Source of the DNA: an uncultured Candidatus Saccharibacteria bacterium
GTDB lineage: Bacteria > Patescibacteriota > Minisyncoccia > Phycocordibacterales > UBA9973
NCBI GenBank assembly: GCA_964423445.1
Contig: CAYREQ010000004.1
Coordinates: 2,700-66,699 of the forward strand
Length of the DNA stretch: 64,000 nucleotides
Direction: 5' to 3'
Part shown: piece by piece, positions 1-64,000 of the stretch
How the letters are laid out: every line of letters starts with the position of its first letter
Position numbering within the stretch: the first letter of the stretch is position 1
The notes under the pieces: generated by a model
Told to the model about the DNA's origin: nothing
Seen by the model: only the letters and a program-made list of their open reading frames with translations
Database searches by the model: none
Translations under genes and position numbers: made by a program

Positions 1-1140
1 AGCTACGGTACAAGATGAAGGGCCACTGGTAAAGCTTCCAGACATTTGTCCACTTACTGTGACAGATGTGTTTCCGTTTCCTGTGCCTGCTACGTTGTTA
101 CAATATATAGTATATAGAGTAGTAGATTGAAGTGTTCCTGTACTAAATGAGCCACTTGGAGCGGATACTGGTGAACCATTGTAAGCACATGAAGTAGCTG
201 TGGGTGCTGACCAGCTAATAGTAGAACTTCCATTATATGCTACAGAAGATGGACTAGCAGATACGGTGACGACAGGCACAGATACACAAGTAGAACCATT
301 CCAGGCACTACCTGAAACACAATCAGCATTCAATGTTACACTATCAAGTTCTACTCCATTGTGATAAAGATAGAATGTAGTATCACCATAATTTATAGGT
401 ACACTTAAATTTGTAGTTCTCCTAGTGGCATTAGACACAAAAGTCCCATCTGGGTTGTTGTGGGTCACTTCCGTAGTAGCCCCTTCTATAAGATCACTTG
501 TGTTCCATTTTATTAAAGCATAAGAGGTAGATCCACCAGCTGGTATCTCAGTTGCAAGAGCAGATATAAACCAGCCTGTAGGTGGAGTGACCGGGGTACG
601 AGTAATTGTAAAATTACTTGAGTTGACAACTGGTGCAACAGGATTACCATCTCTGTCTTGTGGGTTTCCATAATAGTTATCAAATTCATCCATATATGGC
701 AATGGATTACTTGTAGTATTGTTTGCTGTTACAGTAATTGTATAGTTTCCAGCTGGCCAAGATGATGCATCCACGCTATTACTAATATTAATTAACGGGT
801 CAGGACTACCAAAAGGTGCGCTCCAACTTCCAGAAAACATCTGCGTGCCTACACTATTGGTAATAACATAATCTACACTAGTGCCTCTCTCCTCTACGCC
901 AAAACCACTATTTTTTTCCGGGTCAAAACCTGCACAAAAATAGCTTTTTGTACCTGATATAGAGATAGAAATACTCTCTGGGTCATTATATGTACCTGTC
1001 GGACTAACTGATGAAATTGTAGGGTTTTTTGCATAATCATAAGTTCCACAACTAGCAAAAACTGTGTCTACATTAGAGAAAAATCCCCCGACCACGACCA
1101 AAGACACTAAAACAAAAAAACTGAGAGTTTTAAATTTCAT
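1..1140 (-). CDS. Secreted protein, N-terminal part; the gene continues past the window start
   Basis: Reverse strand opens with ATG at 1140 and reads MKFKTLSFFVLVSLVVVGGFFSNVDTVFA (signal peptide). The frame stays open to position 1, and no competing ORF of 60 aa or more appears in the 1-1063 track. Downstream sequence is Ser/Thr/Asn/Gly-rich, suggesting a surface protein. Confidence 0.55.
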   Translation of the reverse strand, partial: MKFKTLSFFVLVSLVVVGGFFSNVDTVFASCGTYDYAKNPTISSVSPTGTYNDPESISISISGTKSYFCAGFDPEKNSGFGVEERGTSVDYVITNSVGTQMFSGSWSAPFGSPDPLINISNSVDASSWPAGNYTITVTANNTTSNPLPYMDEFDNYYGNPQDRDGNPVAPVVNSSNFTITRTPVTPPTGWFISALATEIPAGGSTSYALIKWNTSDLIEGATTEVTHNNPDGTFVSNATRRTTNLSVPINYGDTTFYLYHNGVELDSVTLNADCVSGSAWNGSTCVSVPVVTVSASPSSVAYNGSSTISWSAPTATSCAYNGSPVSAPSGSFSTGTLQSTTLYTIYCNNVAGTGNGNTSVTVSGQMSGSFTSGPSSCTVA

Positions 1141-1301
1141 AATATGCATTTTTTATAAAAGTATTAATTACTTTTTATTATACAATATATATAAAATACA
1201 GTGGCAGAATATAAACTTGATTGTGTGGATAACTATAAAAAAATCATATATTTTCTCACATTGCTTTTAAATAAAATTTATGATATATTTATATAGTATA
1301 A

Positions 1302-1330
1302 GTCCTGTGAGAGCAGGGCTTTTATTTTTA
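1302..1330 (+). terminator. Intrinsic-terminator-like hairpin followed by a U-run, 20 nt upstream of the nusA start (possible leader attenuator)
   Basis: GUCCUG-ugagag-CAGGGC forms a 6-bp stem including one G-U pair, followed by TTTTATTTTT. There is no upstream + strand gene for it to terminate. Confidence 0.4.
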
Positions 1331-1350
1331 AAAACTTAATAAAAAACACT

Positions 1351-2517
1351 ATGTTAGACTTAAAAACATTCAAATCAGCTCTAGAACAACTAGAACAAGA
1401 CAGAAAAATCCCAAAAGAAAAGATATTAGACGCTATAGAACAAGCTATGGCTGCTGCTTATAAAAAGGATTACGGTAAAAAAGGCCAAATAATAAGGGCT
1501 AAATTTGATCTTGATACAGGAAAAACCAATTTTTACCAAGTAAAAATCGTAGTAGATGATAGTATTGCCATACTAGATGAAGAAGTAGAAAAAGATGAAA
1601 ATGATGAAAGAGTATACTTTAATGCTGAGCATCATATTCTCTTAGAAGACGCAAAAAAGATAAAAAAGGGCGTAGAATTAAACGACGAAGTCGTCTTTCC
1701 TCTTGAAGCAAAGGATGATTACGGCCGAATCGCAGCCCAAACAGCAAAACAAGTCATAATCCAAAAGATTCGTGAGGCAGAAAGAGTGTCTATAATAGAC
1801 GAATATGGTACAAAAGAGGGTGAAATCATCTCTGGAATAGTCCAAAAAGTGGAAAGAGGCAATATTTATATAGATTTTAACCGTGCTACAGGTATTTTGC
1901 CAGTAGAAGAGCAAATTCCAGGTGAATTCTGGGAAAGAGGTCGCAGATTGCGAGCATATCTATATTCTGTAGAAGATACACAAAGAGGTATCAATCTTCG
2001 CTTGTCTCGTACACATCCTAAATTCTTAGAAAAGCTATTTATGATGGAGGCTCCAGAAATCCAAAATGGTATTGTAGAAATAAAGTCTATTGCTCGTGAA
2101 GCAGGGGCTCGCAGTAAAATAGCTGTACACTCAAACGATGAACACATAGATGCTGTAGGCTCATGTGTGGGTCAAAAAGGTACACGAGTAAACACTATTA
2201 CTCAAGAATTGGGAGGTGAAAAAATAGATATTATTCCTTGGTCTACTGATCCAAAAGTATTTGTGACCAATTCCCTGTCTCCAGCAAAGGTAATATCTAT
2301 AGATATAGACGAAGAAAACCATAAAGCTACTGTAGAAGTAGCCGATGATCAGCTTTCACTAGCTATTGGTAAAGGTGGGCAAAATGTACGCCTAGCTGCC
2401 AAGCTTACTGGATGGAAAATAGACATCAAGGGTGATGGAGCAATCGTTTCTGACGAAGATACAAATGAAGATATAGCTGAAAATGACGAAGATTTAGTTG
2501 AAAAGACTGAAGAATAA
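1351..2517 (+). CDS. nusA: Transcription termination/antitermination factor NusA
   Basis: N-terminal NusA domain, an S1 region and two KH-like regions (GQKGTRVNTITQELGGEKIDII... and AIGKGGQNVRLAAKLTGWKIDI), followed by an acidic tail. Confidence 0.9.
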   Translation: MLDLKTFKSALEQLEQDRKIPKEKILDAIEQAMAAAYKKDYGKKGQIIRAKFDLDTGKTNFYQVKIVVDDSIAILDEEVEKDENDERVYFNAEHHILLEDAKKIKKGVELNDEVVFPLEAKDDYGRIAAQTAKQVIIQKIREAERVSIIDEYGTKEGEIISGIVQKVERGNIYIDFNRATGILPVEEQIPGEFWERGRRLRAYLYSVEDTQRGINLRLSRTHPKFLEKLFMMEAPEIQNGIVEIKSIAREAGARSKIAVHSNDEHIDAVGSCVGQKGTRVNTITQELGGEKIDIIPWSTDPKVFVTNSLSPAKVISIDIDEENHKATVEVADDQLSLAIGKGGQNVRLAAKLTGWKIDIKGDGAIVSDEDTNEDIAENDEDLVEKTEE

Positions 2518-2532
2518 TAATACAATAATCTT

Positions 2533-3117
2533 ATGGCAAATATAAATCATAAACCCTCAAAATACATGCTAAATCTGTTGCATGTCCTTCCTGCCTTTGT
2601 GGAAGGAAAAACAGACGTATTAAATGTAATTGTAGAAAACAACTCAAGGTCATTGAATAAATATGAAATAATTACTGAATCTGGCCAACTAAAGCTCGAT
2701 CGTGTCGGCTATTCCCCTATCGTCTATCCATTTGCTTATGGAGCAATACCTATGACTTGGGATTATGACAATGACCCACTAGACATAGTGATAGCAAATG
2801 CTACAGAAGATTTTGTACCAGGCTCTCTAGTAGAGATAAGAATAATCGGGGTAATGAAATTTGAAGACGACGGAGAAATAGACGACAAAATCATAGGTGT
2901 AGTAAATGATGACAAGAGAAATAACCACATAAATACTATAGATGACCTAGGTGAGTACTTTAAGACTGAGACAAAATACTTCTGGGAAAAATATAAAGAA
3001 CTAAAAAAAGCTAATACTGGTATAACTAAAGGCTTTTTTGACAAAGAAGAAGCTATAAAGGTGGTACGTGAATGCGAACAAAGATACACAGATATCTATC
3101 TCAAAAAATTTGAATAG
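2533..3117 (+). CDS. ppa: Inorganic pyrophosphatase
   Basis: Family I PPase pattern: conserved DPLDIVI and IIGVMKFEDDGEIDDKIIGV blocks (PPase Asp cluster), about 190 aa. Confidence 0.85.
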   Translation: MANINHKPSKYMLNLLHVLPAFVEGKTDVLNVIVENNSRSLNKYEIITESGQLKLDRVGYSPIVYPFAYGAIPMTWDYDNDPLDIVIANATEDFVPGSLVEIRIIGVMKFEDDGEIDDKIIGVVNDDKRNNHINTIDDLGEYFKTETKYFWEKYKELKKANTGITKGFFDKEEAIKVVRECEQRYTDIYLKKFE

Positions 3118-3165
3118 TGTATAATAAAGATGGTTCTTATTATAAGTTTTAATTGATTAAAAAAT

Positions 3166-3870
3166 ATGAAAAAATATTTAGGTTTGTTATTTGTATTAGC
3201 ATTAATTTTTAGTGTAGGTAACATTGCAAAAGCAGAAGAATCTACTACAGGTTCTAATTCTGGTTCTAGCGGTACAGGAATAATTCCACCTAGAGATGCA
3301 AAACCAAAACCTCCACTAAAAATAAAACCAAAAATTGATGAAAGGAAACCAAAAGAAGGAGAAATAAAAGCAATAAAAGAAGACTTTAAATTAAAGAGAG
3401 AAGAAGCAAAGACAAAGATGAAAGGTTTGCGAGACCAATTAAAGGGTGAAAAGGACGCAGCAAAATTAAAAATAAAAGAAGCTAGAATTGCTGGAAGAGA
3501 AAAAGCTTTGGAAAAATTTGATGGAGCAATAAAGAGAATGACTGCTCTAAAAGATAAAATAAATGAGCACATAGCAAAATTGGAAGTAAAAGGAGTAAAC
3601 GTAGATGATGCAAAGAAATTTGTAGCTACAGCTCAAGAAAAAATAGATGCAGCAGATGCAAAAATTGCAGAAATGAATGCCTTACTTGCTACTTCAATAG
3701 ATCAACTAAATGCAGACAATAAAACAAAGTTTAGAACTCTAGCAAAAGAAACACAGGCTCTAATAAAAGAAGCTCATACTGCTCTTAAAGATGCTGTAAA
3801 GTCACTAAAGGGTCAAGTAAAAGTAAAAGTGGAAGAAGAAAAAACTATTGAAACTAACACAGTTCAATAA
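3166..3870 (+). CDS. Secreted Lys/Glu-rich coiled-coil protein
   Basis: Signal peptide MKKYLGLLFVLALIFSVGNIAKA, followed by a low-complexity Gly/Ser/Pro-Lys linker and a long KE-rich helical region. Confidence 0.5.
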   Translation: MKKYLGLLFVLALIFSVGNIAKAEESTTGSNSGSSGTGIIPPRDAKPKPPLKIKPKIDERKPKEGEIKAIKEDFKLKREEAKTKMKGLRDQLKGEKDAAKLKIKEARIAGREKALEKFDGAIKRMTALKDKINEHIAKLEVKGVNVDDAKKFVATAQEKIDAADAKIAEMNALLATSIDQLNADNKTKFRTLAKETQALIKEAHTALKDAVKSLKGQVKVKVEEEKTIETNTVQ

Positions 3871-3894
3871 AATTATTAACTTAAAATAAAAATT

Positions 3895-4140
3895 ATGGAA
3901 CCAGAAAAAAAATCAAATGGTGCAATGGTAGGATTAATAATCGTTGTAATCATACTTGTTATTGGAGGTATATATATGTGGCAAAAAAATAAAGGTGAAG
4001 TAGAAGCTCCTGCTGAAAATTTGGTAGAAGTATCCACTGAAGCTTTGAACAGCCAAGATGCTGCAGCTATAGATGCTCTAGATCAAGAGACAGAAGCTGT
4101 TGACGCAGAAGCTGGGGTAGATGTAGAAGCTGTAAACTAA
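3895..4140 (+). CDS. Small single-pass membrane protein with an acidic C-terminal tail
   Basis: One TM segment (GLIIVVIILVIGGIYMW) followed by a D/E/A-rich tail. It is followed by a strong terminator. Confidence 0.4.
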   Translation: MEPEKKSNGAMVGLIIVVIILVIGGIYMWQKNKGEVEAPAENLVEVSTEALNSQDAAAIDALDQETEAVDAEAGVDVEAVN

Positions 4141-4162
4141 ATTAAAAAAATATTTTGAAAAA

Positions 4163-4194
4163 GCACCGTAAACTTTAAAGTTTACGGTGCTTTT
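4163..4194 (+). terminator. Rho-independent terminator
   Basis: Perfect 14-bp inverted repeat GCACCGTAAACTTT/AAAGTTTACGGTGC, followed by TTTT. Confidence 0.6.
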
Positions 4195-4227
4195 GACAAA
4201 AGAACTTAATATATATAAGATAAATGC

Positions 4228-5301
4228 ATGTTAAAAACAAAAATCAACAAGTTACCAAAAAGTGAAATAGAGATAGAAGGAGAAATCCCTGAGGATATAT
4301 TTGAAGGCTATTTTAATAAAGCTTTAAAAATACTTGGTGAAAATATAAAAATAGATGGTTTTAGAAAAGGTAAAATACCAGAAGCAGTACTCTTACAAAA
4401 TATTCCTGAGATAAGTATCTTGGAAAAGATGGCAGAGCTTGCCCTAAATGAACACTATCCAAAAATAATCACTGATGAAAAAATAGACGTCATAGCTAGG
4501 CCAGAAATAACTATCACCAAACTGGCTCGTAAAAACCCACTTGGTTTTAAAATAAAAACTGCCGTATTACCAGAAATAAAACTTCCTGACTATAAAAAAA
4601 TTGCAAAGAAGATTTTAGGAGAAGTCACTGATGCTGAAAAAAATATAGTAGTAAGTGATGAAGATTTAGAAAACACTATAAAAGATATCTTGAAATCTCG
4701 TGCACCAAAAAAACATGTAGCCGACGTGCCCGCCGAAGCTTTAGCGAAGGAGGGAGGTGAAGTAGTAGAAGACATAAAAGAAGAACTTCCGGAATTCAAT
4801 GATGAATTTGTAAAAAATCTCGGACCATTCAAAGATGTAGCAGATTTTAAAGATAAACTAAAAATAAATATAAAATTAGAAAAAGAAAACGCACAAAAAG
4901 AAAAAACTAGAGTAAAAATTATTGAAAAAATAATAGAAGATAGTGAGCTCGAATTGCCTGAGATATTGGTTGAAATAGAAGTAAATAAAATTCTACAAAG
5001 AATGGAAGCTGATATTACCCAGATGGGATTGAAGTTTGAAGATTATCTAAAACACTTAAACAAAACAATAGAAGATTTGAGAAAAGATTTTAGAGGCGAT
5101 GGAGAGAAAAAAGCAAAATTAGGCCTACTTTTAAATGAAATTTCCAAAGTAGAGAAAATAACTGCTGACCCTGAACTCGTAGCAAAAGAAGTAGCTGCTA
5201 TATTAGAACACTACAAAGACGCAGACCCGGAAAGGGCTCAAATGCACGCAGAAAATGTGCTAACCAATGAAAAGATTTTCCAATTTTTGGAAAGCCAATA
5301 A
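4228..5301 (+). CDS. tig: Trigger factor (short form; no clear PPIase domain)
   Basis: The N-terminal ribosome-binding signature GFRKGKIP is present, and length and charge pattern fit the trigger-factor N-terminal and C-terminal domains. At 357 aa (E. coli Tig is 432 aa) the FKBP-type PPIase domain appears reduced or absent. Confidence 0.75.
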   Translation: MLKTKINKLPKSEIEIEGEIPEDIFEGYFNKALKILGENIKIDGFRKGKIPEAVLLQNIPEISILEKMAELALNEHYPKIITDEKIDVIARPEITITKLARKNPLGFKIKTAVLPEIKLPDYKKIAKKILGEVTDAEKNIVVSDEDLENTIKDILKSRAPKKHVADVPAEALAKEGGEVVEDIKEELPEFNDEFVKNLGPFKDVADFKDKLKINIKLEKENAQKEKTRVKIIEKIIEDSELELPEILVEIEVNKILQRMEADITQMGLKFEDYLKHLNKTIEDLRKDFRGDGEKKAKLGLLLNEISKVEKITADPELVAKEVAAILEHYKDADPERAQMHAENVLTNEKIFQFLESQ

Positions 5302-5302
5302 A

Positions 5303-6112
5303 CTACTCTACTTCCCGAGATGAACCCTCGGGAATTTTTGTTTCTGTTTCTCTATAAGCTTCGATGTCAATTAGATTGATATAATCTTTTCCACTTTCAT
5401 TACTTGTCATAAATTGTCTGGCTTGTAAATCATTTGGAGTTAACCCATTTAATAAAAACAATTGCTTTAATTCTTTTGCAAATTTTTCTATAACTAAATT
5501 ATCCTCATCTACAGAATGTCCTAAAATAGGTCTATACACTAAATATTTCCTGTGGGACTTTTTATCATTGATAGCAATAATGGGTTCTGAAAAATTAATT
5601 CCTTCAAAATTATACTTTTTTGCCAATTCTTGAGCTGCATTTGAGTTAATTAATTCTCTTACTTTTTTTGATAACACAATTTCATTTAAAATACCGAGCA
5701 TTGTGTAACGAGATCTTTTGTCATCATTTATAAAATCGCTTGAATCTATAAAATCTGATCCTTTACCCTCGCGCAAAAAATCTAAAGCTTCTTTTGTATA
5801 TTTTGCCATCCCTGAACCATATTTATATTTTAAATAAAATCTTTTAGTTTTATCTTTCAAGATAATAAATTGAGATTTTGAATTAGACATGAAACGAAAT
5901 GGGTATGATTTTATATCATTAAGAATGCTATCAATATCTTTTGAATTTGAATAATCTAAATTTACTACAATATCAAGATTACCTATGTGCTCAATTTTGT
6001 AAGTTTTTGGACTACTTTCTTTTATAGAAATACCAGACTCTGGAGTTTTCATAAACAAATCATAGCAAAACACCCAATCATAGTCTAATGATTGGGTATT
6101 TTTTGTAAACAT
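5303..6112 (-). CDS. Hypothetical protein
   Basis: Long ORF sitting tightly downstream of the AsnA-like gene on the same strand. No motif recognised. Confidence 0.4.
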   Translation of the reverse strand: MFTKNTQSLDYDWVFCYDLFMKTPESGISIKESSPKTYKIEHIGNLDIVVNLDYSNSKDIDSILNDIKSYPFRFMSNSKSQFIILKDKTKRFYLKYKYGSGMAKYTKEALDFLREGKGSDFIDSSDFINDDKRSRYTMLGILNEIVLSKKVRELINSNAAQELAKKYNFEGINFSEPIIAINDKKSHRKYLVYRPILGHSVDEDNLVIEKFAKELKQLFLLNGLTPNDLQARQFMTSNESGKDYINLIDIEAYRETETKIPEGSSREVE

Positions 6113-6124
6113 TATGTGAAAATC

Positions 6125-6973
6125 TTAGACTGGCTGGCCTTTTAATTTTTTATAAGCCATTATCATCCTAGTCATACCTATACCTCCACCGACTCTCGGA
6201 AAGAATTTTAATGATAAAAATTCATCAAGCTCTTTTTGCACTCTTTCTTTACCAAATAAATCATACAGAAGCTTAGCATATCCTCCACCTGAAATAGTAT
6301 TGAATTCTTCCCTCATTTCTTCTATGTTTGTACTTCTTTCTGCAGAGCCGATGGTCTCATGTCCATACATTATCACATCTATTTTTTCTGCATAATCTTT
6401 ACTCTTTCTTCGCATATTCCAAAATGGAGAAGTGAAAGATGGAAATTCTTTACAGAAAACTATTGGTCCAAAATCTTGCTCCATTTTATTTTCATTTTCA
6501 GTCTTTAGCTCTTCTACTCCATAAAAATTCTTTAATTCATCATAAGTTTTCATATGATATTTATCTCGTGGACCAAAGCCTAGATATTCCAAAAGCTCAA
6601 TCTCAAATTTTTCCAAATCAGAGAGTGTGCCAGGTAGTTCAAATTCAAACATTGGAAAAATTATTTTATGTCGTCCAGGGATTGGATTCTTTTCATTTCT
6701 ATAGCTAGTACTGACACAAAATACTCCAGGGAGTTCAGGGCGAGTCAATAATTCATATTCTAGCCACATCTGTCCTGTCTGTGGCAATGGCCAGACTTGT
6801 CCTGCGTAATTATATGTAGCTACAGTAGTAGGATCTTCACAGGCTGCTAATATAGAGAGTCTGTCTTGTGTATTTACTTCCACAAAACCTTTACTCAAAC
6901 AAAAACTTCTCATTTTATTTACGACCTCACTAAAAGCTACTACATCTCTCTCGCCCACATAATTGTCTATCAT
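6125..6973 (-). CDS. Class II aminoacyl-tRNA-synthetase-fold protein, AsnA (aspartate-ammonia ligase)/AsnRS-core-like
   Basis: Motif-2-like TSYRNEKNPIPGRHKIIFPMFEFE and a C-terminal motif-3 GGGIGMTRMIMAY (compare E. coli AsnA GGGIGQSRLTMLL). At 282 aa it is too short for a full aaRS. Confidence 0.55.
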   Translation of the reverse strand: MIDNYVGERDVVAFSEVVNKMRSFCLSKGFVEVNTQDRLSILAACEDPTTVATYNYAGQVWPLPQTGQMWLEYELLTRPELPGVFCVSTSYRNEKNPIPGRHKIIFPMFEFELPGTLSDLEKFEIELLEYLGFGPRDKYHMKTYDELKNFYGVEELKTENENKMEQDFGPIVFCKEFPSFTSPFWNMRRKSKDYAEKIDVIMYGHETIGSAERSTNIEEMREEFNTISGGGYAKLLYDLFGKERVQKELDEFLSLKFFPRVGGGIGMTRMIMAYKKLKGQPV

Positions 6974-6992
6974 ATTATTTTTATGTTAACTA

Positions 6993-7020
6993 ATAAAAAA
7001 ACAACCCCATCACTGGGGCT
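6993..7020 (-). terminator. Terminator-like hairpin plus U-run in the leader about 25 nt upstream of the AsnA-like start (possible attenuator)
   Basis: On the minus strand, CCCCA-gtga-TGGGG is followed by TTGTTTTTTT. No upstream minus-strand gene is present. Confidence 0.25.
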
Positions 7021-7199
7021 GTTTGGAAACAAAATATAAAAAGAGAAATAAATTTAGGGTTTTTCGAACACCCATATTTTTTTCTCTTGTTTGATACATT
7101 GTTTACAATGATATCACTTTAAAAAGTGTCTGCAATGTGGATAACTTATAAAAATTATCTAAAGTTGAGAAAAATTTAAAAAAGGTATATTGTATATGT

Positions 7200-7796
7200 A
7201 TGTTAATACCAACAGTTATAGAAAAATCACAATTTGGAGAGCGTGCTTATGATATTTATTCACGTTTACTGCGTGAACGTATCATATTCTTGAGTGGCCC
7301 GATAGATGACCATACAGCAAATATCATCATAGCTCAGCTTTTATTCCTTGAATCCGAAGATTCAAAAAAGGACATTTACTTATATATAAATTCACCAGGT
7401 GGCTCTGTCACTTCTACTCTCGCTATTGTAGACACCATGAATCATGTCCGCCCAGATATATCTACTTTTTGTGTAGGTTTGGCTGCGTCTGGTGCTGCTA
7501 TAGTATTGTCTGCAGGTAAAAAAGGAAAAAGATACATACTTCCAAATGCTGAAGTTATGATTCACCAACCTTTAGGTGGTGTAGAAGGACAAGCTACAGA
7601 TATAGCCATCACTGCAAAGCACATACTAAAGACTAGAGATAACCTAAACAAACTTCTAGCAAAAAATACTGGCAAGACTTTGGCTCAAATAGAAAAAGAT
7701 GTAGAGCGAGATTTCTTTATGGACTCAGACGAAGCCAAAAAATATGGAATAGTAGATGAAATAGTCACAAAATCTAAACTTCCTGAGAAAAAATAA
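7200..7796 (+). CDS. clpP: ATP-dependent Clp protease proteolytic subunit
   Basis: Canonical ClpP blocks, including [19 protein letters not shown] (Ser nucleophile), MIHQPLGG (His) and the D region. Confidence 0.9.
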
Positions 7797-7801
7797 AGTA
7801 T

Positions 7802-9697
7802 TTAAACAATTTTAATAGTTCCCTCATTGTTGCCGGCCATTATGTAGTCGGCAACTTTGTTTTCTACTATTTCTTCTATTGCTCTTTTTATAGGACGAGC
7901 TCCAAATTCTCTATCAAAACCAGCAGATGATACTTTTTCTATAAGCGCATCTGTGACCTCTAATCTTATTTTTTTATCTTCATATAGCCTCTCTGCAAAT
8001 TCTGTAAGTAATAATTTTGATATAGTCTTTGCTTGGCTAGCATCTAATGGTTTGAAAAGTATCACACTGTTAAATCTATTTAAAAATTCTGGAGCAAAAA
8101 TTCCACCTTGTATTAGTGTATTCATCAAAGTTTTCTTATCTATATTTGAATTTGCTACTATGTCAGCACTCCCCGCGTTTGAAGTAGCTATAATTATGGC
8201 ATCTCTAAAGCTCGCTTCCCTGCCAGATTTACGAGTGAGCCTTCCTTCGTCTAGTACTTGGAGGAGAAGATTGCGAATTAATACATTTGATTTCTCAAGC
8301 TCGTCTAAAAATACTAGTGATAGTGGAGCTTCTTCTATAGCACTAGCTAGTCTGTCAGTAAAAGCTTCTACAGATGTGGTGAGTGAAAATTCACTCATAT
8401 CAAAACGTATCATCGCATTTTTGCGTCCGAAATAACTCTCCGCCAAAATTTTTGCAGTATAAGTCTTTCCTACTCCAGTCGGACCCAAGAATAAAAAGCT
8501 TCCGGCTGGCTTGTTGTGATCGGCTATACCTGTACGTAGACGAATCAAAGCTTGAGTCACATCATTTACTGCTTCGTCTTGGCCTATGATTTTTCCTCGC
8601 ATTGATACTTCAAGGTTTTTTAACACTTCTCTTTCATCTTTACCTATAGCGCCTATTGGTATATTGGTCTTATCAGATATAATTTGTTGTACATCTTCTA
8701 TGGTTATAGTCTTGCCGAGGGTTTTTAATTCTTCCAATACCAATACAGATTTTGCTGGTTGTGCTTGATTGCCTACTAGTCTATCTGTAAGTCGGACAAT
8801 TTCTAAAATTGCGTCTTCGTTTATAGAAATATGTAGATGTCTAGCGTTTTCTTTTAATATAGCTATAGTGTCTTCGGTATTTGTTCCCAAGATATCTACT
8901 TTTTCAAATTTTGAAAGAAATTCTGGATGACCTTTTAATACGCTGTCATAATTTCCAAAATCAGTCGTAGCTATTATACCCAAATGTGGCATCTGTAAAT
9001 ACGGCATGAGTCTCTCATAGATAGCTTCATACGCATGAATATTTTCAATAATTAAAATAATATTCCCAGCTCGAGCAGCTTCATTTAAACATTTATCAAA
9101 ATCAGGTAAAGATAAGTTTTCAATAAAAAGTTCTACGACTCGGTGCTGACGAATACTAGAAAAAGATAGCCCAGATTGTCCTAAATTTCCTAAATATGAA
9201 ATCAGGGTAGACTTCCCTGTGCCTGTGTCTCCGACAAAAAGCATATTGTGATTTGAATCTTTTGAAAGTCCACGCTCTATCATGCGTAGAGCTTTGTCTT
9301 TTCCGTAAATTTTTTGATTTGAAAAACCTAAAACATCGCGACTGTGTTTATCTAGAGTATAAGTGTCACCATATGAGAGCGATGCTCCAAAACTTGGTAG
9401 ATTTAAAAAATATTCAGTAGAAATTGTGACCGGTATAAAGAAAAATATTGGAAAAGTGAGAATAGCCAAGAAAGTAAAAATAAGCCCCACCACTATGAGG
9501 ACTATTCTCGCCACAAAACCGATAATTCTAGATAAAAAATAAAAGACTACTTTTTCAAAAATAGTAAAATGGCTACCTTTGGCATCATCCATCTTCCATG
9601 GTGAAAAAAGGGTTTTAGTCAGAAGTGGTATAGAAAAAGCATTGTAGGCATATATTACAAGATTTTTCCATGATTTTAGCCCTGGGTGCATATCCAT
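7802..9697 (-). CDS. Clp/Hsp100-family double-AAA+ ATPase with an N-terminal transmembrane domain
   Basis: D1 Walker A GDTGTGKS with a degenerate Walker B (IILIIEN). D2 has GPTGVGKT, LVFLDELEKS and the sensor-2 GARPIKRAIE typical of ClpA/B/C D2. N-terminal 2-3 TM helices. Convergent with clpP. Confidence 0.7.
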   Translation of the reverse strand: MDMHPGLKSWKNLVIYAYNAFSIPLLTKTLFSPWKMDDAKGSHFTIFEKVVFYFLSRIIGFVARIVLIVVGLIFTFLAILTFPIFFFIPVTISTEYFLNLPSFGASLSYGDTYTLDKHSRDVLGFSNQKIYGKDKALRMIERGLSKDSNHNMLFVGDTGTGKSTLISYLGNLGQSGLSFSSIRQHRVVELFIENLSLPDFDKCLNEAARAGNIILIIENIHAYEAIYERLMPYLQMPHLGIIATTDFGNYDSVLKGHPEFLSKFEKVDILGTNTEDTIAILKENARHLHISINEDAILEIVRLTDRLVGNQAQPAKSVLVLEELKTLGKTITIEDVQQIISDKTNIPIGAIGKDEREVLKNLEVSMRGKIIGQDEAVNDVTQALIRLRTGIADHNKPAGSFLFLGPTGVGKTYTAKILAESYFGRKNAMIRFDMSEFSLTTSVEAFTDRLASAIEEAPLSLVFLDELEKSNVLIRNLLLQVLDEGRLTRKSGREASFRDAIIIATSNAGSADIVANSNIDKKTLMNTLIQGGIFAPEFLNRFNSVILFKPLDASQAKTISKLLLTEFAERLYEDKKIRLEVTDALIEKVSSAGFDREFGARPIKRAIEEIVENKVADYIMAGNNEGTIKIV

Positions 9698-9968
9698 ATT
9701 CTATCATATATATCTCATGCTGAAAGCTTTTTTTGAGGTTTTACCAAAGTAGACAATATTTAAATATTCTGTTATACTAAAAACGTCTTAATTTAAAAAT
9801 TTATTTTCTTAATTTATAGTCGAGTTCACAAGAATATCCATATAATTATGAAGCACACAGGCAAAAATCTAGAAACTTTTTATCAAGCTCCCGCACTTGG
9901 CCGAAACAACTTTGTCAAAAAATCCATAAATATATAGTGGTACCTTCTTGTAAGCTTGAACCAAGCTT

Positions 9969-11501
9969 ATGAGTTTCACATTAACAACAATTTTAATAAG
10001 CGCACTCGCGCTTCTTTTAGGTGTAGGGATAGGATACTACTTACGTTTTATAATCGCTCTCGGAAAGAGACGCTCTATCGAGATAGACATCAAGCAAATG
10101 ATGGTCGGTGCAAAAGAAGAAGCACAAAAAATCACAGACGAAGCAAAGAAGTACTCTGAGAAGAAACTAGCTGAGTTGAAAGAAGAGGAAAAGAAAAAAG
10201 AACAAGAGTTTAAAGAAACAGAAAAAAGACTTATCAAAAAAGATGAGTTTTTAGACTCTAGACAGACAGAAATAGATAAAGAAATAGAGCACATAAAAAC
10301 GAAAGTTGAAGAAATAAAACAAATCAAAGAAAAAGTCTCAAACATAGAAGCAGAAAAGAGAGCTGAGCTTGAAAAAGTAGCAAAGTTATCTCAAGAAGAA
10401 GCTAAAGAAGAACTCTTGAAAGAAGTAGAGGTAAAGTACGAAGAAGATTTGATGGTTCGTATTCAAAAACTTGAAAATGGTAACGAGGAAAAATTGGAAC
10501 GCCGAGCAAAAGATATCTTGGCTACAAGCATCCAAAGACTAGCAAAGAGTACTGCAGCCGAGCTCATGACTACTGTGGTCTCAATACCAAACAATGAGAT
10601 AAAGGGTAAAATCATCGGAAAAGAAGGCCGAAATATCAGAGCTTTTGAAAGAGCTTCTGGTGTAGAATTGATAGTAGATGATACCCCGGGTTCAATTATT
10701 ATATCTTCATTTGACCCTATCAGACGCCAAGTGGCTCGCCTTGCACTTGAAAATCTAATCCTAGACGGAAGAATCCAACCAGCAAAGATCGAAGAATTGG
10801 TAGAAAAGGCAAAAGAAGAAATAAATAAAATAATCAAAGAAAAGGGTGAACAAGCAGTATACGAATGTGGAATATTCAACCTAGATCCACGCATCGTGGC
10901 TATCGTCGGTAGACTATACTTCCGTACGAGCTTTGGTCAAAACGTTTTGCAACACTCTACTGAGATGGCACACATTGCAGGTATGATGGCAGAAGAGCTC
11001 GGTGCTGATGTAGCCATAGCTAAAGCTGGAGCACTCGTACACGATATCGGAAAAGCTCTAGACCACGAAGTCCAAGGTACACACGTAGATATCGGTATGC
11101 GTATATTGCAGAAATTTGGAGCAGATGAACGCATAGTCACAGCTATGAAGAGTCACCACGAGGCTTATCCTTATGAGACAGTAGAGTCTATCATCGTGCA
11201 GACAGCAGATGCTATCTCTGGTGGACGCCCAGGAGCTCGTAGAGACTCAGTAGAGAACTATCTAAAGAGATTACAAGAGCTAGAAACTCTAGTAAATGCT
11301 TTCCCAGGAATAGAAAAATCATATGCCCTCCAAGCTGGACGTGAAATCCGTATATTCGTGACTCCAGAAAAAGTAAGTGATGCAGAAGCAAAGCTTATGG
11401 CTCGTGAAATTGCTATAAAAATAGAACAAGAACTCAAATATCCAGGCGAAATTAAGGTGACCATGATACGAGAGACAAAAGTCATCGAGTACGCTCGCTA
11501 A
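9969..11501 (+). CDS. rny: Ribonuclease Y
   Basis: N-terminal TM helix, a long KE-rich coiled coil, a KH domain (IIGKEGRNIRAFERASGVELIVDD) and an HD domain (HSTEMAHIAGMMAEELG...LVHDIGKA). Confidence 0.9.
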   Translation: MSFTLTTILISALALLLGVGIGYYLRFIIALGKRRSIEIDIKQMMVGAKEEAQKITDEAKKYSEKKLAELKEEEKKKEQEFKETEKRLIKKDEFLDSRQTEIDKEIEHIKTKVEEIKQIKEKVSNIEAEKRAELEKVAKLSQEEAKEELLKEVEVKYEEDLMVRIQKLENGNEEKLERRAKDILATSIQRLAKSTAAELMTTVVSIPNNEIKGKIIGKEGRNIRAFERASGVELIVDDTPGSIIISSFDPIRRQVARLALENLILDGRIQPAKIEELVEKAKEEINKIIKEKGEQAVYECGIFNLDPRIVAIVGRLYFRTSFGQNVLQHSTEMAHIAGMMAEELGADVAIAKAGALVHDIGKALDHEVQGTHVDIGMRILQKFGADERIVTAMKSHHEAYPYETVESIIVQTADAISGGRPGARRDSVENYLKRLQELETLVNAFPGIEKSYALQAGREIRIFVTPEKVSDAEAKLMAREIAIKIEQELKYPGEIKVTMIRETKVIEYAR

Positions 11502-11614
11502 AAATACTTCATTTATAAAAGACTTGCGTCAAAAAACCCTTACTATATAATAAGTAGGTATAGATTATATAAGTAAATTGGTCGAAATATTACAAGTTTT
11601 GTCTTAAAATTCAT

Positions 11615-11887
11615 ATGAATAAACAAGCATTAGCTGACTTAGTACACGGAAAATTAGGTGGTACAAAAGTACAAGCTGAAGAAGTCGTAGACGGTTTGTT
11701 TGATGCTATCATCGGTACTTTGAAAAAAGGTGGTGAAGTATCAATCGCTGGCTTCGGAATCTTTTCTGTGAAGTCTCGTGCAGCTCGTATGGCTCGTAAT
11801 CCAAAGACTGGAGAACAAGTCAAAGTAGCAGCAAAGAAAGTTCCAAAATTCCGACCTGCAAAAGGTTTGAAGGACGCAGTTGCATAA
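11615..11887 (+). CDS. hup: DNA-binding protein HU
   Basis: 90-aa HU/IHF fold. The GFGIFSVKSRAARMARNPKTGE arm motif is present. Confidence 0.85.
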   Translation: MNKQALADLVHGKLGGTKVQAEEVVDGLFDAIIGTLKKGGEVSIAGFGIFSVKSRAARMARNPKTGEQVKVAAKKVPKFRPAKGLKDAVA

Positions 11888-11922
11888 ATTTTTTATCTCG
11901 CGAGAAAAAAAATAGCAAAACA

Positions 11923-11950
11923 AAAAATCCCCTACTCGGGGATTTTTTGT
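11923..11950. terminator. Bidirectional rho-independent terminator between hup and lexA
   Basis: AAATCCCC-tactc-GGGGATTT hairpin with an A-run on one side and a T-run on the other. Confidence 0.6.
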
Positions 11951-11951
11951 T

Positions 11952-12518
11952 TTAATACTTTCTTATTACTGCTTTTAGGACGGCGACTATGTTGAGTGAA
12001 TGTTCTGGGTATATCGGGCTGTAGTTTTTATTTGCTGGCTCGAGCCATCTCTTGCCTCCTTTGTCTCGGAAATATTTCATAGTGAATTCTCCATCTACTT
12101 CGGCTATCACAATTTGCTTATCTTTGGCACTGTTTGCTCGCTCTACGAGCACCATATCTCCACGCTCTATATGTGCATCTATCATAGAGTCTCCATCTAC
12201 TTCGAGCATATAGGTGAGAGATTTATTTTTTACTAACATGTCATCCAAGTTCACAGTGTCGGCTAACTCTTCTTCTACAGTAGCTGGCAATCCGGCTGTC
12301 ACGAAACCAGCCATCTGAATTTCTCCGAATGATTCTGAGGGTATCAATCTACCCAAGTGATCTTTAGATACAAATCCTTCTTCTATCAATTTACCTACTA
12401 CTTTAAATACTGCGTTCTTGGACTTGAAACCAAAGAGCTTCATCATCTCCGAATACGTAGGCATCCTCTTATTCTGTGAAAAGAAAGATTCGATTTTTGT
12501 TTGATAGATAGTGCGCAT
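11952..12518 (-). CDS. lexA: LexA repressor (S24 peptidase)
   Basis: N-terminal wHTH, an Ala-Gly cleavage site (QMAGFV) and the S24 catalytic region (GDSM...Lys). Confidence 0.85.
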   Translation of the reverse strand: MRTIYQTKIESFFSQNKRMPTYSEMMKLFGFKSKNAVFKVVGKLIEEGFVSKDHLGRLIPSESFGEIQMAGFVTAGLPATVEEELADTVNLDDMLVKNKSLTYMLEVDGDSMIDAHIERGDMVLVERANSAKDKQIVIAEVDGEFTMKYFRDKGGKRWLEPANKNYSPIYPEHSLNIVAVLKAVIRKY

Positions 12519-12524
12519 TCTGTT

Positions 12525-12725
12525 TTAAAATTGAAGGCTAGAAAAAGTCGGGAAAAAACGATTGAAAAAAGTCTTTCTAGAATGATAGCGTACCTTTTGC
12601 AATAGTAGCTTGTGGTCTCTCGCCTCTTTGATATAAGACTCGCCTTGTAAGATTTTTAAATCAATCTTTTTGTTAATGTTTTGTATTTCTCTCTCTAGCA
12701 TTTTTAAATATTGTGATTGTGACAT
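12525..12725 (-). CDS. Small protein encoded between the SOS promoter and lexA
   Basis: 66-aa ORF whose stop lies 7 nt before the lexA start. It sits downstream of the LexA-box promoter and could equally be untranslated leader. Confidence 0.35.
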   Translation of the reverse strand: MSQSQYLKMLEREIQNINKKIDLKILQGESYIKEARDHKLLLQKVRYHSRKTFFNRFFPTFSSLQF

Positions 12726-12775
12726 ATATTTTATTGTTATTTTTTTTACTAAAAGCCCGACGTGGCTATGTAATT

Positions 12776-12804
12776 ATTATAAGTGAACGAGCGTTCACTA
12801 TCAA
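12776..12804 (-). promoter_or_regulatory. Sigma70-type promoter (TTGATA-17-TATAAT) whose spacer is the LexA (SOS) box GTGAACGAGCGTTCAC
   Basis: On the minus strand, TTGATA-gtgaacgctcgttcact-TATAAT. The spacer holds a perfect GAAC-N4-GTTC palindrome (Gram-positive Cheo-box type) about 45 nt upstream of the small ORF and lexA. Confidence 0.55.
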
Positions 12805-12831
12805 CAATATATATGTGGAAAACTCTAAAAG

Positions 12832-13692
12832 CTATTTTAGCCTTGTAGGATCAGAGCGCATTCGGAGGTTTTCATTCAAGCCATCTAATACTTTCATGTC
12901 TTCTGGTGATAGTTCGAAATCAAAGATATTTATATTTTCTTCTATGCGTTCTTTTCTAGTAGATTTTGGTATCGTAATCCATCCATGCTGTAAATCCCAA
13001 CGCAATAAAACCTGCGCGGAGCTTTTACCATATTTCTGTGCAATTTCTACTATTGCTGGTGTATCGAGCCTCGCTCCGTGCACGAGAGGTGAGTGAGCTT
13101 CTACTGCTATTTTGTTTTGTTCACAATAATTTATAAGTTCTGGATTATATAAAAATGGGTGTAGCTCTATTTGGTTTACTGCCGGCATCATCTTGACATA
13201 ATCTTTCATCTCTTCCAAATGATTTATCATATAATTTGATACACCGATAGCTTTGGCTTTTCCAGATTTATAAATCTCTTCCATCGCCCTCCATGTATCT
13301 TCTCTTTTATTTATACTTTCAAAAAGTACTCTATCCCCGCTCGCAGTCGGCCAATGGACTAAATATAAATCTATATAATCCATGCCGAGTTTTGCCAGAG
13401 ATTCATCAAAGGCTTTTAATGTAGTCTCGTAGCCTTGGTCTGTATTCCAGAGTTTTGTCGTCACAAATATTTCTTCCCTAGGTACTCCACTCTCTCGTAT
13501 AGCCTTCCCCACTCCTTCTTCGTTCTCATAAACTTTTGCTGTGTCTATAGAGCGATACCCAGCACCGAGAGCCCACTTTACAGCATTGATGACTTCCGCC
13601 CCTTCTTTTTCTTTGAATACGCCAAAGCCAATCACCGGCATTTCTACACCATTGTTTAAAACTATCTTTGAATTTTTGTTTAAATTTTGCAT
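12832..13692 (-). CDS. Aldo/keto reductase (2,5-diketo-D-gluconate reductase-like)
   Basis: AKR signatures including LNNGVEMPVIGFGV, GYRSIDTAKVYENEEGVG and IPKSTRKERIEEN. Confidence 0.85.
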   Translation of the reverse strand: MQNLNKNSKIVLNNGVEMPVIGFGVFKEKEGAEVINAVKWALGAGYRSIDTAKVYENEEGVGKAIRESGVPREEIFVTTKLWNTDQGYETTLKAFDESLAKLGMDYIDLYLVHWPTASGDRVLFESINKREDTWRAMEEIYKSGKAKAIGVSNYMINHLEEMKDYVKMMPAVNQIELHPFLYNPELINYCEQNKIAVEAHSPLVHGARLDTPAIVEIAQKYGKSSAQVLLRWDLQHGWITIPKSTRKERIEENINIFDFELSPEDMKVLDGLNENLRMRSDPTRLK

Positions 13693-13693
13693 G

Positions 13694-14293
13694 TTAATTT
13701 TCTAGAGGTTTAAATAAATCTTCTAATTCTTTTTTCTTTTTGGGGTCCAGCTTAGCTTCAAGAAATTTTATGATAACTTCTTTTTCAGCAAAATACACTT
13801 TTTCGTCTGTTGCGGTATCTATAAGCTCATCTAAGGTCATTGGTAACAGTTTTATTTTCTCTCCGCCGTCCAAATCCATTTCGGCAACTTTCTTTAAACC
13901 TTTAGCAACAAATGTATATACTACCCAATCGACTTTACCGACAGGGTGTTGGGAATCCCACAATACATATTCTTCTGCCTCATAACCACTTTCTTCTAAT
14001 AATTCTCTTTTCGCTGCGGTAAGTATATCCTCCCCTTCATCTACCCTGCCACCAGTAGCTCCTATAAATGGCTCGCTTTTGCCAGGTTGTTCTTGCTCTG
14101 TTAAAATAATTTTCCCGTCAGGTAATACAGGAAAAACTACAACTGTATCTGGGCGTTTTACTTTTTCAAAAGTTCTTTTTGTGCCATCATACATGTCTTC
14201 TTCCCATTGATAAGTATCAAACAAAATACCCTTGAATACTCTCTTGGCATGATCTGGTATTTCTTGATTTGCTTTTGGTCTTTTTATTTCCAT
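13694..14293 (-). CDS. Nudix hydrolase (ADP-ribose pyrophosphatase-like)
   Basis: Nudix box GGRVDEGEDILTAAKRELLEESGY. Confidence 0.75.
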   Translation of the reverse strand: MEIKRPKANQEIPDHAKRVFKGILFDTYQWEEDMYDGTKRTFEKVKRPDTVVVFPVLPDGKIILTEQEQPGKSEPFIGATGGRVDEGEDILTAAKRELLEESGYEAEEYVLWDSQHPVGKVDWVVYTFVAKGLKKVAEMDLDGGEKIKLLPMTLDELIDTATDEKVYFAEKEVIIKFLEAKLDPKKKKELEDLFKPLEN

Positions 14294-14307
14294 CGCTGTA
14301 TTATAAC

Positions 14308-14877
14308 CTAGTTTTTGTTTGTAGATAAATAATCTAATAATTTCTTATATTCATCTATGTGTGGAGTCACTGTATTATCATCTCCTTTTGCCATTTTTTC
14401 GAGATCTGCTATTTTTATCCATTTTGTCTCTGACACTTCTTCTTTTGCCAACTTCAGGTCTTCAATAGAGACATCCAAATGTACTAAATAAATATCATTT
14501 AGTGCATTCTCTTTATGGATATATTCCCCATTATCAAAAACAGCATTCTCTCTTACGGTAAATAAATATTCAAAATTATCTAAAGGTAGATAAAGACCGA
14601 GCTCTTCCATCATCTCCATCTGTGCTGCTTCGAGGCTAGACTGCTCACTGTTTACATGACCCGTAGCAGACACGTCCCACTTCTCAGGAAAAACAGCTAC
14701 TTCTTTTGATCTTTTCTGTAAAAGAAATTCACCATTTTTATTCATGAGCCACACATGCACTGTCAGGTGCAGCAAGCCATTTTTATGTATTTCAGTATAC
14801 CCTTTTATCTCACCTGTTTTTTCTTTATTTTCATCTATGATATCTAAATCATCGTCTGTCTCTTTGTATTTTTCCAT
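14308..14877 (-). CDS. Nudix-family hydrolase (isopentenyl-diphosphate-isomerase-like variant)
   Basis: Degenerate Nudix box GHVNSEQSSLEAAQMEMMEELGL. Confidence 0.55.
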   Translation of the reverse strand: MEKYKETDDDLDIIDENKEKTGEIKGYTEIHKNGLLHLTVHVWLMNKNGEFLLQKRSKEVAVFPEKWDVSATGHVNSEQSSLEAAQMEMMEELGLYLPLDNFEYLFTVRENAVFDNGEYIHKENALNDIYLVHLDVSIEDLKLAKEEVSETKWIKIADLEKMAKGDDNTVTPHIDEYKKLLDYLSTNKN

Positions 14878-14898
14878 TTAGCAAGTATATCAAAAATT

Positions 14899-16464
14899 TT
14901 ATATATTTTCTTTTGGTCTATATTGTATAGCTTCTAGTATGTGTTTGCTCTCTATGTTTTCTGAGTTCTCCAAATCAGCTATCGTCCGAGCCAATTTTAT
15001 GACTCTGTGATAGGCACGTGCTGAAAGACCGAGTCTTTCAGCACTATCGTCTAGCATATCTCGCACTTCTTTTTTTAGTTTTACAATGTTACTCAAATCT
15101 TTTACATTCATTTCACTATTAGTCCTGATTTTTTTACCCATTTTTTCAAATCTATCTCTCTGAATTTCTCTTGCTCTTTTCACCCTATTCTTTATGACTT
15201 CACTTTTTTCTCCGCTACTTTCACCACCCAATTTTTTATAATCAATATTACCCACAGACACCCAGATATCAATACGATCCATTATCGGACCTGACAATTT
15301 TCTCTTGTATCTATCGAGATCTGAAGGTTTACAAATACAAGCTTTTTGTTTATTCCCAGTATTCCCACAAGGGCAAGGGTTCATGGCTGCGACTAGTATA
15401 AAGTTTGAAGGAAAAATAGCCGAACCTTTAGCTCGAGATATAGATACGATATTATCTTCGAGTGGCTGACGCAGAGACTCTATGACCCTCTTTTCAAATT
15501 CTGGAAATTCATCTAGAAACAATACTCCGCGATGCGCCAGAGTAACCTCACCTGGCTTTGGATAAGTACCTCCACCTATCAGTGAAACATATGATGCAGT
15601 GTGATGTGGAGCACGAAATGGTGGGTAACAGACTAACTCACCGAGTACATTTCCAGCGACAGAGTGAATACCTGTGATTTCTAGTACTTCTTCGGTGGAC
15701 AAGTCTGGGAGTAAGCCTGAAAACACACGAGCTAGCATGGTCTTTCCTGTGCCCGGTGGACCATACATAGCAATATTGTGCCCACCCGCAGCTGCTATTT
15801 CCAAACCACGTTTTGCAGTCTCTTGCCCACGAATATCCGAAAAGTCTCCACCTTTATTTTCACCACTTCTGTTGTAAACAATCTCAGTTTGTGGCTGTAA
15901 TGGAATCTTTTTATTTATTTTTTCTTTGTCTTGTAAATTCTTTGGTGTCGTATCTAGATGCTCTATCACTTCTTTTAGATTATTTGCTCCAAAAACTTTT
16001 ATTCCACTTATGAGTGCCGCTTCTACAGCATTTTCTTTTGGCAGATATATTTCCTCAAATCCTTGTCTTTGAGCCTCTTCAGCTAGTGGCAAAGCTCCGC
16101 GAATACCACGCAATGTGCCGTCGAGTCCGAGCTCTCCTAAAAATATTTTTTTATCAGAGTTAAATTTTATTTCTCCCGCAGAGAGTAGGTAAGCCACAGC
16201 GATAGCTAAATCAAAAAATGGTCCCTCTTTTTTGAGCCCTGCTGGCGAAAGAGAAACCACTATTTTTTGATTTTTAGCTTTTGGAGATTTAAAACCAGAG
16301 TTTTTTATAGCACCACTGACTCGGTCCTTGGATTCATCTACGGCTTTATCAGGCAGACCTACTACACTAAAAGTGTGTAAGCCTTTAGATAAATCTACTT
16401 CTATGGTAACGATAGAACCCTTTAATAAATTTACTTGTGCAGAATAGACTTTTGCAAAGCTCAT
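14899..16464 (-). CDS. comM: YifB/ComM-family Mg-chelatase-like AAA+ ATPase
   Basis: N-terminal Lon-like domain, Walker A GPPGTGKT and Walker B VLFLDEFPEF. The overall 520-aa architecture fits the family. Confidence 0.8.
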   Translation of the reverse strand: MSFAKVYSAQVNLLKGSIVTIEVDLSKGLHTFSVVGLPDKAVDESKDRVSGAIKNSGFKSPKAKNQKIVVSLSPAGLKKEGPFFDLAIAVAYLLSAGEIKFNSDKKIFLGELGLDGTLRGIRGALPLAEEAQRQGFEEIYLPKENAVEAALISGIKVFGANNLKEVIEHLDTTPKNLQDKEKINKKIPLQPQTEIVYNRSGENKGGDFSDIRGQETAKRGLEIAAAGGHNIAMYGPPGTGKTMLARVFSGLLPDLSTEEVLEITGIHSVAGNVLGELVCYPPFRAPHHTASYVSLIGGGTYPKPGEVTLAHRGVLFLDEFPEFEKRVIESLRQPLEDNIVSISRAKGSAIFPSNFILVAAMNPCPCGNTGNKQKACICKPSDLDRYKRKLSGPIMDRIDIWVSVGNIDYKKLGGESSGEKSEVIKNRVKRAREIQRDRFEKMGKKIRTNSEMNVKDLSNIVKLKKEVRDMLDDSAERLGLSARAYHRVIKLARTIADLENSENIESKHILEAIQYRPKENI

Positions 16465-16531
16465 ATATAAAGTTAAAAATTTATAAAGCTACAATGTTAA
16501 AAGTATACTTTAAAAATTCAACTTTATACTT

Positions 16532-16888
16532 TTAACTCTCAAGATGTTTTTTACAAGTCCGCGCAGCTGGATTTGCTTCCATGCGAGCCACCTCTATATC
16601 TTTTTTACATACTTCACACTTACCAAAAGAATCTCTGTTTAGTCCTTTGAGTGCTTTCAAAATTAAATTTAGTCTAGGCTCCAAAGTTTTAATCATAGAG
16701 CTTCGTGCTTCAAAATCTTCAAACCTGTCTGCTTTATCATTTTCATCAGCTTGTGGAGCACTTATTTCTTCTGGAGTTGCTTGCCACTCACCTGTCTCTG
16801 GATCAAGCTTGCCCATATCACCAAGCTCACTCAAGAGCATGTCTCGTTCTTTTTCTAATTTTTCTTTTATTTTTTTCTTGTCTAACAT
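16532..16888 (-). CDS. DksA/TraR-family C4 zinc-finger protein
   Basis: Coiled-coil N-terminus and a C-terminal CxxC-x17-CxxH-type finger (CEVCKKDIEVARMEANPAARTCKKH). Confidence 0.65.
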   Translation of the reverse strand: MLDKKKIKEKLEKERDMLLSELGDMGKLDPETGEWQATPEEISAPQADENDKADRFEDFEARSSMIKTLEPRLNLILKALKGLNRDSFGKCEVCKKDIEVARMEANPAARTCKKHLES

Positions 16889-16943
16889 GCACCAATCATA
16901 GCATTTTAATTTTGCATAGCAAGTGCTATACTCATGAATACTT

Positions 16944-18008
16944 ATGTTTTACAAACACAATGACAATTACACAGTAGAATCAGTGACTTCTGGCCACCCA
17001 GACAAAGTCTGTGACCAGATTTCAGATGCTATATTAGACGCTTATCTAGCTCTAGATCCAAAGAGTCGCGTAGCTGTAGAAGTGTTTGGTGGACATGGCA
17101 AACTCGTAATCGGTGGTGAAGTAACTTCATCAGGCAAAGTAGATTATGTAAAAATTGCACGTGACGTTTACAAAGAAATCGGTTATACAGATGAATTGGA
17201 AATCTCTGCGCACATAGTAGAGCAATCACCTGATATTGCGATGGGTGTAGACACTGGCGGAGCTGGAGACCAAGGCATCATGTATGGTTTTGCTACAAAT
17301 GAAACACCGGAATATTTACCCAAGGGTGTCGTGCTCGCTCACAAACTCGCAAAGAATTTAGAAGAGAAAAGAAGAAGTGGAGAAATGAGTTGGCTCGGCC
17401 CAGATGGCAAGACTCAAGTCACTTATTCAAATGGAAAATTAAATACTGTGCTAATCAGTACTCAGCACTCGGCTAAAATTTCTCTCGAAGAAGTCACCAA
17501 AGAAATTACTGAAAAAATAATTCATCCCCTATTGTCTGATGAAGAAAAAAATTCTATAAAAATATTAGTAAACCCTACAGGTAAATTTATTGCTGGAGGT
17601 TTTGAAGCAGATACAGGCCTCACCGGTAGAAAAATAATGGTGGATACTTATGGTGGACTCATTCCCCATGGTGGTGGATGTTTCTCTGGAAAAGATTCTA
17701 CAAAAGTAGATCGCTCTGGGGCATATATGGCACGCTTTGTAGCCAAAAATCTTGTAGCGAGTGGCTATGGCAAAGAAGTCCTCGTATCTGTAGCTTATGC
17801 TATCGGTATGGCTGAACCACTTATGATAGAAGCTATAAATGAAAAAGGCGAAGATTTGGCACCGATAGTACGAAAGAATTTTGACTTCAAACCACTGTCT
17901 ATCATAGAACGCCTAGGTTTAAGAAATCCCATATTTAAACAAACAGCAAAATACGGCCACTTTGGAAAAGATGGACTCCCTTGGGAAAAAATTGAAACTA
18001 TTAAATAA
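16944..18008 (+). CDS. metK: S-adenosylmethionine synthetase
   Basis: N-terminal SVTSGHPDKVCDQISDAILD plus GGAGDQGIMYGFATNETPE and the C-terminal domain. At 354 aa it is slightly short. Confidence 0.85.
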   Translation: MFYKHNDNYTVESVTSGHPDKVCDQISDAILDAYLALDPKSRVAVEVFGGHGKLVIGGEVTSSGKVDYVKIARDVYKEIGYTDELEISAHIVEQSPDIAMGVDTGGAGDQGIMYGFATNETPEYLPKGVVLAHKLAKNLEEKRRSGEMSWLGPDGKTQVTYSNGKLNTVLISTQHSAKISLEEVTKEITEKIIHPLLSDEEKNSIKILVNPTGKFIAGGFEADTGLTGRKIMVDTYGGLIPHGGGCFSGKDSTKVDRSGAYMARFVAKNLVASGYGKEVLVSVAYAIGMAEPLMIEAINEKGEDLAPIVRKNFDFKPLSIIERLGLRNPIFKQTAKYGHFGKDGLPWEKIETIK

Positions 18009-18011
18009 AAA

Positions 18012-18449
18012 ATGAAAGAAGGGATTACAAGAGAAGAAAAATCATTTGGAATAATTCCATTTATTCGTACCCAAGAAGCATACTTATTTTTAATAGTAAG
18101 AAGTGCAAAAAATAATCATTGGGGATTCCCAAAAGGACGCGAAGAAACAAATGAAACCCCACTGGATGTAGCAAAAAGAGAATTAAAAGAAGAAGTGGGA
18201 ATAGAAGAATATAAAATCATAGATTCCCCTGTTTTTTCTGAAGAATATTTTTTTGATGATAGAGAAACACCTTGTCATAAAGTTGTAAAATATTTTTTAG
18301 GAGAAATCCAAGAACAAAAAATCACACTGGATCCAAAAGAAATTTCTGAATACAAATTGGAAATATACGAAAAAACACTATCGACTTTGAGTCATCCTGA
18401 ATCTAAAAAAATCTTGCAAGAGGCATATAATTTTCTAAAAAGTAATTAA
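18012..18449 (+). CDS. Nudix hydrolase
   Basis: Nudix box GFPKGREETNETPLDVAKRELKEEVGI. Confidence 0.7.
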   Translation: MKEGITREEKSFGIIPFIRTQEAYLFLIVRSAKNNHWGFPKGREETNETPLDVAKRELKEEVGIEEYKIIDSPVFSEEYFFDDRETPCHKVVKYFLGEIQEQKITLDPKEISEYKLEIYEKTLSTLSHPESKKILQEAYNFLKSN

Positions 18450-18874
18450 TCTCTTTTGGGAAAGAAAAGCACTATATGCTTTTCTGCTTCATCCTTATTT
18501 ATTGGTCTGTGTATAATATTTTTATTATATTTTTCTTCTATGGGAACTATATTTTTAAAAGAAAATCTAATCGTATCTTTCTCACATAAAAAGCTTTTTG
18601 TATTTTCTCCACATAACTTATAAAGCTTATCTACGGCATCTTCTGTTTCAACCACCACAGCCAAGACCTCTTTACCTAATAAATAATCTTTTGTTTTTTC
18701 TAAGTTCTCTCCACTAATTCCTGGATACAATCCTTCTATGTGTTTTTTGGTAATTTTTGTTGTCCTCCATTCAATTATTGGAATTCCAGCATCTTCAACC
18801 ATGCTCATAATTCTTTCCTTGAAAGGTACTGCTTCTGGTTTTATTATAAACATTGATTTTTCTATAGGGCTCAT
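18446..18874 (-). CDS. Nucleoside diphosphate kinase-like protein
   Basis: NDK-like blocks FIIKPEAV, VLAVVVETEDAV and NIIHRP (His in the catalytic position). Several canonical NDK residues are diverged. Confidence 0.5.
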   Translation of the reverse strand: MSPIEKSMFIIKPEAVPFKERIMSMVEDAGIPIIEWRTTKITKKHIEGLYPGISGENLEKTKDYLLGKEVLAVVVETEDAVDKLYKLCGENTKSFLCEKDTIRFSFKNIVPIEEKYNKNIIHRPINKDEAEKHIVLFFPKRD

Positions 18875-19023
18875 GAGTGAATTATACTACTTTTTTATAG
18901 GTATTTGTAAAATAAGAAAAATTTAGAAGCTAAATAAATAAAATAAAGAATTGTCAAACAAAAAATACCTTAGCCACAGTAAAATATAAACTATGGAATG
19001 AATTAATGGTACAATAAATCTAT

Positions 19024-19944
19024 ATGAACTGGTTTTTTATTGCTTTAGGTGCGCCATTTTTATGGGCTTTGGTAAACATAGCCGATAAATATCTTGTAGG
19101 GAGATTCTCAAATAAAGAGAAGGAACATAGTTCTGGGGGACTTGTACTTTTTTCTAGCTTAATTGGTCTAATTATAGCTTTTTCTATTTGGATTTTTATT
19201 CCAAATGTTTTTCAAATACCAACAATAGATAAGATGCTTCTTTTTGTCTGTGGAGTGCTTACTATCGTTTGGATTATTTTATATTTATTTTCGTTAGAAA
19301 TAGAAGAAGCTTCGGCTATTGTTCCTTGGTTTCTTTCAGTACCAGTTTTTGGTTATATTTTGGGTTATTTTTTTCTAGGAGAGAAGCTGACCAACAACCA
19401 GCTCATAGGGGCGGGGATAATTTTTATTGGACTTATATTAATTTCCTTCAACTTTGAATCTGGCAAAAAAAGACTGAAGGGTAAGCATGTTTTTTATATG
19501 TTTTTTGCATGTATCGCTATCGCAGTTTCTGGAGTTGTTTTCAAGTATGTAACTATTGGAAATGACTTTTGGATTTCATCTTTTTGGGAATATTTAGGAC
19601 TTGGTTTTTCTGGGCTACTTATATTTTTATTTATTCCACATTATCGTGAAGCTTTTATTCATATGAATAAAATGGGTGGAAAAACTATTTTTATAGTAAA
19701 TATAATCAGCGAGTTTATGTCAGTTGCTGGAAATCTCTTAACAAATTTTGCTCTTCTACTTGCACCAGTCGCTATGGTATTTCTAGTAGGAAGCTTCCAG
19801 CCAGCTATGGTTCTCATCTTGGCAATATTTGCTACAAAGTTTTTCCCAAACATAGCCAAAGAAAACTTAAACAAATCCAGTTTACTACCTAAAATCCTAG
19901 CTATAATCATCATGACCATAGGTAGTGGAATACTATTTCTCTAA
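19024..19944 (+). CDS. Polytopic membrane protein, DMT/EamA-like permease
   Basis: About 10 predicted TM helices arranged as two similar halves. No specific motif recognised. Confidence 0.4.
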   Translation: MNWFFIALGAPFLWALVNIADKYLVGRFSNKEKEHSSGGLVLFSSLIGLIIAFSIWIFIPNVFQIPTIDKMLLFVCGVLTIVWIILYLFSLEIEEASAIVPWFLSVPVFGYILGYFFLGEKLTNNQLIGAGIIFIGLILISFNFESGKKRLKGKHVFYMFFACIAIAVSGVVFKYVTIGNDFWISSFWEYLGLGFSGLLIFLFIPHYREAFIHMNKMGGKTIFIVNIISEFMSVAGNLLTNFALLLAPVAMVFLVGSFQPAMVLILAIFATKFFPNIAKENLNKSSLLPKILAIIIMTIGSGILFL

Positions 19945-19966
19945 TACATATGTTAAAATACAATAC

Positions 19967-20371
19967 ATGGTTGAAGACATTAAAAAGGAAAACAATATAT
20001 TTCTATATCTATTGCTTGGTGGATGTCTCATAGCTATCGCTGTATCTTTCTATTTTTTCTATTTTAAAAAAGACTACGAATTTATCGTAGAGACTTCTTG
20101 CGACCCATCAAAAGAGACCTGTATTCAACGTGATTGTTCAAATCCTGATGATTGTCCTCCAAATGGATTTACTGATTTCAAGAGATACAGCCTAAATGCT
20201 GGAGATTTTGATATGTGTGAAAATGAAGATTGCACTAAAGCTTGCGAGACTAAAGCTATCCAATGTACACAAATAGAGTGCGTAGAAGACGAGATAGCTG
20301 GAGAATCTTGTAGTGTCGTAGAAGAAAAGGTAGACGGAGCAAAAACAGAAGAAAATATAATTCAAGAATAA
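19967..20371 (+). CDS. Small membrane-anchored Cys-rich protein
   Basis: One TM helix followed by a domain with about 12 Cys (CDPSKETCIQRDCSNPDDCPP...). The start is moved to an internal Met to avoid overlap with the upstream gene. Confidence 0.4.
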   Translation: MVEDIKKENNIFLYLLLGGCLIAIAVSFYFFYFKKDYEFIVETSCDPSKETCIQRDCSNPDDCPPNGFTDFKRYSLNAGDFDMCENEDCTKACETKAIQCTQIECVEDEIAGESCSVVEEKVDGAKTEENIIQE

Positions 20372-20373
20372 TA

Positions 20374-21183
20374 ATGACAAAAATCGGAGACTATGATGCA
20401 ATAATGAATGACCATAAACTTTTCAACCAAGTTGTTTATACTCCCCTATCTGAGGCGGTAAAAATTCTTGAAGAAAGACAAAAGGACAAAGAGCTTTTAA
20501 ATAAAGTTAAAAAATTATTAGATGGAGAAATACCAGAACCACTAAAAAAAATGGACAGATATGGAATTAGTGGCAAACAAATAGCTACACCAAACTTTGA
20601 CACGAGATGGTTTATAGAACTAACAAAGGTTTTTGGGTTAAAAACCTTTTTTTATGAATATCATTCAGATAAATTTACCTCAAATAACTATTTCAAACAC
20701 TCCTTAGGTCAGATATTAATACATAGTGGAATAAATAAAAAAGAAGACTATATAGAAGAAAAGATAACTATCGTTGATTTTAATAAATATAATGGCAAGC
20801 CCCTAAAAGATGTTTTGACATTGTGGGGAGAGCCATTGATAGATTTTCATAAAAATATTTTTAACGCTTACAATTTTGATACAGAAAAATTTATATTTTA
20901 TGATGGCTCTAATTGGTTAAAAAACAATGGAGGTGACGCAAAAGATTATTATGAAAAAGATCAATTATTATATATATGTCATGGTATTCTGTTTGAAAAT
21001 TTTTTACTGACAGGTGATGACCGTAAATTCACAAGAGACATTTTTCTGCCAGCGTTTGAAAAAGCTTATAATCTAACGGGTGTGAAACCCTTAATAGTCC
21101 CAATTCCACCAATGGACGTCGAAGAAGAGTCCCATTGGTTCTCATATGATAAAAAAATCAAACCTTATATAAAACTAAAATAA
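20374..21183 (+). CDS. Hypothetical protein
   Basis: 269-aa ORF tightly coupled to its neighbours (3-nt gaps). No motif recognised. Confidence 0.4.
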   Translation: MTKIGDYDAIMNDHKLFNQVVYTPLSEAVKILEERQKDKELLNKVKKLLDGEIPEPLKKMDRYGISGKQIATPNFDTRWFIELTKVFGLKTFFYEYHSDKFTSNNYFKHSLGQILIHSGINKKEDYIEEKITIVDFNKYNGKPLKDVLTLWGEPLIDFHKNIFNAYNFDTEKFIFYDGSNWLKNNGGDAKDYYEKDQLLYICHGILFENFLLTGDDRKFTRDIFLPAFEKAYNLTGVKPLIVPIPPMDVEEESHWFSYDKKIKPYIKLK

Positions 21184-21185
21184 TT

Positions 21186-22853
21186 ATGATCGACTCAAAC
21201 ACAATATTAAACGTATGCTACATTGCTCCAGATTTCACCAGCCTGGTATTTTATTCTCATATTGTCCCAATAATTTTATCTCTCGTACTAGGAATATTTG
21301 TATTTATAAAATCAAAATTTAATTTTTTCTCAAAAGTTTTCCTATCTTTCATTTTCGTTTTTGCTATTTGGCTAACTGGGGATTTAATTACATGGACTTC
21401 AACTAACTACAATCTAATCTATACCATATGGTCATTTTTGCTATATCTAGAAATTGTTTTTTACGCTCTTGGTCTTTATTTCGCAATAGTTTTTGTTAAA
21501 AAATCAGATATATCTTTTATATTTAAAGTACTTATATTTCTTTTGACTATTCCTGCTTTCTTACTCACTATAAATCAGCAATCAGTCGTAGGTTTTAATT
21601 ACCCAGTCTGTGAAGCACTGAACGATAATTTTTTAGATACATATAAACTAATCTTTGAAGCAATAATATTGTCTGTAATTCTTATTTATGCTCTAAATCC
21701 TTTCTTTAAAAAGCTATCTTGGAAAGAAGCCTTCCCAAAATTAGTGGTATTAGGTTCGATGTTTTTATTCTTAGCTATTTTTGGAATCACAGAATATCTA
21801 GCTTCAGTAACTGGAAATTATGAAATGAATCTATACAGCTTGTTTCTAATGCCTGTATTCCTGGTGGCTATCATCTACTCTGTATTTGAGCTAGATATAT
21901 TCAATGTAAAAGTACTTGGCTCTCACTATCTAGTCATCGGCCTTATCATATTGATGGGGGGGCAATTATTCTTTATCACAAACACTACAAACAGATTGCT
22001 CACCATCATAGCCATGATAATTGCTGGTATTTTGAGTTTTGTATTATTTAGAAATATTAAAAAAGAATCTGACCAAAGAACACAAATCTTGAAGCTAAAC
22101 ACGGACTTGCAAAACCTAGTGAATCAAAGAGAGTCTCTAGTTCACTTGGTTACTCACAAAGTGAAAGGTTCTTTTACTCACTCAAAATACATCTTTGCTG
22201 GCTTACTCGATGGAAGTTTTGGAGATATTTCTCCTGAATTAAAAAAGATAGCCAAAGATGGATTGGACTCAGACAACACAGGTATAAATACAGTGGACTT
22301 GGTATTAAACGCTGCAAACTTGGCGAGAGGTACAGTGAGATATGGTATGAAAAAAGTAGATTTTAAAGATATAGTATTAGATTCTATAAATGATAAAAAA
22401 ATGGGCATAGAAGCCAAGGGCTTGCAACTAATTACTGAAATAAAAGATGAGAAGACTCCAAACTTTTACAATATTATGGGTGATGCTTTCTGGCTCAAAG
22501 AAGCTGTAAACAATTTACTCGAAAACTCTCTAAAATATACAAAAGTAGGTACTATAAATATAACTCTTGAAAAGATTGGAGAGAAAATAAAACTCACAGT
22601 GAAAGATACAGGAATAGGTATCACTAAAGAAGATAGAAAAAATCTATTCACCGAAGGAGGCCGTGGTAAAGAATCTGTAAAAGTAAACGTAGACAGTACT
22701 GGCTATGGTTTGTACACTGTAAAGCTAATCATAGATGCCCATGGGGGTAAGGTTTGGGTAGAATCCGAAGGCGCAGGCAAAGGCTCTACTTTCTTTGTAG
22801 AATTACCTGCTCTACCTGAAAAAGAAAAAATATTAGAAGCTCCTACTGCTTAA
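21186..22853 (+). CDS. Sensor histidine kinase with a multi-TM N-terminal domain (orphan; no response regulator in the window)
   Basis: About 7-8 TM helices, an atypical H-box region (LVTHKVKGSFTHSKYIFAG) and a C-terminal HATPase_c domain with N, G1 and G2 boxes (NLLENSLKYT, KDTGIGI, GYGLYTVKLIIDAHGGKVWV). Confidence 0.7.
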   Translation: MIDSNTILNVCYIAPDFTSLVFYSHIVPIILSLVLGIFVFIKSKFNFFSKVFLSFIFVFAIWLTGDLITWTSTNYNLIYTIWSFLLYLEIVFYALGLYFAIVFVKKSDISFIFKVLIFLLTIPAFLLTINQQSVVGFNYPVCEALNDNFLDTYKLIFEAIILSVILIYALNPFFKKLSWKEAFPKLVVLGSMFLFLAIFGITEYLASVTGNYEMNLYSLFLMPVFLVAIIYSVFELDIFNVKVLGSHYLVIGLIILMGGQLFFITNTTNRLLTIIAMIIAGILSFVLFRNIKKESDQRTQILKLNTDLQNLVNQRESLVHLVTHKVKGSFTHSKYIFAGLLDGSFGDISPELKKIAKDGLDSDNTGINTVDLVLNAANLARGTVRYGMKKVDFKDIVLDSINDKKMGIEAKGLQLITEIKDEKTPNFYNIMGDAFWLKEAVNNLLENSLKYTKVGTINITLEKIGEKIKLTVKDTGIGITKEDRKNLFTEGGRGKESVKVNVDSTGYGLYTVKLIIDAHGGKVWVESEGAGKGSTFFVELPALPEKEKILEAPTA

Positions 22854-23422
22854 TTTTTTTCTACTATAAAATTAAACACGTGCCAATGTTTTGGTTTACC
22901 TGAAGCAGTATTCCCTTCTTTCTCTTCTTCAATAAATTCTAAAATCTTAAAATCAGACAGTAAACTCATTGCTTGTTTTCTAGTATGAAAAACAATCTCT
23001 TTTCTATCTATTTTCCAACTATCTTTATTACCAAAAAATTGACCGACGAAAATACCTTTTGATTTTAAGGATTTTGTAATATTTTTTATAAAAGAATTAA
23101 ACTCTTTTTTGCCATAAAAAGGAAGTGCGTACTGAGCATTTACTAAATCAAAAGTATTTTTGGGAAAATCATATTCCAGAAATGGAATATTTTTATAACT
23201 AAATTTTTTGTTTTTAAAATTCCTTGCAAATAATTTTGTCTCTGGAGCACTATCAATAGCTAAAACATTTTTAAATCCTTTCTTTATTAAATATTTTGAT
23301 TCAATTAGTGTACCTGCTCCCAAGTCTAAAGCATTTTCTTTATTTTTAGAAAAAGAAACAGCTTGAACTAAAAGCTCTCTGGTTTTTCTTTTTTTATGTT
23401 TTTTAAAGTATGATTTCCACAT
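22850..23422 (-). CDS. Class I SAM-dependent methyltransferase
   Basis: Motif I ALDLGAGTLIES and a post-I acidic residue (VLAIDSAPE). Confidence 0.65.
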   Translation of the reverse strand: MWKSYFKKHKKRKTRELLVQAVSFSKNKENALDLGAGTLIESKYLIKKGFKNVLAIDSAPETKLFARNFKNKKFSYKNIPFLEYDFPKNTFDLVNAQYALPFYGKKEFNSFIKNITKSLKSKGIFVGQFFGNKDSWKIDRKEIVFHTRKQAMSLLSDFKILEFIEEEKEGNTASGKPKHWHVFNFIVEKN

Positions 23423-23474
23423 AATATCTAATTATACAGAAATGGGGTAAATAAAAATAAAATACTTTTACTTC

Positions 23475-24359
23475 TTATTGTTTAACTTCACTAGCACCTA
23501 GTCTCAAGATTATTTCTCGGACAGCGTTTTCACTATTTGTGATAACGATAGAATTGTCATCGGCAAATACATATGCCATTACTATATTTTTATCTGTATC
23601 GTACAAAATACGAGCATTTTTATTTTCTATAATACCGTTTTCAAAGTTTTTAGTTAAAAGATATTTTGTCTCTGGCAACAAATCTACTCCGAAAAATCCA
23701 TGTAAGTCCAAAAACATTTTAGATTCCCAGGAACGCATAATCTCAAATACGTCTATAATAGAACGCATCTTCATCAACATGAAAAAGCTATTTGTAGAAT
23801 TATCATTTTTTATGATACCCATCAAAAAATTGTCATCCACAAAGTTTGCTTCACTAGGGTTAAAGCTCCCATCTATTGCCGACATAAATTTTCTCAAGCC
23901 GACAGGGCTCTTGTTTAAAGTAGGATAAATACCCTCAATCTGTCTAATTTTTATAGTACTAGTGTTCACACCATCAAAGACTTTTTTCTCTATTACAGTT
24001 TTTTTCAAATCAGCTATCTCGAGTAAGGCATTTTTATCTGTAAAAATAATCGGCACAAATTGTTTTGCCACAGGCACCGTCGGCACTGCCCTCTTTTGGA
24101 AAAAGAAAAACAGAGTTCCGATGGAAGCTAAAATCAAAATCAGACCGAAAAACATAAAGAATTTATTCTTTCTAGACTGTGGAGATTCATTTCTTTTTTC
24201 TATTTCATGCTGTTCTTCGCTATGGATTATTTTTTTTATTATTCCACCCCTACCATCTTCTAGTACATGAGTCATGTCTTCAGTAAAAGTTTTGATAACC
24301 TTACTCTTTCCTATAGGCAAGTCTCCTGTTTTATTAGTGGTTTTATTTTCTGGTTCCAT
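23475..24359 (-). CDS. Membrane-anchored hypothetical protein
   Basis: Single TM helix (FFMFFGLILILASIGTLFFFF) followed by a roughly 200-aa extracytoplasmic domain. Confidence 0.4.
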   Translation of the reverse strand: MEPENKTTNKTGDLPIGKSKVIKTFTEDMTHVLEDGRGGIIKKIIHSEEQHEIEKRNESPQSRKNKFFMFFGLILILASIGTLFFFFQKRAVPTVPVAKQFVPIIFTDKNALLEIADLKKTVIEKKVFDGVNTSTIKIRQIEGIYPTLNKSPVGLRKFMSAIDGSFNPSEANFVDDNFLMGIIKNDNSTNSFFMLMKMRSIIDVFEIMRSWESKMFLDLHGFFGVDLLPETKYLLTKNFENGIIENKNARILYDTDKNIVMAYVFADDNSIVITNSENAVREIILRLGASEVKQ

Positions 24360-24457
24360 AATATATTTATTCTAACATTTTTATAAATTTATTTGTATTA
24401 ATAAAAATGAAAACCGCCTTGTGGGACGACGGTCCTCATCAAAGCGGTGATGCAATA

Positions 24458-25321
24458 TTAGTTTATAGCAACCTCTCTTTTTTTAATCAAAGTTGCAACC
24501 CCGAATCCGGCGTATGTCATAGGTATTAGATAAATCGTTGCAGGTTGTGGAAAATCTGAATAGAAAAGCACAGCCAGAGTTATTATCATACCTAAAAGGT
24601 AGCCAGAGATTGACCCAGCGGCGCCCAATTTCCCGTAGGTGCGATAAGCAAGCATGATTATCAGCCCCGGAAATACTAAATCTCCTACTCCCGTAGCTAA
24701 GACACCCTGTGCTTCGGGGGAAATTCCTTCAGGTATTACAATCATAGCCCCTGAATTATTTCCGGATATTTGAGCAAGCTTTTGCATCTGCATCGAATAG
24801 AAAACGGCAAAAAAATCAAATGCCATGATTCCCACAGACAGAGCTGCACATTGCCGATAGTTAATGTTTCTAATACTGACAAGAAAGATTAAAGCGGCGG
24901 CAAATGCACAAAAGTTGTTGGTAATCCAATTGGGATAGCTCAACCAAACATAAGTAGCTACGCTCGCAAAAAGGATTCCTCCCAATAAAAATAATTTCCG
25001 GTCTTTTTCTCTCTTTGCAAACAGAGATGGAAAAACCATAAAAATCAAGAACGTTACTATTTTATTAAGATTAGTGAAAAGACCAGAAGAAAGGTCAAAT
25101 AGATTAATCATTAAAAAAATTAGGAGCGTCATGCCGACAGCCACGAGAACTATTGTCCCCAAGACTTGCTTCTTGTTTTTAGGTTTCACCTGAAGAATGG
25201 GATGGTCGATGTACTCATATTCATGGGCACGCCTGTATTCAAAGCTCAAATAGCAAGCGAACGCATAGAACAAAACAGTAGCAACAAACCACAACGATGT
25301 TATGGTGACTAGTTTATACAC
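24458..25321 (-). CDS. Presenilin/signal-peptide-peptidase (A22)-family intramembrane aspartyl protease homologue
   Basis: Polytopic protein carrying all three family signatures in the right order: FD in a TM helix (MAFDFFAVFYS, cf. SPP YDVFWVF), GVGDLVFPG (cf. GLGDIVIPG) and QPATIYLIP (cf. the QPALLYLVP PAL motif). Confidence 0.7.
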   Translation of the reverse strand: MYKLVTITSLWFVATVLFYAFACYLSFEYRRAHEYEYIDHPILQVKPKNKKQVLGTIVLVAVGMTLLIFLMINLFDLSSGLFTNLNKIVTFLIFMVFPSLFAKREKDRKLFLLGGILFASVATYVWLSYPNWITNNFCAFAAALIFLVSIRNINYRQCAALSVGIMAFDFFAVFYSMQMQKLAQISGNNSGAMIVIPEGISPEAQGVLATGVGDLVFPGLIIMLAYRTYGKLGAAGSISGYLLGMIITLAVLFYSDFPQPATIYLIPMTYAGFGVATLIKKREVAIN

Positions 25322-25418
25322 GGTTTTTTCTCCTTAAAGTACTGAATTTTCTGTAGTTACATTACAAGAAAATACCACTTCCGTCAATAAAACCGTTTAT
25401 ATTATAGATAAATTATAT

Positions 25419-27530
25419 TTAAATTTTCTTGAAGAAATCTTTGTCCGCTTCGCGAATAGATAGACTTATCTTACCTGCTACAGCATCCACTTTTATTATT
25501 TTGACAGGCACTATCATTCCTTCTTTTATTATGTCAGCCACACGCTCTACACGAAATGGTGCGATTTCAGAAATATGTACCATACCATCAGTGAAAGCAT
25601 TTAATCTTACAAAAGCTCCAAAGTCTGCGACTTTGACCACTTCCCCTTTTAGAATTTCTCCCACTTGATATTCGTGAGTCATCATCTCCACGATTTCTTT
25701 TGCTTTATTTGCAGAATCACCTATTCCTGTAAAGTAAACTGTTCCATCATCTTCTATAGTAATCTCGGCTCCAGATTTTTCTTTTATTTCTTTTATAGTT
25801 TTTCCTCCACCACCGATTACCATACCTATCTTGTCTGGATTAATTTTTATGATAAGTATTTTTGGTGCTCGGGCTGAAATCTCGGCTCGAGGTGCAGGTA
25901 TTTCTTTTTCAATTCTGTCTATGATAGCGACACGGGCAGACTTTGACTGACGCATAGCTTCACCAAGTATTTTTATTGGTACACCTTCTACTTTTACATC
26001 TAATTGAATTGCAGTCACTCCATCTCGTGTTCCAGCAATTTTGAAATCCATATCTCCATGGTGGTCTTCTGGTCCTTGAATATCAGTCAAAATTTTATAT
26101 TTATCATCAGACTCATACATGAGACCCATAGCAATACCTCCGACAGGAGCTTTGATAGGTACTCCGCCATCCATAAGTGCGAGAATAGATGCACAAATAG
26201 AAGCTTGTGATGTAGAACCATTTGAAGCCATAGATTCAGAAACTATTCTGATAGTATAAGGAAAATCTGCGACAGATGGTAATACCATTGCTAACGCTTT
26301 TTCAGCTAAAGCTCCGTGTCCTACCTCGCGACGATTTGTAAATCCTGCGCGTCCTACTTCTCCAGCAGAATATGGAGGGAAATTGTAGTGATGCATAAAT
26401 CTTTTCTCAAATTTTAACTGCATGCCATCGAGAAGCTGTCTATCTTCTGGTCCACCTAGAGTAAGTACAGACAATACATGTGTTCCTCCGCGATAAAAAA
26501 TTCCAGAACCATGTACTATGGATGATACTCCACCAGCTTGAGCATACAAATCACGAAGTTCATCCATCGCTCTACCATCAGCTCTTTTATTTTCATTTAT
26601 TGCTTCTTTGTGCAATATGTCATTTTCAGTATTATCAAACAGTGCGTCTTCCAGAGCAAAATCATCTCTATCAGGGTAATGTTCTTTTACCATTTTATTC
26701 CAAACACCATGCAATTCATCTATTTTTTCTTTTCCAGGTCCAGCAAAAATTGCTTCCATCATCTTTGGCAATATATTTTCGTTAAATAATTTTACTGATT
26801 CAGGATTTATCTCTTCTTTTGGTATTACTCTTTTTGTCTTTCCTATTTCAGCTACAATTTTCTTTTGGAAATCTTCTATCTTAGTGATTTCTAGGCTTGC
26901 GACTTTCAAAGCTTCTTCCAGCTCTGCTTCTGGTGTCTGATGGGCAGATGCTTCAATCATATTTATATTTCCAGCCTTACCACACACAGTCAGATCAAAT
27001 TTATACTGAGAATCATCTTCACGTAATTTTTGTGAAGGATTTATCTTTAATGTATCGTCATCATACTTTCCTATACGCACACATCCTACTGGTCCGGCCC
27101 AAGGAATATTTGATACAGCGAGAGCAAGTGATGCTGCATTTACTGCTAGTATTGTAGGATCTTCGTCATCTGCAGATATTACTGTCACGATTACTTGCAC
27201 GGCATGACGAATAGATTGATCAAATAGAGGGCGTAAAGTACGGTCTATTACTCGACTACCCAAGATGGCGTCTTCGGAAGGCTTGCCTTCTCTTTTCATA
27301 AAACGGCCACCCAAAATCTTTCCAGAAGCATAAAACTTCTCTACATAGTCCACTGTCAAATTAAACCAACCTAAGCCTTTTTGGCTATCTTTAGACATAC
27401 AAGCAGTAGCCAAAACCACAGTCTCCCCGTAGCGGAGCATGACTGAACCATGAGCTTGTTCTGCTAAGTCTGTAAATACGGCAGTCATTGTCTTACCGCC
27501 AATTTCTACTGAATATTCTTTTTTTTGCAT
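25419..27530 (-). CDS. pnp: Polyribonucleotide nucleotidyltransferase (PNPase)
   Basis: Two RNase PH-like domains followed by KH (IGMVIGGGGKTIKEIKEKSGAEI) and S1 (GEILKGEVVKVADFGAFVRL) domains; 703 aa. Confidence 0.9.
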   Translation of the reverse strand: MQKKEYSVEIGGKTMTAVFTDLAEQAHGSVMLRYGETVVLATACMSKDSQKGLGWFNLTVDYVEKFYASGKILGGRFMKREGKPSEDAILGSRVIDRTLRPLFDQSIRHAVQVIVTVISADDEDPTILAVNAASLALAVSNIPWAGPVGCVRIGKYDDDTLKINPSQKLREDDSQYKFDLTVCGKAGNINMIEASAHQTPEAELEEALKVASLEITKIEDFQKKIVAEIGKTKRVIPKEEINPESVKLFNENILPKMMEAIFAGPGKEKIDELHGVWNKMVKEHYPDRDDFALEDALFDNTENDILHKEAINENKRADGRAMDELRDLYAQAGGVSSIVHGSGIFYRGGTHVLSVLTLGGPEDRQLLDGMQLKFEKRFMHHYNFPPYSAGEVGRAGFTNRREVGHGALAEKALAMVLPSVADFPYTIRIVSESMASNGSTSQASICASILALMDGGVPIKAPVGGIAMGLMYESDDKYKILTDIQGPEDHHGDMDFKIAGTRDGVTAIQLDVKVEGVPIKILGEAMRQSKSARVAIIDRIEKEIPAPRAEISARAPKILIIKINPDKIGMVIGGGGKTIKEIKEKSGAEITIEDDGTVYFTGIGDSANKAKEIVEMMTHEYQVGEILKGEVVKVADFGAFVRLNAFTDGMVHISEIAPFRVERVADIIKEGMIVPVKIIKVDAVAGKISLSIREADKDFFKKI

Positions 27531-27962
27531 ATTTTACCCACTTTAGTGGGGTGAAGTTCGTGCCCAGACTGCAGTATTGTCCCTTTTTTCACCCAAGAAC
27601 ACTACTATATGTCTGAACGCGAACCAAATTAATTAATAAACTAATCATTATAATACCACTTTTTGTCAAAAATGCCAACTTTTTAACCCTCTTGAGTTAT
27701 CCCCAATTGGGTTGACTTGAAGCCAATATTGGGCTACCCTTTATATATACCCCTGAAGAGAAGCCTGACCGAAGACGACTGAAAGCTAGAAACGACAGTA
27801 ACCATCGTGAGAACCTTTTCCACTTAAATAACCTTATTTTAGTGGTCATAACACAACTTAATTGGTCGTTCTGTGATTTAACCCCTATTTGCTATGTCTT
27901 TTGGGGCTTAAAAAGGCAAAATCTCTCGATAAAAAGCTTGTTTTATAAAACACTTACCTAAA

Positions 27963-29042
27963 ATGTCTAAATATTCCCTTACTTACCCCTTATTAATCGG
28001 GGCAGTTTTTGTGTCTTTAGCGTCTCCAAGCAATGTTGAGGCTAGTTTTTTCTCTTCAATCTTAAACAACAACCAAGCCTTGGCAGACTCTGCTTTCCCT
28101 TCTAGTAATAATTCGCAGACCATGCCTCTCTTGCAAGCAAATGTATCTTCTTTCCAAGTTTTACAAAAAAAGGATGACAAGGTTCCACCAATAGACTCAA
28201 ATGCAAATATAAACATTGTTTCAAAAAATTCTTTAATGCCTACAGCTAGTCCTCAGAGTGCCCTAGGAGAAGGAGTGGGCGGTGTAGAATTTTCTGAAGA
28301 AAATGACATAGAAATCTATGTAGTAAAAGCTGGAGATACCCCGCAGATAGTGGCTGAGATGTTTGATATCTCTGTAGACACTATATATTCAGCTAATGAC
28401 ATGAAAAAAGGTGACAAATTAAGCGTAGGAGACGTACTCCTTATCTTACCTTTCTCTGGAGTTGAACACACAGTAGTCAAAGGAGACACTGTACAAAGCA
28501 TCGCAAATAAATACAAAGTGGATTTGAAAGATATCCTCAGTGCAAACGACTTAGATGCAGATTACAAGCTTTCAGTAGGAGAAAGATTGATGATTCCAGG
28601 AGCAGAACTATCAAGTGGCTCTACTACAACTACAAAACCAAAGACTACTACACCTACAAAAGGAGGAAAGACTATCAAACAATCTCTACCAAGTGTTTCA
28701 GGTTACTTCAAAAACCCAGTACCGGGAGCACGAAGAACAAGAGGCATAAAACCAGGACACAGAGGTGTAGACCTTGCAGCTCCAATTGGTACACCTATAT
28801 ATGCGGCGGCTGGTGGTAATGTCATAATCGCTAGAATGGGTTACAATGGTGGCTTTGGAAATTATGTAGTAATCCAACACGACAATGGTACAAAGACTCT
28901 ATATGCTCATCAATCTAGACTAGCTACAAAAGCTGGAGACAGAGTCTCTCAAGGTGAAGTCATAGGCTATGTAGGTTCTACTGGCCGTTCTACTGGACCT
29001 CACCTACACATAGAAGTTCTCGGAGGTAAAAATCCTTTCTAA
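27963..29042 (+). CDS. LysM-domain M23 family peptidoglycan endopeptidase
   Basis: Signal peptide, three LysM repeats (YVVKAGDTPQIVAEMF..., HTVVKGDTVQSIANKY..., LKDILSAND...) and an M23 domain with HRGVDLAAP and HLHIE. Confidence 0.85.
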   Translation: MSKYSLTYPLLIGAVFVSLASPSNVEASFFSSILNNNQALADSAFPSSNNSQTMPLLQANVSSFQVLQKKDDKVPPIDSNANINIVSKNSLMPTASPQSALGEGVGGVEFSEENDIEIYVVKAGDTPQIVAEMFDISVDTIYSANDMKKGDKLSVGDVLLILPFSGVEHTVVKGDTVQSIANKYKVDLKDILSANDLDADYKLSVGERLMIPGAELSSGSTTTTKPKTTTPTKGGKTIKQSLPSVSGYFKNPVPGARRTRGIKPGHRGVDLAAPIGTPIYAAAGGNVIIARMGYNGGFGNYVVIQHDNGTKTLYAHQSRLATKAGDRVSQGEVIGYVGSTGRSTGPHLHIEVLGGKNPF

Positions 29043-29051
29043 AAATAAACA

Positions 29052-29085
29052 AAAAAGCCCCGACACATGTCGGGGCTTTTTTTAT
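29052..29085. terminator. Bidirectional rho-independent terminator
   Basis: AGCCCCGAC-acat-GTCGGGGCT palindrome flanked by an A-run and a T-run. Confidence 0.6.
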
Positions 29086-29093
29086 ACAAAATT

Positions 29094-29843
29094 TTATTCT
29101 AAATAAGTGAGGGCCACCATAGCTAACACTCCTACTATCACTGCAATTATTTGCATAATAGAATGCTTTGTTTCTTTTGTTTTGTGAAGTTCAGGAATAA
29201 GATCTGCGACAGCTATATATATAAACCCTCCAGCAGCAATTGGTACAAACCAAAATTCAGTATACTCAGATATACCACCTATTATAAAGACTAAAGCTGT
29301 CCCGAGTAGAGCCGTAAGAGCTGAAAGAAAATTCAACCACAGAGCTCTTTTCTTTGTATATCCTGAGTGTAATAAAACTCCAAAGTCTCCTATCTCTTGA
29401 GGTATTTCATGTAAAATCACTGCAATAGTAGTAGCAATTCCGACAGGAATACTTACCAAAAAACTAGCTCCAATAATAATACCATCCATAAAATTATGTA
29501 CTCCGTCAGAGAAAAGTACCAGCTTCCCTACTGGATGTATATAATCATCATCCACGTCTTCTCCGTGATGATGCCAATGTAAGAACTTTTCTAATATGAA
29601 AAAGAAAAGTATCCCGGCTATGACGAGAACGCTGGTATTTGTAATATTAGGTGAATTTTCAAAAGCTTCTGGTATTAAGTGTATGAGTGCGTCACCGAGC
29701 AATGCTCCGACAGCGATACTAATAAATAAAAAGATATACTTACGAAGTAATTCTTCTTTGAGGGAAAGAGTCGCTACCCCGATAAACGATATCAGGCTCA
29801 CACCTATCACACTAGCAAATGCATAAAGATATATTGTTGTCAT
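29094..29843 (-). CDS. ZIP-family zinc/metal transporter (ZupT-like)
   Basis: His-rich loop HHHGEDVDD and the ZIP signature HNFMDGIIIGASF...HEIPQEIGDFGVL. The start is trimmed to Met (MTTIYLY) because the longer ORF overlaps tRNA-Trp. Confidence 0.8.
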   Translation of the reverse strand: MTTIYLYAFASVIGVSLISFIGVATLSLKEELLRKYIFLFISIAVGALLGDALIHLIPEAFENSPNITNTSVLVIAGILFFFILEKFLHWHHHGEDVDDDYIHPVGKLVLFSDGVHNFMDGIIIGASFLVSIPVGIATTIAVILHEIPQEIGDFGVLLHSGYTKKRALWLNFLSALTALLGTALVFIIGGISEYTEFWFVPIAAGGFIYIAVADLIPELHKTKETKHSIMQIIAVIVGVLAMVALTYLE

Positions 29844-29879
29844 ATAATTAATTTTATTAAGAGAGTAATAATAAATTTG

Positions 29880-29950
29880 TGCGGGGTAAGGGAATCGAAC
29901 CCTTGACATCAGTTTGGAAAACTGAAGTTATACCATTTAACTAACCCCGC
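29880..29950 (-). tRNA. tRNA-Trp (anticodon CCA)
   Basis: Hand-folded cloverleaf with acceptor GCGGGGT/ACCCCGC, anticodon stem-loop CAGTT-TTCCAAA-AACTG and T-arm GGTTCGATTCC. Confidence 0.75.
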
Positions 29951-30004
29951 ATGGGGACATATTTGATATTAGCAGAAAATACAATTTTATTCAATATTTT
30001 TATT

Positions 30005-30847
30005 TTAAACTTTTGGTTTAATTAATTTTGAATATGTTTCATTTTCTAAAATCATATCCTCCAAGGCTTTAGCTATGCCCATTATTTTTGTCGGATAATT
30101 TACAGATTCTTTTACTTTACAGTTTTTTACATATTCATTTATGTCTCCATTATATTTAAAAAAGTCTCCATTTTTTCCGCTAGGTCTTTCGAGCACATAG
30201 CCTTCTCCCCTATTGTAAGCCAGAAAAGCCCAGAGCCATGCATCACTATCATTTACCGAAACTCCGATTTCATTTCCACATTTTTTAGCTAAATTTTTTA
30301 ATAATTTTAAATATTTACAAGCTGCTTCTGTGGTCTCTCTTATGTCTTTGGTATTTTTTATGCCAAATCTTTTTGCGGTGTCTGGTATAAACTGCCAAAT
30401 TCCAGCAGCGCTTGATCCATGATTAAGTGCATTTTTATTCCAATAAGATTCAGTCATAGCTAAAAATATCAGTTCATTTGGTACACCCTCTCTTTTAAAA
30501 ATATCAGATACTATCTCAAGATCACTTTGATTTTTTTTACTTGAATCTAGTAACCTAGTCCACCCATCTTTTAGAGATTGGTAATTGTCCCCTCCTTTTA
30601 TGTGCCTTTTATACCAGTAATCTACTTTTTCTAAAAATTCTTTTCCTTGGTTTGGAATTACTTCTTTTTTAGTCAGTAAATCATTTATGATTTTTTCTCT
30701 AATTATATTCCCTGTTTCATTTGTATCAGGTATTACTTTATTAGTCTCGGCCGCTAAAGCAGAACTAGCAATAGCAGTACCAGCTAGAGCTCCTCCTAGT
30801 TTTTTTAGAAATTCCCTTCTTCCCATGTTTGAAGGTCCATTTTCCAT
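30005..30847 (-). CDS. Lytic transglycosylase (SLT/GH23 domain) with a Tat-type signal peptide
   Basis: RREFLKKLGGALAGTAIASSALA twin-arginine signal, and an SLT catalytic region ESYWNKNA...SAAGIWQFIPDTAKRFG. Confidence 0.8.
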   Translation of the reverse strand: MENGPSNMGRREFLKKLGGALAGTAIASSALAAETNKVIPDTNETGNIIREKIINDLLTKKEVIPNQGKEFLEKVDYWYKRHIKGGDNYQSLKDGWTRLLDSSKKNQSDLEIVSDIFKREGVPNELIFLAMTESYWNKNALNHGSSAAGIWQFIPDTAKRFGIKNTKDIRETTEAACKYLKLLKNLAKKCGNEIGVSVNDSDAWLWAFLAYNRGEGYVLERPSGKNGDFFKYNGDINEYVKNCKVKESVNYPTKIMGIAKALEDMILENETYSKLIKPKV

Positions 30848-30848
30848 G

Positions 30849-30919
30849 TCGGGCTGCTGGGAATCGAACCCAGTCTAAACGCTCCCAAAGCGCTTGTACT
30901 ACCGGTATACTACAGCCCG
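30849..30919 (-). tRNA. tRNA-Pro (anticodon UGG)
   Basis: Acceptor CGGGCTG/CAGCCCG, anticodon loop TTTGGGA and T-arm GGGTTCGATTCCC. Confidence 0.7.
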
Positions 30920-30982
30920 AATATTTAAAAACAATGTACTAAAGTTATATTATACTAGCGTTTAAACGCTCTCAAAATGAAG

Positions 30983-31013
30983 GCGCTTGTACTACCGGTA
31001 TACTACAGCCCGA
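30983..31013 (-). repeat. 31-nt exact copy of the 5' portion of tRNA-Pro (pseudo-tRNA fragment), 63 bp from the gene
   Basis: GCGCTTGTACTACCGGTATACTACAGCCCGA occurs at 30890-30920 (inside the tRNA) and again at 30983-31013. The second copy does not fold as a tRNA. Confidence 0.6.
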
Positions 31014-31027
31014 ATTCCCCCACTATA

Positions 31028-31432
31028 TCACAAAATAATGTCATTTACTACTTTTACTCTAGCTTTTTTATTTTTTAAGTCTAAATACACTACAAATAGG
31101 TCCACTTGCCACTCTACTTCATCCCCTACTTTTTTATCTAAAAGATAAGTCTGTATTGTCCTTGATAATCTTTTCAATTTCCAAGGATGCATGTTGTCTT
31201 CTGGTTTATATCGGTCAATTGTCTCCTTTGAGGGTAAAAAGTCAGTAGACACACTTTTGACTTCTATAAAGAAGATTTTATTGCCCTTTTGGGCTACAAT
31301 ATCAATTTCACCCCATTTTTTAGTGTAATTCCTGTCTAAAACAGAGAAATCGTGTTTCACAAGAAACCTTTCAGCTACCTTCTCTCCAATTTCACCTGTT
31401 TTTTGTTGTTTTGAAGTAAATACCTTTGGCAT
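31028..31432 (-). CDS. yraN: YraN/UPF0102-family putative endonuclease
   Basis: GEIDIVAQKGNKIFFIEVK core typical of UPF0102 (restriction-endonuclease-like fold). Confidence 0.6.
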   Translation of the reverse strand: MPKVFTSKQQKTGEIGEKVAERFLVKHDFSVLDRNYTKKWGEIDIVAQKGNKIFFIEVKSVSTDFLPSKETIDRYKPEDNMHPWKLKRLSRTIQTYLLDKKVGDEVEWQVDLFVVYLDLKNKKARVKVVNDIIL

Positions 31433-31439
31433 ATGGCCT

Positions 31440-31479
31440 GTTTCATGTAAAACACCTATTTTTATGTTTCACGTGAAAC
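31440..31479. promoter_or_regulatory. Pair of 14-bp palindromes (GTTTCATGTAAAAC and GTTTCACGTGAAAC) immediately upstream of yraN; candidate operator
   Basis: Two related dyads 12 bp apart, starting 8 nt upstream of the yraN start codon. The second is a perfect palindrome. Confidence 0.3.
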
Positions 31480-31678
31480 GTTTTTTACTATTTTATGTCT
31501 TTTACTAAAATAACCTTATTTGACAACGTATTTTGTTAAAAATTAACTTAAAAGACAGTTTTTTTACTTGTCCTTTATCAACATATTAACAGACTTATCC
31601 CCAATTATACACATAATCGTTATAATCAAAGCTTTTACAAAAGGACAGGTAATTTTTTAAATAACTTGTCTTTATTAT

Positions 31679-31750
31679 GTGCACCCGGAGGGATTCGAAC
31701 CCCCAACGACGGTTCCGAAGACCGGCGTGATATCCATTTCACTACGGGTG
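31679..31750 (-). tRNA. tRNA-Arg (anticodon UCG)
   Basis: Acceptor GCACCCG/CGGGTGC, D-arm GTGA..TCAC, anticodon loop CTTCGGA and T-arm GGGGGTTCGAATCCC. Confidence 0.7.
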
Positions 31751-31954
31751 CATTTAAAATAATTATACATTACTTTTATTAAATAACATAATATTATTAT
31801 ATAGTAATACTAAAATAGAAATTGCAATATATTCAATATAGTATTATAATTATTAAGTTAAAAATTTATTTGGTAACACTATATAGTGTTGGTTTGATGG
31901 TTTATCGTGTCATAAAGGCATATTAGTAAGTTAAAATTTAATAAATAACATAAT

Positions 31955-32025
31955 GCGGTGTTGGTTTAGTGGTAGAACACGTCCTTGCCAAGGATGAGAC
32001 AGGAGTTCGATTCTCCTACGCCGCA
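31955..32025 (+). tRNA. tRNA-Gly (anticodon GCC)
   Basis: Acceptor GCGGTGT/ACGCCGC, anticodon stem-loop CGTCC-TTGCCAA-GGATG and T-arm AGGAGTTCGATTCTCCT. Confidence 0.8.
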
Positions 32026-32036
32026 CAATTTCCAAA

Positions 32037-33596
32037 ATGGAAATAAATACTAAAAACTTAATAAAAAACATACCAGAGTATGTTTCATATGTAACACAAA
32101 CTCTTGAAAAGGGTGGTTTTGAGGCTCATCTAGTAGGTGGGTGTGTTCGTGACCTTTTAATGAATAGAACTCCAAAAGATTGGGATATTACCACAAATGC
32201 CACACCCGAAGAGATTATTGGGCTTTTTGAGAAAACTGTGTATGAAAACACTTTTGGTACAGTAGGGGTTTGTGTTCCATATGAAACACCAAATAGAGAT
32301 GTTATTCATGAAACATCCGAAGGTAATGTTGCACGTGAAACACCTGAATATCACATAATAGAGGTTACTCCTTTTAGATTAGAAGCTAAATATACGGATT
32401 TTAGACACCCAGATGAGATAAAATTTAGTAAAAATCTTGAAGATGACCTAAAAAGACGTGATTTTACTATAAATGCTATGTCTTATAGACTAAAAACCCC
32501 TGTCTCAGAAGAAAATAGTATAACGGACATATTTGGAGGAATAAAGGACATAGAGAATAAGCTCTTACGGACAGTGGGTGATGCTGATGCCAGGTTTGGC
32601 GAAGATGCACTTCGTATGCTCCGAGCTATACGTTTTGCTGTGGAACTTGATTTCACAATTTCACATGAAACGGGGGAGAGTATTTTAAAAAATTCAGATT
32701 TAATAAAAAATATTTCTGCTGAAAGAATTCATGATGAATTTGTAAAAATAATAAATTCAAAAAATGGAAGTGCAGGAATTGTAATGCTACAAAAATTTGG
32801 ATTACTAAAAAATATAATTCCTGAATTAGAAGAGGGTATTGGTTGCATGCAATCAGGGGAGCATGTGTATGACGTGTGGCAACACTTACTATATGCGATG
32901 CAACATGCGATAGACAAGGATTGGCCTATGCCTACGAGACTAGCTGCTTTGTTTCACGATATAGGTAAACCAAAGAGCAGGAGAGAAGAGAGCAGAATTG
33001 GTAAGAAAAAATATACCTTTTATGGCCATGAAGTGATCAGTGCCCGTATGGCAAAAAAGATAATGGAGAGGCTAAAATTCTCTAGAAAAGAGATTGATTT
33101 GGTATCCAAGCTTGTGCGTAATCATATGTTTTTTTCTGATACAGAGTTGATTACTTTGTCAGCTGTGCGCAGAATAATCACAAAAATAGGCAAAGAGCAT
33201 ATCTGGGATTTGATGAATTTGCGTGAATGCGACAGGGTAGGGACTAATAAAAAAGAGACTTCATATAGACTTCGCAAATACCATGCCATGATAGAAGAAG
33301 CACTGCGAGATCCGATATCTGTATCTCAGCTAAAAATAAACGGGGAGTACATGATGAATAATCTCGGAATAAAAGCTGGACCTAGGATGGGCTGGATATT
33401 AAATGCACTTTTAGAAGAAGTACTCGATGCTCCTGAAAAAAATTCTGTAGACCATTTATCTGATTTAGTGAAATCTCTAAACATGCTAGGAGATGGAGAG
33501 CTCAGGGCTCTCGGCGAAAGAGGTAAAGAAAAAAGGGAAGAAGTAGAAGAGCGTGAAGTAGCCAAGCTACACCAAAAACACGGTATTAAAAAATAA
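32037..33596 (+). CDS. cca: CCA-adding tRNA nucleotidyltransferase with a C-terminal HD domain
   Basis: Pol-beta NTase head GGCVRDLLMNRTPKDWDITT and RRDFTINAM, with an HD motif LAALFHDIGKP. Confidence 0.85.
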   Translation: MEINTKNLIKNIPEYVSYVTQTLEKGGFEAHLVGGCVRDLLMNRTPKDWDITTNATPEEIIGLFEKTVYENTFGTVGVCVPYETPNRDVIHETSEGNVARETPEYHIIEVTPFRLEAKYTDFRHPDEIKFSKNLEDDLKRRDFTINAMSYRLKTPVSEENSITDIFGGIKDIENKLLRTVGDADARFGEDALRMLRAIRFAVELDFTISHETGESILKNSDLIKNISAERIHDEFVKIINSKNGSAGIVMLQKFGLLKNIIPELEEGIGCMQSGEHVYDVWQHLLYAMQHAIDKDWPMPTRLAALFHDIGKPKSRREESRIGKKKYTFYGHEVISARMAKKIMERLKFSRKEIDLVSKLVRNHMFFSDTELITLSAVRRIITKIGKEHIWDLMNLRECDRVGTNKKETSYRLRKYHAMIEEALRDPISVSQLKINGEYMMNNLGIKAGPRMGWILNALLEEVLDAPEKNSVDHLSDLVKSLNMLGDGELRALGERGKEKREEVEEREVAKLHQKHGIKK

Positions 33597-33635
33597 TATT
33601 TGTGTACTTGGTGAATTAAAACTATAATAAAATAT

Positions 33636-35060
33636 ATGGCAATGAATTTTGAAAAACTACCTACACAGTCTAATGAAAAACTCATCCCTCCAGGCGAAAA
33701 AGCAGAAGTCTCAAAAAGAAAGTTTGGAATGATGGAAGACTTGAAAGAGGGGAAACTAGATAATATAAGTACAAAAGAGAGGCCAACGGTGATAGATTTT
33801 CAAGGTTTACCTGAAGGTTCTACTGAGCAAGATTTTTTGAAATGGATAGAGCGTGAGATTCAAATCAGCCCTGATATAATTTTAGGAAAAAACAAAGAAG
33901 AATCTGGCCCTACATATAGACTGCTCAACCATGCTTTTAAAGAAGCAAAAGTTTTTTTGAAAGATACTCTAAAATACTCTGATAGAGATCTATCCATAGG
34001 ACCAAAGTCTATTTCCTCCGAAAAAGATATTTTTGATCTTTTGAGAAATACGACTCTGGTAAAAGAAAATAGAAGAGGGCTCTCTAGAGCTCCACAATAC
34101 TGCCGATTGGTAAAAGCTACTATCGTGGCCTATGAAACTCTAAAACATGAAGCCGAGCTATTAAAGGAAACTACAGAAAACTTTGAAAACTCTCTAATCT
34201 CATCTGTTTCAAAAAATAAAACTGAACTTTCACCCCTTGTATTTTTAAGTGAAGACAATAAGAAAAAGAAAAAATTCTATGCGAGTGGAGATGGTACTAT
34301 AAATGGTGAAATAACTTTTCGTGGAAAAGACATAAATAAAGCAATGCTACGCTTTGTGACTAGGGCAGACTCTAGCGCTAAAGAAGCATTGAAAGATGGT
34401 ATCGCTTGTAGAATAACTATCGAAAAAGAAGATGCGAGAAAACTAATACCTATTTTATGTGAGTGGTTGAATAAAAAAATGAGTGTAGATTTTGTAAGAA
34501 TTTCAAACCAATCTTTTTTTACAAAAGAAGATATGGAGCAATTGGAAAAATCATTAAGAAAAGACCCCGAAAATAAAATGGATTTTAGATTAAAAGATTC
34601 TAGTTTGGATTCTACTTCCATGGGAGATTTTAAATCTGTAAAAATTCTAGGTATCTTGCAATCTTCTGAATCACAATCAAAGAAAAATTATTCTAAACAA
34701 TTTGAAATTCAATTTGTAACCCCAGGAAATAAAAACGAAAAAGGAAAAATGCATCACAGCGTGTATGATGTAGTGAAATTGGTAAATGCTCGCACTAGAC
34801 TAGATGGAGGTTGCCCTGAGCATGTATTTGAAGAGTTTGTAAAAGAAGCTAGTATCGAATCTGGAATAAGCGTAGCTACAATAATGAAATACTTATTGGA
34901 AGCAAAGAATGCTCCGATTGTAAAAATCTACAAAAAAAATAAGGCAGGGATCAAAAGTGGCAACCCTTCTTATGTGGCACATTCTGTATATACCCGCTGG
35001 GATGAATTTGGTTGGGTAGACGATTCTCTAATAAAAGACGTAGAGAACGCAAAGAAATAA
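33636..35060 (+). CDS. Hypothetical protein; the central region weakly resembles a RelA/SpoT-type nucleotidyltransferase fold
   Basis: Motifs KDGIACRITIE (cf. DxxGxRVI), ARKLIPILCEW (cf. YRALGxxHxLW) and FEIQFVT (cf. EIQIRT), separated by inserts. This is inference only. Confidence 0.4.
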   Translation: MAMNFEKLPTQSNEKLIPPGEKAEVSKRKFGMMEDLKEGKLDNISTKERPTVIDFQGLPEGSTEQDFLKWIEREIQISPDIILGKNKEESGPTYRLLNHAFKEAKVFLKDTLKYSDRDLSIGPKSISSEKDIFDLLRNTTLVKENRRGLSRAPQYCRLVKATIVAYETLKHEAELLKETTENFENSLISSVSKNKTELSPLVFLSEDNKKKKKFYASGDGTINGEITFRGKDINKAMLRFVTRADSSAKEALKDGIACRITIEKEDARKLIPILCEWLNKKMSVDFVRISNQSFFTKEDMEQLEKSLRKDPENKMDFRLKDSSLDSTSMGDFKSVKILGILQSSESQSKKNYSKQFEIQFVTPGNKNEKGKMHHSVYDVVKLVNARTRLDGGCPEHVFEEFVKEASIESGISVATIMKYLLEAKNAPIVKIYKKNKAGIKSGNPSYVAHSVYTRWDEFGWVDDSLIKDVENAKK

Positions 35061-35069
35061 TATAAATTT

Positions 35070-36836
35070 TTAAAACACTTCTTTTTGATAACAACTCTCG
35101 CAATAAACTATTTCTTTTCTATCAGGAGAATATGAAGTCTTAAATTCTTTTTCACACACAGAATCACCATGCTCGTGTTTGCTCGTATTTTTATAAACAC
35201 CATTGGAAGAAATTTGTCCCATGCACTGACATTTTCTATCACATAATTTTGCTGGATTTCTTTTTATAATCCTTTCACAATATCGGCAATTGTAGCAAAG
35301 TCTCGGAATAGCAATATTCATTTTTTTATAAAAATCAAATTCATTTTTTGTTATCTTAAATGCTTTGGTGCACTGGTGAATACAATTTCCTTCATGAGCA
35401 CAGCCAATTACTTTTTGAGTAATACTCTCATCATAAGTTACGTCCGGTAATTCATTTGTTTTTATATCAATTGTGTAATCTTTTGATATTTTTTCTCTCC
35501 ATAGATAACCTTTTTTCTCTGCTTCTTCTTTAGTGATAGGGAAAAGCTCTTGAGCTACTGTCTCATTGTAACCAAAAGGGGATAGATCGCTTGGGAAAAA
35601 ATCTCCATACTCATAAACAATGCCAACACTATTTTTATATGGCATGTCATTCATGTGTTTTATTAATTTTGGTATAAGGTTCATATATTCTTCTTTTGAA
35701 TATTGTTTATTGAATATACAATAATTTTTATTCCGAAGACCTATACAGCCAAAAAGGTTTGAGCTATTGTGACAATTATAAGAATAGAGAACATCGTGTG
35801 ATTCAAAAATAAATCTAGAGAAAAAAACTTTATTCCCTGGGTAAATAGTAGATGAGTGATAAGAATCTTGTGAATTCTTTCCAAAGTGATCACAATCATA
35901 ACAATCGCTGACTTCTGAGTATGCGAGCCATATATTTCCACAATCTTTTGCTCCACCAAAAACTTCAAAACAGTTTTGGCAATTCTTTGTCCCTTCCAAA
36001 TTATCTCCAGTGGAATTTATTGAGCGCAAAATTCTAGCATATTTATGTGGGTATTTTAATATTAATTCTTCAAATCTTTTTTTATACTCTTCAACCTGAG
36101 AAAAAGAAGTCATATCAATATTCTTCATTTTCTCTTCATAAGATTCTTTGTCTAATTGCTCATTAAAAAATACATAAGATGCATTTCTCAAATTAACTCC
36201 ACCAAAACAATTGGTACAATTTTTACAATTAAAAAGAAAAGCTGAGTCCAAACATGCTTCGGATTGCCTGCTATATAAAACCCTAGAGCAAGAAATACAG
36301 TCTACGCTCTCATAACTAAGCTCGCTCTTTGAAACCCAGTGGAGGTCTAAGCTGTCTTTTGTATTAAAAGTAAAGCTAGAATACATTACATTTTCATTAA
36401 AATCTCCACCGACGACAAGATAACAATTTTTATTTCCTTCTGTGATACTGCAATAATCACTATTTACCGGATTGATATTGAGTAAAGCTACGTCTGGCAC
36501 AGACCACCATAGATTTTTTAGTTGTTCAAAGAATGGTTTACCAAAATCTATATCTTCTCCATAAGACATTGCATCCCAAGAATCTCCCCACCAAGCCTTG
36601 TGGTCATAGACTTTCTGTTTTGAATCTGGAGAAAATATTGAAAAAATTTCTCCTTCAGCATTTGGAGCATCAGATTTTCTCTTATAAAGAGTTCTCTCAT
36701 TTCTAAAAACCATCCTGTGTTCTAATCTGCAACTAGGACATGACATAGGATAGGGGACTTTTATTTTTTCGTAAAAATTTATCTCTTGTGAACTTATTTC
36801 AAAATCTTTTTTACAACTTTTACAATTTTTCTTCAT
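35070..36836 (-). CDS. Cys-rich repeat protein with N- and C-terminal zinc-ribbon-like modules
   Basis: 588 aa with about 50 Cys. The N-terminus (CKSCKKDFEISSQEINFYEKIKVPYPMSCPSCR) and C-terminus (CTKAFKITKNEFDFYKKMNIAIPRLCYNCRYCER) share the pattern CxxFxIxxxExxFYxKxxxPxxCxxCR. Internal NCxNCFG/FGCIGLRN repeats are present. Confidence 0.45.
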   Translation of the reverse strand: MKKNCKSCKKDFEISSQEINFYEKIKVPYPMSCPSCRLEHRMVFRNERTLYKRKSDAPNAEGEIFSIFSPDSKQKVYDHKAWWGDSWDAMSYGEDIDFGKPFFEQLKNLWWSVPDVALLNINPVNSDYCSITEGNKNCYLVVGGDFNENVMYSSFTFNTKDSLDLHWVSKSELSYESVDCISCSRVLYSRQSEACLDSAFLFNCKNCTNCFGGVNLRNASYVFFNEQLDKESYEEKMKNIDMTSFSQVEEYKKRFEELILKYPHKYARILRSINSTGDNLEGTKNCQNCFEVFGGAKDCGNIWLAYSEVSDCYDCDHFGKNSQDSYHSSTIYPGNKVFFSRFIFESHDVLYSYNCHNSSNLFGCIGLRNKNYCIFNKQYSKEEYMNLIPKLIKHMNDMPYKNSVGIVYEYGDFFPSDLSPFGYNETVAQELFPITKEEAEKKGYLWREKISKDYTIDIKTNELPDVTYDESITQKVIGCAHEGNCIHQCTKAFKITKNEFDFYKKMNIAIPRLCYNCRYCERIIKRNPAKLCDRKCQCMGQISSNGVYKNTSKHEHGDSVCEKEFKTSYSPDRKEIVYCESCYQKEVF

Positions 36837-36843
36837 AAAAACA

Positions 36844-37506
36844 TTAGTCAGCGAAGTGGCCTTTTTTATCTGCGCCGAAGAAAATCTTGTGAGCTGTTTT
36901 TAATATACTTTCAAATAGACTAGTGCTGTAGGATGAGAAGTTAAAAATCACTATGAGTGTAAATATAGTCAGAGAAAGTTTTATACTAAAAAAAGAAAGC
37001 GGTATCGCGATGATGCCAAAAAATACAGGCACCAGTGTGCGGATAGTACTACCACGAATTTCTCTTTTTGTTATTTCTGGATTTTTAATATGCTCAGAGT
37101 AAAGTACGTATCGTCGCATCCAATATAAAGTGAGTCCTATCAAGACTATGTGTGTTCCGAATATTATTACAGAGAGTTCATTTTTACTATACTCTCCCAA
37201 GATGCTAGTAGAAAATGGAACCAAACTAATCAACATAAAAAATAAAGCATTTATATTTACGAGCATAGAATCTACTGTCTTTGCATAAATTGAAACAAAG
37301 AAATGGTGTGCTCGCCAATAAGTAAAGAGTAGAGAGAAACTCAAAATATAACTTAGGAAAAGAGGGAGTAGCTGTTTTATCTGAAGCCAAAGACCCATGT
37401 TGTCTACCGGTCCCCAAATAATTGGTAATTTAATTTCAAAAACTAAAATCGTCATAACGATAGCAAATATGCCATCGGACAATTGATCTAATCTTGAGTG
37501 GTTCAT
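36844..37506 (-). CDS. TMEM175/DUF1211-family membrane protein (putative K+ channel)
   Basis: N-terminal signature RLDQLSDGIFAIVMTILVFEI followed by about 6 TM helices. Confidence 0.65.
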   Translation of the reverse strand: MNHSRLDQLSDGIFAIVMTILVFEIKLPIIWGPVDNMGLWLQIKQLLPLFLSYILSFSLLFTYWRAHHFFVSIYAKTVDSMLVNINALFFMLISLVPFSTSILGEYSKNELSVIIFGTHIVLIGLTLYWMRRYVLYSEHIKNPEITKREIRGSTIRTLVPVFFGIIAIPLSFFSIKLSLTIFTLIVIFNFSSYSTSLFESILKTAHKIFFGADKKGHFAD

Positions 37507-37543
37507 ACTATAAATATAACATTATGCTAGAATAACAAGCAAT

Positions 37544-38338
37544 ATGAAAATTGGAATTTTTGATTCAGGTCTCGGTGGACTTATCATCATGAAAGCCATC
37601 CATAAATTGATGCCAGAATATGACTACGTATATCTAGGAGACACAAAGAGAGTGCCTTATGGAAATCGTAGTGAAGAGGCAATATTTGAATTTACAAAAG
37701 AAGGAATAGACTATCTCTTTCGTAAAGAAAATTGTGCAATCATCGTAATCGCTTGCAACACAGCTTCGGCAAAAGCTCTGCGAAAATTGCAAAGAGAATA
37801 TTTACCGAAAAATTTTAAAGACAGAAAAATACTCGGTGTGCTAATTCCAGCAGCGGAAGAAACTCTGAAATTTAAAAAAGTTGGAGTACTTGCCACCAGG
37901 GGCACAGTCAGTTCTGGAACATTTCAAAAAGAAATAAAGAAAGTAAATAAAGAAATAAAAGTATTTCAAAATTCTGCTCCCATGCTCGCATCTCTCGCTG
38001 AAGAAGGAAAGAATGATTTGGCCATACCATTTATCAAAAAATATTTAAAAGTTTTTGAAAATAAAAATTTAGATGCACTCGTCCTGGGGTGTACTCACTA
38101 CCCAATATTTAAAAAAGATGTTCGTAAAATTATGGGTAATAATATAAAGATAATTTCTCAAGATGAAATCGTGCCAAAAAAGTTTAAAAAATATCTAGAA
38201 AGACACCGCGAAATAAACAAGAAGCTCACATGTAATAGAGAAGTACGTATCCTAGTTACAGACAAGACGCCGATGGTAAAAAATCTAACATTAAAATGGT
38301 TTGGTAAGACACAGCCAAAATTGGTGAAATTGTCATAA
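37544..38338 (+). CDS. murI: Glutamate racemase
   Basis: IGIFDSGLGGL, VIACNTASA (Cys nucleophile 1) and LGCTHYP (Cys nucleophile 2). Confidence 0.85.
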   Translation: MKIGIFDSGLGGLIIMKAIHKLMPEYDYVYLGDTKRVPYGNRSEEAIFEFTKEGIDYLFRKENCAIIVIACNTASAKALRKLQREYLPKNFKDRKILGVLIPAAEETLKFKKVGVLATRGTVSSGTFQKEIKKVNKEIKVFQNSAPMLASLAEEGKNDLAIPFIKKYLKVFENKNLDALVLGCTHYPIFKKDVRKIMGNNIKIISQDEIVPKKFKKYLERHREINKKLTCNREVRILVTDKTPMVKNLTLKWFGKTQPKLVKLS

Positions 38339-38365
38339 ATTTTTTAGTAATGATATTATATTCAT

Positions 38366-38953
38366 ATGGAAGAATTCAAAAAAATTGAAAACACTGATAC
38401 AAAAAAACCAGAAACAGAGGCTGTTTTACAAAACTTAGAAACAAGAGAAAATCCTGCCGAGGACTCTCAACCTATTAATAAAAACGAGGGTGATATAGAA
38501 AAAACTAATGTTTTAGAAAATTTTAACACTGAAGATTTAATGGTGGCTGGTAGTAGGTTAATCAGTGCGTTGAAAGAAAGAGACGAAGAACGGTTAATCC
38601 CTATAATTGAACCAGAGGAAGTAGGAAAAATGATATCTGGTTTTAGAAACATAGAAGATGGTGTGAAATCTAAAAAAATTGAACAAGTAGAAAGTGGTTT
38701 TGAAAACATAGGCCGAGCACTAGAGACCATAGGCAACGCCGACAGAAGAGGAGCTATGCACGAAGATGAAGAAAGCCTACTCAAGGTTGGCTTTGCGATA
38801 AGAGACTTGCAAGGTATATTTTCATCAAAAATAAATCCTCTGGGAGAAAGTGATTCTCTGGTAATGAAAATACAGAGAATAAATAATGTTATTGATAACA
38901 AAAAATTGTATATATCTAGAAGGATAGAATTGCTTCGAGATTATAATAATTAA
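38366..38953 (+). CDS. Acidic hypothetical protein
   Basis: 195-aa E/D-rich ORF with no TM helix. Confidence 0.4.
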   Translation: MEEFKKIENTDTKKPETEAVLQNLETRENPAEDSQPINKNEGDIEKTNVLENFNTEDLMVAGSRLISALKERDEERLIPIIEPEEVGKMISGFRNIEDGVKSKKIEQVESGFENIGRALETIGNADRRGAMHEDEESLLKVGFAIRDLQGIFSSKINPLGESDSLVMKIQRINNVIDNKKLYISRRIELLRDYNN

Positions 38954-39735
38954 TCTTTAAATTCTATAAAAATAGGGCAGTGGTCTGAACCCATATAATT
39001 ACTGAGCATGTCTGCTTTTTTTATTTTTGGTATAAATTTTTTATCTGCAAAAAAATAATCTATCCGCCAGCCGACATTTCTATCTCTAGATCTAGTCTTT
39101 TGATCCCAGTATGTGTACACATCTTTTTTATTTGGATGCATACTTCTCCATACATCTATAAAGTCATTTTTTATCACTTTAGAAATCCACGCTCGCTCTA
39201 TCGGCAAGAAGCCAGTGTTCTCTTCGTTTGCTTTTGGTCGAGCCAAATCTATGGCTTCGTGGGCAGTATTTACATCGCCACAAAAAATTACATGCTCACC
39301 ATTTTTGCGAAGCTTGTTTATAAATTTTAAAAACTCTTCATAAAATTCTAGTTTGTATTCTAGGCGATGTGGACCTTGGCCACCGTTTGGAAAATAGCCA
39401 TTGATGATAGTAAAATTTTTAAACTTCGCACCTATCAATCTACCTTCTTCATCCAATCTTTTTTTGTCACCTTTCAACCCCATGCCATAAAAAACTTCTT
39501 TTGGTTTTTCTTTTGTATAAATTGCGACTCCACTATAACCCTTCTTTTCTTTCGGGTGAGAAAAATAAGAAAAGTATCCAGGTATATTTTTTACTTCATC
39601 GGGAAGCTGACTCGGCTCTACTTTTGTCTCCTGTAGACACAAGACGTCTGGTTTTTCTTTTTTAAAAATTGGTGATAAAAAACCCTGTTTAGCTGTAGCA
39701 CGTAATCCATTTGTATTCCAAGAAATTATTTTCAT
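38950..39735 (-). CDS. xth: Exodeoxyribonuclease III (AP endonuclease)
   Basis: MKIISWNTNGLRA, LCLQETKV and a C-terminal SDHCPI motif. Confidence 0.85.
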   Translation of the reverse strand: MKIISWNTNGLRATAKQGFLSPIFKKEKPDVLCLQETKVEPSQLPDEVKNIPGYFSYFSHPKEKKGYSGVAIYTKEKPKEVFYGMGLKGDKKRLDEEGRLIGAKFKNFTIINGYFPNGGQGPHRLEYKLEFYEEFLKFINKLRKNGEHVIFCGDVNTAHEAIDLARPKANEENTGFLPIERAWISKVIKNDFIDVWRSMHPNKKDVYTYWDQKTRSRDRNVGWRIDYFFADKKFIPKIKKADMLSNYMGSDHCPIFIEFKD

Positions 39736-39752
39736 TATTTTTATATTACTTT

Positions 39753-40703
39753 TTAATTTGTTTTATTATGAAATTTTTCATGTATGTCTCGCAAGTGTTT
39801 GTCTGTGACGTGTGTGTATATTTGTGTCGTACCTATATTTGCATGTCCGAGTATCGCTTGGACCGAGCGCAAGTCTGCACCATTGCCAAGTAAGTCAGTA
39901 GCAAACATATGACGCATGACGTGTGGAGTAACTTTTTTTGAAATACCAGCTTTGATAGCATGCATCTTTACGATGCGTTCTATAGACCTCTGAGTGAGAG
40001 CACCATTGGTTTTATTTTTTTTAATTTTATTTTCTACTTGCACAAAAAGTGCATCACTCATATCCTTGCGAGCGTTTAAATAATTTTTTACATATTTTTT
40101 TGCATCAGCTGACATGAAAACTACGCGCACCTTTCCTCCTTTTCCACGGATTGAAAGCTCTGAAGATGATAAGTCTATATCCGAAGTTAGTGAGCACAAT
40201 TCTGATACACGAAGACCTGTAGAAAATAAAAGTTCTAGTATCGCTTTATCACGTAAATCTTTTATATCTCCACCTTTTGGAGAGTTTAATAATCTATTTA
40301 ATTCTACGGGGGTGATGAGATCAAGTGAGCGCTCACTCACTTTTGCTAATTCTATACGTTCAGCAGGCAAGGTCTTTATTTCTTGTCTGGCTAAGTATTT
40401 CAAAAAAGCGCGAAGAGCTATCAAATAATAATTTTGAGTCTTTTTGGTGAGAGTTTCACCTTTTGCTTTAGCATTACCGGCACTTTGCCTGTTTAGCCAC
40501 ATACGAAATTCACGAATAGAGGCATCAGTGATGTCTTCTGGGTTGTCATTTTTTGAAAATTCTAAAAAACGAGTTAGATAATGGTCATAATTTCGTACAG
40601 TATGTAGAGAACGGCCCTTTTCTATCTCTACGTACTCCAAAAATTGAGTTTTTAGCTGTTTTAGCGATGCCATATATATAGTATAGCAAATATTTTGCGA
40701 CAT
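39753..40703 (-). CDS. xerC: Tyrosine recombinase, XerC/XerD-like
   Basis: N-terminal SAM-like core-binding domain and a catalytic domain with R, HxxR (HVMRHMFAT) and a tyrosine (GHANIGTTQIYTHV). Confidence 0.8.
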   Translation of the reverse strand: MSQNICYTIYMASLKQLKTQFLEYVEIEKGRSLHTVRNYDHYLTRFLEFSKNDNPEDITDASIREFRMWLNRQSAGNAKAKGETLTKKTQNYYLIALRAFLKYLARQEIKTLPAERIELAKVSERSLDLITPVELNRLLNSPKGGDIKDLRDKAILELLFSTGLRVSELCSLTSDIDLSSSELSIRGKGGKVRVVFMSADAKKYVKNYLNARKDMSDALFVQVENKIKKNKTNGALTQRSIERIVKMHAIKAGISKKVTPHVMRHMFATDLLGNGADLRSVQAILGHANIGTTQIYTHVTDKHLRDIHEKFHNKTN

Positions 40704-40760
40704 TATGGGCCTAATTAGCTATATATTGCAATTTTTTAGGTTTTGTGCTACTATAGGGAA

Positions 40761-41024
40761 ATGTTAGCAACAAAGAAAAAACAGACAATTATAAAGAAAC
40801 ATCAGGTACACGACAAAGATACTGGCTCTCCAGAGGTCCAAGTAGCTGTAATTTCTGCTGCAATCGACGAATTGGCAAAACACCTAAAGAAACACAAGAA
40901 AGATAATCACTCACGAAGAGGACTTATCAAGATGGTTGCCGACAGACGAACTCATTTAAAATACTTAGAACGAACAAATAAGACTCGCTATAACGCTTTA
41001 ATGAAGAAAATGGATCTAGCATAG
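40761..41024 (+). CDS. rpsO: 30S ribosomal protein S15
   Basis: GSPEVQVAVISAAIDELAKHLKKHKKDNHSRRGL matches the S15 signature. The start is moved to the internal Met (MLATKKK). Confidence 0.85.
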   Translation: MLATKKKQTIIKKHQVHDKDTGSPEVQVAVISAAIDELAKHLKKHKKDNHSRRGLIKMVADRRTHLKYLERTNKTRYNALMKKMDLA

Positions 41025-41034
41025 ATCCATTTCT

Positions 41035-41580
41035 TTGTTTTTACGAGCGTGTTACAATTTAAATATGACAGTAATAAAACATAAAGAACAAAGAGTCGGA
41101 GTTTTTATTGATACTCAAAATCTCTACCACTGTGCTCGAAACCTATACAAGGCTCGAGTAAATTTTGGTGCAGTATTAAAAGACGCAGTCGCAGGGCGAA
41201 AGCTGGTGCGCGCGGTAGCTTATGTGATCACTACTGAAGCAGGGGATGAAAAAAATTTCTTTGAAGCATTGGGTAAGCTCGGTATTGAAACTAAAACAAA
41301 AGATTTACAAATATTTGCAGGTGGTAGTAAAAAAGCTGATTGGGATGTGGGGCTCGCAGTGGACGCTATCAAAATGTCTCCAAGACTAGACTCAGTGGTA
41401 ATAGTATCTGGAGACGGAGACTTTGTGCCACTAGTAGAATACTTACAAACCATAGGTGTACAAGTAGAAGTGGTGTCTTTTGGAAAATCAACATCTGGCA
41501 AACTTCGTGAAGTGGTGGACGACTTTGTGGATCTTTCTGATAATCCTAAAAAATATTTAATCGGTGCTACAACTAGATAA
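41035..41580 (+). CDS. NYN/LabA-like (PIN-related) domain protein
   Basis: VGVFIDTQNLY, ADWDVGLAVDAI and VVIVSGDGDFVPLVEY (acidic catalytic cluster). The start may instead be the Met at 41065. Confidence 0.65.
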   Translation: MFLRACYNLNMTVIKHKEQRVGVFIDTQNLYHCARNLYKARVNFGAVLKDAVAGRKLVRAVAYVITTEAGDEKNFFEALGKLGIETKTKDLQIFAGGSKKADWDVGLAVDAIKMSPRLDSVVIVSGDGDFVPLVEYLQTIGVQVEVVSFGKSTSGKLREVVDDFVDLSDNPKKYLIGATTR

Positions 41581-41624
41581 ATCTAGTTAATACATAATTT
41601 TTTATAAGTTTAATTCTCATAAAA

Positions 41625-44600
41625 ATGCCAAAAGAAAAATTTATAATTTTAAAACCAATACAAGATAAACCCAAAGTTTCTAAAAAAAAGGAAGGTGGGA
41701 TAAATGATTATAAGGAAAAAGTACCTACATATAAAGAAAGAGTCATAGTAACTCGCTCAAATGGAGAAATAGAAGATGATTGGGAGCTTATGAGTGTAGG
41801 AGATGGTAAGGCTGTCGTAGAAAAAGAGGATATAAGCTCTGGAGAAAGGATACGAAAAGTTATACCAGAAAATGAACTTCGTTTTGTTAAAGATAAAAAT
41901 AAAAACCCAGAAGTATTGAAATATATAGAAGACGCAAAAAATACTGTAGCTTGCTCAAGTTGCGGAAGAATACAAGAAGCTACTGCTGTATTTTGTGGCT
42001 CTTGTGGAAAGCCTATGAATAAAACAGAAGAACCTGTAAAAAAAGAAACGGTATCTGTTTTTTGTCCTTTTTGTGGCAAAGAGCAAAATAATGAAGCTGT
42101 TTTTTGTGGTTTTTGTGGTGAAAAAATACCTGGTTTAGAAAATACAAATGAAGAAGTAGACTCACCAGACGCAGGAGAATTGATGGATAAAGCTTTAAAA
42201 AATATAAATAGAGTAACTTCTAAAGAAAAAGAGGTAAAGCTGACAGACGTGGAATTTAATCAAATGCTCGAAGAAGATGCAGAAAAATGGAGAGACGATA
42301 TAAAAACATTTAAATTAGATTTAGAAAAATTGCTTCCACCAGAATTTAACAACTTAACCCCTATACAAAAACAAAAAGTTTTACAAGATTCAAAAAAGAG
42401 AATCGTGGACATCGTAAAGGCTGATGCTCAAACTCAATACTCTGAAGAATTGAAGAAGCGAATGCAAGAAAACATAGGTGCAAAGTGGAAATATCAGGGC
42501 AAAATAATGACTGGTATAAGAAATATAAAAACTTCTATAAAATCTTCTTTCACAAAAGAGCGCGACATAAAAAATACAGAAAATGAAACTTACTTAAAAA
42601 TCATAAATAGCGAGGAAGGCAAAAAACTAATCACTGAAGACTTACAAAGATTGGTTGAAATAGTGGGTAAACAAAAAGTACATTTAAACTATAAGGGAGA
42701 AATGTATGTAAATTATTTAAATGTATATAGTGAAATACCAGACAATGAACGTACAGAGGAGCAAGAAAAAATTTATAGTGATTTTAATATCAGAGCTGGA
42801 AAATTTTCAAATATGCCTTATGAGTGGGGGCAGGAAAAAGAAAAAAAATATTGGGGAAACAGGAAAAAATATGAGGAAGCAAAAGCCGAATACGAACATG
42901 CGAGAAATGAAGTTCTAAAAATAAAATCTGAATTAAAAGGCAACGAAATTGCATTGATTGAAATGCTAAAAGCAGACAACTCTATAAAACTAGAGCAACT
43001 TTTAAATACACACCCAGAATTTGAAAAAGCTCTAGATGATTTTACAAAAACTGCTGGATGGAGAGAAAAACTTAAATCTATTGGTAGTGCCGCAAACACA
43101 TTGTCTGGAAAAAATATGATAAATAGGGGATTAGTATTAGGTGGTGCGGGAATAAGAGCGGGAGCAAAAATTTTGCCGTGGATTGCTGGTGCTAGTGCAG
43201 GCGTGGCTACTTTGAGTACAGCCATAGCCACACCTATAGCTGGAGGAGTAATCGGTTTTTATAGAGGTAAATTTAAAGCAAAAGAAACACTACAAGAAAG
43301 ACAAAAAGGAGCGAGATATGGACAAAAAGATGAGAGTGCTGAAAAAGTAGCCACAGCCGACGCTACTAGACTAGCGGCTCGTTTACAAGATTTAGTAAAT
43401 GAAATAGCTTTATTAGACGGAGAACAAAAAGCAAAAAAACTAGCAAACCTAGCTGTGAGAATAGAACACTCTATTGGTAAAATAGAGAAGGGGCAAGTAA
43501 ATTTTGGAAACGCAAAATCATCTTTGGTAAATCAATTTAATTTAGTAAATGCTTTAAACCAAGCTGTGGCTTTAAAAGAATTGAATTCTAGTGATACACA
43601 TATAGAAGTAAAAAATAGAATTGAAAGTCTGTTAAAAAATGTCGGTGAAAATATAGCAGAAAATACATCAAAAGCACAAAAATCTTTCGTGAGAAAACAA
43701 GCTTGGAAGGGTGCACTTATCGGTGGCGGGCTTGCTGGAGTTGGTTATGGAGTTAGATATCTTACAGAAAATTTAATTTTTTCAACAGAGACACCTTCAG
43801 TAAAAGAGGATGTTCTGTCAAAAAACACAAACACAGGAGTAAAGACTCCAATAAAAACACCTAGTGGTTCACCTACAGAAACACCTGCAGTTAAGTCTTC
43901 ACCTACAAGTACTCCGACCCCAGAAAACACAGAAACTCCTAAACCTTCACCAACAAAAACTCCAGGTGTAGTAGATGATAGTACTGTAAAAGATGCAGAC
44001 AAAGCTCCAGCTAAAGTTGAAAACTTTGTTAATAAAGGAATAACTATAGAGCGAGGTGGTTCAATCAAAGCAATTTCAAACTTACAAAAACAACTAAAGG
44101 CTGAGTACCCAGACATATCAAAAGCTCCAAAAAATATTCAAGATTTCGTAAACGCAGACCCTACAAAAAAAGCTATCGAACTCGGTTTTTATGACCCTAC
44201 AAAGAAAGCAGAGAGCGCTCTCGTTCAAAAAGGTTCTGTCTTAAAATTTGATTCAACTGGAAAACTTTTATTTGGTAAGCCAGATGTTGATGGAAATATA
44301 GCTGAACTCGGTGATAAATACACTGGCAAAATGCTAGATTCTGATAGACCAAAAATAATAGAGGAGCGCCCTAGGGTTAGGAGAATTAGACAAAATGTAA
44401 TACCAAAAAACATAGAAAATGTAAAAATGCCGAAAAGTACAGACACTATAGATCTTCCTCAATCAAAGCCTTCAGATAACATTACCCTTCGACCAGAAAA
44501 TAAAATACCAGAAAAACCAAAAGACATAGATGTAAACACAATAGTAAAGGAACAAGCCCCAGCAGTAGCAGCAGATGCTCCGGTAACAGATGCAAAACCT

Positions 44601-45035
44601 ACACCTGCTCCAAAAATTTCACCTACACCTGAAGAACAAAAGATAAAAATAGAAACACAAATGGATTTAATAGAAGAATATCCAGAACTTAAAGGTAGTC
44701 CCTTTATAAAAAATCCTCCATCTGGTATGTCGGGGGCAAAAATAGTTGAAATTACTAAACTATACAATGAAAATGTTGCAAAACTATCAGGAAATGACCC
44801 TGAAAACTGGTCTTATGTAAAAGATGTCCCGACTAAAAACTTTTTAGGACAAAAAGTTGTTCAAGGAGATAAAATGGTTCCATATCTTAATAAACTCAAA
44901 GAAATAAGTGGTCTAAATCCTGAATATAATGTTATAGATGGCGATGAATCCATAGAAAAATATATGGTAAGAGTGCATGAATGGGCAGTAAAAAATAATA
45001 AATTGGGTGAAGTAAAGAATATAAAGATAGAATAA
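41625..45035 (+). CDS. Large (1136 aa) multi-domain protein with zinc ribbons, a coiled coil, Gly-zipper membrane segments, a Pro/Thr-rich linker and a C-terminal globular domain
   Basis: Three CxxC-x-CxxC ribbons (CSSCGRIQEATAVFCGSCGKPM and FCPFCGKEQNNEAVFCGFCGEKIP), Gly-rich hydrophobic segments (GLVLGGAGIRAGAKILPWIAGASAGVATL) and a TP-rich linker (TPIKTPSGSPTETPAVKSSPTSTPTPENTETPKPSPTKTP). Confidence 0.5.
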   Translation: MPKEKFIILKPIQDKPKVSKKKEGGINDYKEKVPTYKERVIVTRSNGEIEDDWELMSVGDGKAVVEKEDISSGERIRKVIPENELRFVKDKNKNPEVLKYIEDAKNTVACSSCGRIQEATAVFCGSCGKPMNKTEEPVKKETVSVFCPFCGKEQNNEAVFCGFCGEKIPGLENTNEEVDSPDAGELMDKALKNINRVTSKEKEVKLTDVEFNQMLEEDAEKWRDDIKTFKLDLEKLLPPEFNNLTPIQKQKVLQDSKKRIVDIVKADAQTQYSEELKKRMQENIGAKWKYQGKIMTGIRNIKTSIKSSFTKERDIKNTENETYLKIINSEEGKKLITEDLQRLVEIVGKQKVHLNYKGEMYVNYLNVYSEIPDNERTEEQEKIYSDFNIRAGKFSNMPYEWGQEKEKKYWGNRKKYEEAKAEYEHARNEVLKIKSELKGNEIALIEMLKADNSIKLEQLLNTHPEFEKALDDFTKTAGWREKLKSIGSAANTLSGKNMINRGLVLGGAGIRAGAKILPWIAGASAGVATLSTAIATPIAGGVIGFYRGKFKAKETLQERQKGARYGQKDESAEKVATADATRLAARLQDLVNEIALLDGEQKAKKLANLAVRIEHSIGKIEKGQVNFGNAKSSLVNQFNLVNALNQAVALKELNSSDTHIEVKNRIESLLKNVGENIAENTSKAQKSFVRKQAWKGALIGGGLAGVGYGVRYLTENLIFSTETPSVKEDVLSKNTNTGVKTPIKTPSGSPTETPAVKSSPTSTPTPENTETPKPSPTKTPGVVDDSTVKDADKAPAKVENFVNKGITIERGGSIKAISNLQKQLKAEYPDISKAPKNIQDFVNADPTKKAIELGFYDPTKKAESALVQKGSVLKFDSTGKLLFGKPDVDGNIAELGDKYTGKMLDSDRPKIIEERPRVRRIRQNVIPKNIENVKMPKSTDTIDLPQSKPSDNITLRPENKIPEKPKDIDVNTIVKEQAPAVAADAPVTDAKPTPAPKISPTPEEQKIKIETQMDLIEEYPELKGSPFIKNPPSGMSGAKIVEITKLYNENVAKLSGNDPENWSYVKDVPTKNFLGQKVVQGDKMVPYLNKLKEISGLNPEYNVIDGDESIEKYMVRVHEWAVKNNKLGEVKNIKIE

Positions 45036-45071
45036 TAAAACTAACATCACTCTATGCTATAATGCTACGAC

Positions 45072-47117
45072 ATGAAGCATTTGGAAGGTTTAAATGACAA
45101 GCAGAGAGAAGCGGCCATTCATATGGATGGTCCGCTTTTGATTGTGGCTGGAGCAGGAGCCGGTAAGACAAAGACTATTACTCATAGAATAGTGAATCTA
45201 ATAAAAGAAGGCATATATCCAAATAAAATATTAGCAGTTACTTTTACCAATAAAGCTGCAAAAGAAATGCGGGAAAGGGTTATAGCTGAAATAAATAAAA
45301 ATTCCAATGGTGTAGAAGAGCAGAATAGTCTACCTTTTGTCAGCACCTTTCACTCACTCGGAGTATATATCATAAAAGAAAATGCTAGAATCCTTGGGCT
45401 CACAAAATACTTCACAATCCTAGATGATGGAGATACAAATAGCATGATAAAAGATATCCTAAAAGAACTAGGGATAGATCCAAAACAATACGAACCGAGG
45501 AAAATAAAGAATATAATCTCTCGAGAGAAGGGAAAATTTGTGCACTTAGAGGATTATGCTGAATCTTCAGCAAATACTTTATCAAAAATAGTAGCTCAAG
45601 TCTGGAATTTATATGAAAAGAGAAAAATGAAAGAAAATGCCTTAGATTTTGATGATTTATTACTAAAAGCCACAAATTTATTGAAACAAAACAAAGAAAT
45701 TAGAGAATACTATCAAGATAAATGGGAGTATATACACATAGATGAGTATCAAGACACAAATGAAGTGCAATATCTTATGTCTAAATTATTGTCAGAAAAA
45801 AGTAAAAATATCGTAGTGGTGGGGGATGCAGATCAAAATATATATTCTTGGCGTGGAGCAAATTTAAAAAATATTTTGAATTTTGAGAAAGACTATCCTA
45901 ATGCAAAAATAATAATGCTTGAGCAAAATTATAGATCTACTCAAAATATTCTAGAAGCTGCCAATGAGATAATTAAAAAAAATAAATACAGACCTGATAA
46001 AAATTTATTTACAAAAAATGAAACAGGGGAGAAGATAGGTCTATACGAAGCACTCGATGAGACAGACGAAGCAGATTTTGTGACGACAAAAATTCTAGAA
46101 ATCCTAGATAGTGGAGAAAATGTTTTTGAACAGGGTCTCTCGCAGGGCGACGGCCCGAGAGGGAGCGCTGTGCGAACACGCACAGACAGCGACCCTGAGC
46201 AAAAAGCATTTTCTCCACTATCTAAAGTCGCAATACTATATAGAGCAAATTTTCAATCACGAGCATTAGAAGAAGCCATGCTTCGCTACAATATTCCATA
46301 CCAAGTACTCGGTGTAAAATTTTTTGAAAGACGAGAAATAAAAGATACGCTAGCTTATCTCCGAGCCGCATTAAATCCGCAAAGCCTATCTGATGTAAAA
46401 AGAATAATAAATTTTCCTACTCGTGGAATAGGAAAGGTGACTTTGTTAAAAATTTTTTCTGGAGAAACAGAAAACTTACCAATAAAAATGAGAGTGAAAA
46501 TAAATAATTTTTATCAAACACTGGAAGAGATAAAAGAAAAAATTCAAAGTGATAAAGCAAGCCAGGTAATAAAATTTGTAGTAACAAAATCAGGCATAGA
46601 ACATGAATTGCAAAATGGCACAGAAGAAGATGTGGAGAGATTAGAAAACATAAAAGAATTGGCTACTCTCGCATTAAAATATGATAATTTGACTGAAGGT
46701 AAAGGCATAGAAAAACTTTTGGAGGATGCGTCTTTGGCGTCAGACCAAGACAGCATAATGCTAAATCAGGAAAAGAGTGAAAAGAAAAAAGAAATAAATG
46801 CTGTAAAATTGATGACAGTGCATGCGGCAAAAGGGCTCGAATTCAACCAAGTTTTTATCACCGGATTAGAAGATGGTCTCTTCCCACACCAAAGAAATGG
46901 TGACGGAGACGACAGCAGTGACCACGAAGAAGAGCGTAGACTTTTTTATGTAGCACTCACCAGAGCTCGTAATAAATTATTTTTATCTTTCGCAAATTTT
47001 CGTACTATATTTGGATCAAGACAAATAAATTCTCCATCAGAATTTATTTCTGACATACCACCAGATATTTTAGAAAAAGAAGGAGAAAATGATAGAATTA
47101 AAACAATTTATATATAA
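45072..47117 (+). CDS. pcrA: ATP-dependent DNA helicase, UvrD/PcrA/Rep family
   Basis: Helicase motifs I (AGAGAGKTKTITHR), II (IHIDEYQDTN), III (VGDADQNIYSWRGA) and the later SF1 motifs. Confidence 0.85.
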   Translation: MKHLEGLNDKQREAAIHMDGPLLIVAGAGAGKTKTITHRIVNLIKEGIYPNKILAVTFTNKAAKEMRERVIAEINKNSNGVEEQNSLPFVSTFHSLGVYIIKENARILGLTKYFTILDDGDTNSMIKDILKELGIDPKQYEPRKIKNIISREKGKFVHLEDYAESSANTLSKIVAQVWNLYEKRKMKENALDFDDLLLKATNLLKQNKEIREYYQDKWEYIHIDEYQDTNEVQYLMSKLLSEKSKNIVVVGDADQNIYSWRGANLKNILNFEKDYPNAKIIMLEQNYRSTQNILEAANEIIKKNKYRPDKNLFTKNETGEKIGLYEALDETDEADFVTTKILEILDSGENVFEQGLSQGDGPRGSAVRTRTDSDPEQKAFSPLSKVAILYRANFQSRALEEAMLRYNIPYQVLGVKFFERREIKDTLAYLRAALNPQSLSDVKRIINFPTRGIGKVTLLKIFSGETENLPIKMRVKINNFYQTLEEIKEKIQSDKASQVIKFVVTKSGIEHELQNGTEEDVERLENIKELATLALKYDNLTEGKGIEKLLEDASLASDQDSIMLNQEKSEKKKEINAVKLMTVHAAKGLEFNQVFITGLEDGLFPHQRNGDGDDSSDHEEERRLFYVALTRARNKLFLSFANFRTIFGSRQINSPSEFISDIPPDILEKEGENDRIKTIYI

Positions 47118-47167
47118 ACAATATCTACGCCATGACGTAGATATTGTAATTAGAAAAATATAAAATT

Positions 47168-47923
47168 ATGAAAGCAAAAAAATCACTAGGTCAAAACTTT
47201 TTAAAATCAAACTTGGCACTCAAAAAAATAATTGAGGTAGGAGATATAATACCTACTGATATAATTTTAGAAATAGGACCAGGAAAGGGGGCACTCACAG
47301 AGAAGCTCTTGGAAAAAGCAAAGACTGTAATTGCGGTGGAAAAAGACAATAAACTTTTTACTTTTTTAAAAAATAAATTTGAAAAAGAAATTAAAGAAAA
47401 AAAATTAATTTTATTAAACGAAGATATTTTAGAATATAAAATTAAAAATAATGAATACAAGATAATTGCAAACATCCCTTACAATATCACTGGTGCAATT
47501 CTAAAAAAATTTCTGACAGAAAAAAATCAGCCAGATATGATGATACTCATGGTCCAACACGAGGTAGCTAAAAGAATCGTAGCAAATGACAAGAAGGAGA
47601 GTCTACTCTCTATCTCAGTAAAAGCATACGGTGAGCCAAAAATGGTGATGAAGGTTCCTGCCAGATATTTCTCTCCAGCACCAAAAGTAGACTCCGCGGT
47701 GATAGCTATAAAAAATATTTCTCGCAAAATATTCAAGGAAAACAAGATTTCTGAAGAAAAATTTTGGGAAATCGTAAAATTAGGCTTTGCTCATAAAAGA
47801 AAAAAGCTCTCTGGGAACCTAAAAAGTGTTAATTTTAATAGAAAAGAAGATTTTGCAATCTTAAAAGACAAAAGACCTGAAAATCTTTCTATTTTAGACT
47901 GGATTTCTATAACAAAATACTAG
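47168..47923 (+). CDS. rsmA: 16S rRNA (adenine1518/1519-N6)-dimethyltransferase
   Basis: LGQNFL start, the SAM motif ILEIGPGKGALT and the NIPYNIT catalytic motif. Confidence 0.85.
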   Translation: MKAKKSLGQNFLKSNLALKKIIEVGDIIPTDIILEIGPGKGALTEKLLEKAKTVIAVEKDNKLFTFLKNKFEKEIKEKKLILLNEDILEYKIKNNEYKIIANIPYNITGAILKKFLTEKNQPDMMILMVQHEVAKRIVANDKKESLLSISVKAYGEPKMVMKVPARYFSPAPKVDSAVIAIKNISRKIFKENKISEEKFWEIVKLGFAHKRKKLSGNLKSVNFNRKEDFAILKDKRPENLSILDWISITKY

Positions 47924-48261
47924 AGAGAAGTACCTATTGTATTTATAACACCTGTAACAGGAATAGAAACTGGGCCTAAATTACACACTCCTCCTGGAGT
48001 ATACGAGCCTAAAACCCAAGATCCTTGTTTTATACTGTAATATGAATATATCATAGAAGGAGGTGTTAGACTCAGTAAGTAGGTGCCAGGCCTAGGCAGT
48101 GGACCCACGGTTAACATGAGACCATTGGTACAAGGTGTGATTAACAAAATAGGCGCACCAAACCCTACTAGTGCGTAACTTTTTTGATAAAAAAGCAAGT
48201 TTGCATACACAACTAAAATCAAAATAATTAGTATGTAAAAGATGTGGTTAATCGTTTTCAT
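47920..48261 (-). CDS. Small membrane-anchored Gly/Pro-rich protein
   Basis: N-terminal TM helix (IFYILIILILVVYANLLF) and a second hydrophobic stretch. Divergent from the T4SS-like cluster. Confidence 0.35.
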   Translation of the reverse strand: MKTINHIFYILIILILVVYANLLFYQKSYALVGFGAPILLITPCTNGLMLTVGPLPRPGTYLLSLTPPSMIYSYYSIKQGSWVLGSYTPGGVCNLGPVSIPVTGVINTIGTSL

Positions 48262-48405
48262 AGACTAATTCTACATTAAAAAAATTCTTATGCTAATACA
48301 CTTATCAACAGGTGTATTTTTATAGTTTGCTTTTTAAAAAAGTGTTACAATATAAGCATAATTAAATTAAATTGGTTAAAACAAAAAAAGGTAATTTTTA
48401 TAGCC

Positions 48406-49275
48406 TTGGGGGTGGTTTTTATCTTTGTACTTTTTCTAACAAAAAATGAAACTGTATTTAAAAATCAAATAGAAAACAATGGACTTGTTTTTAATAGCAA
48501 TGACAAAGTAGGGGATTTGGTAAATAGAGATACAGATTTAGATGGAGTTCCAGATTGGCAAGAAAGTCTCTATGGTACTGACCCTACCAAAAGAGATACA
48601 GATGATGACGGAGTGAGTGACGATATAGAAATTGCTAGATTAAGTAAACAAAATCCAGTAAATGGAGAACTTGATCTAAGTATAGAAAACAAAGAAGATA
48701 AGACTATGACGGGACAATTGTCAAAAGAATTATTTTCTACCATTGCTACACTAAACCAGACAGGGGCAGTAGACCAAGACACAGTAGATACATTAAGCGC
48801 AAAACTGGCTGAAAAAATACAAAACCCTTTAAATATAAGGACATACACAATGTCTGATATAAAAATTTCTACTAGCGATGATAAACAATCAGTAAAAGCT
48901 TACAATGATGCTTTGAATAAAATTTATGCAAAATACCCTGTAAAAACTACGTTTTTTGATGTACTAGATAAATTTATAATTGATGAAGATACAGTAGATG
49001 AGAGTGCACTCAAGGATCTTGATTTCTTAATCAAACAAACTACTAATATAAAAAATGAAACCATAAAAATTCCTGTACCAGCAAGCTTGGCTATATTGCA
49101 TTTAAATGTATTAAACGCTATGGAAAAAGTAATCGATAATATGAGCTCCGTAAAATTTTATGATACTGACATTGTGGTAGCTATGGGTGGCATAGTCCAA
49201 TACAGTGAAAATGCAAGTGCACTGGAATCAGCTGTAGGTGAATTGGATTTAAAAATAAATCAAAGATTAAAGTAA
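48406..49275 (+). CDS. Membrane-anchored protein with thrombospondin-type-3-like Ca-binding Asp repeats (first gene of the T4SS-like cluster)
   Basis: N-terminal TM helix followed by DTDLDGVPDWQESLYGTDPTKRDTDDDGVSDDIE (DxDxDG repeats). Confidence 0.5.
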   Translation: MGVVFIFVLFLTKNETVFKNQIENNGLVFNSNDKVGDLVNRDTDLDGVPDWQESLYGTDPTKRDTDDDGVSDDIEIARLSKQNPVNGELDLSIENKEDKTMTGQLSKELFSTIATLNQTGAVDQDTVDTLSAKLAEKIQNPLNIRTYTMSDIKISTSDDKQSVKAYNDALNKIYAKYPVKTTFFDVLDKFIIDEDTVDESALKDLDFLIKQTTNIKNETIKIPVPASLAILHLNVLNAMEKVIDNMSSVKFYDTDIVVAMGGIVQYSENASALESAVGELDLKINQRLK

Positions 49276-49320
49276 AAAAACACTTCACCATAGAATAAAT
49301 AAAGGTTATAATATATAAAA

Positions 49321-50802
49321 ATGATTTCTAGTAATACAACAAGTAAAAAAATAATATCTACTCTTCTGGTAATTTTTATTTTATTACCAAATGTATTATT
49401 TATACTTCCACAAAAAGCAATTGCTCAAGAAGAAGCTGTTACAGTGCCTGTCAGCGACATCGGTAAACCTGCAGTAGTCACTGCAAAATCGAGCTTTTGG
49501 AGTAGAATTTTAAATGGCACCACAGCAGCAAAGACCAGTGTTTCAGCTGGAACAGATCTAAAGCAATGGGCATTGAAAATAGCCGAGGAAGCTCTGCGTA
49601 ACCTGGCGAAAAAGTTTTTACAAAAACTGACTGAAAGTACTGTAAATTGGATAAACGAGGGTTTCCATGGAGCCCCACTTTTTGTGGAAAATCCTAAATC
49701 TTTTTTCAAAGATATCGCAAAATATGAAATTAAAACTTTGGTAAGTAGAATCGGCTATGATAATAGAAATTTCCCATTTGGAAAAGGTTTTATTATGAGT
49801 GCGATCCAAGGATATAAAAATACTTTTGAGAGAAATGCTCAATACTCTCTGAGTAAAGTCATAAGTGACCAACAATTTTTAAATAATTATAGAAATGATT
49901 TTAATGTCGGTGGCTGGGATGGTTTTCTACTAAACACTCAGTTCCCGCAAAATAACCCGATAGGTTCACAGCTTATGTATTCTGATTACTTGGCGAGCAA
50001 GCTTCCAGAAGTTGATACAGCAAAAAATAAAATACAAAAAACCTTAGAACAAGGACAGGGTTTTCTCTCTCCTCAGACATGTCCATCAAATCCTAAATAC
50101 AATAATGCTGTAAATGAATTCAAAAGACCTACTTTTAAACCTACGACCCCCCCACCTGTATATCAAGATTGTTCTCAATATGAAGAAGAAGGGAACACTG
50201 CAGACCTTGCAATATGTGAAAGGGCTAACGCAGCACTAGAAGAAGCATATAATTTAGATGTCGGCAGTGAAAGATTATTGTGGAATGAAAAAAACTTTTG
50301 TCCAGGTGGACTAGTGGCTACTACTCCTGGCTCAGTGGTGGCAAATCAAATAATGACTGCTACTTCATCTGCTTTTAGGCAAGGGGAGCTCGGTATGGCC
50401 ATGGGAAATAGCTTGTCTGCAATCTTTGATGCATTACTCAATCAATTTATGTCTAAAGGTTTGACTGCAATAAAAAGTAAAATTTATGATAAACCAAAAG
50501 AGGGTGATAGAGACGACTTTAGTTATTATGGAAACACTTTTGGTGATGTACAGACGACAAATAGTGGTACTAAATTTATTTGGAGTCAGATAAAAGATCC
50601 AGTAAATGATATAGACAAGCTAGAATATGACGGAACAAAGTTTATAGATAAAGAAGGATTAAAAGAACCTGCTGATCCTTTATCCTGCCCGGCAGGACAG
50701 ACAGGCACACCTCCGAATTGTATAAAAGTATTACCGACTAGCTGTGACTTAGGCGATGGTACTCTTCGTCCAATCCCAGAATGCAACCCAACAATAAATT
50801 AA
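49321..50802 (+). CDS. Secreted/cell-surface protein
   Basis: Signal anchor IISTLLVIFILLPNVLFILP, then a 460-aa domain with conserved Cys pairs and no TM helices. Confidence 0.5.
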   Translation: MISSNTTSKKIISTLLVIFILLPNVLFILPQKAIAQEEAVTVPVSDIGKPAVVTAKSSFWSRILNGTTAAKTSVSAGTDLKQWALKIAEEALRNLAKKFLQKLTESTVNWINEGFHGAPLFVENPKSFFKDIAKYEIKTLVSRIGYDNRNFPFGKGFIMSAIQGYKNTFERNAQYSLSKVISDQQFLNNYRNDFNVGGWDGFLLNTQFPQNNPIGSQLMYSDYLASKLPEVDTAKNKIQKTLEQGQGFLSPQTCPSNPKYNNAVNEFKRPTFKPTTPPPVYQDCSQYEEEGNTADLAICERANAALEEAYNLDVGSERLLWNEKNFCPGGLVATTPGSVVANQIMTATSSAFRQGELGMAMGNSLSAIFDALLNQFMSKGLTAIKSKIYDKPKEGDRDDFSYYGNTFGDVQTTNSGTKFIWSQIKDPVNDIDKLEYDGTKFIDKEGLKEPADPLSCPAGQTGTPPNCIKVLPTSCDLGDGTLRPIPECNPTIN

Positions 50803-50803
50803 A

Positions 50804-53674
50804 ATGAAGAAATTTTTTACATACATATTAATATTTGTCACAGTATTACAGCTAGTTATTCCACCTAGTCCTGCGCAAGCAGAAAGCCCTACGGATAAAG
50901 GTGATTGTGCTATTCCTGGAGCCACAATGACAAACGTCACTAGGGAATTTTGTAAAAATAGTGGAGGTACATTTAAAGCCTTTGGATCTACTACTACACC
51001 AGTCTCTACAGAAAGCCCTACTGATAAAGGTGATTGTGCTATTCCTGGAGCCACAATGACAAACGTCACTAGGGAATTTTGTAAAAATAGTGGAGGTACA
51101 TTTAAAGCCTTTGGATCTACTACTACAGGTGGACCGGGCGGGACCCTTGGAGATACAGGCTCAGCTGCGGCTCCTGGAGACGCTCCAAAAGATCCAAATG
51201 CTGATATTTTTGGAAGCTGTAGTGGATGGAATCTTGTTGTAGCTTGGAACGTCACTGGTTGTGTGGTAAGAGCATTTCATCTTGTATTTATGGTATTACC
51301 ATCTATGGTTTTATACCTTACAGCATATATATTCAATGCTATGCTCGCCCTAACTCTCGGTACTGTTTTATATAAAAATGGTTTTTTACCAGAAGCTTGG
51401 AGAATAGTGCGAGACTTTTCAAACATCTTCTTTATACTGGTTTTATTATATATATCTATAAAAATGATTTTAGGCTTGGGTGGAGCTGAAGTAAAAAAGA
51501 TGATAGCCCAAGTCATAGTGGCTGCTCTACTCATAAATTTTTCTATGTTTATGACTCAGGTAGTCATAGACGCTTCAAACATGCTTGCTTTAATTTTTTA
51601 TAATAAAATCCAAGTCACTTCTCAAACATACACCCCTTTTATAAGTACAAAAAATGGTGTACAAGATAAAGATATCGCTGGAGCCATCGCTTCTGGTTTT
51701 AACCCAGCTAAATTTATCAACCCTGCTGATGTGGCAGAAATTAATAATAAAGCAGTAACTAGTGGAGGTTTATTTTATGACCTAAAAAATATAGCTAAGG
51801 ACCCAAGTACAACAATAAACCCACTCAGACCTCTCGACAACACTACAACTAATTTAAAAATAGGTTGGGCTGTAGCAAAAAGTGCTCTAACTGGTGGTGG
51901 AGATGAAAAAACTTTTCCACCATCTATCGCACTGGCAATAATTTTTACAGCCTGTGCGGTCTATCTCTTTGCATCATATGCATTTTTTATTGCTGGATTA
52001 GCATTTATTGGTAGATTGATAGAGCTCTGGATGCTGATTATATTTTCACCTTTTGCTTTTATGTCTTTATCTGTACCAAAATTGAAAGGCATAGAATATC
52101 TGGGATGGGATGCATGGCTAAAACGGCTACTTGCAGTGGCTTTTATGGCTCCTGTTTTCATGTTCTTCCTACTATTAATATCAAAACTTGTACAAATAAA
52201 TATATTCAAAGGAATGGAAAATATTCCAGGGCAAACTCCAATTACAATTCCTCATGTACTTGTAATGCTTATAATTCCAGCAATTATATATATCAGTCTT
52301 CTTTGGAAAGCTGTGGACTATGCAAAAAAGGGAGCAGGAGAATTCGGCTCTGCCATAATTAAATACGGACAAATGGCAGCTGTGGCAGTGGGTGGACTAG
52401 CTGTGGGTGCAGCTACGGGTGGAGTAGGATTGGCTGCTAGTTCCACCCTTGGAAGCCTTGCTGCAAAGACAGCAAGCAGCAGCTCTCTACTTAAGGCATC
52501 AACTCAAAAAGGAATAGGTGGATGGGCAGCAAGAATGACTCTAAAGGGTGCAGAGTATGGAGCAAATGCATCCTTTGATGCTAGAAAACTTCCTGGTGTT
52601 GGTGGAATGATGAAAAAAATGGGTATGAAGACAGAATCTTCTACTATTACAAAAGCTTTGGGTCTAAGTAGTGCTGGTGGATATGAAGGCAGAAAGAAGA
52701 GAATGGAGGAAGAAAGAGAGAAGAGAGAAAAACAATTAAAAGTAAGAGGTAGTGACCCACTAATGCATGAACTACACAAAGAACAAGAAAATCTACAAAG
52801 TGCAGAAAATAAAGTGGCTGAATGTTTTAGACAAATAGATGACGAGATTGAAACATGGGAATCAAAGAAACGTCAAGCTGTAAATGGTAGTGCTGATGAT
52901 GTAAAAGCTGCAGAAAAATTAAAAGAATTAAATGAACTAAAAGGGTCTATAAAAGCTGGTGTTATGCCTATGGTGCTTAAATACACCGAGGGGGCATTTA
53001 AGGGTGAATTTAAAGACGCAAATGGCAACTATAACACAATGAAGGAAAAAGATCAGACTGGTAAAATGATTGATATTTATGCTACAAGCAATGGCAAGAT
53101 AGCTGAAAAGGCTGTTGAAGAATATGAAAACAAAGTAAAAGATGGTGAAAAGACTGAGACAGAAGCAGAAAATGCATTAACGGAGGCTCAGCTAGCTATA
53201 AAGGCAATAAAAGAATCTGAAGTGAAAGCTAAAGAAGCAGCAGATGCAAGAAAAAAAGCAGAAGAAGAACAATTGGCAAGACCTACAAGTACTGATGCAA
53301 ACAATGCCCTAAAAACTGCAATTGAAAATGAGACAAAAGCTCTTAAAGAATTAGAAGATAACAAGGAAAAAGCACCAAAATTAGATATAAAAGAACTAAT
53401 AAAAAACCATGAATCAGCAAAAACTAAACTTTCTGAACTTCGTTCTAAGCTAGAAATAACAAAAGAAATAACAAAAGGTGGAACTGGAGCATCTATAAAA
53501 GAAATGAAAAATATAATAATACCTGGAATTAAAACAAAAATAAGAGATATTGAAAACAGCTGGAAATGGGCGGAAGCTGATAGGATTGAGGGTAAAATGC
53601 TATTTAAAAATATTAACCATGAATTAGCACACAAAATGAGAATGGCCGCAGATGTAACAGAAGTAAAACATTAA
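50804..53674 (+). CDS. VirB6/TrbL-like polytopic membrane protein with N-terminal tandem Cys-loop repeats and a C-terminal coiled-coil extension
   Basis: Signal peptide, two 43-aa repeats (ESPTDKGDCAIPGATMTNVTREFCKNSGGTFKAFGSTTT), then about 8 TM helices in a roughly 400-aa core, then a roughly 400-aa K/E-rich coiled coil. This is the architecture of TrbL/VirB6-family proteins. Confidence 0.5.
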   Translation: MKKFFTYILIFVTVLQLVIPPSPAQAESPTDKGDCAIPGATMTNVTREFCKNSGGTFKAFGSTTTPVSTESPTDKGDCAIPGATMTNVTREFCKNSGGTFKAFGSTTTGGPGGTLGDTGSAAAPGDAPKDPNADIFGSCSGWNLVVAWNVTGCVVRAFHLVFMVLPSMVLYLTAYIFNAMLALTLGTVLYKNGFLPEAWRIVRDFSNIFFILVLLYISIKMILGLGGAEVKKMIAQVIVAALLINFSMFMTQVVIDASNMLALIFYNKIQVTSQTYTPFISTKNGVQDKDIAGAIASGFNPAKFINPADVAEINNKAVTSGGLFYDLKNIAKDPSTTINPLRPLDNTTTNLKIGWAVAKSALTGGGDEKTFPPSIALAIIFTACAVYLFASYAFFIAGLAFIGRLIELWMLIIFSPFAFMSLSVPKLKGIEYLGWDAWLKRLLAVAFMAPVFMFFLLLISKLVQINIFKGMENIPGQTPITIPHVLVMLIIPAIIYISLLWKAVDYAKKGAGEFGSAIIKYGQMAAVAVGGLAVGAATGGVGLAASSTLGSLAAKTASSSSLLKASTQKGIGGWAARMTLKGAEYGANASFDARKLPGVGGMMKKMGMKTESSTITKALGLSSAGGYEGRKKRMEEEREKREKQLKVRGSDPLMHELHKEQENLQSAENKVAECFRQIDDEIETWESKKRQAVNGSADDVKAAEKLKELNELKGSIKAGVMPMVLKYTEGAFKGEFKDANGNYNTMKEKDQTGKMIDIYATSNGKIAEKAVEEYENKVKDGEKTETEAENALTEAQLAIKAIKESEVKAKEAADARKKAEEEQLARPTSTDANNALKTAIENETKALKELEDNKEKAPKLDIKELIKNHESAKTKLSELRSKLEITKEITKGGTGASIKEMKNIIIPGIKTKIRDIENSWKWAEADRIEGKMLFKNINHELAHKMRMAADVTEVKH
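50882..51127 (+). repeat. Intragenic tandem duplication; 129-bp unit, two copies, one mismatch
   Basis: Direct comparison: 50882-51010 and 51011-51127 differ at a single base (acggat versus actgat) and encode two 43-aa Cys-loop modules. Confidence 0.85.
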
Positions 53675-53684
53675 AATTTATTTT

Positions 53685-54182
53685 ATGACTGAAGAACTAA
53701 AAAAAACAACAGAAGAAGAAATAGCGAGACTTCCTAAAGAAATAGGGGAGGCTGTAAATAATTCTAATTGGGTAAAAATCACGGAAGAAATAGGCAAAAA
53801 ATATTCTTTTTCAGAAAAAGAGATTACAAATCTACAAGCAGAAACTGCAATAATTTTAGTAGGAGCTGAGGATTCAGATTTATTTGCAGAAAATATTGAA
53901 AATAATGTAAGAACAACAAAAGAAAAAGCTGAAAAAATTTCAGCTGAAATATTTGAAAAAATATTTATTCCTATAAATGGTATTATTGAGGGAAAAATTA
54001 AAAATAATATGCAAGGAAAAGAAATGAACTGGCAACAATCTATAAACTTTATACTTTCTGGTGGAAATTATTCTGTTCTACTAGAAAACCCAACTCATAA
54101 AGTTTCCACAGAACCACAAAAAGTAAGTAGTGTTTTGGGTGCAAAAAGTATGCAGGATATAAAAGACAAATTGGTGAATTAA
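53685..54182 (+). CDS. Hypothetical protein (T4SS-like cluster)
   Basis: 165-aa ORF co-directional with the cluster and separated by 10 nt. No TM helix. Confidence 0.4.
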   Translation: MTEELKKTTEEEIARLPKEIGEAVNNSNWVKITEEIGKKYSFSEKEITNLQAETAIILVGAEDSDLFAENIENNVRTTKEKAEKISAEIFEKIFIPINGIIEGKIKNNMQGKEMNWQQSINFILSGGNYSVLLENPTHKVSTEPQKVSSVLGAKSMQDIKDKLVN

Positions 54183-54194
54183 TAAAAAAATAAT

Positions 54195-54971
54195 ATGAAC
54201 AACGATAATACAGTAGATTTACTACAAATAAAAATAGAGAGAGCAAAAGAACAGCTACCAGCTGAGACATTAAATGCTATCGCTGCAGTAGATTGGCGAG
54301 CAGCTATTATGTCTATTCGAGAGAAAAAAGGCTACAACTTTGAGCAATTGGGTGCCTTAGAGCTAGAAACAGAATTACTTTTATGCGGTTTAGTCAGCTC
54401 AAATGACTATCCCAAAGAAATCCAAAGGAGGATGGATATCTCTAGAGCCGAAACAGATGAAATAGTGAATGAGATGAATATGCTGGTTTTTAAAAAAATA
54501 AAAGAAGAGATAATAAAAAACGCTGAAAGAAAAAAAATCTTTAGAGAAAATAAAATGGAACAGAAATCTCTAGAAGTAGAAAAAATTCCTCCCGCTCCAG
54601 CAAAAACAATTGAACCAAAAGATACTGCTATATTAAACCGAGCAGGGATAGATGTGGTAAAATCTGAAATGATACCTACAGAAAAGATCGTAGAAGACAG
54701 AAATACTATTTTAAACAAAATAGAAAACCCAAACAGGGCGGGAAGTAGTGTAGTCGAACCAATGCGAGGCGAAGCGGGTACGCCAGTCATGAGTAATATA
54801 AGCTCAATGTTGCAACAAAAAATCATCAGTTCTGTCCAAGTGCCTATAATAAAGACAGAGCACACACTAGAAAACATAAAAAAGGAAAGTCTTCCAGTGG
54901 TAGAAACTCCAGAAATTACAAGTGGCTATGCATCCAAAAAAGACCCGTATAGATTATCACCGGATGAATAA
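54195..54971 (+). CDS. Hypothetical protein (T4SS-like cluster)
   Basis: 258-aa ORF tightly packed in the cluster. No motif recognised. Confidence 0.4.
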   Translation: MNNDNTVDLLQIKIERAKEQLPAETLNAIAAVDWRAAIMSIREKKGYNFEQLGALELETELLLCGLVSSNDYPKEIQRRMDISRAETDEIVNEMNMLVFKKIKEEIIKNAERKKIFRENKMEQKSLEVEKIPPAPAKTIEPKDTAILNRAGIDVVKSEMIPTEKIVEDRNTILNKIENPNRAGSSVVEPMRGEAGTPVMSNISSMLQQKIISSVQVPIIKTEHTLENIKKESLPVVETPEITSGYASKKDPYRLSPDE

Positions 54972-54979
54972 AATTAATT

Positions 54980-55408
54980 ATGCAATTTAAAGTTCCACAA
55001 TTTTTAGAAATAGAAGACAAAATTTTTGGCCCATTTACTTTTAAAGAGTTTATCTATTTGGTAGGAGGTGGGGGCATGTGTTTTGTTATTTATAAGTTAT
55101 TGGGTTTATTTTGGGGAGCAATACCTATACTATTAGTAGGTGGTTTTGCTTGTATGCTTACTTTTTACAGGCCAAACAATAAACCCTTTTTAAATATGAT
55201 AGAAGCTGGTTTTAATTTTACCTTGCAGAGCAAACTATATATCTGGAAGAAACGAAAGATAAAAAATGATACTAAATCAACTTCAAATATAGTGAGTGAG
55301 GATAAAAATTCAGCTATGGCGGAAAGTGGTATGCGGTTGAGCGGAAACAAACTTCGAGATTTGGCATGGAGTTTGGATGTTTTAGATTTGAAAAAAGAGG
55401 GGAATTAG
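54980..55408 (+). CDS. Small two-TM membrane protein, PrgI/VirB3-like candidate
   Basis: N-terminal FGPFTFKEFIYLVGGGG followed by two adjacent TM helices, located upstream of VirB4 as VirB3/PrgI usually is. Confidence 0.4.
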   Translation: MQFKVPQFLEIEDKIFGPFTFKEFIYLVGGGGMCFVIYKLLGLFWGAIPILLVGGFACMLTFYRPNNKPFLNMIEAGFNFTLQSKLYIWKKRKIKNDTKSTSNIVSEDKNSAMAESGMRLSGNKLRDLAWSLDVLDLKKEGN

Positions 55409-55475
55409 ACTTTAGATTTTAGTATTATACTAGAACCTAAAGTCTAGCGCCTAAGGCCTAGAAAAAAATAAATAC

Positions 55476-56114
55476 ATGGCATTGAACGCAAAAGCAACTC
55501 AAGAGTTTGTACCTATTAAAGAGGTACGTGATGGCATAATCGTCTTAAAAGACGGGGGTCTTCGTGCTATCATCTTGGCAAATTCTGTAAACCTTTCCCT
55601 AAAATCAAGCGATGAACAAAGAGCTACTATACTCCAATTTCAAAACTTCTTAAACACTTTAGATTTTTCTATACAAATATCTGTACAGTCTAGAAGATTA
55701 GACATCCGACCTTACCTTTTGCTTTTAGAGAATAGAATAAAAGTTCAAAATGAACCACTCTTAAAACTACAAACAAAAGAATATATGAATTTTATAATGA
55801 GTTTTACTGAATCAGTAAACATAATGACAAAAAGTTTCTTTATTGTAGTACCTTATAGTCACACTGTCTTAAAATCTGATTCTGGTTTTTTGGGAAAAAT
55901 CTTTAAAAGAAAAAGTAAAGAAGATAAGCAAGCCGAAAAAGAAGAAGACTTTGAAGAAAAAAAATCACAGCTCGAGCAGAGAGTAGGAGTAATACAGCAA
56001 GGACTTTCTCGTTGTGGTATAAAATCAGCAAAACTAGGCACAGAGGAAGTGGTAGAAGTATTCTATAAAGTTTTCAACCCTGGAGAAGTAGAAGGTAAAA
56101 TAAAATTAGAATAA
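55476..56114 (+). CDS. Hypothetical protein with VirB4-N-terminal-domain-like motifs
   Basis: IKEVRDGIIVLKDGGLRAIILANSVNLSL...LDFSIQISVQSRRLDIRPYL resembles the conserved CagE/TrbE/VirB4 N-terminal region. Its stop lies 5 nt before the VirB4 start. Confidence 0.35.
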   Translation: MALNAKATQEFVPIKEVRDGIIVLKDGGLRAIILANSVNLSLKSSDEQRATILQFQNFLNTLDFSIQISVQSRRLDIRPYLLLLENRIKVQNEPLLKLQTKEYMNFIMSFTESVNIMTKSFFIVVPYSHTVLKSDSGFLGKIFKRKSKEDKQAEKEEDFEEKKSQLEQRVGVIQQGLSRCGIKSAKLGTEEVVEVFYKVFNPGEVEGKIKLE

Positions 56115-56118
56115 ATAT

Positions 56119-57981
56119 ATGATGGATTTTTTTAAAAACTTATTTGGTAGAAAAAATAAACTCGGTGGAGGTGCTATTTCTGCTGGAACACAAGCTTCTA
56201 TCATGCCAGTATTGCCAGGGGAGATATATGAATCAGCAAATATTGAACTCCAAGACATCATCGCTCCTTCTGCGTTAAAAATTGAATCAAAATCCATAAA
56301 CCTAGGTGAAAAAATTGCTCGTACTTTTTTTATAATTTCTTACCCGAGATTTTTAACTGACAATTGGTTTTCTCCAATCATAAATTTGGATAAAGTTTTT
56401 GATATTTCTATATTTGTCCACCCGATTGATACCTCATTGGCACTCCGACAATTTCAGAAAAAGGTGGCGGAAGTTCAAAGTCAGATAAATGTAAGGGAGA
56501 AAAAAGGTATGGTAAGGGATCCTATGCTAGATACTGCATATCAAGATTTGGAAGGTTTGCGTGATAACCTGATTCAAGCCCAAGAAAAAATGTTTGATAT
56601 GGGTATATATATCACAATATATGCCGACACAGAACTCGAGCTCTTTAAAGTTGAAAATGAAATAAAATCTATGCTCGAATCTAGATTAATCTATATAAAG
56701 CCTGCTTTATTCCAACAAGAAGAAGGCTTTAAAAGCATAATCCCTTTAAATACAGACCTTTTAAATATTCACCAAAAATTAAACTCCGAGCCTTTGTCTA
56801 GTATTTTTCCTTTTGTATCTTTTGACCTGACTTCTGATAACGGAATTTTATATGGAATAAACAGGCACAATTCTAGTTTGGTAATATTTGATAGATTTTC
56901 TCTTGAAAACTACAACTCTGTGACCTTTGCAAAATCTGGTTCTGGAAAATCTTATTGTACAAAATTGGAAATATTGAGATCTCTCATGTTTGATATTGAT
57001 GTGATGGTAATAGACCCTGAGAGGGAATATGAATTTTTATCTGAGGCTGTCGGTGGAAGATATTTCAACATTTCTCTTTCCTCTGATCACCACATGAACC
57101 CTTTTGATCTACCTATGCCGCGTGAAGATGAAACTGCAGAAGACGTACTTCGTTCAAATATCATAAACCTAGTAGGTCTATTCCGATTGATGCTAGGTGG
57201 TCTTACTCCAGAAGAAGATTCGATAGTAGATCGAGCTATCTCTGAGACATATGCAATGAAAGACATCACTCCTGATTCTGATTTTTCCAATATTGAACCA
57301 CCATTATTATCTGACTTTGAAATGGTACTTTCAGGCATGGAAGGATCTGATGCGATAATCTCGCGATTGGCAAAATACACAAAAGGTTCTTGGTCTACAT
57401 TTTTAAACAGACCTAGTAACGTAGACATAAATAAAAAATTCGTAGTATTTTCTATACGAGATATGGAAGACGAGCTAAAACCTGTAGCTATGTATATCAT
57501 CATGCACTATATCTGGAATGCTATTAGAAAAAACCTAAAAAAGCGCTTACTTGTAGTGGACGAAGCTTGGTGGATGATGAAATCCGAAGATACTGCTTCT
57601 TTCCTTTATTCAATGGCAAAAAGAGGAAGAAAATATTATCTAGGTCTAGCTACTATTACTCAAGACGCTGCAGATTTCATGAAATCTCCTTATGGTATTC
57701 CTATTGTCACAAACTCTTCAATACAAATTCTCCTAAAACAATCACCGACTACAATAGATGTATTGCAAAAAACCTTTAGCCTGACTGACGAAGAAAAATA
57801 TTTACTTCTAGAGTCTGGAGTAGGGGAAGGCATCTTTTTTGCTGGATTAAAACACGTAGCTATTAAGATAGTAGCTTCATACACAGAAGACCAAATCATA
57901 ACTTCTGATCCATCCCAAATACTTTCAAATAGAAAAGCAAAGGAAGATTATGAGACCACTGTGAGTGAGGGAAGATTGTAA
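56119..57981 (+). CDS. virB4: VirB4/TrbE/CagE-family type IV secretion ATPase (Gram-positive PrgJ/TcpF-like)
   Basis: The N-terminal IAPSALKIESKSINLGEKIARTFFIISYPRF...SPIINLD pattern, Walker A FAKSGSGKSY and Walker B LLVVDEAWWMM. Confidence 0.8.
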   Translation: MMDFFKNLFGRKNKLGGGAISAGTQASIMPVLPGEIYESANIELQDIIAPSALKIESKSINLGEKIARTFFIISYPRFLTDNWFSPIINLDKVFDISIFVHPIDTSLALRQFQKKVAEVQSQINVREKKGMVRDPMLDTAYQDLEGLRDNLIQAQEKMFDMGIYITIYADTELELFKVENEIKSMLESRLIYIKPALFQQEEGFKSIIPLNTDLLNIHQKLNSEPLSSIFPFVSFDLTSDNGILYGINRHNSSLVIFDRFSLENYNSVTFAKSGSGKSYCTKLEILRSLMFDIDVMVIDPEREYEFLSEAVGGRYFNISLSSDHHMNPFDLPMPREDETAEDVLRSNIINLVGLFRLMLGGLTPEEDSIVDRAISETYAMKDITPDSDFSNIEPPLLSDFEMVLSGMEGSDAIISRLAKYTKGSWSTFLNRPSNVDINKKFVVFSIRDMEDELKPVAMYIIMHYIWNAIRKNLKKRLLVVDEAWWMMKSEDTASFLYSMAKRGRKYYLGLATITQDAADFMKSPYGIPIVTNSSIQILLKQSPTTIDVLQKTFSLTDEEKYLLLESGVGEGIFFAGLKHVAIKIVASYTEDQIITSDPSQILSNRKAKEDYETTVSEGRL

Positions 57982-58008
57982 AAATTGTTTTGGGTCTATT
58001 GATTAAAC

Positions 58009-59019
58009 ATGTATAATTATATTATGAACAAAGGGTATATGAAATTTAAATTATTAACGTTGTCACTAATGATAATTTCATTGTTTTCTTTACCTTTTAC
58101 AGCAAGTGCTGTGTCTCCAAGTAGCATTAATGTAGATATAGTGCCACCAACCCCAACACCAGGAGAATCTACCACAATAACCTTGAGTAGTTATGGAAAC
58201 AATCTAGATAGTGCTTTAATATCATGGTTTGTCGCTGGTAAAAAAGTAACTTCTAGTGTTGGTATGAAATCATTTTCAATAAATGCTCCAAATATGGGAT
58301 CAGAAACAAGTGTAAAAGCTGTAATAGATTTACCTGATGGCCCAATAACAAAAACAATTTTAATAAGACCAAATATTATGGTGTTGCTCTGGCAGGCTAG
58401 TGATTCTTATGTACCACCATTTTATCGTGGTAAAGCATTGCCTACAGAAGAAAGCACTATAAAAGTAGTGGCTATGCCTGAAGTAAAAACCAAATTAGGT
58501 CCAGTTAATCCAAAAAATATGATTTATTCTTGGCAATTAAATTATGCAAGCGATGGAGAAAGTACTGGTTATGGGAAAAATACTTTTACCTATACAAATG
58601 ACTACTTGGAAGACTTTGAAAATATTTCTGCTACAGCTACGACCATAGATGGACAGTACTCATCACAAGCAAATATAAATATAAAGCCTCGAGACCCAAA
58701 AATAGTATTTTATAAAAATGATGCAAGTATGGGTATCTTATGGGAACAGGCTCTAAAAGATGGGCATAAGATAGTGGGTGATGAAGTTATCGTAGCTTCA
58801 CCATATTTCCTTTCACCAAAAGAAACTTGGAGTCCAAATCTAACCTGGAATTGGTTTTTAAATGATTCTCTCACAAATAATACATTGAAGTATAGAAAAA
58901 ATTGGATACCTTTAAAGGTGTCTGGTACTGATACCGGTTCAGCTACTTTAAAATTACAAATAGAAAATAAATATCAACTATTTGGAAACATAAGTAAAGA
59001 AATAAGTTTGGAATTTTAA
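58009..59019 (+). CDS. Secreted hypothetical protein (T4SS-like cluster)
   Basis: Signal peptide FKLLTLSLMIISLFSLPFTASA and a domain with beta-rich composition. Confidence 0.45.
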   Translation: MYNYIMNKGYMKFKLLTLSLMIISLFSLPFTASAVSPSSINVDIVPPTPTPGESTTITLSSYGNNLDSALISWFVAGKKVTSSVGMKSFSINAPNMGSETSVKAVIDLPDGPITKTILIRPNIMVLLWQASDSYVPPFYRGKALPTEESTIKVVAMPEVKTKLGPVNPKNMIYSWQLNYASDGESTGYGKNTFTYTNDYLEDFENISATATTIDGQYSSQANINIKPRDPKIVFYKNDASMGILWEQALKDGHKIVGDEVIVASPYFLSPKETWSPNLTWNWFLNDSLTNNTLKYRKNWIPLKVSGTDTGSATLKLQIENKYQLFGNISKEISLEF

Positions 59020-60263
59020 TGATGAAAAAATTTTTACCTTTTATCTTAATACTGGTGATAATCTCTGGTTTTTTTAGTATTACTTCAAAAGTAAGTGCTG
59101 AAGATAAAGGTACTTGTTATAAAAATGCAGGAGAAGTAGTCGGCAATGATGTAACAGAAAAAAAATGTAAAGACGCCCCACCTCTTGGTCTTGGTGGGGA
59201 AGCATGGGGTCCAAATACCACCACTCCACCAGGAGGTGGAGGCAAGCAAACCAATGAAGAGAAATATAGGGCTTGTATAGCAGATGGTGGCTCAGAAGAT
59301 GATTGTAGAAGTTATGTGTTAGCGAGCGATGGTAGCTACCATCTTCTCCAACCATTACCCTGCAAAGCTGATGAACCTAGTTGTGAAGATGGGAAACTTA
59401 CAACTTTTGATCCAGATGGTACAGGAAAACTAGGAGAATACTTGAACTTAATGATAAATCTATTTATAGGTTTATGTGCTGTGACAGCTGTAGTAATGAT
59501 AGTAATGGGAGGTATAGAATATAGTACTAGTGATTTAGTGTCTGGTAAGGCTGCAGCTAAAGATAGAATACAAAATGCTATCTTGGGATTACTATTAGCT
59601 TTATGTTCTTGGCTTATACTTAATACTATCAATCCTGATTTACTTAATACTGAGATTGATATTGGTGGGGCTAGTATTACTTCATACGGAGAAATAACAT
59701 TGGAAGCATTGCCTGATGGTACTTATAGTAGTACTGGAGGAGCTGGAGCCGGGGTGATAGGAAGTGGACAATGTAAAGTACAAACAAACCCAAACAATGC
59801 TTGTAGTCCACAAAAATTGTCTAGTTGTTTTAGAGATAGAGTAAACGAAGCCTCTAGGGTGTGTAGTGTAGAAAGTGCGGGAGGGCAAACAGGAGTAGAA
59901 AGTGGTAGTGATAAATTAGCAGACGGTCGTTCATATTCTGTGGGTCTTTGGCAAATTAATTTAACAGTTCATCAAGTTAGAGACCCAAATACTGGGCAAA
60001 TGCTAGATTGCCCTGCAGCATTTACTGGCAATCGTCGTGGATGTGGTAGGGGAACAGTAGTACCAAGTGGCCCAAATGTTGGACATTGCTCATTTTCAGT
60101 TAGAGATATAAATCTATATAATAGATGTGTGGCGGCTGCAAAAAACCCTACAAGCAATACTGAGGCTGCTTGTAAAATTTACAATCAAACAGGCCATAGT
60201 TTCCAGCCTTGGGGCTGGACAGCTAAAAAAGCTTGCAAGCCTCCAATTCCTTATAAATTATAA
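59019..60263 (+). CDS. Secreted Cys-rich protein with a two-TM hairpin and a C-terminal lysozyme-like (GH23/SLT-type) domain; VirB1/PrgK-like candidate
   Basis: Signal peptide, a Cys-rich N-terminal region, the hairpin LNLMINLFIGLCAVTAVVMIVMGG...AILGLLLALCSWLILNTI, then ESAGGQTGVESGSD...SYSVGLWQINL (the ES...GLxQ pattern of lytic transglycosylases). Confidence 0.5.
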   Translation: MMKKFLPFILILVIISGFFSITSKVSAEDKGTCYKNAGEVVGNDVTEKKCKDAPPLGLGGEAWGPNTTTPPGGGGKQTNEEKYRACIADGGSEDDCRSYVLASDGSYHLLQPLPCKADEPSCEDGKLTTFDPDGTGKLGEYLNLMINLFIGLCAVTAVVMIVMGGIEYSTSDLVSGKAAAKDRIQNAILGLLLALCSWLILNTINPDLLNTEIDIGGASITSYGEITLEALPDGTYSSTGGAGAGVIGSGQCKVQTNPNNACSPQKLSSCFRDRVNEASRVCSVESAGGQTGVESGSDKLADGRSYSVGLWQINLTVHQVRDPNTGQMLDCPAAFTGNRRGCGRGTVVPSGPNVGHCSFSVRDINLYNRCVAAAKNPTSNTEAACKIYNQTGHSFQPWGWTAKKACKPPIPYKL

Positions 60264-60272
60264 ATTTTTAAT

Positions 60273-60788
60273 ATGAAAAAATATATTTTACCCATATTTA
60301 TCTTAATAGTTTTAGTTGGAATTGTATTTTTTCTTTATATAATAAAGAAGGATTCAAATTTAACCGAACAAAAAAAAGACGACATAAAAACACTTGTAAA
60401 AAATGATGTACCTAAAAATAATCTGTTACTAAATGATGGTAGCACTATTCAACTTCCAGAATTTATCACTCAAAATGAAAAAACCACGAAGCTTACCCCT
60501 GAGACTTTTAGAGAAATAGCTGGAGGAAATAATTTAAATTTTTCTATATCATATCTACCTTATAATAAAGAAAATTCACAAATACAATTTACTGTAATAT
60601 TGAATAAGTTGCCCCTATCAAAATCTAGGGTGGAAGCAGAAAATGCCCTTAGGACAAAGCTGGGTTTGAGTAATGAAGAATTATGTAAGTTGGATTTATC
60701 TGTATACGTATTTGGTTGGATAAATAAAGACCTTGCTGGCCAAAACTTAGGTCTATCTTTTTGTGATGGTGCTATGGATTTACCTTAG
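60273..60788 (+). CDS. Membrane-anchored hypothetical protein (possible VirB8-like position)
   Basis: N-terminal TM helix (YILPIFILIVLVGIVFFLYII) and a roughly 140-aa ectodomain. Confidence 0.3.
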   Translation: MKKYILPIFILIVLVGIVFFLYIIKKDSNLTEQKKDDIKTLVKNDVPKNNLLLNDGSTIQLPEFITQNEKTTKLTPETFREIAGGNNLNFSISYLPYNKENSQIQFTVILNKLPLSKSRVEAENALRTKLGLSNEELCKLDLSVYVFGWINKDLAGQNLGLSFCDGAMDLP

Positions 60789-60821
60789 GTATTTATACTA
60801 AACATGTTAAAATAAACATAA

Positions 60822-62189
60822 ATGTCAAAAAGAAACTTTATACTTTTAATACTCATCTTGCTCTTAGCTGTCGCTGGTGTTTTTGGATTTTTATATCTAC
60901 GCTCAGGTACTACTCCTGTAGATGTAGTCAGTGATGGTACAAATTTTCTTTCACAATTCAATCCTTTTTCCAGTAATAGGACAAATGAATCTAATAATAG
61001 TGGTGATTATGTAGTAGACATAAATGGAGATGGAGTAATAAGCACAGAAGAAAAAGCTTTAGTGAAATTAAAAAAAGTTTCTAGTGTTCCTGTGGCTGGT
61101 TTTACTGTATTTAGTAAAGAAAGATTAAAATATGTACCTACTCCTGTTCCTCCTCAAGCTACAGAGCCTATTCAGACAGAAGGGGATGTGGTAGCTCCTA
61201 AAACAGTAAAAAAACCGGCTGTGAAGCCTGTAGCTCCTTTGACTGAGTTTGCCCAAGCGCTCCGATATGTAGAAAAATCTACAGGAAATATTTATCAGAC
61301 GTTTGCTGACAAAATAGAAGAGCGAAGATTTTCAGAAACTATAATACCAAAAATTTATGATGCTTACTTTGGGAACAATGGTCAGTCTGTAGTAATGCGT
61401 CATCTAAAATCAGACGATATAACCATAGAAACTTTTAGTGGTACTATGCCGAAAGAAAAAGTAGGTGAAGACTTAGTAGACCCAAATGTAAAAGGTTATT
61501 TTTTAGTAGATAATATAAAAGATATTAGTGTATCGCCAGACAACTCAAAAATATTTTACTTATCCAGTTTTGGAGAATCAATAATAGGTACAATAATGGG
61601 ATTTACCGACGGCAAAAAAACACAAGTATTTGATTCTGCATTTACAGAATGGAATTCTTTTTGGCCAAATAATAATATAATTACTCTCACTACAAAACCT
61701 TCTCAAGAAGTAGCCGGACATATGTATATGATAGATGTAGCAAAAAAAACCTTTACTAGAATTTTGGGTAATATAAATGGACTCACTACGCTTATGAGTC
61801 CAAATGGAAAACTAGTTTTAGTAGGGAATAAAGACTTGTCTCTATATGTATATAATACAGATACAAAAGTTTATGTAACTCTCGGTGTTAAAACTCTCCC
61901 AGAAAAATGTGTTTGGAATAAAAATAGTGACTTTATTTATTGCGCTGTACCAGCATATATCGATGAATCTTTATATCCTGATGATTGGTATCGTGGTGAA
62001 ATATCATTCTCTGATCAGATTTGGAAAATAAACACAATAGATGGTAGCACTAATATGCTAATAGACCCGCTACTTATCCCGGGTGGGGAAGATGTGGATG
62101 GTGTAAAGCTCGCACTAGATGCAAATGAAGACTATTTATTTTTTATAAATAAAAAAGATTCTTTCCTTTGGGAATTAGGACTTAGATAG
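60822..62189 (+). CDS. Membrane-anchored protein with PD40/TolB-like beta-propeller repeats (last gene of the cluster)
   Basis: N-terminal TM helix, then repeats such as ISVSPDNSKIFYLS and LMSPNGKLVLVGNKDLSLYVYNTDT. Confidence 0.4.
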   Translation: MSKRNFILLILILLLAVAGVFGFLYLRSGTTPVDVVSDGTNFLSQFNPFSSNRTNESNNSGDYVVDINGDGVISTEEKALVKLKKVSSVPVAGFTVFSKERLKYVPTPVPPQATEPIQTEGDVVAPKTVKKPAVKPVAPLTEFAQALRYVEKSTGNIYQTFADKIEERRFSETIIPKIYDAYFGNNGQSVVMRHLKSDDITIETFSGTMPKEKVGEDLVDPNVKGYFLVDNIKDISVSPDNSKIFYLSSFGESIIGTIMGFTDGKKTQVFDSAFTEWNSFWPNNNIITLTTKPSQEVAGHMYMIDVAKKTFTRILGNINGLTTLMSPNGKLVLVGNKDLSLYVYNTDTKVYVTLGVKTLPEKCVWNKNSDFIYCAVPAYIDESLYPDDWYRGEISFSDQIWKINTIDGSTNMLIDPLLIPGGEDVDGVKLALDANEDYLFFINKKDSFLWELGLR

Positions 62190-62673
62190 TTCCTATATAT
62201 TTTATAACCACTCTACGGCTAGGGCCAAAACCAATTGATTCGGTTTTTAAATCAGTAGTATCAGATAAAAATTCATGAACAATTCTTCTTTCAAAAGAAG
62301 ACATTGGGTCCACTTCTATGTTTGATTTAAAATATCTAGCTCTCTCACCCATCATATGGGCCACAGCACGCACTGCATCTACTTTACGTTTTTGAAAATC
62401 ATTTATATCTACCGAAAAAGAAAGTTCTTTTCTTTTTTCAATTGGATCCATGCCGGTTTGTGTAGAATTTTTTGCTTCAATTATCCTGCGAACTAAGTGA
62501 TTTAAAGCTTGTAATGCTTCACCTTCGCGCGCAGTGAAATGATGTGGCTCGTTTACAACCACACTAAACCATAAATTATTTCCTTTTTCTTCGTTTACTG
62601 TAATTTTTGGGGTATCTAGTGTTATCTTTTCAACCAAATCTTTTATTAAGTTTTGAATTTGTTCTTTATTCAT
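62182..62673 (-). CDS. jag: Jag/KhpB-like R3H-domain RNA-binding protein
   Basis: KH-like and R3H regions (ERRIVHEFLS). Conserved position downstream of yidC. Start trimmed to MNKEQ. Confidence 0.65.
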   Translation of the reverse strand: MNKEQIQNLIKDLVEKITLDTPKITVNEEKGNNLWFSVVVNEPHHFTAREGEALQALNHLVRRIIEAKNSTQTGMDPIEKRKELSFSVDINDFQKRKVDAVRAVAHMMGERARYFKSNIEVDPMSSFERRIVHEFLSDTTDLKTESIGFGPSRRVVIKYIGTI

Positions 62674-62684
62674 AATATTTTTTA

Positions 62685-63416
62685 TTATTCTACTGCCTCT
62701 TTTACTAAAGGATCGTTGCGTTTTGCATATATTTGCTGACCTACAGCAAAAAGATTGCTGGTGATCCAATATAAAGCCACAGCTCCTGAAATACTATAAG
62801 CAATAAAAGCTACGACAAAAGGAAAGACGTATTTCATCTGCACACTCATGCTTTTACTGAAACTTTCTGCAAAGGTGCCCTTGCCACCAGAGGTATTTGG
62901 TTTTGGTTGAGGCATGTAATATGCTTGTAAATACTGAGAAATACCAGCTAGAACAGCCAAAATTATGCTTTTACCACCTATATCTAATATTCCCAAAAAC
63001 ATCATATTTGTGGTAGCTGGAACATGAATAAAAGAATATAAAACACTACTATCAAAATTGATTCCTTTGTAAAAAACATAATATAAAGCAAAAATTATGG
63101 GAATTTGAATTATAAGCAATAAACAACCAGAAAATGGGTTTGTTTTATGTTTTTTATATAGTTCAAAAGTAAGACGAGCTTGTTCTTCTTTACTGACACC
63201 AGATTCCTTTATTTTATTGAGTTCTGGAGTAAGAATATTCATTTGAGCCTGACTTTCTATGGCTTTTTGAGAAAGAGGGAAGAGAATAATCTTTACTAAA
63301 ATCGTAAGAATAATAACAGCGAGGCCTACATCTCCCCCTGGGATGACTGACACTAAGAAGGCTAGTGCATTTATTAGTGGATGATATAAAACTGTATTCC
63401 AAATATTACTAATCAT
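62685..63416 (-). CDS. yidC: Membrane protein insertase YidC/Oxa1 (short form)
   Basis: Five-TM core with ILVKIILFPLSQKAIESQ and an amphipathic helix. The rnpA-yidD-yidC-jag gene order supports the call. Confidence 0.8.
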   Translation of the reverse strand: MISNIWNTVLYHPLINALAFLVSVIPGGDVGLAVIILTILVKIILFPLSQKAIESQAQMNILTPELNKIKESGVSKEEQARLTFELYKKHKTNPFSGCLLLIIQIPIIFALYYVFYKGINFDSSVLYSFIHVPATTNMMFLGILDIGGKSIILAVLAGISQYLQAYYMPQPKPNTSGGKGTFAESFSKSMSVQMKYVFPFVVAFIAYSISGAVALYWITSNLFAVGQQIYAKRNDPLVKEAVE

Positions 63417-63460
63417 TAGCCTATTCTATATGAAAAATGCAAAAAATGCTAGAAATTTTC

Positions 63461-63676
63461 CTATGGCACTTTATCTATATGGTTTTTTTGCCATGGATGA
63501 CATCGTAAAATTCGAAAAAAACCTAAGTAAATACCTTTAAAAATTCCATACTTTTCTATGGCTTGCTTAGTGTATTCGGAACATGAGGGATAAAAAACAC
63601 AACTTTTTTTCAAAAAAATAGATATATATTTTTGATAAAAGTTAATTAATTTTATTAAGTATGTTTTTAATCTCAT
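63461..63676 (-). CDS. yidD: Membrane protein insertion efficiency factor YidD
   Basis: Conserved Cys/Pro motif (FYPSCSEY...RCHPW). Confidence 0.8.
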   Translation of the reverse strand: MRLKTYLIKLINFYQKYISIFLKKSCVFYPSCSEYTKQAIEKYGIFKGIYLGFFRILRCHPWQKNHIDKVP

Positions 63677-63968
63677 TTTCTAGTATTAAGACGTCTTCTT
63701 CTTGTTTTTTAAAGACAAAAGCCCCCAGTAAACCAAAAGGAAATTCATTAATGAATTTCCTTAAAGCAGTATAGCCACGTCTTCTTAATTTATTCCTTTT
63801 AGTCGCTAATTTAGCGATATTTTTTGGTGCGATAAATGATATTCTCGGAGGATTTTGATTGGAAGTAAGTACAAATTTAAAGGTTAAACTAGGTGATATA
63901 AGGAATTTACCCTCTTTGAAAATCAAATCTATGTTTTTCTTATCTACTCTGTTCTTTTTTAGAATCAT
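63642..63968 (-). CDS. rnpA: Ribonuclease P protein component
   Basis: Basic 108-aa protein with the RNR motif region (KLATKRNKLRRRG). Confidence 0.8.
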   Translation of the reverse strand: MILKKNRVDKKNIDLIFKEGKFLISPSLTFKFVLTSNQNPPRISFIAPKNIAKLATKRNKLRRRGYTALRKFINEFPFGLLGAFVFKKQEEDVLILENEIKNILNKIN

Positions 63969-63985
63969 GGTTTACAAACAAAAAC

Positions 63986-64000
63986 TTAAACTGAAAGCTT
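63986..64000 (-). CDS. rpmH: Probable 3' end of the ribosomal protein L34 gene (truncated by the window edge)
   Basis: The reverse strand reads ...KLSV-stop directly upstream of rnpA, matching both L34's ...RLTV ending and the conserved rpmH-rnpA linkage. Only 4 codons are visible. Confidence 0.35.
   Translation of the reverse strand, partial: KLSV

Follow-up and report, generated by a model that had tools for sequence, protein, structure and literature searches.

A predicted minimal A22 intramembrane aspartyl protease of the signal peptide peptidase type in Patescibacteria

The papers on archaeal and intramembrane proteases consulted here (PMC4343526, PMC2947513) describe presenilin-type and signal peptide peptidase (SPP)-type GxGD proteases from eukaryotes and archaea only, and a search of the literature brought up no publication on bacterial representatives. 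The eukaryotic SPP family (A22B, PF04258) comprises SPP/HM13, SPPL2a/b/c and SPPL3, with human SPPL2a represented by the structures 9k92/9k93. A cryo-EM study of SPPL2a reports that the membrane topology of the SPP family is the reverse of that of presenilin; the family cleaves type II substrates, and a β-hairpin in loop 6 of human SPPL2a is pre-formed and essential for activity (PMC12745688). Presenilins (A22A, PF01080) form the catalytic subunit of γ-secretase and act on type I substrates. The archaeal presenilin/SPP homologue (PSH), exemplified by MCMJR1 of Methanoculleus marisnigri (PF06550; PDB 4hyc/4hyg/4y6k), is a stand-alone GxGD protease of about 300 amino acids and nine transmembrane (TM) helices that works without partner subunits. 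PSH has been reported to have no obvious PAL motif, carrying PPL instead (PMC2947513).

Here we describe a 287-amino-acid protein encoded in a 64-kb stretch of DNA, from now on referred to as the window, whose gene a preliminary description had assigned to a bacterial presenilin/SPP (A22) homologue. Among the known systems, the eukaryotic SPP family is its closest match by both sequence and fold. The window also encodes NusA, trigger factor, ClpP, RNase Y, LexA, MetK, PNPase, YidC/Jag, a LysM-M23 peptidase and a VirB4/T4SS-pilin cluster at a GC content of 34%, and the presence of genes such as those for trigger factor, RNase Y, LexA, YidC and NusA identifies the host as a bacterium. The window PNPase is 82-97% identical to relatives that, where a name is given, are called Patescibacteria group, Paceibacterota, Nomurabacteria, Parcubacteria or Minisyncoccia, with one named only 'bacterium'. 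The host is a Paceibacteria-type Patescibacterium.

Motifs, family assignment and predicted structure

The gene is an uninterrupted ORF of 287 codons with a GTG start (Table 1). Its product carries, in this order, IMAFDFFAVFYS (D169), GVGDLVFPG (D214) and QPATIYLIP (residues 259-267), a motif match far above chance expectation. These are the motifs that had been reported from the first reading of the sequence, FD, GVGD and QPATIYLIP, and all are present in the order given there, at predicted TM6, at the start of TM7 and just before TM9, respectively. The name 'PAL' that had been attached to the third needs correction, as the motif reads P-A-T: at the PAL position, Q259-P-A-T-I-Y-L-I-P267 aligns to QPALLYLVP of SPPL2a, and the replacement of L by T is invariant in the clade.

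Table 1 Features of the A22 locus (positions are those of the window).
Feature	Position	Strand	Basis
CDS, 287-aa SPP-type A22 (GxGD) intramembrane aspartyl protease, nine predicted TM helices	24458..25321	-	ORF, Pfam PF04258, AF2 model, Foldseek
Shine-Dalgarno AAGGAG, 8 nt 5' of GTG start	25330..25335	-	Direct sequence reading; N-terminus matches full-length homologues
Asp169 codon, predicted catalytic (FD motif, TM6; counterpart of SPP/presenilin YD)	24815..24817	-	Aligned to SPPL2a YD; D invariant 40/40
GVGD motif, G211-D214, predicted catalytic Asp214 (TM7 start; codon 24682..24680), followed by SPP-type xxPG	24680..24691	-	Aligned to SPPL2a GFGDIIVPG; G211, G213, D214, P218, G219 invariant 40/40
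QPAT, residues 259-262, clade version of QPAL(LY) motif, before TM9	24536..24547	-	Aligned to SPPL2a QPALLYLVP; Q, P, A, T invariant 40/40
Predicted antiparallel β-hairpin in loop 6, residues 193-197 and 206-211, leading into GVGD	24689..24745	-	DSSP on AF2 model
Terminator-like hairpin and T-run, 28 nt past A22 stop codon	24403..24430	-	Consensus scan, pattern match only
Segment of ~1010 bp without counterpart in colinear relative L013; content A22 gene and flanks only	24400..25409		blastn vs L013; junctions read

In Pfam, the protein matched Peptidase_A22B (PF04258) with an E-value of 4.4e-14 and 53.2 bits against a gathering score of 23.3, the match spanning residues 29-278 of the protein and positions 38-271 of the 286 profile positions. 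The profile search that had been proposed as a check of the A22 assignment therefore passes the gathering score. At E<=10, neither a transporter family nor the A24 prepilin peptidase family (PF01478) was matched. The archaeal PSH family PF06550 gave no match to the window protein even at E<=10, the presenilin family PF01080 matched neither the window protein nor members of its clade, and NCBIfam holds no model for the protein. When the single protein was compared with PDB sequences, human SPPL2a was the sole match (1.3e-5; about 22% identity), with FD aligned to YD, GVGD to GFGD and QPAT to QPAL.

Word-indexed homologue searches returned only 3 and then 7 matches, being insensitive to the A22 family, so that an exhaustive search of representatives was needed. 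Run with a profile against 1.84 billion cluster representatives, it identified 1834 relatives at E<=1e-3, of which 397 reached <=1e-10 and 41 reached <=1e-30; the best matches were nearly all 280-315 amino acids long. An alignment of 40 sequences was assembled from the window protein and 39 relatives that are 23-39% identical to it. Thirteen positions, namely D169, G211, G213, D214, P218, G219, Q259, P260, A261, T262, Y264, L265 and P267, are invariant in all 40. The first aspartate is preceded by Y in 31 of the sequences, by F in 8 and by W in 1; the window protein has F168. With both aspartates conserved throughout and no transporter family matched, the outcome that had been named in advance as speaking against an A22 identity, assignment to an unrelated transporter family with variable aspartates, did not occur.

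All 40 aligned sequences matched PF04258, and 22 of them also matched PF06550 (<=0.01). A profile built from the 40 sequences retrieved SPPL2a from the PDB at 2.6e-32 with all nine TM segments aligned; archaeal PSH followed at 2.8e-17, the C-terminal motif lying beyond the end of the alignment, and presenilin-2 matched in two separate pieces at 8.5e-7. Given the match to PF04258, the best profile hit to SPPL2a and the weaker hits to PSH and presenilin-2, the clade is assigned to the SPP (A22B) type. Judged by its sequence, the window protein is thus a homologue of the A22 (GxGD) intramembrane aspartyl proteases, and among these it belongs to the SPP/A22B type and not to the presenilin or PSH type. 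Among 170 proteins (homologues and members of their clusters), 75 carry QPAT and 38 carry QPAL. The QPAT figure is a lower bound, the clade counting at least 75 sequences, and the named long QPAL sequences are eukaryotic SPPs (from Trichinella, Perkinsela, Cyanophora and others).

An AlphaFold2 (AF2) model based on the 40-sequence alignment reached a pLDDT of 92.7 and a pTM of 0.91; it replaced an earlier run on 4 sequences with a pLDDT of 52. The model contains nine TM helices, TM7 and TM8 being merged by DSSP into one helix (213-255). In the model, TM6 (155-175) contains D169, TM7 (213-) has D214 at its start, and PAT lies just ahead of TM9 (262-286). The modelled loop 6 is about 35 residues long and holds a hairpin that runs into G211. 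A Foldseek search of the PDB placed only A22 structures (SPPL2a, PS1 and PSH) at ranks 1-17, with TM-scores (TMq, TMt) of 0.52-0.70. The first non-A22 match had a TM-score <0.2, and no A24 (FlaK) structure was among the PDB matches. Together with the Pfam result, these ranks bear out the identification of the protein as an A22 homologue.

Features held in common with eukaryotic SPP are the nine TM helices, ΦD in TM6, GxGD(I/L/V)xxPG in TM7, QPAxxYLxP ahead of TM9, a short loop 6 whose modelled β-hairpin lies beside the active site and, as argued below, a predicted N-out/C-in orientation. Every SPP-family feature of sequence and fold that could be tested was found, the one exception being PAL, in which a clade-invariant T takes the place of L. 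A further difference from eukaryotic SPP, seen in the window protein, is F for Y before the first aspartate. Unlike SPPL2a, the protein is bacterial and, at 287 amino acids, lacks both an N-terminal PA/luminal domain and a long C-tail. PSH, which is likewise prokaryotic, stand-alone and similar in size, shares the fold (TM 0.52-0.70); in contrast to its PPL, the window clade carries the SPP-type QPAT-YL-P. Presenilins share the fold and the catalytic dyad (Foldseek TM 0.64-0.69 to PS1), but their topology is opposite to that predicted here, and the window protein has no long loop 6 that would need endoproteolysis, nor does anything point to partner subunits.

The predicted orientation follows from the distribution of positively charged residues. 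In the window protein, loops 1, 3, 5, 7 and the C-tail, which share one side of the membrane, hold 18 K and R residues, compared with 2 on the opposite side. The polarity of this bias (inside > outside) is the same in 40/40 homologues. As a control, the same loops were compared in 11 sequences from the eukaryote-type SPP clade, and these showed the same K+R bias. By the positive-inside rule, this distribution predicts an N-out/C-in orientation with loop 6 outside, which would correspond to the orientation of SPP and be the reverse of that of presenilin. Such an orientation would suit substrates that are N-in/C-out, for instance cleaved signal peptides; type II substrates, as opposed to the type I substrates of presenilin, would therefore be expected.

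Distribution of relatives

Scanning one genome per GTDB species for the pattern QPAT[IL]YL[IVM]P yielded only 10 confirmed loci. Eight of these are labelled Patescibacteria (Minisyncoccia, Zambryskibacteria, Vogelbacteria, Paceibacterota, three Saccharibacteria and one 'Patescibacteria group'), and the remaining two are in metagenome-assembled genomes (MAGs) that carry, as deposited, the label uncultured Gammaproteobacteria. The best of the 10 is the Minisyncoccia locus, at 47% identity to the window protein. Relatives are mostly found in Patescibacteria MAGs and are rare there. The closest A22 homologues are only 47-49% identical to the window protein, and no homologue above 49% identity was present among the 5.8 billion proteins searched.

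A neighbor-joining (NJ) tree of the family is star-like and poorly resolved, and was used solely for two groupings: eukaryotic SPPs form a clade separate from that of the window protein and apart from the prokaryotic radiation of proteins of about 300 amino acids, and the window protein groups with L001 (Minisyncoccia) and with the subclade of L002 (Zambryskibacteria). A horizontal origin from archaea, raised in the preliminary description, does not find backing: the nearest relatives come from other Patescibacteria, all of them CPR-type sequences, and nothing points to a direct archaeal donor. Across the loci L001-L010, no conserved gene neighborhood was found around the A22 gene. A histidine-kinase-like ORF adjoins the A22 gene in L010 and lies 1.6 kb away from it in the window, which we take to be a coincidence.

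With regard to annotation, a homologue from Berkelbacteria is named 'hypothetical protein' by NCBI and 'Uncharacterized protein' in UniRef, while JGI names members of the family 'presenilin-like A22 family membrane protease'. Since Pfam and JGI already recognize the family, the advance made here is one of context and annotation and not the discovery of a new kind of system. Taking sequence and model together, the locus shows that Patescibacteria hold a predicted SPP-type enzyme that is complete in all testable catalytic and structural hallmarks. A stand-alone SPP of 287 amino acids would be an attractive minimal system for structural and mechanistic work, as archaeal PSH has been for presenilin.

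An accessory insertion downstream of pnp

Read-through transcription from pnp is possible for the A22 gene, which follows pnp on the same strand at a distance of 97 nt. A promoter scan detected no sigma-70-like promoter upstream of the gene; a candidate picked by eye, TTGACG-N17-TAATGT, failed the criteria of the scan and is not claimed.

Five related genomes, L013-L017, encode a PNPase that is 97, 92, 91, 91 and 89% identical, respectively, to that of the window. In each of them, pnp is directly followed by a gene for a protein of 291-296 amino acids, orthologous to window ORF 23475..24359, and no A22 gene lies between the two. The same histidine-kinase gene is found beyond the 291-296-aa gene, with further genes intervening in L017. 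These relatives are represented by MAG contigs, and absence of the A22 gene was read at the pnp position.

Comparison by blastn with the close relative L013 aligned window positions 29995-25410 with L013 2527-7123 and window positions 24399-23473 with L013 7108-8034 at 86-87% identity. The two sequences are colinear apart from an extra ORF of 1050 bp in L013 and two segments found only in the window. The first of these comprises the A22 gene, the Shine-Dalgarno sequence in front of it and the terminator-like hairpin behind it; the second, at 22857..23472, holds a methyltransferase. Reading of the junctions revealed no clear target-site duplication at the flanks of the A22 insertion, which we attribute to the AT-rich intergenic DNA being too diverged. 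Across 30 window genes, GC3 averages 0.268 (sd 0.051); the A22 gene, at 0.396, exceeds this by only about 2.5 sd, and the GC3 of lexA is equally high.

A recent gain in the window lineage is the most parsimonious explanation of this arrangement, loss in all five relatives being less parsimonious, and the donor was likely another Patescibacterium of higher GC content. Absence from the locus in five relatives, together with an insertion of about 1 kb of atypical GC3, leads us to regard the A22 gene as a dispensable accessory gene that was probably acquired horizontally. The gene is not a conserved part of the secretion machinery of the lineage. It had been suggested earlier that its presence in a reduced genome points to a specific role; given that the five relatives keep the order of pnp and the 291-296-aa gene without it, a specific need of this genome is not supported, and the gene is not a core adaptation of reduced genomes. 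This mobile accessory status tempers functional speculation.

Proposed function and alternative explanations

We consider it probable that the gene encodes an active minimal protease of the SPP branch of A22B, with 287 amino acids and nine TM helices, whose likely substrates would be signal-peptide remnants or shed type II anchors, and that it resides on an accessory insertion of about 1 kb that was probably acquired. Activity and substrates are inferred here from sequence and model. In the proposed mechanism, the protease would admit laterally a single-span helix that has an N-in/C-out orientation and a short stub on the outside. The C-terminal part of the substrate would then pair as a β-strand with the loop-6 hairpin, and a water molecule activated by Asp169 and Asp214 would cleave the substrate helix inside the bilayer. 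The likeliest substrates would be either shed type II anchors or what remains of signal peptides after signal peptidase has acted.

The role in signal-peptide processing put forward in the preliminary description stands in part. The predicted N-out/C-in orientation suits signal-peptide-like substrates and makes bulk clearance of signal peptides plausible; absence of the gene at the locus in five close relatives weakens it, as a function that is dispensable there is at odds with general housekeeping in signal-peptide clearance. In bacteria, signal-peptide degrading enzymes include SppA (S49) and the site-2 proteases RseP/RasP (M50), which are Ser-Lys and Zn metalloprotease types, respectively. 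Their folds and catalytic types are unrelated to those of A22 proteases, and any analogy would be a functional one, concerning the removal of type II stubs or of signal-peptide remnants with N-in/C-out orientation. No SppA- or RseP-type enzyme was found among the scanned ORFs of >=150 amino acids in the 64-kb window. An S24-like ORF at 11952..12518, considered as a candidate for signal peptidase I, turned out to be LexA.

Instead of bulk signal-peptide clearance, the protein might act as a regulated protease in the manner of SPPL2, cutting specific type II stubs such as those of anti-sigma-type regulators or shed surface proteins and freeing a cytoplasmic fragment. We regard this as possible, if on balance unlikely. 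The best match in sequence and structure is SPPL2a, itself a protease of type II stubs, although its top rank may only mirror its being the sole SPP-family structure in the PDB, and the patchy accessory distribution suits a specialized role better than housekeeping. A type II single-pass protein (23475..24359) is encoded directly downstream of the A22 gene; however, this gene is also present in relatives without the protease and is separated from the A22 gene by the terminator-like hairpin, and no conserved gene for a partner or substrate adjoins the A22 gene in 11 loci.

A broader extension of the preferred reading, namely that of a minimal SPP-branch protease, is offered tentatively, and we think it rather unlikely to hold as a whole. 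It would have the Patescibacteria 'QPAT' proteins of about 300 amino acids constitute a bacterial lineage of SPP type (not PSH type) and stand closer to eukaryotic SPP than any other prokaryotic proteins do, sharing its reverse topology and pre-formed loop-6 hairpin. They would provide a minimal, partner-free bacterial model of how SPP/SPPL proteases work and select type II substrates, and would move horizontally among ultra-small episymbionts as an accessory function in secretion or surface remodelling. If the QPAT clade did prove to be the closest prokaryotic relatives of SPP, this would bear on the origin of eukaryotic SPP.

Membrane-protein quality control, in which orphan, misinserted or tail-anchored helices would be cleaved as by eukaryotic SPP in ER-associated degradation (ERAD), appears improbable. 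ERAD has been listed as one function of SPP/SPPL proteases (PMC12745688) and the predicted orientation would be compatible with such a function, but neither the locus nor the distribution of the family lends it specific support, the Clp components encoded in the window are unlinked to the A22 gene, and the gene is dispensable in relatives.

We attach similarly little probability to the gene being a recently acquired passenger, silent or neutral and without a physiological role in its host. A lineage-specific insertion of about 1 kb with atypical GC3 and no sigma-70-type promoter seen upstream in the scan would be in line with it. Against it stand the full-length ORF with all family-invariant residues intact, a strong Shine-Dalgarno sequence at ideal spacing, and a position close behind pnp on the same strand, where read-through could supply transcription.

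That the protein is not an A22 protease at all and instead a transporter or an A24 type IV prepilin peptidase with short motifs similar by chance is exceedingly improbable: A24 peptidases do also carry GxGD and chance can yield short motifs in hydrophobic proteins, but this identity is refuted by the Pfam search, with no A24 or transporter match at E<=10, by Foldseek, where significant fold matches were all A22 and transporters scored TM <0.2, by the family-wide matches to PF04258 and by the full-length profile alignment to SPPL2a.

Neighbourhood of the A22 gene

The gene separating the A22 protease gene from the window's methyltransferase segment encodes a 294-aa protein without a match in Pfam or NCBIfam. 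This protein consists of a cytoplasmic N-terminal part of about 66 residues, a single TM helix and an external domain of about 210 residues, and therefore has a type II topology. Its gene directly follows pnp in all five close relatives (L013-L017); the A22 gene is therefore a secondary neighbour.

The methyltransferase ORF has a very low GC content (0.257; GC3 0.157). The segment containing it is flanked on both sides by an imperfect direct repeat of about 13-16 nt (AAGTTAAACAATAAG / AAATTAAGCAGTAGG), a duplication of the stretch in which the stop codons of the convergent neighbour genes overlap. L017, the more distant relative, carries a 190-aa methyltransferase at the same place, so it is just as likely that L013-L016 lost the segment through a deletion between the repeats as that the window gained it by insertion.

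A histidine kinase is located 1.6 kb from the A22 gene of the window, and a kinase-like ORF is found immediately upstream of the divergent A22 gene of L010, a Saccharibacteria locus whose A22 protein carries a GTGD motif lacking PG. The two ORFs are homologous (32% identity over 136 aa); their proximity to A22 genes in both loci is probably coincidental.

Features of the window and of locus L010 (window coordinates unless L010 is indicated)
Feature	Position	Strand	Remark
282-aa ORF	6125..6973	-	class II aaRS catalytic core match (tRNA-synt_2, D/K/N type)
Histidine kinase	21186..22853	opposite to A22 gene
SAM methyltransferase ORF, 190 aa	22850..23422	-
Window-specific segment	22857..23472		second such segment, relative to L013-L016
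294-aa protein	23475..24359	-	type II topology
220-aa protein	36844..37506	-	TMEM175 match
Xer-type integrase	39753..40703
1136-aa ORF	41625..45035	+	weak zinc-ribbon/DZR matches near residues 110-167
VirB4/TraG-P-loop ATPase	56119..57981	+
T4SS_pilin-domain protein	59019..60263	+
Histidine-kinase-like ORF	L010 4390..5511
Divergent A22 gene	L010 5527..6585

A22 homologues with unexpected taxon labels

Typical QPAT-clade A22 genes are present on two contigs from MAGs labelled 'uncultured Gammaproteobacteria', L007 (CAZAPV010000007.1, 63% GC) and L009 (CAZVIU010000066.1). Either these contigs are mislabelled or misbinned, or the family also occurs outside Patescibacteria. Further, a long SPP-like protein of 529 aa (P0106, MDP2434269.1) is encoded on a 2.8-kb contig of an 'archaeon' MAG. 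It contains the eukaryote-type motifs QPALLYLVP and GLGDIVLP, and the NJ tree places it together with the SPPs of eukaryotes. The protein may be an SPP of archaea with a bearing on the origin of eukaryotic SPP, or its contig may be eukaryotic DNA that was binned with an archaeon.

Other genes of the window

The aaRS core is the sole match of the 282-aa ORF, which falls short of the length of a complete synthetase and may represent a paralogue of the EpmA/AsnA type. Likewise, the zinc-ribbon/DZR matches are the sole Pfam signal of the 1136-aa ORF, the remainder of which is unassigned. TMEM175 is an endosomal/lysosomal K+ channel family and, besides A22, a further 'eukaryote-named' membrane protein family in the window. 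A same-strand run of ORFs (48406..62189, +), mostly without Pfam match and among them genes for a 493-aa and a 956-aa protein, contains the VirB4/TraG ATPase and the pilin-domain protein toward its end and resembles the type IV secretion or conjugation-like clusters known from Patescibacteria.

Follow-up and report, generated by a model that had tools for sequence, protein, structure and literature searches.

The 474-amino-acid protein studied here, whose gene lies in a window of 64,000 nucleotides (the whole stretch of DNA that was analysed), represents a family that is homologous to the RelA/SpoT synthetase (RSD) superfamily and that was found only in Patescibacteria (CPR) in the searches of this analysis. 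Several independent comparisons support the assignment of residues ~196-394 to this superfamily as a very divergent member. The protein is probably an active ATP-dependent pyrophosphokinase with a housekeeping or regulatory role, which would make a (p)ppGpp- or (p)ppApp-type nucleotide. The open reading frame had been noted before; its position and length were confirmed, and it starts with ATG (Table 1).

Table 1. Features of the gene, of the encoded protein and of the upstream neighbourhood (positions in the window).
Feature	Position	Strand	Basis or remark
Whole gene, 474-aa divergent RelA/SpoT-homologue (RSD) protein	33636..35060	+	ORF
N-terminal all-helical region, aa 1-195, family-specific	33636..34220	+	AF2 secondary structure, family conservation
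RSD-like catalytic core, aa 196-394	34221..34817	+	hhalign, PF04607 matches of relatives, Foldseek of domain model
Syn1-like RGKDINKAMLR (R229, K231, R239)	34320..34352	+	conservation; aligned to GRPKHIYSIYRKM, YwaC SRVKSFESIVNKL
Syn2-like KDGIACRITIE (D254, G255, R259)	34392..34424	+	conservation; aligned to DLxAVRI, DIAGVRI
Segment aa 282-324, variable and with an insertion against RSH (additional strand, helix, strand)	34479..34607	+	hhalign gaps, secondary structure
G-loop-like element DSTSMGDFKSVKILGI	34608..34655	+	conservation; aligned to NGYRSLH, mYQSLH
Syn4-like KQFEIQFVT (E357, Q359 = ExQ of EIQIRT)	34695..34721	+	conservation, alignment
Syn5-like HHSVYDVVK (H374, Y377 = HxxY of AAHWxYK)	34752..34778	+	conservation, hhalign
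Family-specific signature ARTRLDGGCPE	34788..34820	+	R388, G391 near-invariant; no RSH counterpart
C-terminal ~80 aa: three helices, beta-hairpin, then helices	34821..35060	+	AF2 secondary structure
cca, class II CCA-adding enzyme with HD domain	32037..33596	+	Pfam, NCBIfam; 39 nt upstream of the 474-aa gene
tRNA-Gly(GCC)	31955..32026	+	ends 10 nt before cca start codon
tRNA-Arg(TCG)	31679-31751	-	
tRNA-Pro(TGG)	30848-30919	-	
tRNA-Gly(TCC)	29879-29950	-	

The Patescibacteria account for a large share of bacterial diversity and possess tiny genomes. To our knowledge, starvation sensing and growth regulation are essentially unknown in these bacteria, and no account of an RSH-like family in Patescibacteria was found in the literature. 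The family comprises approximately 100 clusters (representatives at 50% identity), mostly of 440-510 amino acids and aligned over most of the query, and all members are unnamed or annotated as "hypothetical". Full-length orthologues were found at 37-75% identity to the query. A profile search of a 5.8-billion-protein database neither extended the family nor reached annotated RSH proteins, and the search for related loci with a family alignment yielded 10 loci, all of the Paceibacterota type.

The query alone showed no sequence match in Pfam, NCBIfam, PADLOC, PHROG or the PDB (phmmer), and PF04607 (RelA_SpoT) was not matched even at E ≤ 10. Among 85 family members, however, 27 matched PF04607 at E ≤ 1, several of them across the whole profile, whereas any other Pfam family was matched by three members at most. 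These matches fall on the core region. Member P0115 scored 26.7 bits over profile positions 1-112 of 113, followed by P0108 and P0083 with 26.1 and 21.1 bits, respectively; the gathering threshold of PF04607, which is 27 bits, was reached by no family member. All three proteins are homologous to the query (E = 3.6e-9, 8.6e-12 and 3.2e-18, in the order given). When the profile of the 85 members was searched against 177,635 distinct PDB sequences, only RSH chains were matched, namely YwaC, a small alarmone synthetase (E = 0.012), and M. tuberculosis Rel (E = 0.98). A profile of the close orthologues gave no match in the PDB, and the diverse 85-member profile was needed.

Profile-profile comparison of the family with 90 SYNTH domains of long RSH proteins (hhalign) gave P = 5e-4 over 139 columns, with five motifs in register. 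In a re-run the real comparison scored 33.2; reversal of the template lowered the score to 14.8, and 20 templates with shuffled columns gave 10.6-20.3. An HMM built from long-RSH SYNTH domains only did not separate the family members from reversed decoys; it was too narrow and was therefore not used as evidence.

Two AF2 models were confident (pLDDT 87.8 and 86.2), the first being that of the full 474-aa protein (pTM 0.87). The order of the predicted secondary-structure elements in the core, beta-alpha-beta-alpha-beta-beta-beta-alpha, is that of RSH enzymes. In Foldseek searches, the best match of the full model was the tRNA pyrophosphokinase CapRel (7ztb; E = 6.5e-3, probability 0.75), and the domain model found the exported SAS 8vx3, CapRel and B. 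subtilis SAS1 (5f2v) all within the top 18. All these matches were weak, with E-values above 1e-3 (6.5e-3 to 0.45 for CapRel and the SAS) and TM-scores of 0.18-0.35, and TdT and Pol beta recurred among them. Nothing significant was found in the viral structure library, in which the phage enzyme Tas1 stood at rank 8 (E = 0.85). Thus, the central RelA/SpoT-like fold which had been proposed in the original prediction is supported by the PF04607 matches of relatives, the PDB profile search, hhalign with its controls and Foldseek.

The three strings on which that prediction was based were located at residues 253-263 (KDGIACRITIE), 267-277 (ARKLIPILCEW) and 356-362 (FEIQFVT). Their order had been described as that of RelA/SpoT, and this resemblance goes beyond chance, K231, D254 and E357 being invariant and the motifs being in register in the hhalign comparison. 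Variation of the motif residues between orthologues would have refuted the prediction; they are conserved across the family. ARKLIPILCEW forms a helix in the equivalent position, as suggested, but a residue-by-residue match to the RelA/SpoT helix did not hold. Three fitting motifs had not been mentioned: R229-G-K231...R239 (RxKxxxSxxxK), G330-D-F332, which corresponds to the GY of the G-loop, and H374-x-x-Y377 (HxxYK).

Residue conservation was counted in the 85-member family alignment. In RSH enzymes, the motif RxKxxxSxxxK binds the phosphates of the donor ATP. The family consensus at this site is RxKxxx[S/R]xxx[K/R], with R229 in 84 members, K231 in all 85 and either lysine (72) or arginine (13) in column 239; column 235 contains serine in 45, arginine in 23 and lysine in eight members, and the query has lysine. 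In the second motif of RSH enzymes (DxxGxR), the aspartate binds Mg2+ and the arginine stacks on the adenine. Here, D254 is invariant (85/85), column 257 is occupied by glycine (68) or alanine (15), and column 259 by arginine (61) or lysine (13). E357 occurs in all members and Q359 in 79; the arginine position of EIQIRT is valine in 61 of the 85, and the threonine position is variable. H374 and Y377 were found in 72 and 75 members, and the residue after the tyrosine is Glu or Asp where HxxYK has lysine. Residues that position the donor ATP and Mg2+ in RSH enzymes or take part in catalysis are invariant or nearly so (R229, K231, K/R239, D254, R259, E357, Q359, H374, Y377).

The acceptor side presents a different picture. 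In the alignment, F332 is the equivalent of the acceptor-stacking tyrosine in GYxSxH; the column contains phenylalanine in 56 members, including the query, and tyrosine in 24, so that the G-loop tyrosine of small alarmone synthetases is replaced by phenylalanine in two thirds of the family. The serine is retained (S328, 63/85), G339 occurs in 54 of the 85, and the histidine of GYxSxH is absent. For FaRel2, the exchange Y128F served as a variant with impaired catalysis (PMC11782079). The segment of residues 282-324 stands where RSH enzymes have the acceptor-side element DYIxxPK / EFDD-RFKD; it shows the lowest conservation within the core, is gapped against the RSH profile and amounts to an insertion of roughly 25-40 amino acids in comparison to long RSH proteins. 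Acceptor-side features of alarmone synthetases are accordingly missing, that is, DYIxxPK, the arginine of EIQIRT (valine here) and the lysine of HxxYK (Asp/Glu here). Judged by these residues, the donor side appears to be retained and the acceptor side remodelled, and the acceptor could therefore differ from GDP or GTP. Beside these motifs, the family possesses the signature ARTRLDGGC, in which R388 occurs in 83 of the 85 members and G391 in 79; three further members show 'W' in the latter column, which represents TGA codons in recoded lineages.

The architecture of the family is fixed and consists of an N-terminal helical region of ~195 amino acids, the RSD core of ~200 and a C-terminal module of ~80. 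With the SYNTH domain of long RSH proteins (PF04607) the family shares the order of the motifs RxKxxxSxxxK, DxxGxR, aromatic G-loop, ExQ and HxxY, the secondary-structure order and the beginning of the SYNTH-like core at about residue 200, as in the N-terminal halves of Rel. It differs from them in its unrelated N- and C-terminal regions, in its additional signature, in scores below the Pfam threshold and in the lack of a recognisable HD hydrolase, TGS or ACT domain; HD_4, TGS and ACT were matched neither by the query nor by the 85 members. The N-terminal region (T51, D54 in 93%, C156 in 95%, and E167 are conserved) had no match in Pfam or the PDB. Since the layout resembles the N-terminal half of Rel, a degenerate HD hydrolase domain was considered for this region. 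This idea was rejected: a conserved His/Asp signature is missing, the hhalign match to RelA residues 1-387 comprised the SYNTH motifs alone and did not extend into the pseudo-HD region, and Rel N-terminal structures were missing from the top 50 Foldseek matches. In the C-terminal module, Y446, Y452, R454 and W455 are conserved. The module is possibly winged-helix-like in the model, with low confidence, because the Foldseek matches to winged-helix/HTH proteins were weak (ranks 17 and 44).

Like the small alarmone synthetases (RelP/YwaC, RelQ/YjbM, 8vx3, Tas1), the protein has one catalytic RSD and no hydrolase domain, and members of this group were also the best PDB match of the family profile and among the top Foldseek matches of the core model (8vx3, 5f2v). 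These enzymes have ~200-230 amino acids, whereas the protein described here is twice as long and possesses conserved extra domains. Furthermore, the family shows no evident oligomerisation or secretion features and was seen in Patescibacteria only.

From the conservation of the donor side we infer that the family protein is an active ATP-dependent pyrophosphokinase. In the proposed reaction, an acceptor would receive the beta,gamma-pyrophosphate of ATP at its 3'-OH, and its base would stack on the conserved aromatic residue F/Y332. The missing acceptor-side features, the phenylalanine in the G-loop, the PF04607 scores below the threshold, the weak Foldseek matches and the result with the narrow HMM count against this reading. 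A (p)ppGpp- or (p)ppApp-type nucleotide is favoured as the putative product, and the N- and C-terminal regions might be regulatory or partner-binding modules, which is likewise the favoured view. The gene is inherited as a single chromosomal gene in a syntenic position and without a conserved partner gene. A housekeeping character is favoured by the same locus in 12 Paceibacterota genomes, by housekeeping neighbours and by the lack of PADLOC and PHROG matches. A conserved "hypothetical" CPR protein bears a complete donor-side RelA/SpoT signature together with a remodelled acceptor side and new flanking domains, and the family can be tested as a candidate for signalling by alarmones, or for RNA modification of the RSH type, in CPR. 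It also adds to the RSH superfamily sequences that lie outside the reach of Pfam and NCBIfam; since the models of these databases miss the family, surveys based on them probably undercount RSH enzymes in CPR.

The toxSAS enzymes CapRel, FaRel2 and PhRel2 are tRNA 3'-CCA pyrophosphokinases which target translation. The family protein might act on tRNA by the same chemistry and, as a resident enzyme, regulate the charging of tRNA; it would be functionally coupled to the adjacent cca, and the HD domain of the latter could remove the 3'-pyrophosphate. This reading is rather unlikely, and a tRNA target would be possible but is unsupported. It is in line with CapRel being the best Foldseek match of the full model, but this preference over the SAS is weak and was reversed in the domain-only search. 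Several acceptor-side basic residues of alarmone synthetases are missing, which would also fit a tRNA substrate, as would the large extra domains with the possibly winged-helix-like C-terminus; on the other hand, a strongly basic character is missing, with a pI of 8.96 for the protein and a median of 8.4 for the family. The family shares the reduced basic signature on the acceptor side with the tRNA-targeting FaRel2, whose positive acceptor patch is much smaller (PMC11782079). In addition, the pyrophosphorylation of tRNA can be undone by hydrolases of the HD type (bioRxiv 10.1101/2021.04.30.441581).

The position of the gene beside cca and a tRNA-Arg/Gly/Pro cluster, which had drawn attention to a link with tRNA, was confirmed. 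The four tRNA genes nearby all lack an encoded CCA, the Pfam domains PolyA_pol, PolyA_pol_RNAbd, HD and tRNA_NucTran2_2 were found in the cca product, and no terminator-like site was found in the gap of 39 nt between both genes. Directly upstream and on the same strand, cca is conserved in 12 Paceibacterota loci, and the genes downstream vary. This pairing may nevertheless be plain synteny, because it is embedded in a longer conserved block consisting of genes for an M23 peptidase, ZIP, UPF0102 and cca. Moreover, it is absent in all five distant family members examined, whose neighbours are RNase HII, L31, L21 and mraW/ftsI/murE-type genes; at one locus (L002) an opposite-strand ORF separates cca from the family gene, and at another (L016) the two matches are ~1 kb apart. 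The original caution that the context is possibly coincidental was justified, and the adjacency to cca was downgraded from a functional linkage to lineage-restricted synteny. A more specific variant, in which a resident, non-toxin tRNA pyrophosphokinase would reversibly cap the CCA ends of uncharged tRNAs, the HD domain of cca would uncap them and both would replace the ribosome-dependent stringent response, is improbable. If it were true, the availability of tRNA in reduced genomes would be controlled by a housekeeping switch made up of the kinase and the HD domain of cca.

It is also quite improbable that the RSD fold is present without pyrophosphokinase activity, for example as a pseudoenzyme or scaffold, or with another chemistry such as nucleotidyl transfer of the Pol-beta superfamily. 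RSH domains can degenerate, as the inactive hydrolase domain of RelA-type proteins shows, and the divergent acceptor-side motifs would be consistent with this. However, catalytic residues are normally lost in pseudoenzymes, whereas here K231, D254 and E357 do not vary, and R229 and Q359 hardly do, among members down to ~20% identity. The occurrence among the Foldseek matches of TdT and Pol beta, which share the minimal alpha/beta NTase core with the family, would fit another chemistry, but their classical signature hG[GS]...DxD is absent and the RSH-specific motif set is present.

A role as a toxin, be it in a toxin-antitoxin or in an anti-phage system, is not favoured and is very improbable. 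In that case the protein would be a toxSAS paired with a separate antitoxin, or it would resemble CapRel in being fused and auto-inhibited. The family has the RSD core used by toxSAS enzymes, CapRel was its top structural match, and CapRel, too, carries an additional C-terminal module on one polypeptide chain. The ATP site might in principle be blocked by the C-terminal aromatic residues Y446, Y452 and W455, in the manner of the YxxY motif of CapRel (PMC11782079), but the conserved tyrosines Y446 and Y452 are spaced YxxxxxY and not YxxY. A conserved small, antitoxin-like neighbour gene was found in none of the 12 close and five distant loci, and the downstream genes differ between loci. PADLOC and PHROG gave no matches, a defence-island or prophage context is missing, and nothing was significant in the viral structure library. 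Unlike mobile defence genes, the family gene is passed on vertically, and its place on the chromosome is syntenic and fixed among orthologues that share 37-52% identity.

The last possibility, a chance match of short motifs in an unrelated fold, which could be read from the lack of a significant RSH match of the query alone in Pfam and the PDB and from the Foldseek E-values, retains hardly any probability and is effectively refuted by the PF04607 matches of the relatives, the RSH-only PDB matches of the family profile, an hhalign score well over that of the reversed and shuffled controls and an element order that equals that of the RSD.

The proposal that the central region of the 474-aa protein adopts a RelA/SpoT-like synthetase fold is supported by Pfam scans, a PDB profile search, hhalign and structure models, which indicate homology of the family to RelA/SpoT synthetase domains. 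Alone, the query gave no meaningful match in Pfam, NCBIfam, PADLOC or PHROGs, nor in the PDB (phmmer). In individual Pfam scans, however, 27 of 85 diverse members matched PF04607 (RelA_SpoT), and any other Pfam family was matched by at most three. The PF04607 matches of the best members were full-length and near threshold (P0115, 26.7 bits at a cut-off of 27, profile positions 1-112 of 113; P0108, 26.1 bits; P0083, 21.1 bits), and these three proteins are homologous to the query (phmmer E = 3.6e-9, 8.6e-12 and 3.2e-18, respectively). The 85-member profile matched only two chains among all PDB sequences at E <= 10, both from RelA/SpoT homologues (RSH): YwaC of B. subtilis (E = 0.012) and Rel of M. 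tuberculosis. With hhalign, the family aligned to 90 genuine synthetase domains with P = 5e-4 over 139 columns; a re-run scored 33.2, whereas reversing the template gave 14.8 and shuffling its columns 20 times gave 10.6-20.3. A chance resemblance to RelA/SpoT is unlikely.

AlphaFold gave confident models of the full protein (pLDDT 87.8, pTM 0.87) and of residues 150-394 (pLDDT 86.2). The predicted order of elements follows the synthetase domain: a strand (R229), a helix, a strand after D254, a long helix and strands, with a strand after F332, a strand carrying E357 and Q359, and a helix carrying H374 and Y377. In Foldseek, the full model matched CapRel, a tRNA pyrophosphokinase, first (E = 6.5e-3, probability 0.75), then TdT, and the core model matched the exported small alarmone synthetase 8vx3, TdT, CapRel and SAS1 5f2v; these matches (TM 0.18-0.35) are weak and may serve only as supportive evidence of homology. 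Residues 1-195 are confidently modelled as all-helical, with T51, D54, C156 and E167 conserved, and match nothing in the searches run. A degenerate HD-hydrolase origin of this region was unsupported by conservation, hhalign and Foldseek. A small module of helices and a hairpin makes up residues 396-474 (Y446, Y452, R454 and W455 conserved); its fold is hinted at solely by weak winged-helix-like Foldseek matches.

The three motif strings quoted in the original prediction were located at residues 253-263, 267-277 and 356-362. Based on the family-profile/PDB and hhalign alignments, the equivalents of RxKxxxSxxxK (R229 84/85, K231 85/85, S/R/K at column 235, K/R at column 239), DxxGxR (D254 85/85; column 257 G68/A15; R259 R61/K13), ExQ (E357 85/85, Q359 79/85) and HxxY (H374 72/85, Y377 75/85) were assigned; the donor side of the active site is intact. 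The acceptor side is remodelled. The G-loop retains its aromatic residue, as Phe in the query and 56 of 85 members and as Tyr in 24. An additional strand-helix-strand segment of low conservation (aa 282-324) takes the place of the DYIxxPK / EFDD-RFKD element. Val stands where EIQIRT has Arg, and Asp or Glu where HxxYK has Lys. After the core motifs comes a signature specific to the family, ARTRLDGGC (R388 83/85, G391 79/85). The catalytic residues stay invariant in members with as little as about 20% identity, which speaks for an active enzyme and makes a pseudoenzyme unlikely. Y128F serves as a catalytically impaired variant of FaRel2, and the positive acceptor patch is smaller in tRNA-targeting toxSAS than in alarmone synthetases (PMC11782079). 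Given this comparison and the remodelled site, GDP or GTP cannot be assumed as the acceptor.

A word-indexed search recovered 50 homologues, mostly unnamed; the named ones are nearly all "hypothetical" and labelled Paceibacterota, Pacebacteria or Patescibacteria. The source label of one JGI orthologue (P0011), "frataxin-like iron-binding protein CyaY", is spurious and unsupported by sequence analyses. Exhaustive phmmer against 1.84 billion cluster representatives yielded 100 representatives at E <= 1e-3, mostly of 440-510 aa and aligned over most of the query, so the three-part architecture is conserved. No model for the family exists in Pfam (2025 copy) or NCBIfam (2026), and literature searches found no RSH-like family described in Patescibacteria. 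According to one paper, (p)ppGpp genes are annotated in most Saccharibacteria (PMC6031116), and canonical RSH proteins therefore occur in some patescibacterial lineages. We place the family in a known catalytic superfamily, in which it is set apart by its divergent acceptor site and by an architecture that is new and lineage-specific.

Features in and around the RSD-like gene
Feature	Position	Strand	Remarks
tRNA-Gly(TCC)	29879-29950	-	
280-aa protein	30005-30847	-	between tRNA-Gly and tRNA-Pro
tRNA-Pro(TGG)	30848-30919	-	
tRNA-Arg(TCG)	31679-31751	-	
tRNA-Gly(GCC)	31955-32026	+	
cca (class II CCA-adding enzyme)	32037-33596	+	PolyA_pol + PolyA_pol_RNAbd + HD + tRNA_NucTran2_2
cca/ORF spacer	33597-33635		39 nt
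RSD-like ORF	33636-35060	+	474 aa, ATG start
588-aa Cys-rich protein	35070-36836	-	convergent with RSD-like gene

The ORF is real, and Pfam/NCBIfam domains and tRNA gene calls bore out its predicted context: it follows cca on the same strand, and four tRNA genes lie directly upstream of the pair. The spacer contains no terminator-like site and no Shine-Dalgarno-like purine run; a perfect TATAAT box ends 7 nt ahead of the ATG, which is compatible either with transcription continuing from cca or with a transcript that has a very short leader. In all four tRNA genes, CAA or CAT follows the discriminator base, so the 3' CCA is not encoded. Because only 10 nt lie between the end of tRNA-Gly(GCC) and the start codon of cca, this CCA-less tRNA may be co-transcribed with its completing enzyme. 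A twin-arginine-like signal, RREFLKKLGGALAGTAIASSALA, is present at the N-terminus of the 280-aa protein. The Cys-rich protein received no family assignment in the Pfam scan, with weak treble-clef zinc-finger matches at both termini (zf_Tbcl, E = 0.0077, residues 4-40; zf_Tbcl_2, E = 0.03, 561-586). It is kept at 35-42% identity in many, not all, Paceibacterota loci, and in locus L004 two copies flank the region.

The context had been called intriguing but possibly coincidental. The pairing recurs in 12 distinct Paceibacterota loci, in the order M23 peptidase, ZIP, UPF0102, cca and RSD-like gene; a few lack some upstream members, an opposite-strand ORF separates the pair in L002, and the two matches lie about 1 kb apart in L016. 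Downstream genes vary (Cys-rich protein of about 560-590 aa, TMEM175, murI, xthA). Across these loci, identity is 62-77% for cca versus 37-52% for the RSD-like gene, which thus evolves faster. At the loci of five distant members, in contrast, no recognisable cca was found; neighbours there are RNase HII, ribosomal proteins L31 and L21, tRNA m1G methyltransferase and Sua5/YrdC, or of mraW/ftsI/murE type. Across the 12 and five loci, neither a partner nor an antitoxin gene is conserved. From this survey we conclude that the gene is chromosomal and vertically inherited, and the cca adjacency is suggestive at most, a lineage-restricted synteny.

Within the RSH superfamily, the protein is probably an active 3'-pyrophosphokinase that depends on ATP and has a housekeeping role. 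Its acceptor would rather be a nucleotide, as in alarmone synthesis, because the gene behaves as a core gene without antitoxin. Pyrophosphorylation of tRNA-CCA is a rather unlikely alternative, although an attractive one in view of the CapRel match, the additional domains, the remodelling at the acceptor site and the HD domain of the neighbouring cca; tRNA pyrophosphorylation is reversible by HD-type hydrolases (bioRxiv 10.1101/2021.04.30.441581). A role as a classical toxSAS or in defence is likewise unlikely for this putative housekeeping pyrophosphokinase.

Two distant members contain in-frame TGA codons, read as Trp in database translations: P0137 (L023 5001-6551; 29% GC contig) has 12 and P0132 (L010 6001-7401; 21% GC contig) has eight. 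In P0137, eight of the 12 lie at columns where Gly is commonest (those of G257, G339, G370 and G391), a pattern that indicates genetic code 25; the family thus extends beyond Paceibacteria to TGA-recoded, low-GC lineages. P0132 gave a mixed signal of Trp and Gly columns. In further distant members, the gene is overlapped by an adjacent unannotated ORF (L022 4642-6146, L024 2842-5845, L009 96-2887): upstream ORFs of 126 aa and 335 aa overlap the N-terminally short P0129 and the 682-aa P0128, respectively, and a downstream ORF of 428 aa overlaps P0064. The overlapping ORFs may represent operon partners, or the N-terminal region in split or fused form.

Follow-up and report, generated by a model that had tools for sequence, protein, structure and literature searches.

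Genes and Features of the Locus

Twelve ORFs, all co-directional on the plus strand, were found within positions 48406-62189 of the window, the whole 64-kb stretch of DNA analyzed in this study. An earlier sequence-only reading had placed twelve tightly packed plus-strand genes here, and all were recovered at exactly those positions. The gaps between the ORFs were, in order, 45, 1, 10, 12, 8, 67, 4, 27, -1, 9, and 33 nt, where the widest (67 nt, from 55408 to 55476) exceeded the upper limit of 45 nt previously given. As far as gene spacing alone indicates, the 12 ORFs may be co-transcribed. A candidate operon promoter matching 9 of 12 consensus positions was located by a scan of the 144-nt divergent intergenic region 5' of the first gene. 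Promoter-like sites in this region were not enriched relative to shuffles, and the evidence for a promoter is therefore weak. The features were as follows:

48333..48362, +, candidate operon promoter (scan only): TTTAAA/TTAAAA, 17/18 nt, CATAAT
48406..49275, +, g1: membrane-anchored surface protein with two thrombospondin-type-3 Ca-binding repeats (motifs)
49321..50802, +, g2: large secreted protein, signal/TM at residues 11-29 (topology)
50804..53674, +, g3: extended VirB6-like polytopic membrane protein, 956 aa (topology, profile alignment)
53685..54182, +, g4: acidic cytoplasmic protein, paralogue of g5 (hhalign)
54195..54971, +, g5: cytoplasmic protein, paralogue of g4 (hhalign)
54980..55408, +, g6: PrgI family/VirB3-like small membrane protein (PF12666)
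55476..56114, +, g7: TrsD-like, separate VirB4 N-terminal domain (profile matches)
56119..57981, +, g8: VirB4 ATPase of the CD1110/MPF-FATA type (profile and PDB matches, Walker motifs)
58009..59019, +, g9: secreted or anchored protein, 336 aa, three tandem Ig/FnIII-like beta-sandwich domains
59019..60263, +, g10: signal peptide, Cys-rich exported region, VirB2-like pilin hairpin, lysozyme-like domain (Pfam)
60273..60788, +, g11: 171 aa, N-terminal TM/signal segment, window-specific
60822..62189, +, g12: N-terminal TM helix, disordered linker of ~50 aa, and 7-bladed beta-propeller outside the membrane, 455 aa (AF2)

The Split VirB4 and Its Membrane Partners

The VirB4/TrbE ATPase proposed at 56119-57981 was confirmed: g8 scored 365.5 bits against the NCBIfam model conju_CD1110 (cutoff 325), and it also matched Pfam P-loop_TraG (1.9e-25) and the VirB4 structure PDB 4AG5 (9.8e-39). 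Its Walker A and Walker B motifs were AKSGSGKS and LLVVDE, respectively. Relatives of this VirB4 were encoded by at least 591 Paceibacteria species genomes. The identity of g8 to the VirB4 of the best 80 related loci ranged from 74% to 89%.

The N-terminal ~180 profile positions are missing from g8 and are supplied by g7, which matched positions 102-236 of VirB4_plasma (E 7.4e-11), positions 2-119 of CD1110 (E 2.3e-5), and positions 15-200 of TrsD NF041427 (model length 201; E 7.8e-6). A precomputed match of g7 to the TraC-like PF26593 was also present on an identical Logan contig. The candidate VirB8-position protein of the sequence-only reading did not hold up: g7 was rejected as a VirB8 analogue, as it matches TrsD and the N-terminal parts of VirB4 profiles, and the product of 60273-60788 was absent from the 80 related loci. 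No VirB8-like fold was found, and the single accessory protein modelled in that neighbourhood was Ig-like.

The assignment of g6 as a PrgI/VirB3-like protein was borne out by PF12666 (32.1 bits; gathering score 27). For g3, the polytopic character was upheld, while the proposed TrbL/VirB6 relationship could be traced only indirectly. This protein consists of a signal peptide, a duplicated Cys-pair module, ~8 TM helices (residues 144-543), and a Lys/Glu-rich C-terminal tail of roughly 400 aa, and its family comprises 22,011 representative clusters (E <= 0.001). A direct match to Pfam TrbL was seen in none of 23 orthologues. The TM-core profile aligned with one intermediate protein bearing TrbL (PF04610; hhalign 95%, E 2.9e-8, 229 columns), whose own TrbL score of 27.0 was barely above the cutoff of 25.9, and g3 weakly matched the NCBIfam conjugal transfer model MMCAP2_0566 (E 0.006). 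The profiles of g4 and g5 aligned with each other (hhalign 99.5%, E 2.8e-22, 108 columns), and the two form one ORF in some relatives. Topology prediction gave no TM segment in g4, which matched no Pfam or NCBIfam family, and g5 had no match in the PDB.

By homology, the components include a split VirB4 (g7 and g8), PrgI (g6), a pilin hairpin with an extracellular wall enzyme (g10), and, on less direct grounds, the VirB6-like g3, the assignments being firm for VirB4, PrgI, and the TrsD-like protein.

Surface Proteins and the Pilin-Enzyme Fusion

The Ca-binding DxDxDG repeats noted earlier in g1 were verified as two copies of the motif D-x-D-x-D-G-x-x-D-x-x-E, DTDLDGVPDWQE and DTDDDGVSDDIE, with weak matches to TSP_3 and CglD. 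Orthologues occupied the same position in 28 of 43 full-length related loci, and their K-rich N-terminus precedes a TM anchor. The in-frame sequence 5' of g1 encodes LKQKKVIFIA, and the true start probably lies a few codons upstream of 48406. The N-terminal domain of g2 is conserved, while its orthologues are longer (527-1094 aa) and carry variable, adhesin-like C-terminal extensions; the window protein itself matched nothing in Pfam, NCBIfam, or the PDB. The fold of g9 was modelled as three Ig-like domains. For g12, the proposed PD40 propeller was recovered as a 7-bladed propeller in the structure model (pLDDT 80.6, pTM 0.73), for which the best Foldseek matches were WD40 propellers (about 1e-10). 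In some g12 homologues, PG_binding_1 replaces the linker region. Even at E 10, none of the 80 related loci gave a homologue of g11 (GC 29%), and in relatives g10 and g12 are neighbours separated by a median of 5 nt; g11 is probably not a core component.

The proteins g1, g2, g4, g5, g9, and g12 accompany the core in its relatives and belong to no curated family, in agreement with the sequence-only reading. However, they are no oddities of one lineage, each having about 900-1,100 homologues (E <= 0.001).

The lysozyme-like domain of g10, previously taken for a VirB1/PrgK-like hydrolase, is present with a sub-threshold SLT_3 score (24.3 bits; threshold 27), but it is in fact fused to a VirB2-like pilin hairpin (T4SS_pilin PF18895, 31.9 bits; threshold 26.6). 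The hairpin is formed by TM 144-162 and TM 184-202, and the lysozyme-like domain is C-terminal and extracellular. The hairpin also matched the pilin-like Mbov_0395 (E 3.6e-4) and was conserved in 61 of 73 orthologues. In contrast, the C-terminal domain varied among wall-enzyme classes, with 22 unrelated clusters among 71 orthologues, and just 19% of pairs with VirB4 at least 90% identical shared a C-terminal cluster. The domain after the pilin hairpin thus exchanges rapidly among peptidoglycan-enzyme classes, of which no account was found in the literature searched.

Conservation and Genomic Context

The gene order and the flanks, uvrD-ksgA on one side and jag-yidC-yidD-rnpA-dnaA-dnaN on the other, were collinear in all 43 full-length related loci, and g3, g6, g7, and g12 were each found in every one of them. 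Identity was 84% for VirB4, a median of 72% for the TrsD-like protein and of 55% for PrgI, and 29-41% for the exported proteins, a gradient in keeping with a motor that is conserved while the surface parts evolve fast. These comparisons point to vertical inheritance of the locus at a fixed chromosomal site.

The claim that no relaxase, VirD4, or integrase flanks the locus stood for relaxase and VirD4 among the scanned window ORFs of at least 270 aa. A Xer-type tyrosine recombinase does occur 7.7 kb upstream (39753-40703, minus strand), with housekeeping genes in between. Housekeeping genes flank the locus, around which no att-like repeats were found; no tRNA occurs within 16 kb, and the locus shows no GC anomaly. 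Elsewhere in their genomes, Patescibacteria commonly encode T4CP homologues (PMC12102498), and a distant coupling protein may therefore lie outside the window.

Identity and Function of the Locus

The locus at 48406-62189 is a known Patescibacteria chromosomal T4SS locus without a relaxase rather than a new one, and published description covers this system (Wang 2023, PMC10633639; Quiñonero-Coronel 2025, PMC12102498). The cluster, described in 2023 and 2025, is carried by most ultrasmall Patescibacteria adjoining the replication origin. Its absent relaxase, adjacent TrsD and pilins, and position near the origin are already reported in PMC12102498, and the homologous Southlakia cluster is essential for epibiotic growth (PMC10633639). 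While the novelty implied by the sequence-only reading was hence overstated, its view of a chromosomal, non-conjugative, Gram-positive-style T4SS held up on both points that it had named as able to refute it: the ATPase matches VirB4 profiles above the curated cutoff, and conserved housekeeping genes, not a relaxase, VirD4, or att sites, flank the locus.

The locus is likely the chromosomal T4SS of the 'Patescibacteria clade' in a Paceibacteria, Ca. Nomurabacteria-like genome, originating from monoderm conjugation machinery of the MPF-FATA type, uncoupled from DNA transfer, and serving host interaction rather than conjugation. By analogy to Saccharimonadia/Southlakia, protein export or pilus-mediated contact with the host would be the most likely function, because no relaxase or T4CP accompanies this vertically inherited, origin-proximal core locus. 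PrgI would dock both pieces of VirB4 at the membrane, next to the VirB6-like channel. ATP hydrolysis may power export through the single membrane and the wall, and may also extract and assemble the pilin-like subunit. The extracellular part touching the host cell would be formed or decorated by g9 (Ig-like), g12 (propeller), and g1 (Ca-binding).

A DNA-uptake or DNA-export machine, comparable to Helicobacter ComB or the Ced system of archaea and supplying nucleotides or genes without a relaxase, appears unlikely. Patescibacteria lack de novo nucleotide synthesis, the missing relaxase is compatible with such a role, and the T4SS of class ABY1 sits beside comF/recG/radA (PMC12102498); the Paceibacteria neighbours, however, are replication and ribosome genes with no competence genes. 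The CedB DNA-import profile matched g8 weakly and in part (E 3.7e-9), over about 70 residues that span no more than the generic P-loop region, and profile searches found no DNA-binding or ComEC-like gene in the locus. In Southlakia, competence is ComEC-dependent and dispensable, while the T4SS is essential (PMC12857230).

That same essentiality would also fit a housekeeping envelope machine that inserts or assembles surface filaments and remodels the wall of its own cell in the service of growth, division, or S-layer/pilus display, while taking no direct part in attacking or tapping a host. The near-universal, vertically inherited, origin-proximal core locus, the wall-active enzyme always borne by the pilin module, and the peptidoglycan-binding domain of some propeller homologues are in line with this role. 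Nevertheless, it is rather improbable: a conserved self-wall substrate is hard to square with the swapping of enzyme classes described above, and the exported parts change far more quickly than the motor, which is the pattern anticipated of proteins facing a host. Least credible, and already contradicted, is an ordinary integrative conjugative element or its decayed remnant. In its favour, g8 belongs to the CD1110 family named by NCBI for conjugative elements, and a Clostridium conjugation module has a similar core gene order. Against it, the position from ksgA to jag/yidC/rnpA/dnaA is free of insertions in 43 of 43 full-length related loci, the VirB4 identity across the best 80 species genomes implies strong purifying selection rather than decay, no relaxase or T4CP was found among the scanned window ORFs, and an adjacent integrase, att repeats, a tRNA target, and a compositional anomaly were all missing.

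Comparison With Known Systems

The locus was compared with four kinds of known systems. The MPF-FATA monoderm conjugative T4SSs include the CTn2/CD1110 type, e.g., on the Clostridium perfringens plasmid pSXP-169_2, and pGO1 with TrsD. Their VirB4 is 30-36% identical to that of the window, and in both, a membrane protein gene is followed by those for PrgI, VirB4, and an SLT hydrolase; the pGO1 subclass also has a TrsD-type N-domain protein like g7 (PMC12102498). In contrast to the window locus, these modules carry MobC, relaxase, and VirD4 directly upstream on mobile DNA, and their VirB4 is a single polypeptide (783 aa) rather than split.

Models of the Mycoplasma ICE T4SS (VirB4 Mbov_0397, pilin-like Mbov_0395, MMCAP2_0566) matched g7/g8, the g10 hairpin, and g3. 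These NCBIfam models of Mollicutes ICEs were the non-CPR matches, with E values of 7.4e-11 and 2.3e-77 for g7/g8, and all scored under the family cutoffs; the combination of a pilin-like module, VirB4, and a polytopic partner hence occurs in another wall-less/monoderm lineage as well. Unlike the window locus, the Mycoplasma system resides on mobile ICEs and transfers DNA. The bacteria-killing X-T4SS of Xanthomonadales (PMC6536674) is used against neighbouring bacteria with peptidoglycan hydrolase effectors, a functional analogy to the g10 enzymes. However, this VirB/D4 system is of the diderm kind and includes a coupling protein, and its effectors are separate, with a C-terminal secretion signal and cognate immunity proteins. 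In the window locus, a pilin-like anchor and the enzyme form one fusion protein, and 3' of g10 no immunity gene was conserved.

The closest resemblance was to the Patescibacteria-clade T4SS (PMC12102498), represented by SEML1_0005-0019 of Southlakia epibionticum (PMC10633639). This system shares the chromosomal, origin-proximal site by ksgA/rnpA/dnaA, the VirB4 together with PrgI and a neighbouring TrsD-like protein, the giant VirB6-like membrane protein upstream, the wall hydrolase and exported Ig-like protein 3' of VirB4, the VirB2-like pilin domain (PF18895), and the absence of a relaxase and coupling protein nearby. VirB2 subunits are otherwise absent from Gram-positive T4SSs, according to a review (PMC12857230). 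The core order matched a Firmicutes conjugative module and likewise the Southlakia ML1 cluster SEML1_0005-0013, the genes of which are essential there. The two differ in that Southlakia has two VirB6-like genes and six small pilins in an array of their own, whereas the window locus has one VirB6-like gene and a sole pilin module fused to a wall enzyme. Conserved partners specific to Paceibacteria, belonging to no curated family, are the TSP3 anchor protein, the beta-propeller, and the g4/g5 pair.

Organization of the locus

Exactly twelve plus-strand ORFs, named g1 to g12 in order, were called at 48406-62189, confirming the twelve co-directional genes of the sequence-only reading. The gaps of 0-45 nt given there were slightly off: successive spacings were 45, 1, 10, 12, 8, 67, 4, 27, -1, 9, and 33 nt, the widest (67 nt) separating the PrgI gene (g6) from the next gene. 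A promoter and terminator scan of the locus returned sites no more commonly than in shuffled sequences. The window had a GC content of 33-38%, its gene content was otherwise that of typical reduced-genome housekeeping, and its end falls just past rnpA. The assigned components and the flanking genes were as follows.

50804-53674, plus strand: g3, extended VirB6-like protein, by indirect evidence
54980-55408, plus strand: g6, PrgI/VirB3-like protein
55476-56114, plus strand: g7, TrsD-like VirB4 N-domain
56119-57981, plus strand: g8, VirB4 ATPase
59019-60263, plus strand: g10, VirB2-like pilin hairpin with a lysozyme-like domain
Upstream flank: rpsO, an NYN-domain gene, the gene of a 1136-aa zinc-ribbon protein, uvrD/pcrA, ksgA/rsmA
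Downstream flank, minus strand, convergent on the locus: jag, yidC, yidD, rnpA

A small divergent ORF between ksgA and the locus (47920-48261, minus strand) encodes a Gly/Pro-rich protein of 113 aa with an N-terminal TM segment. Its weakly similar counterparts in the same position of two related loci (L001 and L002) are 333-337 aa long, so it is possibly a surface protein that has been truncated. The 1136-aa protein upstream of uvrD (41625-45035) contains a double zinc ribbon near the N-terminus, a hydrophobic, Gly/Ala-rich stretch in its centre, and linkers rich in Pro and Thr; no match to it was found in the related loci, where its position lies beyond most of the 10-kb flanks. Two further wall hydrolases encoded elsewhere in the window, a LysM-LysM-Peptidase_M23 protein (27963-29042, plus strand) and an SLT transglycosylase adjoining a cluster of four tRNA genes (30005-30847, minus strand), could also serve T4SS assembly. 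Additionally, an 8.4-kb public contig (Logan SRR12487045_109858) encodes a VirB4 identical to g8, and the lengths of the surrounding ORFs match those in the window.

A split VirB4 motor and its membrane partners

The VirB4 identity that had been proposed for g8 was borne out, as the protein exceeded the cutoff of the curated NCBIfam family conju_CD1110 (365.5 bits against 325, profile positions 183-733 of 752) and contains both Walker motifs (Walker A AKSGSGKS, Walker B LLVVDE). It was also matched by Pfam P-loop_TraG (1.9e-25) and, in the PDB, by the VirB4 structure 4AG5 (9.8e-39) and by TrwK (1.9e-7). Profile matches indicate that VirB4 is split in two, with the N-terminal part missing from g8 supplied by g7. 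The latter matched the NCBIfam families VirB4_plasma (102-236, E 7.4e-11) and CD1110 (2-119, E 2.3e-5), as well as positions 15-200 of the 201 in the TrsD profile (E 7.8e-6), and the identical public contig carries a precomputed "TraC-like" match for it; a single-sequence PDB search with g7 returned nothing beyond coiled-coil noise. The protein in what had been taken for the VirB8 position is thus a TrsD-type N-domain instead of a VirB8 analogue, and no VirB8-like bitopic protein of the NTF2 fold was identified in the locus. The suggested PrgI/VirB3-like protein was recovered in g6, which lies two genes upstream of virB4 and scored 32.1 bits against PrgI (PF12666; gathering score 27).

The topology of g3, with a signal peptide, approximately eight TM helices, large hydrophilic domains, and a Lys/Glu-rich tail of 400 aa, fits an "extended VirB6". 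A direct Pfam test of the TrbL/VirB6-like assignment was negative, as TrbL matched neither g3 nor its 22-23 orthologues, yet the profile of the TM core aligned to P0099 (probability 95%, E 2.9e-8, 229 columns), a metagenomic protein that carries TrbL (27.0 bits, cutoff 25.9) plus a pilin domain. A weak match to MMCAP2_0566, an NCBIfam conjugal-transfer membrane family of Mycoplasma, was also observed. An exhaustive HMMER search with the core returned 22,011 families, the best 150 of which did not strengthen the TrbL link, and the orthologue-alignment profile returned coiled-coil noise only from the PDB. Hence, g3 is likely VirB6, though by an indirect route. Within g3, a 129-bp tandem duplication (50880-51127, 1.9 copies, 99% identical) doubles an exported module of 39 aa that contains a Cys pair (ESPTDKGDCAIPGATMTNVTREFCKNSGGTFKAFGSTTT), suggesting that a surface-exposed segment has expanded recently.

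Conservation and genomic context

With the scan limited to a single genome for each species, at least 591 loci were seen to encode a VirB4 relative. In the best 80 of these, which were labelled Paceibacterota, Nomurabacteria, Parcubacteria, and similar, VirB4 was 74-89% identical to g8, compared with 30-36% for the best plasmid VirB4s; g8 therefore very likely falls within a monophyletic Patescibacteria clade nested in MPF-FATA. The same gene order and flanks, a comparison that the sequence-only reading had called for, were observed in every one of the 43 loci whose flanks were complete. Specifically, g3, g6, g7, g8, g9, g10, and g12 were present and collinear in 43 of 43, g1, g2, g4, and g5 were detected in most, and g11 was detected in none. 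Sequence identity followed a gradient, from 84% for VirB4, 72% for TrsD, and 55% for PrgI in the motor to 29-41% for the exported proteins. The flanks kept in relatives were uvrD-ksgA on one side and jag-yidC-yidD-rnpA on the other, followed by genes of 447 and 365 aa that, by position and size, were taken as putative dnaA and dnaN, which places the locus beside the replication origin. The site is fixed, vertically inherited, and origin-proximal, and DNA-processing genes are absent nearby.

As had been noted from the sequence alone, no relaxase or VirD4/TcpA coupling protein was found in the locus, its flanks, or the other scanned window ORFs of at least 270 aa. No att-like direct repeats flanked the locus, no tRNA target was found within 16 kb of it, and its GC content was like that of its surroundings. 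The sequence-only reading had held that a relaxase or VirD4 together with att flanks would make this an ordinary ICE; conserved housekeeping flanks were found instead, and given also the same site in 43 of 43 relatives and the lack of att repeats and of a tRNA target, the ICE reading was rejected as wholly implausible. The sole recombinase found, a Xer-type tyrosine recombinase (39753-40703, minus strand; Phage_integrase 3.7e-42 plus a SAM-like N-domain), is located 7.7 kb upstream, with housekeeping genes between it and the locus, and it is most likely a chromosome dimer resolvase, not the integrase of a mobile element.

Accessory proteins

Structure models were informative for two accessory proteins. 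In the g12 model (60822-62189; pLDDT 80.6, pTM 0.73), a disordered linker joins a TM helix to a seven-bladed propeller, in keeping with the propeller protein that had been anticipated; in a few homologues, a peptidoglycan-binding domain replaces the linker. Pfam returned a weak PD40 match in two of 25 g12 orthologues and nothing else. A TcpC/VirB8-like identity was considered for g9 and rejected, as its model consists of three Ig-like sandwiches.

The expected calcium-binding repeat protein corresponds to g1, which contains two thrombospondin-type-3 motifs. In its orthologues, a Lys-rich segment precedes a TM anchor, and the in-frame codons upstream of the called TTG of g1 read LKQKKVIFIA, matching this segment and anchor. 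Within the region 48370-48408, g1 lacks an ATG, GTG, or TTG at the point where its orthologues start. Because the anchor is encoded upstream of the called TTG, the true start is probably non-canonical, perhaps an ATT codon at 48394, or else a TTG that has mutated. The secreted protein g2 has a conserved N-terminal domain, and its relatives are much longer with variable tails; searches of 38 orthologues against Pfam and NCBIfam gave scattered single matches only (T2SS-T3SS_pil_N in four, DUF4141 in one).

The cytoplasmic proteins g4 (53685-54182) and g5 (54195-54971) are adjacent paralogues that form a single fused ORF in some relatives. Their kinship surfaced in profile-profile comparison (hhalign 99.5%, E 2.8e-22, approximately 108 residues), while plain BLASTP returned nothing, and no relative of either was found in Pfam, NCBIfam, or the PDB. 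Profiles built from orthologue alignments of g9, g12, g2, and g5 drew nothing but coiled-coil noise from the PDB. Between the pilin-enzyme and propeller genes lies g11 (60273-60788), a protein of 171 aa with an N-terminal membrane segment and the lowest GC content of the locus (29%). The idea that it is a conserved gene for VirB8 or for immunity was dropped and g11 rejected as a core part, as no homologue was found in the 80 related loci, where g10 abuts g12 (median gap 5 nt) with no ORF between them.

A pilin-enzyme fusion with exchangeable domains

The lysozyme-like hydrolase of the sequence-only reading was located in g10, with two amendments: its SLT_3 match (residues 277-322, E 4.3e-5) scored 24.3 bits, below the 27-bit threshold, and the domain is fused to a pilin hairpin (T4SS_pilin, residues 137-204, 31.9 bits, cutoff 26.6). 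A Mycoplasma pilin-like family also matched (E 3.6e-4). Its signal peptide is followed by a Cys-rich region and, beyond two TM helices, by a C-terminal domain, both of these regions being exported; this topology matches VirB2 and puts the enzyme outside the cell.

The hairpin is kept at this position, with PF18895 found in 61 of 73 orthologues, and BLAST matches of the orthologues were confined to residues ~103-222 of the window protein. After the hairpin, at least five wall-active classes have been exchanged: among the 73 orthologues, NlpC/P60 occurred in 13, VanY in nine, YkuD and Amidase_5 in five each, SLT-type domains in four, and Peptidase_M15_4 in three, and many contained no known family. 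The C-terminal parts of 71 proteins formed 22 unrelated sequence clusters, largely independent of VirB4 relatedness, and only 19% of the genome pairs with VirB4 at least 90% identical shared a cluster. Some relatives carry two copies of the gene, for instance on either side of the propeller gene in L011 (12871-14619 and 16024-17871) and in tandem in L067 (12750-14201 and 14221-15648), so the module can duplicate besides swapping its domain. No mention of the fusion or its turnover was found in the literature searched. Proteins with a T4SS-pilin domain rank among the most strongly expressed unknown genes of Paceibacterales parasites grown in culture (PMC10936435).

This turnover appears to point to a wall-active module that is exchangeable and faces the host more than to an assembly factor acting on the cell's own wall. 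A more tentative possibility, on balance doubtful, is that g10 is a polymorphic host-directed weapon or key, not a VirB1-type assembly factor, and helps to set the host range of Paceibacteria. VirB4 would then extract the conserved VirB2-like anchor, which would show a rapidly exchangeable peptidoglycan-active domain (muramidase, NlpC/P60, VanY/M15, YkuD, or others) along a T4SS filament or at its tip. What is displayed would correspond to the present host's wall chemistry, so that the module would contribute to host range, and the window-specific g11 might then have come in with the lysozyme-type module of this window as an accessory or immunity-like gene. The exchange of wall-enzyme domains outpaces the evolution of the motor and offers a testable lead on action against the host wall.

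Proposed role of the locus

A large part of bacterial diversity consists of Patescibacteria, which live as cells attached to other microbes, and their T4SS is one of only a few machines with demonstrated essentiality for this way of life. Sequence comparison establishes homology for the motor, the pilin module, and the VirB3-like partner, and does so indirectly for the channel. The products of the locus may assemble into one envelope-spanning machine, of which the Ig-like, propeller, thrombospondin-type-3, and large secreted proteins would form the extracellular part. This overall reading, in which such a machine would serve contact with the host or the export of proteins and not the transfer of DNA, carries good confidence. 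DNA uptake, which the sequence-only reading had listed beside protein secretion and host attachment, is improbable as its function, and a purely housekeeping role in the envelope marginally more so. The window provides a clean Paceibacteria example with a conserved set of 11 genes and two modelled accessory folds, and the part list is corrected by the split VirB4 and the pilin-enzyme fusion.

Comparison with known systems

A survey of Patescibacteria describes VirB4 in 2,417 of 3,035 genomes, as a clade nested in MPF-FATA, with TrsD as its commonest partner (Quiñonero-Coronel et al. 2025, PMC12102498). In the same survey, VirB2-like pilins (PF18895) occur near virB4, VirB6 is seldom detected and VirB8 hardly ever, relaxases are all but absent, and T4CPs are rarely adjacent; dnaA, dnaN, rnpA, ksgA, and rpmH are given as the neighbourhood in Paceibacteria. 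This clade shares with the locus TrsD and the PF18895 pilin by virB4, the lack of a nearby relaxase, and the ksgA/rnpA/dnaA context. In one Firmicutes conjugation module, the core order is as in the locus, whereas MobC, a relaxase, and VirD4 are attached and VirB4 is in one piece. Southlakia requires for its epibiotic growth a homologous cluster that has neither a coupling protein nor a relaxase (Wang et al. 2023, PMC10633639), and the cluster's order of VirB6-like protein, PrgI, hypothetical protein, VirB4, large hypothetical protein, lysozyme, and exported Ig-like protein (PMC10633639 supplementary tables) is that of the locus. Such Patescibacteria systems are already counted as newcomers to the T4SS superfamily in a 2025 review (PMC12857230). 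Given these matches to published systems, the core interpretation of the sequence-only reading, a chromosomal non-conjugative T4SS-like machine, was right, and the locus belongs to a kind of system that is already known, not a new one.
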